Shown: piece after piece, positions 1 to 19,005 of the stretch | How the letters are laid out: each line of letters opens with the position of its first letter | Position numbering within the stretch: position 1 is the first letter of the stretch | Virus record (IMG/VR): IMGVR_UViG_2703718854_000004 | DNA from: a virus | Taxonomy: Duplodnaviria; Heunggongvirae; Uroviricota; Caudoviricetes | DNA: 19,005 bases | Strand: one strand, 5' to 3' | Position numbers and translations under genes: made by a program | Notes under the pieces: model-generated | Database searches by the model: none | What the model was told of the DNA's origin: nothing | What the model saw: the letters and a program-made list of their open reading frames with translations, nothing else

Positions 1-1074
1 TCATTTGTCGATTTCAATTTTGTCCCATTCCCGTCCACGGCTGTCCCTATACCGCGCCGCCATTGAATCTGATTTATGCCCGAGAAGACGTTGAGCAAAC
101 TTATCGCCAATCTGGTTCCGGTATAGCCTCGCTGACAGGCTACGCAGTTCATGGAATGTTGGCGGGTTTCCATCAAATGAGAGTCCAGATGCATTTCTCG
201 CCTTTGTAAAATACTTTGATACTGTTTTCGGGGAAAGCTGATCGTGATGCTTTGATGCGATTATAGTTTCACTGCTGCTGGCCTCCCTGCATTTCTGTAG
301 TGTATCAGCCAATGAGATATTGAGCGCGTCAATCGTTAGCGTTAGTGGAATGGCGAGTTTAGCCCCTGTTTTACTCTGTTCAATGTGAAGATGGTTGTCG
401 TTTATGTCTGACCATTTCATTCTGCACAAATCGCCGACTCTCTGCCCTGTAACGACGGCCAAATCCATCGCCAGCCTTAGCCAGATAGGGAGAGGTTCGG
501 CTGCATGGTAAATCTCGACATACTCATTAGCTGTCAGCCTTGAGCGCCTTACTTCTGACTTTGCTGTACGGGTTGCTGTTACCGGATTCGTTGCCACATG
601 CCCCTCGGCTATTGCTTCACGAAAAACGTCAACAAGGGTTGACCTGATTAATTTTGCGGAAGCTGCTTTACCTTCTGCTACGTAGGTGTTTAGCATTGCT
701 GCCACTTCTTTCGTTGATATGTCAGTGAGCGGTTTGTCCGGCAATTTTCTTCGGATTGCCCTGATTTTGCTGGCGTAGTCGAGTAGAGTTTTCGGCCTGA
801 TCCCCCTTTCGGTGAGGATTCTTTCATATCGGTCAAGCCACACATGAAGAGTGATTGCGTCACCGCCTTTAATTCTGTCTATCAGTGATTTGCGTCCGCT
901 GTCTGAGAGTAACTCAATATTGGCCTGTATTGCTTCAGTGATTGCTATCCTCCTGTCTCGGCCTAATCCAAACTCTTTACCCGTCCTTGGGTCCCTGTAG
1001 CAGTAATATCCATTGTTTCTTATATAAAGGTTAGGGGGTAAATCCCGGCGCTCATGACTTCGCCTTCTTCCCAT
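1..1074 (-). CDS. int: Tyrosine site-specific integrase, lambda Int type (357 aa); window begins at its stop codon
   Basis: ORF translation (MGRRRSHERRDLPPNLYIRNNGYYCYRDPRTGKEFGLG...) matches remembered lambda Int along its length; C-terminal catalytic region with HELRSL and RY motifs; start overlaps xis 3' end as in lambda. Confidence 0.95.
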   Translation of the reverse strand: MGRRRSHERRDLPPNLYIRNNGYYCYRDPRTGKEFGLGRDRRIAITEAIQANIELLSDSGRKSLIDRIKGGDAITLHVWLDRYERILTERGIRPKTLLDYASKIRAIRRKLPDKPLTDISTKEVAAMLNTYVAEGKAASAKLIRSTLVDVFREAIAEGHVATNPVTATRTAKSEVRRSRLTANEYVEIYHAAEPLPIWLRLAMDLAVVTGQRVGDLCRMKWSDINDNHLHIEQSKTGAKLAIPLTLTIDALNISLADTLQKCREASSSETIIASKHHDQLSPKTVSKYFTKARNASGLSFDGNPPTFHELRSLSARLYRNQIGDKFAQRLLGHKSDSMAARYRDSRGREWDKIEIDK

Positions 1075-1270
1075 TTCTGATCCTCTTCAAAAGGCTACCT
1101 GTTACTGGTCGATTTAAGTCAACCTTTACCGCTGATTCGTGGAACAGATACTCTCTTCCATCCTTAACCGGAGGAGGGAATATCCTGCACTCGCGTACCC
1201 ATCGACGAACTGTTTCAAGGCTTCTTGGGCGTCGCTGGCGTGCGTTCCACTCCTGAAGTGTCAAGTACAT
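1052..1270 (-). CDS. xis: Excisionase Xis (72 aa)
   Basis: Translation MYLTLQEWNARQRRPRSLETVRRWVRECRIFPPPVKDGREYLF... matches remembered lambda Xis; 23-nt overlap with int start. Confidence 0.93.
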   Translation of the reverse strand: MYLTLQEWNARQRRPRSLETVRRWVRECRIFPPPVKDGREYLFHESAVKVDLNRPVTGSLLKRIRNGKKAKS

Positions 1271-1565
1271 CGCAAAGTCTCCGCAATTACACGCAAGAAA
1301 AAACCGCCATCAGGCGGCTTGGTGTTCTTTCAGTTCTTCAATTCGAATATTGGTTACGTCTGCATGTGCTATCTGCGCCCACAGCATCCAGTGGTCATAG
1401 CAGTCGCTGATGTTCTCGGCTTCGATAACTCTGTTGAATGGTTCTCCATTCCATTCACCTGTAACTCGGAAGTGCATTTATCATCTCCATAAAACAAAAC
1501 TCGCCGTAGCGAGTTCAGATAAAAGAAATCCCCGCGAGTGCGAGGATAGTTACTTGTTCATATTA

Positions 1566-1847
1566 TTAATCGTCAATGTATTTTGAGCATTGTGGGCAAT
1601 CATCGATCCCACAATACGATTCATATGCATCCTTTATTGCGTCGCGGGCTTCAGTAAGAGTATTGAATAAGTTGCAGCTATTATCTTTTTGATATAGGTA
1701 AGTTCCTAATTTATAAGCAGAAGAAGCATCATTTCCGCTGTCTAAAATTACATCGTTATGGATTCTGCACCTTGCAAGAACTCCTGATCCCATAAGGGTC
1801 TGCATAGCCCATTGCTCTTGATCTTCACACAAATCATGAATGCTCAT
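1566..1847 (-). CDS. ea8.5: Ea8.5-like small Cys-rich protein (93 aa from internal ATG; six-frame ORF extends to 1865)
   Basis: Same position (about 295 bp beyond xis) and same length (282 bp) as lambda ea8.5; several Cys pairs; start choice MSIHDL is by size analogy, not verified. Confidence 0.55.
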   Translation of the reverse strand: MSIHDLCEDQEQWAMQTLMGSGVLARCRIHNDVILDSGNDASSAYKLGTYLYQKDNSCNLFNTLTEARDAIKDAYESYCGIDDCPQCSKYIDD

Positions 1848-1961
1848 TTCAACACCTCTCTTCACGTTTCACACACGTTAAGATTAACAGTGTTTTTACA
1901 TGCTTTGGAAGATTTATTTTATAAAAACTCTTTTAATACAAATAGATATAATAGTTCACTA

Positions 1962-2630
1962 TTATAGCTCCTTTAATCGAGGCGGTTCTGGTAGAGGCAT
2001 CCAGTGGGTTACCTCTTTGAGATACAGGTCTTCGCCATCACCGTCATCCCAAGTTGGATTGCCATCATTAAACCAGTCGCCATATACGCCGACCTGAGTG
2101 TTGGGGATGTTTGGTGGGTAGTTGTTTTTAAAGTCAGCTGCTAACACATAGCATTGTCGCTCTCCCATTTCTGGCATTCGCTCACTACAGCTTATCCAAC
2201 CATCCGGAGTTACCGGATAGTTGCCGGGTTCTTTAATGTGCAAGCGAGGCTCACCATCTTTTGGCTCAGGCCACTGGCGCTCCATGTTGATCTTCAATTT
2301 ATCTTCCATAGCAGCGGTAATTTCAGCATCGCTGATGCCAGCACGGCGCTGTGCATCCCACAACAGAAACTGCATATCAGCCCACTCGCTAAGATCGTCT
2401 GGTTCGGCTGCGGCTTCCAGTGCCTCTTTTGAGAGATGTTTCAGCGGACCAATGGGGCCAACGCAGCCAAATGTGGAGTCAGACCATTTGGCATGCTCGT
2501 GGCGAATCTGTTCGCGTTCCAGTGATGCCAGTGCAATTCGTGCCAGTTCCATTTGTTCGCCACGAGTAAGTCCGTTATCAAGCGGATTTTTAATGAATAA
2601 TTTGATACGTTCTTTGGTTATAGCGCTCAT
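1962..2630 (-). CDS. Two-domain protein: N-terminal MazG-like nucleotide pyrophosphohydrolase-like region (DUF550-like) plus C-terminal DUF551-like region (222 aa)
   Basis: Strong RBS AAGGAG 7 nt upstream of ATG at 2630 (ORF track start at 2663 is probably upstream of the real start); motif EWADMQFLLWDAQRRAGISDAEITAAMEDKLKINMERQW resembles MazG-type helices; C-terminus THWMPLPEPP resembles DUF551; occupies the variable ea22 region. Confidence 0.65.
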   Translation of the reverse strand: MSAITKERIKLFIKNPLDNGLTRGEQMELARIALASLEREQIRHEHAKWSDSTFGCVGPIGPLKHLSKEALEAAAEPDDLSEWADMQFLLWDAQRRAGISDAEITAAMEDKLKINMERQWPEPKDGEPRLHIKEPGNYPVTPDGWISCSERMPEMGERQCYVLAADFKNNYPPNIPNTQVGVYGDWFNDGNPTWDDGDGEDLYLKEVTHWMPLPEPPRLKEL

Positions 2631-2631
2631 A

Positions 2632-3048
2632 TCACTCTCCTTTGATGCGAATGCCTGTTGCAATGCTGTTTATGATGCTGTCAGTGCATGGGGTAGAAAG
2701 CTGGGCATCTCCAGCAATTCTCATGACCTCAACATCTGCATATCGAATACCGAGGTGTATCAGACCGGCTATACCTGACTTAAGCCGAGCATTTTCCATA
2801 AACAGATCCTTTGCCCGCTGTTTTTCTGCCTCAAGCTCAACGCGCAACTTCCCTACCGTTAACGCAATATCCTCGTTCTCTTGGTCGCGGCGTTTGATGT
2901 ATTGCTGGTTTCTTTCCCGTTCATCCAGCAGTGCCAGCACAACCTGAGGTGTGACTTTCATACGAAATGCCAGCAATTTTTGAGGCGTTGCTACTGTTTC
3001 AATTGCTACTGCCGCCTCACGCAGTGCCTGAGAGTTAATTTCGCTCAC
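2632..3048 (-). CDS. Ea22-like coiled-coil protein (138 aa), apparent GTG start overlapping upstream stop (GTGA)
   Basis: N-terminus MSEINSQALREAA and the segment LLDERERNQQYIKRRDQENEDIALTVGKLRVELE resemble remembered lambda Ea22; stop abuts next gene start. Confidence 0.55.
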   Translation of the reverse strand: MSEINSQALREAAVAIETVATPQKLLAFRMKVTPQVVLALLDERERNQQYIKRRDQENEDIALTVGKLRVELEAEKQRAKDLFMENARLKSGIAGLIHLGIRYADVEVMRIAGDAQLSTPCTDSIINSIATGIRIKGE

Positions 3049-3266
3049 TTCGAACCTCTCTGTTTACTGATAAGCTCCAGATCCTCCTGGCAACTTGCAC
3101 AAGTCCGACAACCCTGAACGACCAGGCGTCTTCGTTCATCTATGGGATCGCCACACTCACAACAATGAGTGGCAGATATAGCCTGGTGGTTCAGGCGGCG
3201 CATTTTTATTGCTGTGTTGCGCTGTAATTCTTCAATTTCTGATGCTGAATCAATGATGTCTGCCAT
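3045..3266 (-). CDS. orf73: TraR/DksA-family C4 zinc-finger protein (73 aa), lambda Orf73-like
   Basis: Four-Cys motif CCECGDPIDERRRLVVQGCRTCASC typical of the TraR/DksA zinc finger; size and position as in lambda. Confidence 0.7.
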   Translation of the reverse strand: MADIIDSASEIEELQRNTAIKMRRLNHQAISATHCCECGDPIDERRRLVVQGCRTCASCQEDLELISKQRGSK

Positions 3267-3364
3267 CTTCCATTAATCCCTGAATTATTGGTTAATACGC
3301 TTGAGGGTGAATGCGAACAATAAAAAAGGAGCCTGTAGCTCCCTGATGATTTTGCTTTTCATGT

Positions 3365-3676
3365 TCATCGCTCCTTAAAGACGCCGTTTAACATGCCGAT
3401 CGCCAGACTTAAATGAGTCGGTGTGAATCCCATCAGCGTTACCGTTTCGCGGTGCTTCTTCAGTACGCTACGGCAAATGTCATCGACGTTTTTATCCGGA
3501 AACTGCTGTCTGGCTTTTTTGATTTCAGAGTTAGCCAGACGGGCAATGCTGCGAAGGGCGTTTTCTTGCTGAGGTGTCATTGAACAAGTCCCATGTCGGC
3601 AAGCATAAGCACACAAAATATGAAGCCCGCTGCCAGAAAAATGCATTCCGTGGTTGTCATACCTGGTCTCTCTCAT
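3365..3676 (-). CDS. Hypothetical protein at the lambda orf61 position (103 aa as drawn; alternative start at 3580 gives 71 aa)
   Basis: ORF overlaps the next gene start by 20 nt as lambda orf61 does with orf63; no recognisable domain; start uncertain. Confidence 0.45.
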   Translation of the reverse strand: MRETRYDNHGMHFSGSGLHILCAYACRHGTCSMTPQQENALRSIARLANSEIKKARQQFPDKNVDDICRSVLKKHRETVTLMGFTPTHLSLAIGMLNGVFKER

Positions 3677-3848
3677 CTGCTTCTGCTTTCGCCACCATCA
3701 TTTCCAGCTTTTGTGAAAGGGATGCGGCTAACGTATGAAATTCTTCGTCTGTTTCTACTGGTATTGGCACAAACCTGACTCCAATTTGAGCGAGGCTATG
3801 TGCCATCTCGATACTCGTTCTTAACTCAACAGGAGATGCTTTGTGCAT
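3657..3848 (-). CDS. orf63: Lambda orf63-like small protein (63 aa)
   Basis: Exact length and 28-nt overlap with the next gene as in lambda orf63/orf60a. Confidence 0.6.
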   Translation of the reverse strand: MHKASPVELRTSIEMAHSLAQIGVRFVPIPVETDEEFHTLAASLSQKLEMMVAKAEADERDQV

Positions 3849-4009
3849 ACAGCCCCTCGTTTATTATTTATCTCCTCAGCCAGCCGCTGTGCTTTCAGTG
3901 GATTTCGGATAACAGAAAGGCCGGGAAATACCCAGCCTCGCTTTGTAACGGAGTAGACGAAAGTAATCGCGCCTACCCGGATATTATCGTGAGGATGCGT
4001 CATCGCCAT
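3821..4009 (-). CDS. orf60a: Lambda orf60a-like small protein (62 aa), translationally coupled to exo (ATGGCGATGA overlap)
   Basis: Start ATG lies inside the last codons of exo; position identical to lambda orf60a. Confidence 0.6.
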
Positions 4010-4680
4010 TGCTCCCCAAATACAAAACCAATTTCAGCCAGTGCCTCGTCCATTTTTTCGATGAACTCCGGCACCATCTCGTCAAAACTCGCTATGTACT
4101 TTTCATCCCGCTCAACCACGACATAATGCAGGCCTTCACGCTTCATACGCGGGTCATAGTTGGCAAAGTACCAGGCATCTTTTCGCGTCACCCACATGCT
4201 GTACTGCACCTGGGCCATGTAAGCCGACTTTATGGCCTCGAAACCACCGAGCCGGAACTTCATGAAATCCCGGGAGGTAAACGGGCATTTCAGTTCAAGG
4301 CCGTTGCCATCACTGCATAAACCATCGGGAGAGCAGGCGGTGCGCATACTTTCGTCGCGATAGATGATCGGGGATTCAGTAACATTCACGCCGGAAGTGA
4401 ATTCAAACAGGGTTCTGGCGTCGTTCTCGTACTGTTTTCCCCAGGCCAGCGCCTTAGCATTAACTTCCGGAGCCACACCGGTGCAAACCTCAGCCAGCAG
4501 GGTGTGGAAGTAGGACATTTTCATGTCAGGCCACTTCTTTCCTGAGCGGGGCTTTGCTATCACGTTGTGAACTTCTGAAGCGGTGATGACGCCGAGCCGT
4601 AATTTGTGCCATGCATCATCCCCCTGTTCGACAGCTCTCACGTCGATCCCGGTACGCTGCAGGATAATGTCCGGTGTCAT
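4000..4680 (-). CDS. exo: Lambda exonuclease (Red alpha, 226 aa)
   Basis: Translation [44 protein letters not shown]... matches remembered lambda Exo; ATGA overlap with bet stop. Confidence 0.97.
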
Positions 4681-5462
4681 GCAGCCACCTTCTGTTCAGA
4701 GGCTTTCTGTTTCAGGAATCCAAGAGCTTTCACTGCTTCGGCCTGTGTCAGTTCTGACGATGCGCGAATGTCGCGGCGAAATATCTGGGAACAGAGCGGC
4801 AATAAGTCGTCATCCCATGTTTTATCCAGGGCGATCAGCAGAGTGTTAATCTCCTGCATGGTTTCATCGTTAACCGGAGTGATGTCGCGTTCTGGCTGAC
4901 GTTCTGCAGTGTATGCAGTATTTTCGACAATGCGCTCGGCTTCATCCTTGTCATAGATACCAGCAAATCCGAAGGCCAGACGGGCACACTGAATCATGGC
5001 TTTATGCCGTAACATCCGTTTGGGATGCGACTGCCACGGCCCCGTGATTTCTCTGCCTTCGCGGGTTTTGAATGGTTCGCGGCGGCATTCATCCATCCAC
5101 TCGGTAACGCAGATCGGATGATTACGGTCCTTGCGGTAAATCCGGCATGTGCAGGATTCATTGTCCTGCTCAAAGTCCATGCCATCAAACTGCTGGTTTT
5201 CATTGATGATGCGGGACCAGCCATCAACGCCCACCACCGGAACGATGCCGTTCTGCTTATCAGGGAAGGCGTAAATTTCTTTCGTCCACGGATTAAGGCC
5301 GTACTGGTTGGCGACGATCAACAATGCGATGAACTGCGCATCGCTGGCATCACCTTTAAATGCCGTCTGGCGAAGAGTGGTGATCAGTTCCTGTGGGTCG
5401 ACAGAATCCATGCCGACACGTTCAGCCAGCTTCCCAGCCAGCGTTGCGAGTGCTGTACTCAT
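4677..5462 (-). CDS. bet: Single-strand annealing recombinase Bet (Red beta, 261 aa)
   Basis: Translation [59 protein letters not shown]... matches remembered lambda Bet. Confidence 0.97.
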
Positions 5463-5467
5463 CCGTT

Positions 5468-5764
5468 TTATACCTCTGAATCAATATCAACCTGGTGGTG
5501 AGCAATGGTTTCAACCATGTACCGGATGTGTTCTGCCATGCGCTCCTGAAACTCAACATCGTCATCGAACGCACGGGTAATGGCTTTTTTGCTGACCCCG
5601 TGGCGTTGCAAATGATCGATGCATAGCGATTCAAACAAATGCTGGGGCAGACCCTTTTCCAGGTCGTCTGCCAGTTCTGCCTCTTTCTCTTCACGGGCGA
5701 TCTGCTGGTAGTGACGCGCCCAGCTCTGAGCCTCAAGACGATCCTGAATGTAATAAGCGTTCAT
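5468..5764 (-). CDS. gam: Gam, RecBCD inhibitor, short form (98 aa)
   Basis: Translation [34 protein letters not shown]... matches remembered lambda Gam; the long-form upstream ATG at 5885 is out of frame (see findings). Confidence 0.92.
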
Positions 5765-5839
5765 GGCTGAACTCCTGAAAATGGCTGTGAAAATATCGCC
5801 CGCGAAATGCCAGGCTGATTAGGAAAACAGGAAAGGGGA

Positions 5840-5983
5840 TTAGTGAATGCTTTTGCTTGATCTCAGTTTCAGTATTAATATCCATTTTTTATAAGCGTCG
5901 ACGGCCTCACGAAACATCTTTTCATCGCCAATAAAAGTGGCGATAGTGAATTTAGTCTGGATAGCCATAAGTGTTTGATCCAT
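5840..5983 (-). CDS. kil: Kil host-killing protein (47 aa)
   Basis: Internal ATG of the 89-aa six-frame ORF gives [47 protein letters not shown], matching remembered lambda Kil; overlaps both the long gam start and cIII as in lambda. Confidence 0.8.
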
Positions 5984-6116
5984 TTTTTGGGACTCCTGGC
6001 TGATTAAGTATGTCGATAAGGCGTTTCCATCCGTCACGTAATTTACGGGTGATTCGTTCAAGTAAAGATTCGGAAGGGCAGCCAGCAACAGGCCACCCTG
6101 CAATGGCATATTGCAT
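5952..6116 (-). CDS. cIII: cIII, FtsH (HflB) protease inhibitor (54 aa)
   Basis: Hand translation of the minus strand gives [54 protein letters not shown], matching remembered lambda cIII; below the 60-aa cutoff of the ORF track. Confidence 0.85.
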   Translation of the reverse strand: MQYAIAGWPVAGCPSESLLERITRKLRDGWKRLIDILNQPGVPKNGSNTYGYPD

Positions 6117-6188
6117 GGTGTGCTCCTTATTTATACATAACGAAAAACGCCTCGAGTGAAGCGTTATTGGTATGCGGTAACGCTGCGC

Positions 6189-6557
6189 TCAGGCGGCTTT
6201 GATAGTCATATCATCTGAATCAAATATTCCTGATGTATCGATATCGGTAATTCTTATTCCTTCGCTACCATCCATTGGAGGCCATCCTTCCTGACCATTT
6301 CCATCATTCCAGTCGAACTCACACACAACACTATATGCATTTAAGTCGCTTGAAATTGCTATAAGCAGAGCATGTTGCGCCAGCATGATTAATACAGCAT
6401 TTAATACAGAGCCGTGTTTATTGAGTCGGTATTCAGAGTCTGACCAGAAATTATTAATCTGGTGAAGTTTTTCCTCTGTCATTACGTCATGGTCGATTTC
6501 AATTTCTATTGATGCTTTCCAGTCGTAATCAATGATGTATTTTTTGATGTTTGACAT
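6189..6557 (-). CDS. ea10: Ea10 protein (122 aa)
   Basis: Size (369 bp) and position between cIII and ral identical to lambda ea10. Confidence 0.75.
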   Translation of the reverse strand: MSNIKKYIIDYDWKASIEIEIDHDVMTEEKLHQINNFWSDSEYRLNKHGSVLNAVLIMLAQHALLIAISSDLNAYSVVCEFDWNDGNGQEGWPPMDGSEGIRITDIDTSGIFDSDDMTIKAA

Positions 6558-6574
6558 CTATTCATATCCTCATA

Positions 6575-6604
6575 GATAAAAAATCGCCCTCACACTGGAG
6601 GGCA
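6575..6604 (-). terminator. Intrinsic terminator-like hairpin for leftward transcripts (tL2-like)
   Basis: Stem CGCCCTC / GAGGGC with 6-nt loop, followed on the minus strand by AUUUUUUAUC; lies between ral and ea10. Confidence 0.45.
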
Positions 6605-6760
6605 AAGAAGATTTCCAATAATCAGAACAAGTCGGCTCCTGTTTAGTTACGAGCGACATTGCTCCGTGTATTCACTCGTTGGAATGAATACACAGTGCAG
6701 TGTTTATTCTGTTATTTATGCCAAAAATAAAGGCCACTATCAGGCAGCTTTGTTGTTCTG

Positions 6761-6940
6761 TTAACCAAGTTCTCTGGCAATCATTGCCGTCGTTCGTATT
6801 GCCCATTTATCGACATATTTCCCATCTTCCATTACAGGAAACATTTCTTCAGGCTTAACCATACATTCCGATTGCAGCTTGCATCCATTGCATCGCTTGA
6901 ATTGTCCACACCATTGATTTTTATCAATAGTCGTAGTCAT
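6761..6940 (-). CDS. ral: Ral restriction-alleviation protein, 59 aa as read (apparently 7 codons shorter than lambda Ral)
   Basis: Hand translation MTTTIDKNQWCGQFKRCNGCKLQSECMVKPEEMFPVMEDGKYVDKWAIRTTAMIARELG then TAA; frame continues QNNKAA to a TGA. Confidence 0.75.
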   Translation of the reverse strand: MTTTIDKNQWCGQFKRCNGCKLQSECMVKPEEMFPVMEDGKYVDKWAIRTTAMIARELG

Positions 6941-7010
6941 ACGGATAGTCCTGGTATTGTTCCATCACATCCTGAGGATGCTCTTCGAACTCTTCAAATT
7001 CTTCTTCCAT
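6924..7010 (-). CDS. orf28: Lambda orf28-like acidic micro-ORF (28 aa)
   Basis: Hand translation MEEEFEEFEEHPQDVMEQYQDYPYDYDY; overlaps ral start as in lambda. Confidence 0.55.
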   Translation of the reverse strand: MEEEFEEFEEHPQDVMEQYQDYPYDYDY

Positions 7011-7137
7011 ATATCACCTTAAATAGTGGATTGCGGTAGTAAAGATTGTGCCTGTCTTTTAACCACATCAGGCTCGGTGGTTCTCGTGTACCCCTACAGC
7101 GAGAAATCGGATAAACTATTACAACCCCTACAGTTTG

Positions 7138-7689
7138 ATGAGTATAGAAATGGATCTACTCGTTATTCTCGGACGAGTGTTCAGTAATGAACCTTTGGAG
7201 AGAACCATGTATATGATCGTTATCTGGGTTGGACTTCTGCTTTTAAGCCCAGATAACTGGCCTGAATATGTTAATGAGAGAATCGGTATTCCTCATGTGT
7301 GGCATGTTTTCGTCTTTGCTCTTGCATTTTCGCTAGCAATTAATGTGCATCGATTATCAGCTATTGCCAGCGCCAGATATAAGCGATTTAAGCTAAGAAA
7401 ACGCATGAAGATGCAAAACGATAAAGTGCGATCAGTAATTCAAAACCTTACAGAAGAGCAATCTATGGTTTTGTGCGCAGCCCTTAATGAAGGCAGGAAG
7501 TATGTGGTTACATCAAAACAATTCCCATACATTAGTGAGTTGATTGAGCTTGGTGTGTTGAACAAAACTTTTTCCCGATGGAACGGGAAGCATATATTAT
7601 TCCCTATTGAGGATATTTACTGGACTGAATTAGTTGCCAGCTATGATCCATATAATATTGAGATAAAGCCAAGGCCAATATCTAAGTAA
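7138..7689 (+). CDS. sieB: Superinfection exclusion protein SieB (about 183 aa), membrane protein
   Basis: Position between ral and N, opposite strand; hydrophobic N-terminal segments (IVIWVGLLLLSP, VFVFALAFSLAINV); first ATG at 7138. Confidence 0.8.
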   Translation: MSIEMDLLVILGRVFSNEPLERTMYMIVIWVGLLLLSPDNWPEYVNERIGIPHVWHVFVFALAFSLAINVHRLSAIASARYKRFKLRKRMKMQNDKVRSVIQNLTEEQSMVLCAALNEGRKYVVTSKQFPYISELIELGVLNKTFSRWNGKHILFPIEDIYWTELVASYDPYNIEIKPRPISK

Positions 7690-7932
7690 CTAGGTAAGAG
7701 GAATCGATTTTCCCTTAATTTTCTGGCGTCCACTGCATGTTATGCCGCGTTCGCCAGGCTTGCTGTACCATGTGCGCTGATTCTTGCGCTCAATACGTTG
7801 CAGGTTGCTTTCAATCTGTTTGTGGTATTCAGCCAGCACTGTAAGGTCTATCGGATTTAGTGCGCTTTCTACTCGTGATTTCGGTTTGCGATTCAGCGAG
7901 AGAATAGGGCGGTTAACTGGTTTTGCGCTTAC
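7690..7932 (-). pseudogene. N: N antiterminator remnant: C-terminal ~80 codons only, no start codon, arginine-rich RNA-binding N-terminus missing
   Basis: Minus-strand translation VSAKPVNRPILSLNRKPKSRVESALNPIDLTVLAEYHKQIESNLQRIERKNQRTWYSKPGERGITCSGRQKIKGKSIPL matches lambda N residues ~28-106; in-frame TAG four codons upstream of the homology boundary. Confidence 0.8.
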
Positions 7933-7972
7933 AGTACGGAACTAAACGCGGTAAAGCCGCTTAAGACATTCC

Positions 7973-8004
7973 CGCTCTTACACATCCCCGCCCTGAAAAA
8001 GGGC
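7973..8004 (+). promoter_or_regulatory. nutR site: boxA (CGCTCTTA) and boxB hairpin (GCCCTGAAAAAGGGC)
   Basis: Exact boxA and boxB consensus visible in sequence, followed by the lambda tR1/cII leader. Confidence 0.8.
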
Positions 8005-8083
8005 ATCCAATTAAACCACACCTATGGTGTATGCATTTATTTGCATACATTCAATCAATTGTTATCTAAGGAAATACTTACAT

Positions 8084-8377
8084 ATGGTTCGTGCAAACAA
8101 ACGCAACGAGGCTCTACGAATCGAGAGTGCGTTGCTTAACAAAATCGCAATGCTTGGAACTGAGAAGACAGCGGAAGCTGTGGGAGTTGATAAGTCGCAG
8201 ATCAGCAGGTGGAAGAGGGACTGGATTCCAAAGTTCTCAATGCTGCTTGCTGTTCTTGAATGGGGTGTCGTTGACGACGACATGGCTCGATTGGCACGAC
8301 AAGTTGCTGCGATTCTCACCAATAAAAAACGCCCGGCGGCAACCGAGCGTTCTGAACAAATCCAGATGGAGTTCTGA
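8084..8377 (+). CDS. cII: Transcriptional activator cII (97 aa)
   Basis: Translation from ATG 8084 MVRANKRNEALRIESALLNKIAMLGTEKTAEAVGVDKSQISRWKRDW... matches remembered lambda cII; the ORF-track start at 8024 is an upstream non-ATG extension. Confidence 0.95.
   Translation: MVRANKRNEALRIESALLNKIAMLGTEKTAEAVGVDKSQISRWKRDWIPKFSMLLAVLEWGVVDDDMARLARQVAAILTNKKRPAATERSEQIQMEF
8092..8105 (-). promoter_or_regulatory. cII binding repeats TTGC-N6-TTGC of pRE (-35 region), inside the cII 5' coding sequence
   Basis: Minus strand reads TTGCGTTTGTTTGC; known pRE architecture in lambda. Its targets (cro antisense, cI) are absent here. Confidence 0.5.
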
Positions 8378-8409
8378 GGTCATTACTGGATCAATCTACA
8401 GGAGTCATT

Positions 8410-9309
8410 ATGACAAATACAGCAAAAATACTCAACTTCTGCAGAGGTAACTTTGCCAAACAGGAGCGTAATGTGGCAGATCTCGATGATGGTTACGCCA
8501 GACTATCAAATATGCTGCTTGAGGCTTATTCAGGCGCAGATCTGACCAAGCGACAGTTTAAAGTGCTGCTTGCCATTCTGCGTAAAACCTATGGGTGGAA
8601 TAAACCAATGGACAGAATCACCGATTCTCAACTTAGCGAGATTACAAAGTTACCCGTCAAACGGTGCAATGAAGCCAAGTTAGAACTCGTCAGAATGAAT
8701 ATTATCAAGCAGCAATGCGGCATGTTTGGACCAAATAAAAACATCTCAGAATGGTGCATCCCTCAAAACGAGGGAAAATCCCTTAAAACGAGGGATAAAA
8801 CATCCCTCAAATTGGGGGATTGCTATCCCTCAAAACAGGGGGACACAAAAGACACTATTACAAAAGAAAAAAGAAAAGATTATTCGTCAGAGAATTCTGG
8901 CGAATCCTCTGACCAGCCAGAAAACGACCTTTCTGTGGTGAAACCGGATGCTGCAATTCAGAGCGGCAGCAAGTGGGGGACAGCAGAAGACCTGACCGCC
9001 GCAGAGTGGATGTTTGACATGGTGAAGACTATCGCACCATCAGCCAGAAAACCGAATTTTGCTGGGTGGGCTAACGATATCCGCCTGATGCGTGAACGTG
9101 ACGGACGTAACCACCGCGACATGTGCGTGCTGTTCCGCTGGGCATGTCAGGACAACTTCTGGTCCGGTAACGTGCTGAGCCCGGCCAAACTCCGCGATAA
9201 GTGGACCCAACTCGAAATCAACCGTAACAAGCAACAGGCAGGCGTGATAGCCAGCAAACCAAAACTCGACCTGACAAACACAGACTGGATTTACGGGGTG
9301 GATCTATGA
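8410..9309 (+). CDS. O: Replication initiator O (299 aa)
   Basis: Translation matches remembered lambda O; contains the ori iterons. Confidence 0.95.
   Translation: MTNTAKILNFCRGNFAKQERNVADLDDGYARLSNMLLEAYSGADLTKRQFKVLLAILRKTYGWNKPMDRITDSQLSEITKLPVKRCNEAKLELVRMNIIKQQCGMFGPNKNISEWCIPQNEGKSLKTRDKTSLKLGDCYPSKQGDTKDTITKEKRKDYSSENSGESSDQPENDLSVVKPDAAIQSGSKWGTAEDLTAAEWMFDMVKTIAPSARKPNFAGWANDIRLMRERDGRNHRDMCVLFRWACQDNFWSGNVLSPAKLRDKWTQLEINRNKQQAGVIASKPKLDLTNTDWIYGVDL
8757..8890 (+). repeat. ori-lambda: four ~19-bp iterons (ATCCCTCAAAACGAGGGA-type) plus adjacent AT-rich unwinding region
   Basis: Four tandem inverted-symmetry repeats visible at about 8757-8843, followed by A-rich tract AAAAGAAAAAAGAAAAGATTATT. 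Confidence 0.85.
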
Positions 9310-10007
9310 AAAACATCGCCGCACAGATGGTTAACTTTGACCGTGAGCAGATGCGTCGGATCGCCAACAACATGCCGGAACAGTACGACGAAAAGCCGCA
9401 GGTACAACAGGTAGCGCAGATCATCAATGGTGTGTTCAGCCAGTTACTGGCAACTTTCCCGGCGAGCCTGGCTAACCGGGACCAGAACGAACTGAACGAA
9501 ATCCGCCGCCAGTGGGTGCTGGCTTTCCGGGAAAACGGGATCACCACAATGGAACAGGTTAACGCAGGAATGCGCGTAGCCCGTCGGCAGAATCGACCAT
9601 TTCTGCCATCACCCGGGCAGTTTGTTGCATGGTGCCGGGAAGAAGCATCCGTTATCGCCGGACTGCCAAACGTCAGCGAGCTGGTTGATATGGTTTACGA
9701 GTATTGCCGGAAGCGAGGCCTGTATCCGGATGCGGAGTCTTATCCGTGGAAATCAAACGCGCACTACTGGCTGGTTACCAACCTGTATCAGAACATGCGG
9801 GCCAATGCGCTTACTGATGCGGAATTACGCCGTAAGGCCGCAGATGAGCTTGTCCATATGACTGCGAGAATTAACCGTGGTGAGGCGATCCCTGAACCAG
9901 TAAAACAACTTCCTGTCATGGGCGGTAGACCTCTAAATCGTGCACAGGCTCTGGCGAAGATCGCAGAAATCAAAGCTAAGTTCGGACTGAAAGGAGCAAG
10001 TGTATGA
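9306..10007 (+). CDS. P: Replication protein P, DnaB helicase loader (233 aa)
   Basis: Translation matches remembered lambda P; ATGA overlap with O stop. Confidence 0.95.
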   Translation: MKNIAAQMVNFDREQMRRIANNMPEQYDEKPQVQQVAQIINGVFSQLLATFPASLANRDQNELNEIRRQWVLAFRENGITTMEQVNAGMRVARRQNRPFLPSPGQFVAWCREEASVIAGLPNVSELVDMVYEYCRKRGLYPDAESYPWKSNAHYWLVTNLYQNMRANALTDAELRRKAADELVHMTARINRGEAIPEPVKQLPVMGGRPLNRAQALAKIAEIKAKFGLKGASV

Positions 10008-10294
10008 CGGGCAAAGAGGCAATTATTCATTACCTGGGGACGCATAATAGCTTCTGTGCGCCGGACGTTGCCGCGCTAACAGGCGCAACAGTAACCAGCA
10101 TAAATCAGGCCGCGGCTAAAATGGCACGGGCAGGTCTTCTGGTTATCGAAGGTAAGGTCTGGCGAACGGTGTATTACCGGTTTGCTACCAGGGAAGAACG
10201 GGAAGGAAAGATGAGCACGAACCTGATTTTTAAGGAGTGTCGCCAGAGTGCCGCGATGAAACGGGTATTGGCGGTATATGGAGTTAAAAGATGA
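10004..10294 (+). CDS. ren: Ren protein (96 aa)
   Basis: Position and size as lambda ren; ATGA overlap with P stop. Confidence 0.8.
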   Translation: MTGKEAIIHYLGTHNSFCAPDVAALTGATVTSINQAAAKMARAGLLVIEGKVWRTVYYRFATREEREGKMSTNLIFKECRQSAAMKRVLAVYGVKR

Positions 10295-10318
10295 CCATCT
10301 ACATTACTGAGCTAATAA

Positions 10319-10351
10319 CAGGCCTGCTGGTAATCGCAGGCCTTTTTATTT
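10319..10351 (+). terminator. Intrinsic terminator tR2 between ren and ninB
   Basis: Hairpin CAGGCCTGC...GCAGGCC followed by TTTTTATTT. Confidence 0.7.
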
Positions 10352-10367
10352 GGGGGAGAGGGAAGTC

Positions 10368-10808
10368 ATGAAAAAACTAACCTTTGAAATTCGATCTCCA
10401 GCACATCAGCAAAACGCTATTCACGCAGTACAGCAAATCCTTCCAGACCCAACCAAACCAATCGTAGTAACCATTCAGGAACGCAACCGCAGCTTAGACC
10501 AAAACAGGAAGCTATGGGCCTGCTTAGGTGACGTCTCTCGTCAGGTTGAATGGCATGGTCGCTGGCTGGATGCAGAAAGCTGGAAGTGTGTGTTTACCGC
10601 AGCATTAAAGCAGCAGGATGTTGTTCCTAACCTTGCCGGGAATGGCTTTGTGGTAATAGGCCAGTCAACCAGCAGGATGCGTGTAAGCGAATTTGCGGAG
10701 CTATTAGAGCTTATACAGGCATTCGGTACAGAGCGTGGCGTTAAGTGGTCAGACGAAGCGCGACTGGCTCTGGAGTGGAAAGCGAGATGGGGAGATCGGG
10801 CTGCATGA
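10368..10808 (+). CDS. ninB: NinB recombination protein (146 aa)
   Basis: ATG at 10368 with RBS GGGAGAGGGAAG; translation MKKLTFEIRSPAHQQNAIHAVQQILPDPTKP... matches remembered lambda NinB. Confidence 0.9.
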   Translation: MKKLTFEIRSPAHQQNAIHAVQQILPDPTKPIVVTIQERNRSLDQNRKLWACLGDVSRQVEWHGRWLDAESWKCVFTAALKQQDVVPNLAGNGFVVIGQSTSRMRVSEFAELLELIQAFGTERGVKWSDEARLALEWKARWGDRAA

Positions 10809-11332
10809 CTATCAAATCAAATACGCCAGCACACGACAAGGACTGCTGGCAAACGCCGCTTTGGCTTTTTGATGCACTGGATATTGAGTTTGGATTCTGG
10901 CTGGATTCGGCAGCGAGCGACAAAAATGCTCTGTGTGCTCACTGGCTAACTGAGGCCGACGACGCGCTCAATTCTGAGCGGGTAAGCCACGGTGCAATCT
11001 GGAATAACCCACCGTACAGCAATATCAGGCCGTGGGTGGAAAAAGCCGCTGAGCAGTGCATACAACAGCGACAGACGGTAGTTATGCTTGTGCCAGAGGA
11101 TATGTCAGTCGGATGGTTCAGCAAGGCTCTGGAGAGTGTCGACGAAGTTCGCATTATCACTGATGGACGGATTAATTTTATCGAACCATCGACAGGGCTG
11201 GAGAAGAAGGGAAACAGCAAAGGCTCCATGCTGCTGATTTGGCGACCGTTCATCAGTCCTCGACGGATGTTTACTACCGTATCCAAAGCGGCATTGATGG
11301 CGATCGGGCAGGGCGTCAGGAGGGCGGCATGA
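10805..11332 (+). CDS. Phage-type DNA N6-adenine methyltransferase, Dam family (175 aa), orphan (no cognate nuclease seen)
   Basis: ATGA overlap with ninB stop; conserved CWQTP N-terminal motif and NPPY catalytic motif (WNNPPYS). Confidence 0.8.
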
Positions 11333-11505
11333 GGCGACAGCGACGAAGTTTCACCGACATCATCTGCGAAAACTGCAAATACCTTCCAACGAAACGCTCC
11401 AGAAATAAACGCAAGCCAATCCCAAAAGAATCTGACGTAAAAACCTTCAATTACACAGCTCACCTGTGGGATATCCGGTGGCTAAGATATCGTGCGAGGA
11501 AATGA
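11329..11505 (+). CDS. ninE: NinE family protein (58 aa)
   Basis: ATGA overlap with methyltransferase stop; translation [58 protein letters not shown] resembles remembered NinE. Confidence 0.75.
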
Positions 11506-11507
11506 CA

Positions 11508-11849
11508 ATGGATTATTCACAGTTAAGTGATTTTGAAATTAACAGAATGGTAGGAGACATAATTTTTAAAGGCCTTTGGGCAAGTAAACCGGAAACATCA
11601 GGGAATAACACCAACAAATGGTATTACGGAAATGCTGATACAACTTTTGAGCCATTAAATCATTTGCCTGACTACTGCAATGATCCGAGCGCTTCATGGC
11701 CGATTATTGAGAAATACAGGATTTCTATCTTAGACCAGTTAACTGAATGGTGTGTGGATGCAAAAGGCGTAAGCCCAATATTTGATGCCAGACCTCTCCG
11801 CGCCGCCATGATTGTCTTTCTCCTGATGCAGGAGGCCAATAATGCTTAG
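11508..11849 (+). CDS. Hypothetical nin-region protein (113 aa)
   Basis: RBS GAGGAA 8 nt upstream of ATG 11508; no domain recognised. Confidence 0.6.
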
Positions 11850-12059
11850 CCCATCTCAATCCCTTCAATACCTGAAAGGAAGCATAGAGCGGGCTTCAAT
11901 GTGCACAGAGTGGATTCTATCTAGGTTTAGCGCATACAGAAGATTGCCGGTAAAGGGCATGCCAAGCAAGTCGATGCTGCATATGCAAAAGAATGCGCGC
12001 TGGAAGGTATGGCGAGAACACAGGTTATGTGGCTGAAAGAGGGGGGTATTAAGGCGTGA
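11842..12059 (+). pseudogene. Frame-broken small gene upstream of rusA; C-terminal frame resembles YbcO/DUF1364 C-terminus
   Basis: Start at 11842 is coupled to the upstream stop but that frame ends at 12036; a different frame (open from 11931) ends in a GTGA overlap with the rusA start and reads ...[25 protein letters not shown]. Confidence 0.45.
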
Positions 12060-12418
12060 ATACCTACAGCATCACATTACCCTGGCCTCCGAGCAATAAT
12101 CGCTATTACCGCCATAATCGCGGGCGCACGCACGTTAGCGCAGAGGGGCAGGCATACCGCGATAACGTCGCCCGAATCATTAAAAACGCAATGCTGGATA
12201 TCGGCCTGGCTATGCCTGTGAAAATCCGTATTGAGTGCCACATGCCGGATCGCCGTCGCCGTGACCTGGATAATCTACAAAAAGCCTCTTTTGACGCACT
12301 CACCAAAGCAGGTTTCTGGCTGGATGATGCTCAGGTCGTTGATTACCGCGTTGTGAAGATGCCGGTTGTCAAAGGTGGAAAGCTGGAACTGACCATCACT
12401 GAACTGGGAGATGAATGA
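12056..12418 (+). CDS. rusA: RusA Holliday-junction resolvase (120 aa), GTG start
   Basis: Translation [48 protein letters not shown]... matches remembered E. coli DLP12 RusA. Confidence 0.93.
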
Positions 12419-12556
12419 TGTTTGAGTTTTATATGGCAGAACTTCTTCGCCACCGCTGGATGCGCCTGCGCTTATATCGTTTCCCCAGTTCTGTTTTGAC
12501 CGATTACCGAATACTGAGGAATTACGCCAAAACCCTGACAGGAGCAGGAGTATGAA
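12419..12556 (+). CDS. ylcG: YlcG-like small protein (45 aa)
   Basis: Hand translation [45 protein letters not shown]; starts immediately after rusA stop; resembles DLP12 YlcG. Confidence 0.65.
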
Positions 12557-12640
12557 GTCAGAGATAACAATCAACTAATACTGTTTTGTTGATTTTTGCT
12601 TGTAATTGGCGTTCTGGTCTGATTTTTGTGGAGTAAGTTG

Positions 12641-13024
12641 ATGCGTGATATTCAGATGGTTCTTGAGCGTTGGGGAGCGTGGGCGGCTAATAATCATGAA
12701 GATGTGACCTGGTCGTCCATTGCCGCCGGTTTTAAGGGATTAATTCCTTCAAAAGTAAAATCTCGCCCGCAATGTTGTGACGATGACGCTATGATCATTT
12801 GCGGGTGCATGGCCCGTCTGAAAAAGAACAACAGCGATTTGCACGATTTATTAGTAGATTATTATGTAGTCGGTATGACATTCATGTCACTGGCAGGTAA
12901 GCATTGCTGCTCTGATGGTTATATCGGGAAAAGGTTACAAAAGGCTGAGGGCATAATTGAAGGGATGTTAATGGCATTAGATATCCGGTTAGAGATGGAT
13001 ATCGTTGTTAATAACTCTAATTAA
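12641..13024 (+). CDS. Q: Late-gene antiterminator Q, phage 21/DLP12 QuuD type (127 aa)
   Basis: ATG 12641 with RBS GGAGTAAG; translation [36 protein letters not shown]... resembles remembered QuuD; Cys-rich zinc-binding region. Confidence 0.85.
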
Positions 13025-13040
13025 TACGCCAATTATTTAC

Positions 13041-13075
13041 TAAAAGTTATTAAAAATGGGGCGTTGAAACGCCCC
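13041..13075 (-). terminator. Intrinsic terminator for the leftward porin transcript
   Basis: GC hairpin GGGGCG-loop-CGCCCC followed on the minus strand by AUUUUUAAUAACUUUU. Confidence 0.5.
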
Positions 13076-13165
13076 CAAAAATAAAGGGTAATATATAACA
13101 GAAGGTTTATATAGTTAGAAGCAAGGTTGTGCTTCTAAAGGAAGTGGCTTGAGGGAGCCACTTAT

Positions 13166-13203
13166 ATGTTGGGGAGGCAAAGCCTCCCACAACATATCTT
13201 TTA
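13166..13203 (+). terminator. Candidate tR' (end of the short pR' transcript downstream of Q)
   Basis: Hairpin TGTTGGGGAGGC-AAA-GCCTCCCACAACA followed by TATCTTTT; pR' and qut not pinpointed. Confidence 0.45.
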
Positions 13204-13212
13204 GTAATCAAA

Positions 13213-14295
13213 TTAGAACTGGTAAACCATACCTACAGCAACGATATCATCGGTAGCAACGCCAGATGCTTTCGTGAAATCGCTCTTATCAATCAGGTTG
13301 ATTTTGTAGTCAACAAAAGTGGACATATTTTTGTTGAAGTAATAGGTTGCACCTACATCAACATATTCAACCAGGTCCTGATCACCCCAAACACCCAAGT
13401 CTTTTCCTTTAGAATGCAGGTAAGCAACGGATGGACGCAGGCCGAAGTCGAACTGATATTGTGCAACAGCTTCGAAGTTTTGTGCTTTGTTGGCAATATG
13501 GTTATTACCAAAAACAGTCATGTTCTGGGTTTCAGAATAGGTGGTGGCCAGATAGATGTTGTTCGCATCATATTTCAGACCAGCTGCCCATACTTCAGCA
13601 TTTTGACCAGAAGCATTCAGACCGTTGTTACCGTAGATAACCTGATTATTAGTGCGATCAGATTTAGCATAGGTTGCACCCACGCCGAATCCTTCATACT
13701 CATAAGTAGTTGAGAAACCGAAACCATCGCCATTAGCTTCAGTTACTTCATTTCGGTCATTTTTGCCCTGATACTGAGCTGCAAAGTTCAGGCCATCAAC
13801 CAGACCAAAGAAGTCGTTGTTACGATAAGTTGCAACACCTGTGGTGCGACCAGTCATGAATACATCTGTTTGGGTCCAGGTATCGCCACCGAATTCTGGC
13901 AGAACGTCGGTCCATGCACCGATGTCGTATGCTACACCGTAGTTACGGCCGTAATCGATGGAGCCGTAGTCACCGAATTTCAGGCCAGCGAAGGCAAGAC
14001 GGGTTTTATCTTTGGAGGAACCTTGAGATTCAGCGCGGTTGCCTTTGAATTCATATTCCCACTGACCGAAACCAGTCAGTTGATCGTTGATTTGGGTTTC
14101 ACCTTTGAAGCCAAGACGGGCATAAGTAGTATCACCATCATCTGCATCATTAGAGGAGAAGTAGTGCTTAGCATTAACTTTCCCGTACAGATCCAGCTTG
14201 TTACTGTCTTTATTATAAATTTCAGCTGCCTGAGCAGACATCGCCATCAGTACTGATGCAGCTACAGCAGAAATTGCCACTGTTAATTTTTTCAT
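13213..14295 (-). CDS. nmpC: Outer-membrane general porin, OmpC/OmpF superfamily, phage-borne NmpC/Lc type (360 aa precursor)
   Basis: Start MKKLTV... with signal peptide ending AQA; C-terminal VGMVYQF beta-barrel signature; ORF-track start at 14355 is an upstream extension; sits antisense between Q and holin as in DLP12/PA-2. Confidence 0.85.
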
Positions 14296-14723
14296 CGTGA
14301 GCCCTTTTTTTGAACTATTATTAAAAAATGATGTCACTGCGCGATAAATATTCATCTAATCAATGTGATTATTTCAAGATGTAAGTTTTGGTTTCTCGTT
14401 TGATTTGTGAAGTAGATCTCTATTTTTATCTGAACTTTTTTCTATCGAATCCTATTCATGGCTCTTGGCTGAATAAAAATAAATCTATTAGCCAATTTAT
14501 ATTAACGGCTGTTATTTATAAGTGCTCTATAATTTGAAGGTTCAATTTAAACCGGCTAAAAATAACACTGGAAATTATTTGTTGGTTATTTGTTGAGATT
14601 TGCTTATGTATTTGTAGTGGTGTTTTCAATACTCGGTAGCATTCTCGCAAATATCATTTAGTGGTTTACGTACGTAAAAAATTGGTTATGCTGTTAAGAG
14701 TGGTTACTTCGTCACACAGCTTA

Positions 14724-14757
14724 AACCCGCCGTCGAGCGGGTTTTTCCATTTTTTGA
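14724..14757 (+). terminator. Terminator-like hairpin upstream of the lysis cassette
   Basis: AAACCCGC-CGTCGA-GCGGGTTT followed by TTCCATTTTTT. Confidence 0.4.
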
Positions 14758-14867
14758 GTCTCGATATTAGCTGATAACCCAATACCTGAGTTATTCACTG
14801 ACTCCGAGTCTGTTACGTTTCGTAGTATTCCCTCAATTTACACCCGCTTTGTCTGCGAGGTGGGGTT

Positions 14868-15083
14868 ATGAAATCCATGGATAAGTTAACAACGGGTGTC
14901 GCCTATGGCACCTCAGCAGGTAGTGCCGGGTACTGGTTTTTACAGCTGCTAGATAAAGTCACGCCCTCACAGTGGGCGGCAATTGGAGTGCTGGGTAGCC
15001 TGGTATTTGGCCTGCTGACGTACCTGACAAACCTTTATTTCAAGATTAAAGAAGATAAGCGCAAGGCTGCGAGAGGTGGATAA
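14868..15083 (+). CDS. S: Class II holin, phage-21 S21 pinholin type (71 aa), dual-start motif MKSM
   Basis: RBS GAGGTGGGG; two TM segments; Met1 and Met4 starts; resembles remembered S21/EssD. Confidence 0.88.
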
Positions 15084-15580
15084 TGCCTCCATCATTACGA
15101 AAAGCTGTTGCTGCTGCTATTGGTGGCGGGGCTATTGCTATAGCATCTGTGTTAATCACTGGCCCAAGTGGTAACGATGGTCTGGAAGGTGTGAGACATA
15201 ATCCTTACAAAGACATAGTTGGTGTATGGACTGTATGTTACGGGCATACAGGAAAAGACATCATTCCCGGTAAAACGTATACCGAAGCAGAGTGCAAAGC
15301 CCTCCTGAATAAAGACCTTGCCACTGTCGCCAGACAAATTAACCCGTACATCAAAGTCGATATACCGGAAACAACGCGCGGCGCTCTTTACTCGTTCGTC
15401 TACAACGTGGGTGCTGGAAATTTCAGAACATCGACGCTTCTTCGCAAAATAAACCAGGGCGATATCAAAGGCGCATGTGATCAGCTACGTCGCTGGACAT
15501 ACGCTGGCGGTAAGCAATGGAAAGGCCTGATGACTCGCCGTGAGATTGAGCTTGAAATCTGTTTGTGGGGGCAGAAATGA
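15083..15580 (+). CDS. R: SAR endolysin, phage-21 R21-type lysozyme (165 aa)
   Basis: N-terminal Gly/Ala-rich signal-anchor-release segment [20 protein letters not shown]; catalytic triad context GLEGV...D...T; start overlaps holin stop. Confidence 0.9.
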
Positions 15581-16044
15581 GCAGAGTAACCGCGATTATC
15601 TCCGCTCTGGTTATCTGCATCATCGTCAGCCTGTCATGGGCAGTCAATTATTACCGTGATAACGCCATTACCTACAAAGCCCAGCGCGACAAAAATGTCA
15701 GAGAACTGAAGCTGGCGAACGCGGCAATTACTGACATGCAGATGCGTCAGCGTGATGTTGCTGCGCTCGATGCAAAATACACGAAGGAGTTAGCTGATGC
15801 GAAAGCTGAAAATGATGCTCTTCTGCGGAAGCTTGATAATGGTGGCAGGGTGCTCGTCAAAGGAAAATGCCCTGTGCCATCCTCAGCCGAAACCTCCAGC
15901 GCCTCCGGCATGGGCAATGATGCCACCGTCGAACTTTCTCCAGTTGCTGGACGAAACGTTCTCGATATCCGGGACGGAATTATCCGCGACCAAACAGCAC
16001 TGAGAACGCTTCAGGAATACATTAGGACGCAATGCCTTCGATGA
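15577..16044 (+). CDS. Rz: Rz inner-membrane spanin (155 aa)
   Basis: ATGA overlap with endolysin stop; N-terminal TM segment then coiled-coil periplasmic domain. Confidence 0.85.
15797..16003 (+). CDS. Rz1: Rz1 outer-membrane lipoprotein spanin, embedded in +1 frame within Rz (68 aa precursor)
   Basis: Lipobox LIMVAGC followed by a proline-rich mature region [11 protein letters not shown]; fully nested in Rz. Confidence 0.8.
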
Positions 16045-16386
16045 TAGCGATAATTTTACTCATCATCCTTCACATCTGGCTCTGTAGACAGGGTGGTGAT
16101 CACTTCTGGAGTAAATCCAGATTAAACATCTCATTGCTGATGCTTGATATTGAGCATCTGGCGCGCAGTAAGGGGCGGCGTTGAGATAAGAGCCAGTTCA
16201 TTACAAATACCAGGATTTAGCCTCGCATTCGCGGGGCTTTTTATATCTGAATTTCACAGCGCATCTCACGCGCATATTAACGAGAGCCTTTCAGTAAGCG
16301 AGCCTGAGAAATGCCGTTATAGGTGGCGACCTCTCTCGGGCGGCTTTTCTGTGAGACAGGCTCACTTTCTAAAAGGTAAAGACGCT

Positions 16387-16911
16387 ATGAATAATCATTC
16401 AGTTATTCCAGCCTTCGACTTCCGAGAAATGGTGCAAGCCAAAAACGGAGAGGTCGTTACCACATCCAGAAAAATTGCCAAGTACTTCGGCAAGCGACAC
16501 GGTGATGTTCTCAGGAAAATCGAGCAGGTTAAGGCTGATTGCTCGCGTGAGTTTAGCCAACGCAATTTTGCGTCGGCTGATTATATCGATGAGCAGGGCA
16601 AGGTTCGCCCGATGTACAGCCTGACGAAAGATGGCTGGATCATGGTTGTGATGGGGTTCACCGGGAAAGCTGCTGCGGCAATCAAGGAGAGCTATATCGC
16701 AGCATTCAACTGGATGGCAGAGCAACTGAGCCGCCGCATGGCAATTGGCGAAGAAATGCAGCACCGCTACGCCATCAAAGAAACACGCTCAAAGCTGAAA
16801 GGTACGATCGGCAGTCGGTTAATGAACGAACGGAAGAAAGAGAAGCGTGTCCTGGCTGTCGAGCATGAATACATCTTGCAGGTGACACAGCCTGAACTGC
16901 TGATTAATTGA
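16387..16911 (+). CDS. rha: Rha-family phage regulatory protein (about 174 aa)
   Basis: Sequence MNNHSVIPAFDFREMVQ...TSRKIAKYFGKRHGDVLRKIEQ... is typical of the Rha N-terminal domain; the 255-aa ORF-track version begins in apparently non-coding hairpin-rich sequence. Confidence 0.7.
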   Translation: MNNHSVIPAFDFREMVQAKNGEVVTTSRKIAKYFGKRHGDVLRKIEQVKADCSREFSQRNFASADYIDEQGKVRPMYSLTKDGWIMVVMGFTGKAAAAIKESYIAAFNWMAEQLSRRMAIGEEMQHRYAIKETRSKLKGTIGSRLMNERKKEKRVLAVEHEYILQVTQPELLIN

Positions 16912-17211
16912 AGATGTCATTACAAAGCCTATCTACGGGGGGGCTTGATAATGGCTTATACCCTGCACGGGATAACTTAACTGATATCCCTTTTAACGGA
17001 TAAAGGTATTCAAGCCTGACACATCATGCGCTGTATCGTCGCCGTATTCCCGCATTAACCATGACCGTAGCCCGACGGGGAATTCCTTCTGCGTGAGTGT
17101 GCGGGAATAATCAAAAACGATGCACACCGGGTTTTACTGTGCTGACAGACGCAGGGTTACCCTCATAGTCGCTTTTCCGGTGCGATGGTGGAAGAAACCG
17201 GACGTTATGGT

Positions 17212-17745
17212 TTAGTGTGGAAACATTTGTGATGTGCTCTGTATGTTTTCAGTAAAGAGTAATGAATTATCAAAGGTATAGTAATATCTTTTTTGTTCGT
17301 GGATATTTGTAACCCACCGAAAAACTCCTGCTTTAGCAAGATTTTCCCTGTATTGCTGAAATGTGATTTCTCTTGATTTCAACCTATCATAGGACGTTTC
17401 TATAAGATGTGTATTTCTTGAGAATTTAACATTTACAACCTTTTTAAGTCCTTTTATTAACACAGTGTTATCGTTTTCTAACACAATGTGAATATTATCT
17501 GTGGCTAGATAGTAAATATAATGTGAGACATTGTGACGTTTTAGTTCAGAATAAAATAATTCACAGTTTAAATCTTTTCGCACTTGATCGAATATTTCTT
17601 TAAAAATGGCAACCTGAGCCATTGGTAAAACCTTCCATGTGATACGAGGGCGCGTAGTTTGCATTATCGTTTTTATCGTTTCAATCTGGTCTGACCTCTT
17701 TGTGTTTTGTTGATGATTTATGTCAAATATTAGGAATGTTTTCAA
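17212..17745 (-). CDS. Hypothetical AT-rich protein (177 aa), at the position of the lambda right-end ORF lambdap78
   Basis: Long clean ORF with visibly low GC compared with its neighbours; no domain recognised; same size as the lambda right-end ORF. Confidence 0.65.
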
Positions 17746-17907
17746 TTAATAGTATTGGTTGCGTAACAAAGTGCGGTCCTGCTGGCATTCTGGAGGGAAA
17801 TACAACCGACAGATGTATGTAAGGCCAACGTGCTCAAATCTTCATACAGAAAGATTTGAAGTAATATTTTAACCGCTAGATGAAGAGCAAGCGCATGGAG
17901 CGACAAA

Positions 17908-18114
17908 ATGAATAAAGAACAATCTGCTGATGATCCCTCCGTGGATCTGATTCGTGTAAAAAATATGCTTAATAGCACCATTTCTATGAGTTACCCTGAT
18001 GTTGTAATTGCATGTATAGAACATAAGGTGTCTCTGGAAGCATTCAGGGCAATTGAGGCAGCGTTGGTGAAGCACGATAATAATATGAAGGATTATTCCC
18101 TGGTGGTTGACTGA
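17908..18114 (+). CDS. Hypothetical small protein (68 aa), divergent from the 177-aa gene (lambdap79 position)
   Basis: Clean [71 protein letters not shown]; function unknown. Confidence 0.55.
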
Positions 18115-18278
18115 TCACCATAACTGCTAATCATTCAAACTACTTAACCTGTGACAGAGCCAACACGCAGTCTGTCACTGTCAGGAAAGTGGTAAAACTG
18201 CAACTCAATTACTGCAATGCCCTCGTAATTAAGTGAATTTACAATATCGTCCTGTTCGGAGGGAAGAACGCGGGATGT

Positions 18279-18473
18279 TCATTCTTCATCACTTTTAATT
18301 GATGTATATGCTCTCTTTTCTGACGTTAGCCTCCGACGGCAGGCTTCAATGACCCAGGCTGAGAAATTCCCGGACCCTTTTTGATCAAGAGCGATGTTAA
18401 TTTGTTCAATCATTTGGTTAGGAAAGCGGATGTTGCGGGTTGTTGTTCTGCGGGTTCTGTTCTTCGTTGACAT
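18279..18473 (-). CDS. YlcI/YnfO-like (DUF3950-like) small basic protein (64 aa), cos-proximal
   Basis: Translation MSTKNRTRRTTTRNIRFPNQMIEQINIALDQKGSGNFSAWVIEACRRRL resembles remembered YlcI-family prophage proteins; possible ribbon-helix-helix fold. Confidence 0.55.
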   Translation of the reverse strand: MSTKNRTRRTTTRNIRFPNQMIEQINIALDQKGSGNFSAWVIEACRRRLTSEKRAYTSIKSDEE

Positions 18474-18639
18474 GAGGTTGCCCCGTATTCAGTGTCGCTG
18501 ATTTGTATTGTCTGAAGTTGTTTTTACGTTAAGTTGATGCATATCAATTAATACGATACCTGCGTCATAATTGATTATTTGACGTGGTTTGATGGCGTAG
18601 ATGCACGTTGTGACATGTAGATGATAATTATTATCATTT

Positions 18640-18861
18640 TGCGGGTCCTTTCCGGCGATCCGACAGGTTACGGGGCGGCGACCTCGCGGGTTTTCGCTAT
18701 TTATGAAAATTTTCCGGTTTAAGGCGTTTCCGTTCTTCTTCGTCATAACTTAATGTTTTTATTTAAAATACCCTCTGAAAAGAAAGGAAACGACAGGTGC
18801 TGAAAGCGAGCTTTTTGGCCTCTGTCGTTTCCTTTCTCTGTTTTTGTCCGTGGAATGAACA
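18640..18861 (+). other. cos site: cosQ/cosN/cosB; 12-nt cohesive end GGGCGGCGACCT at 18673-18684
   Basis: Sequence ...GATCCGACAGGTTACG|GGGCGGCGACCTCGCGGGTTTTCGCTATTTATGAAAATTTTCC... matches the remembered joined right and left ends of lambda. Confidence 0.88.
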
Positions 18862-19005
18862 ATGGAAGTCAACAAAAAGCAGCTGGCTGACATTTTCGGT
18901 GCGAGTATCCGTACCATTCAGAACTGGCAGGAACAGGGAATGCCCGTTCTGCGAGGCGGTGGCAAGGGTAATGAGGTGCTTTATGACTCTGCCGCCGTCA
19001 TAAAA
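18862..19005 (+). CDS. nu1: Terminase small subunit Nu1, 5' partial (first 48 codons; runs off window end)
   Basis: Hand translation MEVNKKQLADIFGASIRTIQNWQEQGMPVLRGGGKGNEVLYDSAAVIK matches remembered lambda Nu1; the ORF-track entry 18797-19003 is in a different frame. Confidence 0.9.
   Translation, partial: MEVNKKQLADIFGASIRTIQNWQEQGMPVLRGGGKGNEVLYDSAAVIK

Follow-up and report, generated by a model that had tools for sequence, protein, structure and literature searches.

The question this locus raises is why phages with normal DNA carry an enzyme predicted to hydrolyze dGTP and dATP. The gene concerned lies in a 19,005-nucleotide stretch of viral DNA (hereafter, the window) and, judged by its sequence, is an allele of eaA, a gene first named in Salmonella phage P22. 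We conclude that it is probably an intact eaA allele with an early accessory function, encoding a MazZ-type purine (d)NTP pyrophosphohydrolase joined to a DUF551 domain. The family, the architecture, and identical proteins are all known already, and this is an ordinary, common, and long-catalogued phage gene, with 4174 representatives of 50%-identity clusters in the family. Its practical value is modest, and nothing in our analysis indicates a surprising answer to the central question.

The minus-strand reading frame is uninterrupted up to a TAA at 1964-1962. A program-made ORF list begins the gene at TTG 2663, within the upstream Ea22-like ORF, whereas the original prediction placed the true start at 2630, behind an AAGGAG ribosome-binding site. 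The later start is borne out by that site, by ORF25 of phage N7, whose start codon lies at the position equivalent to 2630, by 222-residue proteins of 100% identity that NCBI already holds under the name "DUF550 domain-containing protein," and by the N terminus of P22 EaA. ATG 2630 falls one base past the TGA of the upstream ORF (2634-2632), which makes translational coupling of the two genes probable. The peptides quoted in the original prediction, LSEWADMQ...MERQWP and THWMPLPEPP, correspond to residues 80-121 and 208-217, respectively.

Table 1. Features of the eaA locus; positions refer to the window.
Feature	Position	Strand	Basis
Ribosome-binding site AAGGAG	2637..2642	-	6-nt spacer to ATG 2630-2628; read from sequence
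eaA-type coding sequence, 222 aa + TAA stop	1962..2630	-	ORF and translation; identical 222-aa NCBI proteins
N-terminal leader, residues 1-37 (MSAITKERIKLFIKNPLDNGLTRGEQMELARIALASL)	2520..2630	-	P22 EaA N-terminus match; PHROG matches
PF04447 domain (MazZ-type), residues 42-137	2220..2507	-	Pfam; PDB 7ODY profile match; hhalign
Catalytic core (predicted), residues 69-92	2355..2426	-	Alignment with S-2L MazZ and SH-Ab 15497 DUF550; roles from PMC8342488
Second pocket half (predicted), residues 111-120	2271..2300	-	Alignment with S-2L MazZ; roles from PMC8342488
Conserved junction, residues 136-158 (PGNYPVTPDGWISCSERMPEMGE)	2157..2225	-	Megablast match ranges
PF04448 domain (DUF551), residues 144-217	1980..2201	-	Pfam 73.3 bits (cut-off 22), E=2.9e-20
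Upstream neighbor, Ead/Ea22-family ORF, 138 aa	2632..3048	-	Pfam PF13935, E=2.2e-21
Downstream neighbor, lambda Ea8.5-family ORF	1566..1865	-	Pfam PF20735, E=1.1e-15

RefSeq's PGAP pipeline reads identical DNA in another way, calling a CDS of 190 residues in one record and 163 in another, with the 5' end covered in both by a partial "hypothetical protein" pseudogene, a tag that takes in part of the leader stretch. Read thus, the gene would be a remnant: its first ≈40 codons would be a piece left over from a different gene, with a real product of 163-190 residues. We consider this very improbable. The two RefSeq calls conflict with one another, and the 163-residue version intrudes on the PF04447 domain; the frame is open from 2630 behind a strong ribosome-binding site, and the gene is called at full length in phage N7 and in NCBI nr. 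Moreover, the leader is the N terminus of P22 EaA, with 31 of 37 residues identical, and it is under purifying selection (17 differences at the nucleotide level against just 6 in the protein; dN/dS 0.21). On these grounds, we rule out the shorter PGAP models; the correct model is 222 residues from 2630, and this is where the locus has annotation value, given that PGAP splits or truncates identical DNA in two ways. The leader occurs on P22 EaA and on further phage proteins, and the N terminus matches phrog_3323, phrog_10451, and phrog_660; every matching group in the PHROG search is of unknown function.

P22 EaA (BK000583, DAA01002.1, 317 residues) shares with this protein not only the leader but also the module order of leader, PF04447, and PF04448, and it has the same genomic surroundings, an early-left accessory stretch close to xis and int. 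Its DUF550 domain is 80% identical to the one studied here. It differs in its DUF551 variant and in two inserts, one of 41 residues following the leader and one of 70 residues separating the two domains. Phage N7 ORF25 likewise has DUF550 followed by DUF551. The fusion is not unusual as cargo but is the standard P22 EaA architecture.

Both Pfam families named in the original prediction, PF04447 and PF04448, match the protein far beyond chance. PF04447, formerly DUF550 and now called "dATP/dGTP pyrophosphohydrolase," scores 142.4 bits (cut-off 23; E=5.5e-42) and covers profile positions 1-96 of 97. The two characterized enzymes in the family also exceed this cut-off, MazZ of cyanophage S-2L with 44.4 bits and the enzyme of Acinetobacter phage SH-Ab 15497 with 33.4 bits. 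A profile built from seven DUF550 domains, S-2L left out, matches PDB 7ODY, the S-2L MazZ structure, with E=3.3e-13 and an hhalign probability of 98.4%, and the S-2L MazZ crystal structure has a MazG-HisE fold (PMC8342488). The DUF550 domain studied here is 27% identical to S-2L MazZ and 26% identical to the SH-Ab 15497 domain. The enzyme name that Pfam and PGAP give to enterobacterial EaA is transferred from relatives at this distance (26-27% identity), which counts against the enzyme reading.

The eaA protein has no match at E≤1 to the Pfam models for canonical MazG (PF03819), MazG-like (PF12643), or HisE PRA-PH (PF01503), and NCBIfam likewise returned no match. S-2L MazZ itself gives sub-threshold matches to all three Pfam models, and the DUF550 profile also weakly matches phage dimeric dUTPase. 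The proposed MazG/HisE-type assignment therefore holds at the superfamily level, through S-2L MazZ, but not at the level of the canonical family models, and the eaA protein is a member of the MazZ/DUF550 family rather than the MazG family. Structure prediction with AlphaFold2 was run twice on alignments that were shallow because homologue searches gave mostly near-identical E. coli and Salmonella proteins. The mean pLDDT, too low to confirm the fold independently, was 45.1 with 14 close EaA homologues and 46.4 with 34 rows that included trimmed DUF550 and DUF551 domains. The first of these low-confidence models shows several helices followed by a strand at residues 128-133, an order compatible with the MazG-HisE fold of four helices and two C-terminal strands, which assembles as a tetramer; a Foldseek search of the PDB with the second returned only noise (best E=4.2).

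Alignment with the characterized enzymes places the residues of the active site. The predicted metal ligands E69 and E72 (ExxE) and E82 and D85 (ExxD) align with S-2L E35, E38, E50, and D53 and are present in all 132 cluster representatives; the acidic residues whose loss would have spoken against a MazG-like enzyme are thus in place and invariant. D92, kept in 131 of 132, is the equivalent of S-2L D60, which contacts the guanine 2-amino group (PMC8342488). K111, N115, R118, and W120 are equivalent to S-2L K76, N80, R83, and W85 and are kept in at least 131 of the 132. Over eight sequences from Escherichia, Salmonella, Klebsiella, Mycobacterium, Pseudomonas, Rhodococcus, Acinetobacter, and a cyanophage, 13 columns are invariant, including four of the five metal ligands as well as the S-2L positions K76, N80, R83, W85, and D60. 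The exception is S-2L E34, the third ligand of metal ion A, which is a lysine here (K68) and in 130 of 132 representatives. E34 is the sole metal ligand not conserved among MazZ-1 homologues (PMC8342488) and so does not strictly define the family. The S-2L base-contact residue N20 is a phenylalanine here (F54) and a tyrosine in SH-Ab 15497. Together, K68 and F54 suggest that substrate choice may differ from that of S-2L MazZ. The domain is under purifying selection, as are the leader and the DUF551 domain, with 87 nucleotide but only 21 amino-acid differences from P22 over 103 codons.

With four of five metal ligands and the pocket residues present and invariant or nearly so, an active purine (d)NTP pyrophosphohydrolase is the best reading of the eaA protein. 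This is a reasonable prediction and more than a transferred name, because enterobacterial EaA proteins keep the MazZ active site. The two characterized relatives release pyrophosphate from purine nucleotides: S-2L MazZ, which is (d)GTP-specific, yields (d)GMP (PMC8342488), and the SH-Ab 15497 DUF550 protein turns dATP into dAMP and dGTP into dGMP, with pyrophosphate as the other product (PMC12884076). From this homology, we infer the activity, substrate, and physiological role of EaA. Its DUF550 domain would form a MazG/HisE-type helical oligomer in which E69, E72, E82, and D85 coordinate the divalent metal ions for catalysis, K111, N115, R118, and W120 of the partner chain close the pocket, and D92 reads the purine 2-amino group. 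Pyrophosphate would be released from a purine (deoxy)nucleoside triphosphate, most probably dGTP or GTP and possibly dATP. For phages whose DNA is normal, such an enzyme would be an early accessory, not essential, that adjusts or cleans the pool of purine nucleotides in the host. Our literature search found no experimental work, enzymatic or genetic, on any enterobacterial EaA.

S-2L MazZ works together with PurZ and DatZ to make 2-aminoadenine DNA, which raises the possibility that EaA, as a member of the same Pfam family as S-2L MazZ and the SH-Ab 15497 DUF550 protein, supplies dGMP to PurZ in a 2-aminoadenine (Z) genome pathway. We searched the 19-kb window by tblastn with SH-Ab 15497 PurZ and DatZ and found nothing significant (best E ≈1), so a role in feeding 2-aminoadenine DNA synthesis is unlikely on this count. 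The element, a lambda-type prophage in the chromosome, carries O/P replication genes, and the DUF550 proteins of Z phages form one separate monophyletic group (PMC12884076). With purZ and datZ not found in the window, we rejected this role, giving it next to no chance of being correct. The architectures differ as well: S-2L MazZ, which shares the four metal ligands and the listed pocket residues, is a single 105-residue domain with neither leader nor DUF551, whereas the SH-Ab 15497 enzyme, whose PF04447 domain has the same invariant catalytic columns, carries an N-terminal PF18909 (DUF5664) fusion and no C-terminal DUF551, and is encoded beside purZ and datZ. In favor of the purine (d)NTP pyrophosphohydrolase reading, two distant phages not reported as having 2-aminoadenine DNA, phi297 and Dusk, have a DUF550 gene adjoining a DUF4406 gene; in Dusk, it also adjoins a PF18909 (dGTP_diPhyd_N/DUF5664) gene, from a family linked to dNTP hydrolysis.

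Other all-alpha NTP pyrophosphatases perform house-cleaning of non-canonical dNTPs, and EaA could similarly remove damaged or non-canonical purine dNTPs (8-oxo-dGTP, dITP, dXTP) before they are incorporated into phage DNA. The superfamily-level kinship to MazG/HisE and dimeric dUTPase-type enzymes, seen in the sub-threshold and weak profile matches, is consistent with this idea. A published study links the exo-xis region to prophage induction by oxidative stress (PMC4699033), and E. coli YfdS, a DUF551 protein, has been linked to H2O2 tolerance (PMC4776307). These links to oxidative stress, however, concern other genes, or DUF551 instead of DUF550, and the characterized family members use canonical dGTP and dATP (PMC8342488, PMC12884076). 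We therefore hold house-cleaning to be rather improbable.

The genomic setting bears on when such a protein would be made. An E. coli lambdoid prophage carries the gene in its early-left (exo-xis) region, between Pfam-assigned Ead/Ea22-family and lambda Ea8.5-family ORFs, which bears out its predicted location in the ea22 variable region. The upstream ORF is shorter than other family members and is an incomplete pseudogene in RefSeq, where the downstream neighbor is named "Ea8.5 family phage-derived protein." Other genes of this early accessory region are ral, sieB, gam, and kil. A deletion has removed pL/cI/cro from this prophage copy, so eaA may not be expressed in this host. Virulent Klebsiella Webervirus phages and mycobacteriophages have PF04447 members too, which suggests that the family serves growth of the phage itself rather than prophage-encoded defense of the host. 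We considered prophage-encoded defense by dNTP depletion and set it aside, as the gene belongs to the pL early operon and the family extends to virulent phages.

The company of ral, sieB, gam, and kil could also be taken to mean that the DUF550-DUF551 proteins of phages without Z genomes act in early counter-defense, destroying a guanine or purine alarmone or immune messenger such as (p)ppGpp or dITP. Early destruction of the substrate would block abortive infection, and the hypervariable DUF551 would serve in targeting, evasion, or interaction, diversifying under pressure from the host. The MazG-like phage pyrophosphatase Atd1 hydrolyzes ppGpp and relieves the toxicity of TIR-STING and retron-TIR (bioRxiv 10.1101/2022.06.09.495361), and dITP is the immune messenger of Kongming (bioRxiv 10.1101/2024.12.20.629578); in addition, the guanine-reading residue D92 is conserved, and two related proteins carry a Lar restriction-alleviation domain. 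Nevertheless, Atd1 is described as a MazG catalytic domain. Canonical MazG, MazG-like, and HisE proteins, Atd1 included, share with EaA the all-alpha NTP pyrophosphohydrolase superfamily and, through S-2L MazZ, the ExxE...ExxD metal logic, but nothing indicates ppGpp as a substrate of the eaA protein, as it is of Atd1 (bioRxiv 10.1101/2022.06.09.495361). The two characterized PF04447 members act on dGTP, GTP, or dATP (PMC8342488, PMC12884076), and the phage factor known to counter Kongming is a dNMP phosphatase rather than a pyrophosphohydrolase (bioRxiv 10.1101/2024.12.20.629578). PADLOC defense models gave no match for the eaA protein or three neighboring ORFs, although anti-defense genes lie outside PADLOC coverage. 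Counter-defense is thus an unlikely explanation, and an anti-defense or alarmone role for EaA is speculation.

The DUF551 domain has a hypervariable core between conserved flanks (W...RMP and HWMPLP), with W145, P153, H209, W210, and P214 invariant across 22 diverse DUF551 domains. Neither the single sequence nor a profile of 22 sequences matched a solved structure at better than E≈0.5. The variant in BP-4795 ORF5 is almost this one (identity at 79 of 83 aligned positions; dN/dS 0.25). Like the eaA protein, BP-4795 ORF5, YfdS of E. coli CPS-53, and the Stx-phage Ea22 variant V2 carry DUF551 at the C terminus, but they have other N-terminal modules (an Ea22 coiled coil or unknown segments) and no DUF550.

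This distribution bears on a further alternative, in which EaA, like its neighbor Ea22 and other exo-xis genes, regulates the choice between lysis and lysogeny through protein contacts, mediated mainly by DUF551, and not by catalysis. The exo-xis genes are switched on very early and shift the decision on lysogeny (PMC8614690, PMC3824215), DUF551 is the C-terminal domain of one Stx-phage Ea22 variant (PMC10834534), and the yfdQRS cluster, with a DUF551 protein among its products, blocks the start of replication in the host when over-supplied (PMC4776307). Near-perfect conservation of the catalytic residues in 132 diverged representatives is, however, hard to explain without catalysis, and DUF551 is absent from 79 of the 138 cluster representatives with DUF550. 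We regard this alternative as quite improbable. For an EaA that acts as a pyrophosphohydrolase, DUF551 is probably a portable cap that binds partners and is swapped through recombination at conserved joints, a role that is our guess.

The mosaic structure is evident from the megablast matches, in which P22-like phages match residues 1-158 and Stx phages residues 136-217; their overlap marks residues 136-158 as the likely recombination joint between the modules. In all 59 cluster representatives that have both domains, DUF550 precedes DUF551. Among 5426 E. coli genomes, 2635 match some part of the gene, 512 match the DUF550 core, and 390 match this DUF551 variant. A DUF550 module that closely matches this one is present in ≈9% of the complete genomes of E. 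coli, and Shiga-toxin phages have related copies.

A Pfam profile search of the eaA-type gene product matched PF04447 at residues 42–137 (142.4 bits, E = 5.5e-42) and PF04448 (DUF551) at residues 144–217 (73.3 bits, E = 2.9e-20), both well over the curated cut-off. PF04447, formerly DUF550, is now named dATP/dGTP pyrophosphohydrolase in Pfam. The original prediction of a MazG-like domain fused to DUF551 is thus borne out as DUF550 plus DUF551, its observation is confirmed and its overall interpretation supported, and both peptides that it cited are found in the translation. The family and architecture are standard and annotated before; all 14 PHROG matches are of unknown function, and searches with the protein returned no NCBIfam model and no PADLOC match.

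Positions of the eaA-type gene, other prophage features, and comparison loci (each locus outside the window in its own numbering)
Feature	Coordinates	Strand	Remarks
eaA-type CDS	1962-2630	(-)	Uninterrupted open frame, 222 codons plus TAA stop
Ea22-family ORF	2632-3048	(-)	Upstream neighbor; 138 aa, GTG start
Antirestriction Ral-family gene	6761-6940	(-)	Same early-left region as eaA
Superinfection-exclusion B (sieB) gene	7135-7689	(+)	Same early-left region as eaA
OmpC-type porin gene	13213-14355	(-)	Between Q-type antiterminator (quuD-like) and lysis genes
Stretch missing from window copy	AL.H8 prophage locus 7933-9676		Comparison with E. coli AL.H8
P22 eaA	P22 locus 2764-3717		Relative with two inserts
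DUF550 + DUF4406 cluster	phi297 locus 865-1679		
DUF550 + DUF4406 + PF18909 cluster	Dusk locus 485-1759		

Several lines of evidence agree that translation starts at 2630, as had been proposed. Read from the sequence, this ATG lies one base past the TGA of the upstream gene and has an AAGGAG ribosome-binding site 6 bases upstream; the TTG at 2663, used in a mechanical ORF list, falls within that gene. ORF25 of phage N7 starts at the equivalent position, NCBI includes identical 222-aa proteins named "DUF550 domain-containing protein," and the leader (residues 1–37) corresponds to the N terminus of P22 EaA, with 17 nucleotide but only 6 amino acid differences (dN/dS 0.21). The 222-aa gene model is therefore the well-supported one. 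On identical DNA, RefSeq PGAP starts the CDS at window position 2531 (190 aa) in one genome and at 2453 (163 aa) in another (NZ_CP053787 and NZ_CP082349), and both genomes have a "partial hypothetical protein" pseudogene covering the 5′ end of the gene. We rejected these short models, which contradict each other, the 163-aa one also truncating the Pfam domain.

Two PF04447 members have been characterized. MazZ of cyanophage S-2L acts on (d)GTP, yielding (d)GMP, and its crystal structure, PDB 7ODY, has a MazG-HisE fold (PMC8342488). In Acinetobacter phage SH-Ab 15497, the DUF5664-DUF550 protein hydrolyzes dGTP and dATP to monophosphates and pyrophosphate (PMC12884076). Against PF04447, the two score 44.4 and 33.4 bits, respectively. 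A DUF550 profile of seven domains, with S-2L left out, found 7ODY at E = 3.3e-13, and hhalign of the DUF550 profile against this structure gave 98.4% probability, linking the predicted MazG/HisE-type core to the MazZ fold. In the alignment, the S-2L metal ligands Glu35, Glu38, Glu50, and Asp53 are retained as Glu69, Glu72, Glu82, and Asp85, the guanine 2-amino contact Asp60 as Asp92, and the partner-chain pocket residues Lys76, Asn80, Arg83, and Trp85 as Lys111, Asn115, Arg118, and Trp120. The mapped metal and pocket columns are invariant in eight highly diverse sequences and kept in at least 131 of 132 cluster representatives. A further ligand, Glu34, is replaced by Lys; according to the S-2L authors, it is the sole metal ligand varying among homologues. 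The S-2L residue that contacts guanine O6, Asn20, is replaced by Phe in EaA; the SH-Ab enzyme, which has dual specificity, carries Tyr at this position. This difference hints at broader purine specificity. Together with the strong purifying selection on the DUF550 domain seen in comparison with P22, the conserved catalytic residues indicate that the protein is most likely an active purine (d)NTP pyrophosphohydrolase, with dGTP/GTP its most likely substrate and dATP a possible one.

The only established role of the family is in phages with 2-aminoadenine (Z) genomes, where it supplies dGMP to PurZ and clears dATP. A MazZ-like role of this kind is unlikely for EaA because no purZ or datZ homologues were found within the 19-kb window, eaA belongs to a lambda-type prophage residing in the chromosome, and the Z-phage DUF550 proteins form a monophyletic group of their own (PMC12884076). 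In two distant phages with no report of 2-aminoadenine DNA use, Pseudomonas phage phi297 and Mycobacterium phage Dusk, the DUF550 gene immediately adjoins a DUF4406 gene, and in Dusk also a PF18909 (dGTP_diPhyd_N/DUF5664) gene. This looks like a small nucleotide-metabolism cluster recurring beyond Z-genome phages and supports a general nucleotide-pool function, with DUF4406 putatively assigned to the deoxyribosyltransferase-like group. By analogy with Atd1, a MazG-like phage enzyme that lowers ppGpp (bioRxiv 10.1101/2022.06.09.495361), EaA might possibly degrade a nucleotide signal in counter-defense; house-cleaning and regulatory roles are likewise possible.

The DUF551 domain has conserved flanks (Trp145, Pro153, His209, Trp210, and Pro214 are invariant in an alignment of diverse domains) around a core variable in sequence and length. 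A sequence search of solved structures with DUF551 found no relative, and Foldseek on a low-confidence AlphaFold model of the protein gave only noise. Literature links to function are loose: one Ea22 variant of Stx phages has DUF551 as its C-terminal domain (PMC10834534), and the domain also occurs in CPS-53 YfdS. This protein is linked to H2O2 tolerance, and over-supply of it along with YfdQ and YfdR is linked to inhibited initiation of replication (PMC4776307). Our low-confidence guess for DUF551 is a portable partner-binding cap.

P22 EaA (317 aa) shares both domains, their order, and the leader, and its DUF550 domain is 80% identical, but it carries an insert of 41 residues and another of 70, both absent here; ours is a compact eaA allele. 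The family comprises 4174 representatives of 50%-identity clusters at E ≤ 1e-3. Among the best 150, DUF550 occurs in 138, DUF551 in 71, and both in 59, always with DUF550 first (59/59). A Pfam scan of the same 150 gave 138 PF04447, 49 PF04448, 4 Ead_Ea22, and 2 Lar, the last being the restriction-alleviation domain PF14354. By tblastn, the DUF550 domain appears in 516 phage records, including virulent Klebsiella Webervirus phages, mycobacteriophages, and Pseudomonas phages.

At the nucleotide level, residues 1–158 are matched by N7, VSe13, and other P22-like phages, and residues 136–217 by Stx-converting phages and BP-4795 ORF5; the two sets overlap in the conserved joint PGNYPVTPDGWISCSERMPE. 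Across 5426 complete E. coli genomes, the modules are seen to travel separately: the DUF550 core is matched in 512, this DUF551 variant in 390, and the whole gene (at least 80% covered) in 49. Any part of the gene is matched in 2635, a surplus best explained by the leader and the joint being shared. This is classic lambdoid-phage module exchange, and eaA is a string of exchangeable modules. In several 277-aa E. coli alleles, a 55-residue insert separates DUF550 from DUF551; other alleles have a different leader swapped in.

The eaA gene belongs to a lambdoid prophage of E. coli whose left arm and early region make up the window. The genes run in the order int, xis, a small ORF, an Ea8.5-family gene, eaA, an Ea22-family gene, a DksA/TraR zinc-finger gene, DUF1382, DUF1317, exo, bet, gam, kil, cIII, ral, sieB, N, O, P, ren, nin genes, Q, and lysis genes. 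This order places eaA within the exo-xis region, for which two reports (PMC8614690, PMC3824215) describe very early expression and an ability to affect the lysis-lysogeny decision. Because the stop of the Ea22-family ORF nearly abuts the eaA start codon, the two genes are suggested to be translationally coupled. This ORF, labeled an incomplete pseudogene by RefSeq, begins with the N-terminal and coiled-coil portion of Ead_Ea22; what follows is a short, unrelated tail whose last residues are GIRIKGE. Relative to the otherwise near-identical E. coli AL.H8 prophage, ≈1745 bp is absent at a junction (window 7922–7932) with short microhomology. The deletion removes pL and nutL along with the 5′ end of N, as well as one hypothetical gene, most of cro, and the gene for the LexA-family cI repressor, and the window copy therefore lacks the immunity region; with pL gone, the early-left operon holding eaA is probably without its normal promoter. 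The porin gene, annotated ompC by RefSeq in matching genomes, lies in the slot that carries cargo such as nmpC in E. coli prophage DLP12 or stx in Stx phages.

Follow-up and report, generated by a model that had tools for sequence, protein, structure and literature searches.

A torS lambdoid prophage of Escherichia coli without the immunity region that its near-identical relatives retain

RESULTS AND DISCUSSION

A lambdoid prophage that belongs beside torS in a natural lineage of Escherichia coli has very probably lost the regulatory switch of its 434-type ancestor through a single spontaneous deletion of 1,753 bp, as a stage of prophage decay. The prophage is represented by IMG/VR record IMGVR_UViG_2703718854_000004, a stretch of 19,005 nucleotides that was analysed whole and is referred to here as the window. 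The immunity module, made up of the repressor gene, cro, and the oL-pL and oR-pR regions, was present in the ancestor and is absent from the window, where there is no 434 cI (210 amino acids [aa]), no 434 cro (71 aa), and none of the 14-bp 434 operators.

The window and its intact relatives

A search of complete E. coli genomes identified two, AL.H8 from pond water in Hong Kong and strain 100181 from human stool in The Gambia, which cover 100% of the window at 100.0% identity and contain extra DNA. Both sister prophages are integrated beside torS, and between sieB and cII both encode N (107 aa), a hex-like open reading frame (ORF), a 210-aa repressor of the LexA family, and a 71-aa Cro. When compared base by base, the window differs from AL.H8 by four single nucleotide polymorphisms (SNPs) in 19 kb, one (position 6332) within 1 to 7932 and three within 7929 to 19005. 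No difference from strain 100181 occurs between 7929 and the end of the window, and the left arm of the window differs from that strain by the same SNP at 6332 and by an insertion sequence in strain 100181. The latter element, the IS3-family ISEc52 with a frameshifted transposase, separates the ea10-like gene from ral, and its insertion site is unoccupied in the window (6683 to 6685). Since the intact sisters are only one to four SNPs away, the exact endpoints of the deletion, its microhomology, and the genes that it removed can be read directly, which makes the window a very clean and very young example of its kind.

As judged from its ORFs and the sister annotation, the window covers the half of a lambdoid prophage that contains the early genes and the lysis genes. 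The left arm carries, in order, the integrase gene (1 to 1074, minus strand), xis, ea genes, exo, bet, gam, kil, cIII, an ea10-like gene, ral, and sieB, and the right arm carries cII, O, P, ren, nin genes, a gene for a Q-type antiterminator, a porin gene, a lysis cassette, and the start of the gene for the small terminase subunit. This is the lambda order (int-xis, Red, kil, cIII, ral, sieB, and N, followed by cII, O, P, ren, nin, Q, and lysis), and the assignment to the lambdoid phages draws on the ORFs, the sister annotation, Pfam matches in identical contigs, and 94 to 99.6% DNA identity to lambda and 434-type phages. The early genes of the two arms include the following:

4000 to 4680, minus strand: exo, intact (ORF list and sister annotation)
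4677 to 5462, minus strand: bet, intact (ORF list and sister annotation)
5468 to 5764, minus strand: gam, intact (ORF list and sister annotation)
5840 to 5983, minus strand: kil, intact (ORF list and sister annotation)
5952 to 6116, minus strand: cIII, intact (ORF list and sister annotation)
8410 to 9309 and 9306 to 10007, plus strand: O and P, intact, with the upstream pR gone (PF04492 and PF06992 in an identical contig)

The genes of the pL operon span 4000 to 6116 on the minus strand, and the upstream pL and nutL are gone. The lambda cIII thermoregulator of Rfam (RF01804) is intact at 6071 to 6129 (minus strand, 88.5 bits) even though the operon is without pL; it was the only match in the Rfam scan, which found no structured RNA at the junction. 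A gene for an OmpC/NmpC-like porin (13213 to 14295, minus strand) sits between the Q-type antiterminator gene and the holin gene and is encoded on the other strand, as in DLP12. Partial genes are also recorded in the sister annotation, namely a hypothetical gene and an ead/Ea22-like fragment at 2505 to 3003 and a DUF1364 fragment at 11970 to 12059. All are shared with the prophages that have intact immunity, which indicates that some decay or mosaicism is older than the immunity deletion.

The sieB-cII interval and the missing segment

The sieB stop at 7689 and the cII start at 8084, read from the window sequence, leave 394 bp between the two genes (7690 to 8083), exactly the interval that had been described in a sequence-only reading of this DNA. 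The interval and its surroundings contain the following features:

7150 to 7689, plus strand: sieB (superinfection exclusion B), intact, converging on and abutting the N remnant
7690 to 7932, minus strand: N remnant, codons 28 to 107 and the stop; the start codon and the N-terminal 27 codons are gone
7929 to 7932: deletion junction, with the microhomology TTAC found at both ends of the lost segment
7929 to 7964, plus strand: cro remnant of 434 type, codons 61 to 71 (LQYGTKRGKAA) and the stop
7973 to 8004, plus strand: nutR, intact, with boxA CGCTCTTA at 7973 to 7980 and boxB GCCCTGAAAAAGGGC at 7990 to 8004
8084 to 8377, plus strand: cII, intact, 97 aa (PF05269 Phage_CII in an identical contig)
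8093 to 8106, minus strand: CII-binding TTGC-N6-TTGC and pRE -35 region, positions transferred from the 434 annotation
8326 to 8435, minus strand: oop RNA unit, with a pO promoter-like site at 8435 to 8407 and a terminator hairpin at 8353 to 8326

The sieB product is a 179-aa protein that matches PF14163 (SieB) in an identical public contig, and the gene is also annotated in the sister prophages. The N remnant is a 100% match to residues 28 to 107 of the AL.H8 N protein by tblastn, and its translation agrees, so that the start-less remnant reported earlier at 7690 to 7932 stands. The missing codons 1 to 27 include the arginine-rich RNA-binding motif MDAQTRRRERRAEKQAQWKAAN, and the sole start codon remaining in this frame in the ORF list is a GTG at 7839. 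The next stretch, which had been left as about 40 bp of unassigned sequence (7933 to 7972), is in fact the 3' end of a 434-type cro gene (from 7929) and a short spacer after the cro stop, as seen from alignment to phage 434 and to MLI104K2 (a second deleted prophage, discussed below), from the 434 annotation, and from the translation. The nutR positions were transferred from the annotated phage 434 record, and the sequence there is identical to that of the intact sister prophages; with boxA and boxB legible and cII complete, the earlier description of both nutR and cII as intact is supported. The phage 434 annotation has an oop RNA at the corresponding position, and the pO site and terminator of this unit in the window come from promoter and terminator scans.

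When the alignment is walked from the left, the window matches AL.H8 through position 7932, and when it is walked from the right, the match continues down to 7929. The flanks are offset by 1,753 bp in AL.H8 with the 4-bp TTAC overlap at 7929 to 7932, and strain 100181 gives the same result. The sequence-only reading had proposed that the deletion endpoints be mapped and inspected for microhomology, and comparison with the intact 434-type sisters supplies both exactly. The missing 1,753 bp align from end to end with phage 434 at 97.2% identity and, according to the annotated 434 record, run from the 5' end of N through nutL, pL, oL1 to oL3, hex, cI, pRM, oR1 to oR3, and pR into cro. The coding sequence removed in this way consists of N codons 1 to 27, cro codons 1 to 60, and all of hex and cI. 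Because the sisters and the lost segment match phage 434, the proper reference is phage 434 and not lambda, and rexA and rexB were never present. The ancestral interval of roughly 3 kb with the lambda gene set, including rexB and rexA, that was assumed at first must therefore be replaced by the sister interval of 2,147 bp, which has 434 immunity and no rexAB.

The 434 immunity type ascribed to the ancestral prophage is a sequence-based assignment and is made by descent only, from sisters that carry the module and from the match of the cro remnant and the flanks to phage 434. Like phage 434 and lambda imm434, the window combines a left arm (sieB and the 3' part of N) that is 99% identical to lambda with a right arm (the 3' end of cro, nutR, cII, and O) that is 98% identical to phage 434. 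Unlike them, it keeps only 11 codons of cro and 80 codons of N and is without the 434 switch. Searches by tblastn with 434-type and lambda-type cI and cro, hex, and full-length N found no other piece of cI, cro, hex, or N in the window, and blastn found no match in the window to the missing 1,753-bp segment. These searches agree with the earlier statement that no cI or cro ORF exists anywhere in the window, given that only cro codons 61 to 71 remain. An inversion, or a relocation of cI, cro, or pL, had been named in the sequence-only reading as something that could undo its claim of a deletion, and the same searches rule this out within the window.

How the deletion arose

The ends of the deletion were probably joined by illegitimate, microhomology-mediated recombination at TTAC. 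A microhomology of 4 bp is the usual signature of RecA-independent illegitimate recombination, which can come about through slippage or when a break is repaired by end joining. A longer imperfect match is found just upstream of both ends:

7905 to 7919, plus strand: TAGGGCGGTTAACTG, the part on the N side of a near-matching patch whose counterpart in cro is TATGGCGCTTAACTG (identical at 13 of 15 positions)

On the N side the patch precedes TTAC by 13 nt, and on the cro side by about 13 to 17 nt. Within the 2-kb interval the N-side 44-mer finds its best local match here, at the cro breakpoint, with a score that is reached by only 3 of 1,000 shuffles. We suggest that this near match probably helped the recombination by stabilising the misalignment.

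Deletions that cut N short and extend to the right across the immunity region are present in at least four other natural prophages. MLI104K2, PSJ-12, FG31-1, and Z1323HEC0399 each keep a 3' remnant of N of 228 to 261 nt and have lost the immunity region to its right, as the window has, but their right-hand endpoints, their backbones, and their integration sites are not those of the window. The N remnant of MLI104K2 is joined to cro at a point 63 bp further upstream than in the window, that of PSJ-12 (228 nt) is fused to ninF, that of FG31-1 is joined to a region next to a partial gene for a DNA-ejection protein, and that of Z1323HEC0399 (261 nt) is fused to a truncated O gene. Partial N records numbered 15/660 and 3/595 among complete E. 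coli genomes, in searches where full-length matches ranked first and few examples were retrieved. In many E. coli O157:H7 chromosomes, a mirror image is seen, with only the first ~80 nt of the N gene (the part deleted in the window) present under an annotated site-specific integrase.

Two of these prophages, MLI104K2 and FG31-1, break N at GCGCTTA, 1 to 4 nt from the window breakpoint, and have different right-hand partners. MLI104K2 is 1 to 1.5% different from the window on both sides of the junction. FG31-1 belongs to the P22-like erf prophages and has an N gene with a private SNP; the different backbones indicate that the deletion events were independent. A breakpoint in N shared by two unrelated prophages is not predicted by a simple random-slippage model. 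It is possible, although we consider it unlikely, that the left end is fixed by site-specific breakage or processing at GCGCTTA in N, in which case the deletions would be one-ended and the microhomology would be only a trace of repair. The three breakpoints within 1 to 4 nt, with their different flanking SNPs and right-hand partners, favor such an explanation, as does the MLI104K2 junction itself, which has an overlap of only 2 nt and no nearby near-match; a near-matching patch was sought as an explanation of that junction, and the best score equalled the shuffle mean. However, the searches for N endpoints were sensitive only to endpoints within a range of ~36 nt, and so the coincidence is suggestive at most, with a chance of roughly 0.02 by a rough estimate. 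Other events are offset by 13 nt in one direction and by 16 nt in the opposite one, no site of a known nuclease or recombinase could be recognised in the sequence, and the near-matching patch adequately explains the window's own junction. A DNA hairpin as the cause of the recurrent endpoint is also unsupported, since both strands at the site fold no better than shuffled sequence (z scores of +1.3 and +1.2). GCGCTTA/C at N codon 27/28, just past the RNA-binding motif, is a doubtful candidate for a true hot spot of one-ended deletions that strip immunity; were it one, this would point to a specific DNA break or processing event as a recurrent route to the disarming of prophages.

The endpoint shared with MLI104K2 also allows a two-step history, in which the deletion was imported by homologous recombination from an MLI104K2-type deleted prophage and then extended by a 63-bp TTA-to-TTA deletion. 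Removal of the 63 bp between two TTA triplets of MLI104K2 would indeed give the window junction. However, the window is identical to the AL.H8/100181 type on both sides of the junction, whereas MLI104K2 differs by 1 to 1.5%; the differences closest to the junction are position 7473 in the left flank and positions 7989 and 8008 in the right flank, and the right-hand crossover would need to fall within ~57 bp. As it also requires two extra steps, we regard this history as very improbable compared with a direct microhomology-mediated deletion from an intact sister-type prophage.

The junction as an inherited allele

The deletion is an inherited natural allele of an E. coli lineage. The identical junction, with zero mismatches over flanks of 6 to 9 kb, was found in GCA_054792755.1, in GCA_013060615.1, and in the Logan assembly of SRR6219405. 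In the first of these, located by an exact look-up of the O protein, a 4.84-Mb contig has sieB followed directly by cII and is identical to the window over 8.9 kb. In the other two, from each of which one contig was fetched (the Logan contig being 17 kb long), there is no mismatch over 6.4 kb. The allele can also be followed by way of the SNP at 6332, the sole base change in the left arm relative to both intact sisters, which changes residue 76 of Ea10 (a DUF2528 protein) from G to S and serves, in the data examined, as a marker of the lineage with the deletion. The G76S variant of Ea10 was found in 45 data blocks, and in about 20 of the 24 contigs that were read, sieB is followed directly by cII. 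Three fetched loci with the G76S variant do not have the junction and carry a P22-type cro and repressor and a different N. Searches for the junction or for any altered continuation of N in GTDB species representatives, JGI metagenomes, and IMG/VR returned chance 18-mer matches in unrelated taxa or nothing.

Because independent datasets share the identical junction, it is a real inherited allele and neither a misassembly nor a construct. An assembly error at this point had been raised by the sequence-only reading as a threat to its interpretation. It is extremely unlikely that the 1.75-kb segment is really present and was collapsed by the assembler, given that three datasets, each produced separately, share the 60-nt junction and have identical flanks (contigs of 4.84 Mb, 76 kb, and 17 kb, the last from short-read Logan data), that many more contigs have the same gene order, and that the deleted segment is unique, with no repeat in the window to cause a collapse. 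Recombineering prophages retain cI857, pL, and N. That the immunity region was deleted by engineering, as it might be in a strain built for recombineering or expression, can be dismissed with hardly any reservation: the combination of intact Red genes and an adjacent regulatory region that has been deleted bears a superficial likeness to the defective lambda prophages of recombineering, but those keep exactly what the window misses (cI, pL, and the N start), the junction is a bare 4-bp microhomology with no FRT or loxP scar, marker, or restriction site, the backbone is that of a wild torS prophage with 434 immunity whose intact sisters come from pond water and human stool, and the allele is present in many unrelated public assemblies and sequencing runs.

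Predicted consequences for expression and immunity

The control of an inducible prophage relies on a repressor-controlled pair of promoters and on antitermination by N at nutL and nutR; in the window, pL, pR, and nutL have been deleted and nutR alone is left. The earlier claim that the element lacks a repressor, pL, pR, and a functional N is borne out by the annotation of the lost 434 stretch and by the loss of the N start and codons 1 to 27. As the repressor is gone, there should be no 434 immunity and no target for RecA-stimulated cleavage, and the prophage is predicted to be incapable of SOS induction and of N antitermination. The loss of pL and nutL leaves exo, bet, gam, kil, and cIII without a programmed promoter, and the loss of pR does the same for cII, O, P, and Q. 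By analogy with lambda, we would therefore expect no programmed transcription of Red, kil, and cIII or of cII, O, P, nin, and Q. The CII-dependent pRE site is kept but would have no supply of CII.

A consensus scan of 6500 to 8600 gave two promoter-like sites, where 5.3 would be expected by chance, both on the minus strand: the pO site (8435 to 8407) and an unassigned 9-of-12 match at 6764 to 6736. Neither is at the junction, and the scan gave no indication that a new promoter was created there. The earlier view that Red and O/P have no known early promoter stands insofar as pL and pR are deleted and no promoter-like site occurs at the junction; that these genes are silent is something we infer from lambda biology.

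If only cI were lost, pL and pR would be de-repressed and the cell would die. The removal of the repressor gene and of both promoters that it controlled in one event would explain how the deletion could be survived, and the window illustrates how a repressor gene may be lost without cell death when pL and pR go with it. Its intact Red, sieB, O/P, Q, and lysis genes, which have no programmed promoter, offer a natural test case for the rate at which unexpressed phage genes decay, and the remnant is likewise a test case for recombination with incoming lambdoid phages.

The sieB gene presumably carries its own promoter, and both sieB and the porin gene can stay active from promoters of their own. 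No intrinsic terminator was found on the plus strand between 7690 and 8084 in a terminator scan. As sieB points at the junction and no plus-strand terminator precedes cII, weak read-through may occur, and from the sequence layout a low level of sieB transcription may enter nutR, the Rho-dependent tR1 region, and cII-O-P. That sieB transcription may in this way run into an orphaned nutR-cII-O-P-Q unit is more speculative than the hot spot considered above; if it does, N supplied by an infecting phage could activate the remnant.

Prophage decay and comparison with known remnants

The source strain carries a second, larger deletion just beyond window position 19005 (7426 to 8241 of locus L041, taken from GCA_054792755.1). 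In this assembly, Nu1 and ~245 nt of the gene for the large terminase subunit gpA are followed by a tail-fibre remnant and then by a host GGDEF gene and the tor genes. No head or tail gene is left, and the complete head, tail, and packaging set, which lies outside the window, is lacking in the source assembly, whereas the sister strains keep gpA through the tail genes. The presence of the immunity deletion and of the loss of all head and tail genes in the same lineage indicates that the window represents a stage of prophage decay. It is a defective ("cryptic" or "grounded") prophage that is inherited vertically and has lost the functions of induction and particle formation, and its phenotype is predicted to be non-inducible and non-immune. 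Of the two origins offered by the sequence-only reading, a decaying prophage is favored by the sisters and by this second deletion, and a deliberately deleted derivative is opposed by the lack of a scar and by the occurrence of the allele in unrelated datasets.

This is an ordinary event of the textbook kind, in which a temperate prophage becomes a harmless remnant, and the product belongs to a familiar class of objects. Cryptic lambda prophages from which the host gains no immunity have been known since the literature of the 1960s. The window resembles the cryptic prophages of K-12 (DLP12, Rac, and Qin) and other "grounded" prophages as a chromosomally fixed lambdoid remnant that gives no phage and has intact accessory and recombination genes. 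The likeness to DLP12 extends to gene content, as the sister annotation of the right part of the window lists quuD, the porin gene, essD, rrrD, ybcV, ybcW, and nohD. However, the window is far younger than the K-12 cryptic prophages, being one to four SNPs from intact relatives with every retained ORF intact. Grounded prophages have been reviewed as a general phenomenon with an emphasis on damage to the integrase or att sites (PMC6379469), whereas the window was inactivated through the loss of immunity and promoters and has int and xis intact.

A prophage that keeps kil, O/P/ori, and lysis genes and no longer produces particles would be a liability upon induction. In laboratory work with trapped defective lambda fragments, de-repression kills the host rapidly, and the rare survivors carry inactivating mutations or deletions (PMC3640518). 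These data make it plausible that there was selection for a deletion that disarmed a still-lethal, non-productive prophage; neutral loss is equally compatible with the data. The trapped cIII-ren cI857 fragments employed in Replicative Killing selection are, like the window, defective elements that retain O, P, and ori (PMC3640518). They differ in keeping cI857 and pR, both of which the window allele has lost, so that it can no longer be de-repressed.

Other states of the same torS prophage, recognised by an identical integrase protein, occur elsewhere. One strain has only int-xis and a tail-fibre assembly gene, another has an IS1 in sieB and nothing beyond it, and in a further one the immunity and replication module is of another kind and includes HipA-like and YdaS/YdaT genes.

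What the first reader, a model, noticed from the sequence alone, without database searches (positions are those of the whole stretch)
13213..14700. Intact porin moron antisense to the late operon, with its own AT-rich promoter region and terminator
A full-length OmpC-family porin with signal peptide lies on the opposite strand between Q and the holin. A roughly 570-bp AT-rich upstream region (14296-14867) and a strong leftward terminator (13041-13075) flank it. Phage porins of the Lc/NmpC type cause lysogenic conversion, altering outer-membrane permeability and receptor availability. In E. coli K-12 the DLP12 copy is disrupted, whereas this copy appears intact. Late transcription from pR' must traverse it antisense.
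Basis: partly seen in the sequence, partly recalled or inferred. Interest (0 to 1): 0.45.

Follow-up and report, generated by a model that had tools for sequence, protein, structure and literature searches.

The report
Known prophage porin NmpC/Lc, intact

Summary
An uninterrupted 360-codon porin gene lies at 13213-14295 on the minus strand, between the antiterminator Q and the holin S of a lambdoid prophage. It has a signal peptide, its own leftward terminator and an AT-rich upstream region.

It belongs to the classical Lc/NmpC family. It is 90% identical to phage PA-2 Lc and about 90% identical to K-12 DLP12 NmpC, and the flanks are 96-100% identical to DLP12. The same arrangement is found in 2396 of 5426 complete E. 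coli genomes.

Three points need correcting:
- **Terminator.** It lies 138 nt past the stop codon. The structured 3'UTR in between is the region of the published IpeX small RNA, which represses the host porins OmpC and OmpF.
- **Upstream region.** Only 14296-14663 is AT-rich (30% GC) and holds the porin promoter. Its start site, mapped in K-12, corresponds to G14340.
- **Late promoter.** 14664-14756 is homologous to the mapped late promoter and first hairpin of Shiga-toxin phages, whose Q is 79% identical. A K-12 start site falls on the predicted nucleotide, 14699. No rightward start site is recorded next to Q.

The porin therefore most likely sits between Q and pR', outside the late transcript. 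This is already known biology and of low interest.

The parts
12641..13024 (+). Antiterminator Q, QuuD type (Phage_antitermQ family). Homology to the Shiga-toxin-phage Q ends after codon about 120.
   Evidence: Pfam PF06530, E 9.7e-54. It is 99.2% identical to K-12 quuD and 79% identical in protein to VT2-Sakai Q. It is 86% and 88% identical to the PhiR40_1 and Lambda_2E9 Q proteins. It is distantly related to the solved Q21 structure.
13049..13075 (-). Intrinsic terminator of the porin transcript: hairpin 13058-13075 followed by a T run.
   Evidence: Terminator scan; -13.9 kcal/mol. The only difference from K-12 and 434B in the hairpin is one loop base.
13049..13215 (-). Porin 3'UTR of about 167 nt with four stem-loops. 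It corresponds to the IpeX small RNA region of DLP12.
   Evidence: Folds to -61.5 kcal/mol, z = -9.7 against shuffles. The Q-nmpC spacer is 95.7% identical to K-12, and the differences in the stems and loops are loop or wobble positions. Published descriptions give IpeX as 167 nt, from DLP12, made as part of the porin transcript, repressing OmpC and OmpF. Equating these coordinates with IpeX is my inference from the length and position.
13213..14295 (-). nmpC/lc porin gene, 360 codons, intact. The signal peptide is codons 1-23 (14227-14295).
   Evidence: It is 90% identical to PA-2 Lc over the full length. It matches K-12 NmpC at 314 of 347 aligned positions. The PEFGG loop-3 motif and the C-terminal Phe are visible in the translation.
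14340..14377 (-). Porin promoter PnmpC: -35 TTGAAA at 14372-14377, -10 AATATT at 14347-14352, start site G14340, 45-nt leader.
   Evidence: K-12 start site at 576,093(-) with 331 reads and a 45-nt leader. 5'-RACE in K-12 also gives a G. The hexamers come from my own scoring. This DNA is 99.5% identical to K-12.
14403..14423 (.). CRP (CAP) site annotated in the PA-2 lc record, centred about 73 bp upstream of the porin start site.
   Evidence: J02580 annotation, mapped onto the window through the alignment. CRP activation of PnmpC is stated in PMC11677980.
14296..14663 (.). AT-rich spacer (29.9% GC) that came in with the porin. In K-12 it is listed as an H-NS-bound 'promoter island'.
   Evidence: Composition. 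Promoter-island table entry nmpC(-)/essD(+) 576129_354. Homology to Shiga-toxin phages begins only at 14664.
14665..14699 (+). Probable late promoter pR': -35 TTTACG at 14665-14670, 16-nt spacer, -10 TATGCT at 14687-14692, start site A14699.
   Evidence: Homologous to the annotated late promoter of VT2-Sakai, phi24B and Ss-VASD. The Sakai pR' start site was mapped by dRNA-seq 258 nt upstream of the tR' 3' end, which fits those coordinates. The K-12 Cappable-seq start site 576,452(+) equals window 14699.
14695..14707 (+). TAAGAGTGGTTAC, invariant across the window, PhiR40_1 and the Shiga-toxin phages, spanning the start of the late transcript. It is a candidate Q-loading or pause element.
   Evidence: Alignments; a single occurrence in the window. 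The proposed role is inference.
14723..14756 (+). Rightward terminator-like hairpin (14723-14744) with a T run, 112 nt before S. It is the probable tR' that Q-modified polymerase reads through.
   Evidence: Terminator scan; -12.2 kcal/mol. Homologous to the first hairpin after pR' in the Shiga-toxin phages.
14868..15580 (+). First late genes: a phage 21-type holin (14868-15083) and a lysozyme (15083-15580).
   Evidence: Pfam Phage_holin_2_1 at E 2e-35 and Phage_lysozyme at E 3e-48.

Best explanation
The gene is an intact allele of the lambdoid-phage porin NmpC/Lc, a lysogenic-conversion gene expressed from the resting prophage.

Shown or documented on near-identical DNA: host RNA polymerase starts at PnmpC (window G14340). 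This promoter is CRP-activated, and OmpR, IHF and MprA are reported to repress it. Transcription runs leftward through the porin gene and stops at the hairpin at 13058-13075.

Inferred from family membership: the protein is exported through its 23-residue signal peptide and forms a general-diffusion trimeric porin in the outer membrane.

Documented for DLP12, inferred here: the last 167 nt or so of the transcript is the IpeX small RNA, which lowers synthesis of the host porins OmpC and OmpF. The lysogen would then replace host porins with the phage porin, changing permeability and removing receptors used by other phages.

Inferred from homology and K-12 start-site data: the whole unit, about 13001-14663, sits as an insertion between Q and its cognate late promoter. 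pR' lies at 14665-14692, starts at 14699, meets a terminator at 14723-14756, and then reaches S. Late transcription therefore begins downstream of the porin and does not cross it. Only read-through from the early rightward operon past Q could run antisense to it.
For: Identity of the gene:
- Full-length Porin_1 match.
- 90% identity to PA-2 Lc.
- Same quuD-porin-essD-rrrD order as DLP12, phage 434B and many sequenced temperate phages.
- The arrangement is present in 2396 of 5426 complete E. coli genomes.

Promoter: K-12 start site with 331 reads and a 45-nt leader; 5'-RACE and regulators. The DNA is 99.5% identical to the window.

Terminator and structured 3'UTR. IpeX literature.

Placement of pR':
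- 14664-14746 aligns at 77-86% with the late promoter and hairpin of Shiga-toxin phages and PhiR40_1. Their Q proteins are 79-86% identical to this one.
- The Sakai pR' start site was mapped by dRNA-seq.
- A K-12 Cappable-seq start site lands on the predicted nucleotide.
- The list holds no rightward start site between one inside Q and one inside K-12 nmpC.
- In the phage collection the Q gene matches 362 records and the pR' module about 356 with a similar make-up. The Q-proximal spacer matches only the roughly 36-42 records that carry the porin.
- A reporter fragment spanning only the nmpC-essD spacer drives expression in K-12.
Against: - The K-12 start site at 14699 is weak (score 1.7, near the method's cut-off). 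The hexamers TTTACG and TATGCT are poor matches to consensus.
- The best consensus-like rightward promoter in the region is TTGAAA-19-TAATAT at 13064-13094, right after Q.
- In Shiga-toxin phages the homologous first hairpin is not the mapped 3' end; the transcript runs 258 nt to a second terminator. Termination at 14723-14756 is therefore assumed, not shown.
- K-12 data come from a defective prophage without Q induction.
- No expression data exist for this particular allele or strain. NmpC has been called 'quiescent' in laboratory strains, and the spacer is reported as H-NS-bound.
- The papers on IpeX and on DLP12 Q could not be read here.
Confidence: 0.78

Rival explanations
1. pR' lies immediately downstream of Q, as in lambda: TTGAAA at 13064-13069 and TAATAT at 13089-13094, starting near 13101. 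The hairpin at 13165-13198 followed by CTTTT acts as tR'. Q-modified polymerase then transcribes about 1.75 kb antisense through the porin gene to reach S.
For: This is the top-scoring sigma-70-like site on the plus strand of 12950-14900. A strong plus-strand hairpin (-22.7 kcal/mol) with a short T run follows it. The textbook Q cassette has pR' adjacent to Q.
Against: - The spacer is 19 nt, and the -35 sits in the loop of the porin terminator.
- No K-12 Cappable-seq plus-strand start site lies anywhere in the Q-nmpC spacer.
- This spacer travels with the porin, not with the Q family.
- Phages with 79-86% identical Q proteins lack it but keep the 14664-14746 module.
Confidence: 0.15
2. The porin is intact but effectively silent cargo. 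H-NS coats the AT-rich spacer, and a strong divergent promoter starting at 14328 competes with PnmpC. The lysogen would then make little or no NmpC and show no conversion phenotype under ordinary conditions.
For: The nmpC/essD spacer is listed as an H-NS-bound promoter island. A strong plus-strand start site (score 90) at the position equal to window 14328 overlaps the porin leader. NmpC is described as not expressed or quiescent in laboratory strains.
Against: In K-12 the lack of protein is explained by the IS5 insertion, not by the promoter. PnmpC gives 331 start-site reads and a clear 5'-RACE product, and it drives IS5 transposase expression. PA-2 Lc is a classical expressed conversion protein (established knowledge; GenBank record).
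Confidence: 0.2
3. The gene is a displaced chromosomal ompC paralogue that happens to lie next to phage DNA, not phage cargo. RefSeq labels it 'porin OmpC'.
For: The NCBIfam OmpC subfamily model is the best hit, and RefSeq records use the name 'ompC'.
Against: The gene lies inside a complete prophage, from integrase to the tail fibre gene J, integrated beside torS. The same gene in the same slot is present in more than 36 sequenced temperate phage genomes.
Confidence: 0.01

Closest known systems
Lc porin of phage PA-2 (GenBank J02580)
   Same: The protein is 90% identical over its full length, and the 23-residue signal peptide is identical. The upstream region is about 97% identical, including the annotated CAP site. 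The position between Q and the lysis genes, on the opposite strand, is the same.
   Different: The window protein is 360 aa against 365 aa. The substitutions and two short deletions cluster in three patches (about aa 182-189, 219-233 and 268-272) that probably form surface loops. PA-2 has a 16-nt insertion just upstream of S.
nmpC of the defective prophage DLP12 (qsr') in E. coli K-12, with the IpeX small RNA
   Same: Q, the porin upstream region, the pR' module and the spacer before S are 99-100% identical; the 3'UTR spacer is 95.7% identical. Gene order is the same.
   Different: The K-12 copy is interrupted by IS5 after codon 346; the window copy is intact. The 3' two-thirds of the coding sequence is mosaic, at only 53-95% identity per 60-nt bin. 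The window prophage is complete and sits at torS, not at argU.
Q-pR'-tR' cassette of Shiga-toxin phages (933W, VT2-Sakai; source of the StxS RNA)
   Same: Q is 79% identical. The -35 hexamer, the palindrome TTTACG-NN-CGTAAA, the T-A-T and final T of the -10, the block TAAGAGTGGTTAC at the start site and the first hairpin are all conserved.
   Different: In Shiga-toxin phages the promoter overlaps the stop codon of Q. Here about 1.66 kb (porin unit plus a new 7-codon Q tail) separates them. In Shiga-toxin phages cargo (tRNAs, stx) lies downstream of pR' and is co-transcribed with late genes. Here the cargo lies upstream and in reverse orientation. The second terminator mapped as tR' in Sakai has no counterpart here.
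OmpD of Salmonella and OmpC/OmpK37-type general porins
   Same: Same Pfam family, with a full-length alignment to solved trimeric porins (OmpK37 E 2e-135, OmpC E 4e-129).
   Different: Those are chromosomal core genes with their own regulators. This gene is prophage-borne, with a phage-specific promoter region and 3'UTR.

Membership tests
General bacterial porin (Pfam Porin_1; OmpC/OmpF/PhoE type) | Full-length match to the family profile | tested here: met
   PF00267 at E 3.6e-152, covering profile 1-337 of 337. NCBIfam OmpC subfamily scores 515 bits against a cut-off of 484.
General bacterial porin (Pfam Porin_1; OmpC/OmpF/PhoE type) | Cleavable N-terminal signal peptide, loop-3 PEFGG motif and C-terminal Phe | tested here: met
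   The translation reads [23 protein letters not shown]|AEIYNK, contains LPEFGGDT and ends VYQF. The signal peptide is identical to the one annotated for PA-2 Lc.
General bacterial porin (Pfam Porin_1; OmpC/OmpF/PhoE type) | 16-stranded trimeric beta-barrel with pore activity | not tested
   Only sequence similarity to solved porins was examined. No structure was predicted and no conductance data exist for this allele.
Lc/NmpC lambdoid-phage porin | Close sequence identity to PA-2 Lc and DLP12 NmpC | tested here: met
   90% identity to Lc; 314 of 347 aligned positions identical to K-12 NmpC.
Lc/NmpC lambdoid-phage porin | Located between Q and the S-R-Rz lysis genes of a lambdoid prophage, on the opposite strand | tested here: met
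Lc/NmpC lambdoid-phage porin | Conserved CRP-dependent promoter region and IpeX-bearing 3'UTR | tested here: met
   The upstream region is 97-99.5% identical to PA-2 and K-12, including the CAP site and the mapped start site. The 3'UTR spacer is 95.7% identical and strongly structured.
Lc/NmpC lambdoid-phage porin | Expression in the lysogen with reduction of OmpC and OmpF (conversion phenotype) | not testable with these tools
   This needs outer-membrane protein profiles of the lysogen.
Moron (autonomous extra gene in a phage genome) | Own promoter and own terminator | tested here: met
   Terminator from the scan. The promoter is supported by K-12 start-site data on near-identical DNA.
Moron (autonomous extra gene in a phage genome) | Absent from related genomes at the same junction, with deviating composition | tested here: met
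   Shiga-toxin phages with a 79% identical Q have Q and pR' contiguous. The upstream spacer is 29.9% GC against 46.1% for the window.
   The pR' homologue and a matching K-12 start site lie at 14665-14699, beyond the porin. No plus-strand start site is recorded in the Q-nmpC spacer. This rests on homology and K-12 data, not on an induced lysogen.

The most novel reading that the evidence does not exclude
The gap between codon 120 or so of this Q family and its late promoter may be a recurrent cargo slot. It would take reverse-oriented cell-envelope genes: the porin here, a lipoprotein in PhiR40_1 and a Blc lipocalin in Lambda_2E9. Such genes would be expressed in the lysogen while staying outside late transcription. 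Within the slot, the surface-exposed part of the porin gene would be swapped by recombination between near-identical flanks, producing receptor or antigen variants.
Probability: 0.3. Interest if true: 0.35.

Novelty: already known. Interest (0 to 1): 0.15.

Why it matters
The gene matters as a textbook case of lysogenic conversion. A prophage supplies its own porin and, through the IpeX 3'UTR, turns down the host's porins, which can change antibiotic entry and phage receptor availability. None of that is new.

The only added value is a corrected map. The porin unit appears to be inserted between Q and pR', so it is insulated from late transcription and not opposed by it. The porin's surface-loop region is also far more diverged than its flanks. 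These points are useful for annotating the many E. coli prophages with this layout, where RefSeq calls the gene 'ompC'.

Tried and rejected
- Rfam scan of the whole window. It found only the lambda CIII thermoregulator at 6071-6129; there was no hit for IpeX or for any RNA near the porin.
- The built-in promoter scan found no site at its threshold in 12900-15000. I wrote a cruder scoring script instead. Its top plus-strand hit lies next to Q and is kept as the rival explanation.
- The svsR prophage small RNA paper turned out to concern the cI gene and is unrelated.
- The primary papers on IpeX (Castillo-Keller 2006) and on DLP12 Q and RpoE control of essD (Rueggeberg 2013 and 2015, Toba 2011) are not held. 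What I say about them comes from citing papers or from memory.
- I mapped the primers of the DLP12 lysis-promoter reporter. The fragment covers the whole nmpC-essD spacer, so it cannot separate the start sites. The '+1' it implies (about 14344) matches neither 14328 nor 14699 and stays unexplained.
- Lambda_2E9 was examined as a possible 'empty site'. It has only the upstream half of the pR' module, at a different place, and could not be resolved.
- A literature search for PA-2 lysogen phenotypes returned nothing useful.
- The stored Cappable-seq file is truncated and holds plus-strand sites only, so minus-strand starts (nmpC, IpeX) could not be read from it. Kim 2012 supplied the nmpC start site instead.
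- tRNA scan of the window: none found.
- I did not run structure prediction or the large protein searches, because identity to known proteins was already decisive.

Full report
**The observation.** The minus strand carries an open reading frame at 13213-14355. Read from the ATG at 14295, which is also the RefSeq start in a 100% identical genome, it encodes 360 residues. These match the Pfam Gram-negative porin model from end to end (E 3.6e-152). They also pass the NCBIfam OmpC subfamily cut-off. There is no frameshift or internal stop codon. The translation shows a typical signal peptide ending AQA|AE, the loop-3 PEFGG motif and a C-terminal Phe. The neighbours are a Q antiterminator at 12641-13024 and, on the other side, a phage 21-type holin and a lysozyme from 14868. 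A leftward hairpin at 13058-13075 followed by a T run is found by the terminator scan and has an energy of -13.9 kcal/mol. The region 14296-14867 is 34.8% GC against 46.1% for the window.

**What it is.** The window is part of a complete lambda-like prophage, running from integrase to tail fibre gene J, inserted beside torS. It is 100% identical to E. coli AL.H8. The segment 12600-15100 is present at 80% coverage or more in 2396 of 5426 complete E. coli genomes and in 36 sequenced temperate phages. It has the same gene order as quuD-nmpC-essD-rrrD of the K-12 defective prophage DLP12, where nmpC is split by IS5, and as phage 434B. The protein is 90% identical over its full length to the Lc porin of phage PA-2, the classical conversion porin (GenBank J02580). 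It matches K-12 NmpC at 314 of 347 aligned positions. This is the known Lc/NmpC porin, and the copy is intact.

**The porin transcription unit.** The upstream DNA is 99.5% identical to K-12, so K-12 mapping can be transferred. A genome-wide start-site table gives nmpC a start at 576,093(-) with 331 reads and a 45-nt leader. That corresponds to window G14340. A 5'-RACE study also finds a G. That study reports that the promoter lies within 199 bp of the start codon, is activated by CRP, and is repressed by OmpR, IHF and MprA. The hexamers that fit are TTGAAA (14372-14377) and AATATT (14347-14352). The CAP site annotated in the PA-2 record maps to 14403-14423.

**The 3' end and IpeX.** The terminator lies 138 nt past the stop codon. 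The intervening 3'UTR folds into four stem-loops at -61.5 kcal/mol, z = -9.7. The spacer is 95.7% identical to K-12. Within the stems and loops, the differences from K-12 fall in loops or at a wobble position. From stop codon to T run is about 167 nt. That is the published length of IpeX, the DLP12 small RNA said to be made as part of the porin transcript and to repress OmpC and OmpF. I infer that 13049-13215 (-) is IpeX. The original paper could not be read.

**Where the late promoter is.**
- A search of the phage collection with 14296-14880 showed that one short block, 14664-14746, matches several hundred Shiga-toxin phage records.
- In three annotated records examined, the match falls on the features labelled late promoter, Q-utilisation site and first terminator, directly after Q.
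- The alignment conserves the -35 TTTACG, a palindrome TTTACG-NN-CGTAAA, most of the -10, an invariant TAAGAGTGGTTAC and the hairpin.
- The Q protein here is 79% identical to VT2-Sakai Q up to residue 120 or so.
- In strain Sakai the pR' start site was mapped by dRNA-seq 258 nt upstream of the tR' 3' end. That distance fits a start 7 nt after the annotated -10, which corresponds to window A14699.
- A K-12 Cappable-seq table lists a plus-strand start at U00096.2 576,452. After the +777 offset, checked, this is exactly 14699. The DNA here is 100% identical to K-12.
- The same table lists no plus-strand start between one inside Q (equal to 12868) and one inside K-12 nmpC, so none lies in the Q-nmpC spacer.
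- In the phage collection the Q gene matches 362 records and the pR' block about 356 with a similar make-up. The Q-proximal spacer is found only in the roughly 36-42 records that carry the porin.
- Phage PhiR40_1, whose Q is 86% identical, has a different reverse-strand gene after Q and then the same pR' block.

The simplest reading is that about 13001-14663 is an insertion between Q and its cognate promoter. It comprises a new 7-codon Q tail, the terminator, IpeX, the porin, its promoter and the AT-rich spacer. Late transcription then starts at 14699, meets the hairpin at 14723-14756, and reaches S without crossing the porin.

**Caveats on that reading.** The 14699 start site is weak (score 1.7), and the hexamers are poor matches to consensus. 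My crude scoring ranks TTGAAA-19-TAATAT at 13064-13094, just after Q, as the best consensus-like rightward promoter. A plus-strand hairpin with CTTTT follows it at 13165-13198. In Shiga-toxin phages the homologous first hairpin is not the mapped 3' end, so termination at 14723-14756 is assumed. All start-site data come from K-12 without Q induction.

**The 'AT-rich promoter region' is composite.** Only 14296-14663 is AT-rich (29.9% GC); 14664-14867 is 42-45% GC. The boundary coincides with the start of homology to Shiga-toxin phages. In K-12 the AT-rich part is listed as an H-NS-bound promoter island. It holds a strong plus-strand start at the equivalent of 14328 (score 90; -10 TATTAT at 14316-14321) that overlaps the porin leader.

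**Mechanism and comparison with known systems.** The unit behaves as a classical moron. It has its own promoter and terminator, deviating composition, and is absent from related genomes at the same junction. Its likely action is the one established for PA-2 and DLP12: the phage porin is made in the lysogen while IpeX lowers OmpC and OmpF. The steps shown here are gene integrity, family membership, and conservation of the mapped promoter, 3'UTR and terminator. The steps inferred are export, pore formation, IpeX processing and the conversion phenotype in this strain.

**Verdict.** The finding is real but already known, and interest is low. The useful correction is the map: the porin most likely lies upstream of pR', not inside the late operon.

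Noticed in passing
window 13244-13944 (-), porin codons about 118-350: The porin allele is mosaic compared with K-12 DLP12. The flanks and the first third of the gene are 98-100% identical. The rest is only 53-95% identical per 60-nt bin. The protein differences and indels cluster in three patches (about aa 182-189, 219-233 and 268-272) that probably form surface loops. This suggests recombinational exchange or diversifying selection.
   Followed up: partly
window 14316-14328 (+): K-12 Cappable-seq shows a strong plus-strand start site (score 90) at the position equal to window A14328, 7 nt after a TATTAT hexamer. It points away from the porin and overlaps the first 13 nt of the porin leader (the porin start is G14340). 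Its transcript would cross the AT-rich spacer toward pR'. Its role is unknown. It lies 16 nt from the '+1' (about 14344) implied by a published DLP12 lysis-promoter reporter.
   Followed up: partly
window 13064-13212 (+): A consensus-like promoter, TTGAAA-19-TAATAT, has its -35 inside the loop of the porin terminator. It is followed by plus-strand hairpins ending in a 15-bp stem with CTTTT at 13165-13203. If active, it would produce an RNA of about 100 nt fully complementary to IpeX. No K-12 start site supports it.
   Followed up: partly
L007 (PhiR40_1) 990-1436 (-); L008 (Lambda_2E9) 2050-2574 (-): Other phages with an 86-88% identical Q carry different reverse-strand envelope genes directly after Q. 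One is a 148-aa predicted lipoprotein with lipobox ISGC. The other is a Blc-type lipocalin (Pfam Lipocalin_2, E 2e-43). In all three phages the Q proteins diverge right after the residues LEMD (about codon 120).
   Followed up: partly
window 14665-14678 (+): A perfect 14-bp palindrome, TTTACGTACGTAAA, overlaps the -35 of the probable pR'. It is conserved as TTTACGATCGTAAA in the Shiga-toxin phages. It may be a protein-binding site, and its function is unknown.
   Followed up: no
window 14699-14719: The second CAP/CRP site annotated in the 1986 PA-2 record maps onto the first 21 nt of the predicted late transcript. This is the block conserved with Shiga-toxin phages, so that annotation may really mark a Q-loading or pause element.
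   Followed up: no
window 14756 (+): A second K-12 data set places a weak essD 5' end (7 reads, 112-nt leader) at the G immediately after the terminator T run. It could be a processing site or a minor promoter.
   Followed up: no
window 12868 (+), inside Q: K-12 Cappable-seq lists a plus-strand start site (score 9.3) inside the Q coding sequence, 7 nt after a TATTAT hexamer. Its significance is unknown.
   Followed up: no
window 6071-6129 (-): There is a full-length match to the Rfam lambda CIII thermoregulator element (88.5 bits, E 9e-21). This fits the lambda-like early left operon.
   Followed up: no
L009 (Lambda_2E9) 2381-2410: Lambda_2E9 keeps only the upstream half of the pR' module (GTTTACAATCGTAAAAA ... 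TATGAT), followed by unrelated sequence. It lies 1.9 kb downstream of Q, after the lipocalin gene and a YbgA-like gene. It may be a hybrid promoter or a recombination scar.
   Followed up: partly

Follow-up and report, generated by a model that had tools for sequence, protein, structure and literature searches.

The segment between positions 17,212 and 18,114 of the window (the whole 19,005-nucleotide stretch of Caudoviricetes DNA analysed here, IMG/VR record IMGVR_UViG_2703718854_000004) is, with high probability, part of the right end of a lambda-type prophage, a nonessential region, and carries two accessory cassettes that are independent of each other instead of a single system of two genes, ybcV being a putative moron of the lysogen side and ybcW a putative late gene. 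The locus is already known: its genes are lambdap78 and lambdap79 of phage lambda and ybcV and ybcW of E. coli K-12, and the larger protein belongs to Pfam family DUF1398, which has a solved structure. The original prediction had singled out the pair as the best candidate in the window for a new, uncharacterised function, a status that it loses because both genes are catalogued in lambda and K-12 and occur side by side in about one quarter of complete E. coli genomes.

Genomic setting and gene boundaries

The window is an E. coli lambdoid prophage with int (1–1074, minus strand) at its left end; on the right, it closes with cos and the first part of the small terminase gene. It is about 100% identical to prophages in strains AL.H8 and 100181. 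Homology to phage lambda begins only at about position 17,027, and the region 17,027–18,672 shares about 95% identity with the final 1.6 kb of the lambda genome (NC_001416, 46,868–48,502). The last base of the lambda record aligns to position 18,672 and the lambda left-end sequence comes next, the cohesive end cos (GGGCGGCGACCT) being located at 18,673–18,684. According to the PGAP annotation, the gene order is int ... quuD – porin (minus) – essD – rrrD – Rz – rha – ybcV (minus) – ybcW (plus) – ylcI (minus) – cos – nohD, and the names ybcV, ybcW and ylcI are those used by RefSeq/PGAP in the matching E. coli genome. The ybcV and ybcW genes lie between cos and the lysis genes, namely, holin (14,868–15,083), lysozyme (15,083–15,580) and Rz (15,565–16,044). 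The lysis cassette and Q are of the DLP12 type (essD, rrrD, quuD and an nmpC-like porin), whereas the left neighbour of the segment differs: the position of bor in lambda and borD in DLP12 is occupied in the window by a gene for a Rha-family regulator (16,384–16,911, plus strand; Pfam Phage_pRha, E-value = 2.2 × 10−28, and PGAP annotation). The prophage lacks 1,744 bp present in its closest relative, comprising the 5′ end of N, the cI-type repressor gene and most of cro. Because the immunity region with pL and pR is absent, late transcription may never occur in this prophage; normal induction and Q-dependent late transcription may be impossible here, and this copy of ybcW may be silent.

Both predicted ORFs were found in the AT-rich segment: a minus-strand ORF of 177 aa with a TTG start (17,212–17,745), which is lambdap78 of lambda and ybcV of the K-12 prophage DLP12 and encodes a YbcV/YdfO-type protein, and a plus-strand ORF of 68 aa with an ATG start (17,908–18,114), which is lambdap79 of lambda and ybcW of DLP12. 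In phage lambda, both genes likewise lie beside cos, with order and orientation unchanged (lambdap78, 47,042–47,575, complementary strand; lambdap79, 47,738–47,944), and the lambda record annotates an over-long 177-aa form of lambdap78. In K-12, the ybcV–ybcW–ylcI arrangement of DLP12 is identical to that of the window, as are YbcW and the PdhR and FNR boxes described below.

The length of the larger ORF and the distance between the two genes, estimated originally at about 160 bp, had to be corrected. The 177-aa reading is over-extended, and the real ybcV gene encodes 136 aa from the ATG at 17,622 (17,212–17,622, minus strand, antisense to the late operon), the remaining part (17,623–17,745) being a spurious N-terminal extension that is really 5′ untranslated or regulatory DNA of ybcV. 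Homologues contain single-base, frame-shifting indels within the first 123 nt of the 177-aa ORF, and the homology of Qin-type relatives ends at 17,701, inside the extension. The TTG codon is devoid of a Shine–Dalgarno sequence, whereas GGAAGG is located 8 nt upstream of the ATG at 17,622, and the gene of 411 nt and 136 aa is the one called by both RefSeq/PGAP and the CPT lambda annotation. Since ybcV starts at 17,622, the ybcV–ybcW spacer is 285 bp long (17,623–17,907).

The GC content was 0.309 in the ybcV coding sequence, 0.393 in the spacer and 0.396 in ybcW, against 0.461 in the whole window and 0.45–0.52 in the flanking genes. The base composition below that of the neighbouring genes that had been ascribed to both genes is thus strong for ybcV and mild for ybcW. 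ORFs of 136 codons or more were obtained in 0.3% of 2000 dinucleotide-preserving shuffles of the segment 17,212–18,114, and ORFs of 68 codons or more in 40%. The dN/dS ratio of ybcV, counted from the ATG at 17,622, was 0.12–0.34, indicating purifying selection. The length of ybcW taken alone is unremarkable, and the case for this gene rests on its conservation.

Properties of the encoded proteins

The YbcV protein matched the whole profile of Pfam family PF07166 (DUF1398; positions 1–119 of 119, 157.3 bits against a cut-off of 22, E-value = 2.1 × 10−46). It is identical to the lambdap78 product of lambda at 129 of 136 residues and to YdfO of prophage Qin, for which the NMR structure 2HH8 is available, at 106 of 136 residues (78%), and it shows the YdfO fold as in PDB 2HH8. 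The view that no domain could be recognised in either protein is thus incorrect for the larger one, which is a full-length DUF1398/YdfO protein with a solved structure. The fold consists of an internally duplicated helix–helix–three-strand unit, for which no informative structural relative was found. Alignment with relatives down to 24% identity revealed the motif A-x-x-G-V-[FA]-[RK]-W and the invariant residues Y35, T41 and R112 in YbcV. The protein is basic (pI 8.95) and hydrophilic (GRAVY −0.47), has no hydrophobic or membrane segment (maximum Kyte–Doolittle mean over 19 residues of 0.43), and is a soluble, cytoplasmic protein; a close homologue was solved by NMR as a soluble monomer.

The chromosomal DUF1398 paralogue ycgX adjoins bluR, and other paralogues are present in cryptic prophages without virion genes. 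No conserved neighbour was found for the distant paralogues, namely, YcgX beside bluR and the copies in Kluyvera, Klebsiella and Citrobacter (35–51% identity), and an in-silico annotation study was unable to assign ycgX. A search of representative proteins yielded only about 12 genuine full-length distant DUF1398 relatives, while the matches in large protein searches and in a GTDB scan were mostly copies of lambda control DNA, either on contigs some 3.5 kb long or on lambda contigs included in unrelated ‘genomes’, and had little evolutionary depth. A second-hand claim attributes oxidative-stress resistance to overproduction of YdfO; this was not found in the main text of the paper cited for it.

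The ybcW gene (17,908–18,114, on the strand of the late operon) encodes an acidic protein (pI 4.9) of 68 aa that is predicted to be helical, with GGAG located 7 nt before the ATG. All 68 residues are identical to those of the lambda and DLP12 proteins (100%), and the protein matched PHROG 657 over 68 of 68 positions (E-value = 7.5 × 10−48); no match to a Pfam family was found. In the variants of phages mEp460 and PhiR63_1 (79–81% protein identity), this 68-codon frame is likewise uninterrupted and free of indels, whereas the two ORFs that overlap ybcW in antisense (79 and 68 aa) are broken. Substitutions in YbcW cluster in residues 1–20, while residues 21–68 are nearly invariant; dN/dS was 0.41–0.93, on small counts. 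The predicted structure has three helices at low confidence (pLDDT 62), and no fold match was obtained with this model. YbcW combines an N-terminal tail that varies with a conserved core that is predicted to be helical.

A third small gene, ylcI, which was absent from the original prediction, occupies the same slot nearest to cos (18,279–18,473, minus strand) and encodes a basic DUF3950 protein of 64 aa (Pfam PF13132, E-value = 5.4 × 10−20; NCBIfam YlcI_YnfO_N; PGAP). The gene arrangement of Qin and a natural 233-aa fusion (P0107) prompted consideration of ylcI/ynfO and the DUF1398 gene as an RHH-like regulator or a toxin–antitoxin-like pair. This was dropped, as about 36 of 80 IMG/VR loci contained ylcI but no DUF1398 gene, and neither Pfam nor a PDB sequence search indicated an RHH family.

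Cassette distribution and regulatory sites

The ybcV and ybcW genes are two separate mobile accessory cassettes and not an obligate pair. Analysis of blastn break points, alignments and gene content revealed a 609-bp ybcW cassette (17,702–18,310) that is present in prophages of the lambda, DLP12 and window types and is replaced by about 50 bp in those of the Qin type. Relatives without ybcW matched the window up to 17,701 and again from 18,311, and the core common to phages with ybcW alone extended from about 17,750 to 18,260 (blastn matches from 17,749 or 17,790 to 18,260). Homology accordingly breaks sharply at 17,701, 17,749, 18,260 and 18,311; the junction of the two modules, at about 17,701–17,750, is located inside the ybcV–ybcW spacer, and the last ten or so codons of ylcI lie within the ybcW cassette, which ends before the break point at 18,311. 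In Qin (ynfO–ydfO), a gene of the same DUF1398 family occupies the same place beside a DUF3950 gene and cos as in the window, whereas ybcW is missing and the C-terminus of YnfO is different and longer; in some strains, YnfO and YdfO form an in-frame fusion.

All four combinations of ybcV and ybcW (both, either alone and neither) were found in related prophages. The DUF1398 gene and ylcI/ynfO are present without ybcW in Qin, phage ev099 and prophages L035 and L040, whereas the order gnsB–ybcW–cos without the DUF1398 gene is characteristic of phages mEp460 and PhiR63_1. Among the 80 IMG/VR loci, which were retrieved through ylcI, both genes were present in 41, neither in about 24 (with ylcI directly beside bor) and ybcW only in 10, while rha directly adjoined ylcI in two. 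Of the 5426 complete E. coli genomes (aggregate counts), 3020 contained ybcV-like DNA and 1988 contained ybcW, the two genes being contiguous in 1402. In the phage collection, only 40–43 of 50,697 records encoded YbcV or YbcW, most of them belonging to lambda and its derivatives. A check of co-occurrence, which had been proposed for the pair, therefore went against it, each gene being frequent without the other, and the picture of a divergent pair around a shared promoter gives way to that of genes that assort independently across a junction inside their spacer. At the same time, the description of the slot beside cos as a mosaic cargo site was borne out, since each of the four combinations of ybcW and the DUF1398 gene has representatives among related prophages.

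The PdhR box of the spacer (ATCTGGTCTGACCTCTT, 17,684–17,700) is an exact match in the window to the DLP12 site obtained by genomic SELEX. A consensus scan at up to three mismatches missed this box, which is too degenerate; its relevance derives from its exact identity with the experimentally bound DLP12 site. In K-12, where the PdhR site lies in the ybcV–ybcW spacer, the level of ybcV mRNA was 10-fold lower and that of ybcW mRNA 8.9-fold lower in a pdhR mutant (PMC7660256). Upstream of ydfO, Qin has kept a variant form of this box. An FNR-type box (ATGATTTATGTCAA, 17,713–17,726) with two mismatches to the consensus has the same sequence as the FNR ChIP-chip target designated ‘ybcW’ (PMC1802558). 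Overexpression of the T4 protein MotB, which alters H-NS-dependent repression, in BL21(DE3) increased the reads assigned to DLP12 ybcV and ybcW more than 1000-fold, with strong de-repression of ybcV alongside genes silenced by H-NS, although the source of these reads is ambiguous, as lambda DE3 carries near-identical copies. The K-12 data, which bear on expression from the repressed prophage only indirectly, comprise changes that depend on PdhR, MotB overexpression and microaerobiosis. It should also be mentioned that ybcW and ylcI of K-12 have been catalogued as a convergent ‘excludon’ whose transcripts overlap; in the window, the convergent ybcW–ylcI spacer showed no unusual RNA structure (z = −0.23), and a search of Rfam gave no credible match.

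A sigma-70 consensus scan of the spacer (17,623–17,907) revealed no promoter with at least 9 of 12 matches on either strand, so that the name ‘promoter region’, under which the spacer had been described, is an assumption and not an observation. No intrinsic terminator was found after ybcV or ybcW, and, as neither a promoter nor a terminator was seen around the two genes, the classical anatomy of a moron with its own promoter and terminator is not demonstrated. The reading of the genes as horizontally acquired morons nevertheless stands in two respects: the genes are present or absent, with sharp junctions, in relatives that are collinear elsewhere, and their base composition deviates from that of the surrounding phage genes.

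Dispensability, alternative explanations and proposed roles

The accessory status suggested for both genes is supported by published data on lambda. CRISPRi classified lambdap78 as nonessential, with an efficiency of plating (EOP) of 1.9. It scored lambdap79 as essential, but, as the same study documents, CRISPRi exerts polar effects on essential genes located downstream, and in the literature lambdap79 is nonessential and was deleted in viable lambda-vir escapers. According to a 2026 preprint, infection with lambda-vir activates the NADase defence Vulcan, which acts by abortive infection (bioRxiv 10.64898/2026.09.04.749371). Co-expression of lambdap79 with Vulcan was toxic, and lambdap79 was reported as the activator, or trigger, of Vulcan in this single preprint, in which the effects of protein and RNA were not separated (bioRxiv 10.64898/2026.09.04.749371). 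In seven of seven lambda-vir escapers from Vulcan, lambdap79 was deleted through recombination with Qin (bioRxiv 10.64898/2026.09.04.749371). The Qin break points mapped here, which delimit the cassette at 17,702–18,310, explain the loss of lambdap79 from lambda by such recombination.

It is highly improbable that ybcV and ybcW constitute one functional two-component accessory system (defence, exclusion or toxin–antitoxin-like) with a shared bidirectional promoter. The divergent orientation across a 285-bp spacer with PdhR and FNR sites, the approximately 10-fold decrease of both mRNAs in the K-12 pdhR mutant and the common occurrence of the contiguous pair in E. coli genomes are consistent with such a system, whereas the frequent presence of each gene without the other and the break points inside the spacer argue against it. 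Moreover, lambda that has lost lambdap79 and retained lambdap78 is viable, with no toxicity reported. The role in defence or exclusion proposed originally is unsupported: in PADLOC-DB 2.0, neither protein had a significant match to a defence system (the best E-values were 0.013 for Csx23 and 0.017 for Mem_04, both short partial matches), and in the single experimental connection lambdap79 reportedly triggers a defence, being sensed by Vulcan, instead of providing one. The assignment of YbcV to the structural proteins of the virion (head or envelope), which follows the labels ‘head protein’ and ‘putative envelope protein’ in RefSeq, PHROG 413 and older lambda records, is hardly tenable: the gene is located on the minus strand, antisense to the late operon with its lysis and head genes; it is nonessential by CRISPRi and absent from many lambda-type prophages; its product lacks a hydrophobic segment and has a close homologue that is a soluble monomer; and its paralogues reside in cryptic prophages without virion genes and beside the chromosomal gene bluR. 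Homology of the larger protein to a structural protein had been named as evidence that would count against an accessory function, and such homology exists nominally, in the RefSeq and PHROG labels, while the orientation of the gene, its dispensability and the soluble cytoplasmic character of YbcV contradict these labels.

A further alternative concerns ybcW, whose 68-aa ORF might be untranslated, the segment acting as RNA or DNA, for example, as a leader of the late transcript towards cos or as an antisense partner of ylcI. The 40% frequency of ORFs of this length in shuffled sequences, the dN/dS values of 0.41–0.93, the convergent ybcW/ylcI ‘excludon’ of K-12 and the lack of a Pfam family would agree with this explanation. 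We consider it very unlikely, however, given that the exact frame and a good Shine–Dalgarno sequence are kept without indels at 79–81% identity while both antisense ORFs are broken, that substitutions cluster in residues 1–20 and leave the core nearly invariant, and that the RNA structure of the convergent spacer is ordinary, with no match in Rfam.

Returning to the reading of two independent cassettes, the Q-antiterminated late transcript of lambda crosses the right-end region into the head genes, and for this reason ybcW is in the sense orientation and ybcV and ylcI are antisense relative to the late transcript. Because ybcW shares its strand with the lysis and head genes, most of its production would fall in the late phase of the lytic cycle and result from transcription reading through from the late promoter. 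Production in lytic growth fits the ‘essential’ score of lambdap79 in CRISPRi despite its dispensability, the activation of Vulcan by lambda-vir, the deletions in the escapers and the toxicity of co-expression with Vulcan. Without late transcription, the resident DLP12 ybcW is presumably nearly silent, since the MG1655 host normally carries this identical gene and yet tolerates Vulcan when uninfected. Our best guess is that YbcW may be a small late-expressed host-takeover or counter-defence protein that binds a host factor, and that Vulcan may have evolved to sense YbcW. As for ybcV, it may be a prophage-side moron that is expressed in the lysogen and acts on host physiology. Judging by its K-12 orthologue, expression would be kept low, probably by silencing of the H-NS type, and raised by PdhR, so that ybcV would represent a normally silenced, conditionally expressed accessory gene.

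In its antisense position within the late operon, deviant base composition, presence/absence polymorphism and dispensability, ybcV resembles the lambda morons bor and lom. The latter are expressed in the lysogen, and their products are an outer-membrane lipoprotein and an outer-membrane protein, respectively. Unlike these, YbcV is cytoplasmic, no promoter or terminator was detected for its gene, and we found no literature on its expression in lambda lysogens. A known example of a phage-encoded trigger of abortive-infection defence is the large terminase subunit, sensed by Avs2. The lambdap79 product is similar to such triggers in the reported activation of Vulcan and in the deletion of its gene in escapers, whereas it differs in that it is small, accessory and dispensable, and not a conserved protein that the phage needs, and any direct binding is putative. 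Escape by deletion of lambdap79 is cheap because this gene is a dispensable accessory.

A more specific interpretation, which we regard as possible although rather doubtful, is that YbcW is a late counter-defence or host-takeover factor, the predicted helical core of which binds a host protein and the N-terminal 20 residues of which became hypervariable in an arms race, with Vulcan as a guard that senses YbcW, and that YbcV is, separately, a factor of lysogenic conversion linking prophage carriage to the central-carbon or stress physiology of the host via the PdhR site. The results of the analysis are primarily corrective, in that the larger gene encodes 136 aa, its product has the DUF1398/YdfO fold and is not a head or envelope protein, and the two genes are separate cassettes and not a system. 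Lambda is the most studied of the temperate phages, and ybcV and ybcW number among its last genes without an assignment; for phage biologists, a true function for YbcV or YbcW would be moderately interesting.

Rearrangements of the prophage copy

Comparison of the window with the corresponding locus of a near-identical prophage from E. coli AL.H8 (L004, 10933-12676) revealed that 1,744 bp present in the latter were absent, with the deletion junction located at window positions 7922-7932 and an overlap of 11 bp. The missing segment comprised the 5' end of N and most of the cro gene, together with a gene located at the rex position and the one encoding the LexA-family repressor cI. Consequently, the prophage copy in the window is devoid of an immunity region, and presumably pL and pR are missing as well.

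An intact OmpC/NmpC-like porin gene (13213-14355, minus strand, 380 aa) was located between the gene for the antiterminator, quuD, and the holin gene, whereas in DLP12 the porin gene in the same position, nmpC, is disrupted. In the GC profile of the right-hand part of the window (14000-19005), the minimum of 0.28 was found upstream of the porin gene, in the AT-rich stretch 14300-14600. In contrast to lambda and DLP12, which carry bor, the window had a Rha-family regulator gene in its place (16384-16911). Homology with lambda resumed at approximately 17027, after rha; the former bor promoter region (17027-17211) therefore persists, although bor itself is absent.

Sequence elements flanking ybcV and ylcI

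A hairpin with a 6 bp stem (TCCGGT...ACCGGA, approximately 17175-17205) was identified directly 3' of the ybcV stop codon in the alignment read by eye, and in Qin the pairing was preserved through a double change (TCCGGC...GCCGGA). Inspection by eye found no U-tract on the ybcV strand at this hairpin; thus, it does not qualify as a canonical terminator.

A perfect FNR/CRP-type palindrome, TTGATgcatATCAA, was found at 18534-18547, upstream of ylcI and approximately 60 bp from its start. Its counterparts in DLP12 and Qin were nearly identical, differing in one spacer base (gcag instead of gcat in the window), and both appear in the list of FNR ChIP-chip targets, under nohB and nohA/ydfO (PMC1802558).

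Variation and database representation of YbcV and YbcW

In YbcW variants, nearly all amino acid differences were located in residues 1-20 (window 17908-17967), which had low pLDDT in the predicted model, while residues 21-68 were almost invariant; the high overall dN/dS of ybcW is explained by this concentration. In Qin-type loci (e.g., L006, 4757-5458), YnfO (DUF3950) and YdfO (DUF1398) also occur naturally as one protein of 233 aa, fused in frame; its representative, P0107, stands for 761 member sequences. Comparison by eye of P0107 and the Qin sequence suggests that the two ORFs would be joined if the stop codon of ynfO underwent a single change, from TGA to TGG.

Database searches with YbcV and YbcW showed that public data were heavily contaminated by lambda control DNA. 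Examples included thousands of noisy lambda contigs of approximately 3.5 kb, lambda contigs within "genomes" of Pseudomonas, Kitasatospora, Brevibacillus, Flavobacterium, and others, and a plant protein entry. The lambda-sized "Campylobacter phage CJLB-4" record, with ybcV and ybcW identical to those of lambda, was also counted as contamination. Because of this contamination, the host range and cluster counts of YbcV and YbcW appear larger than they really are.
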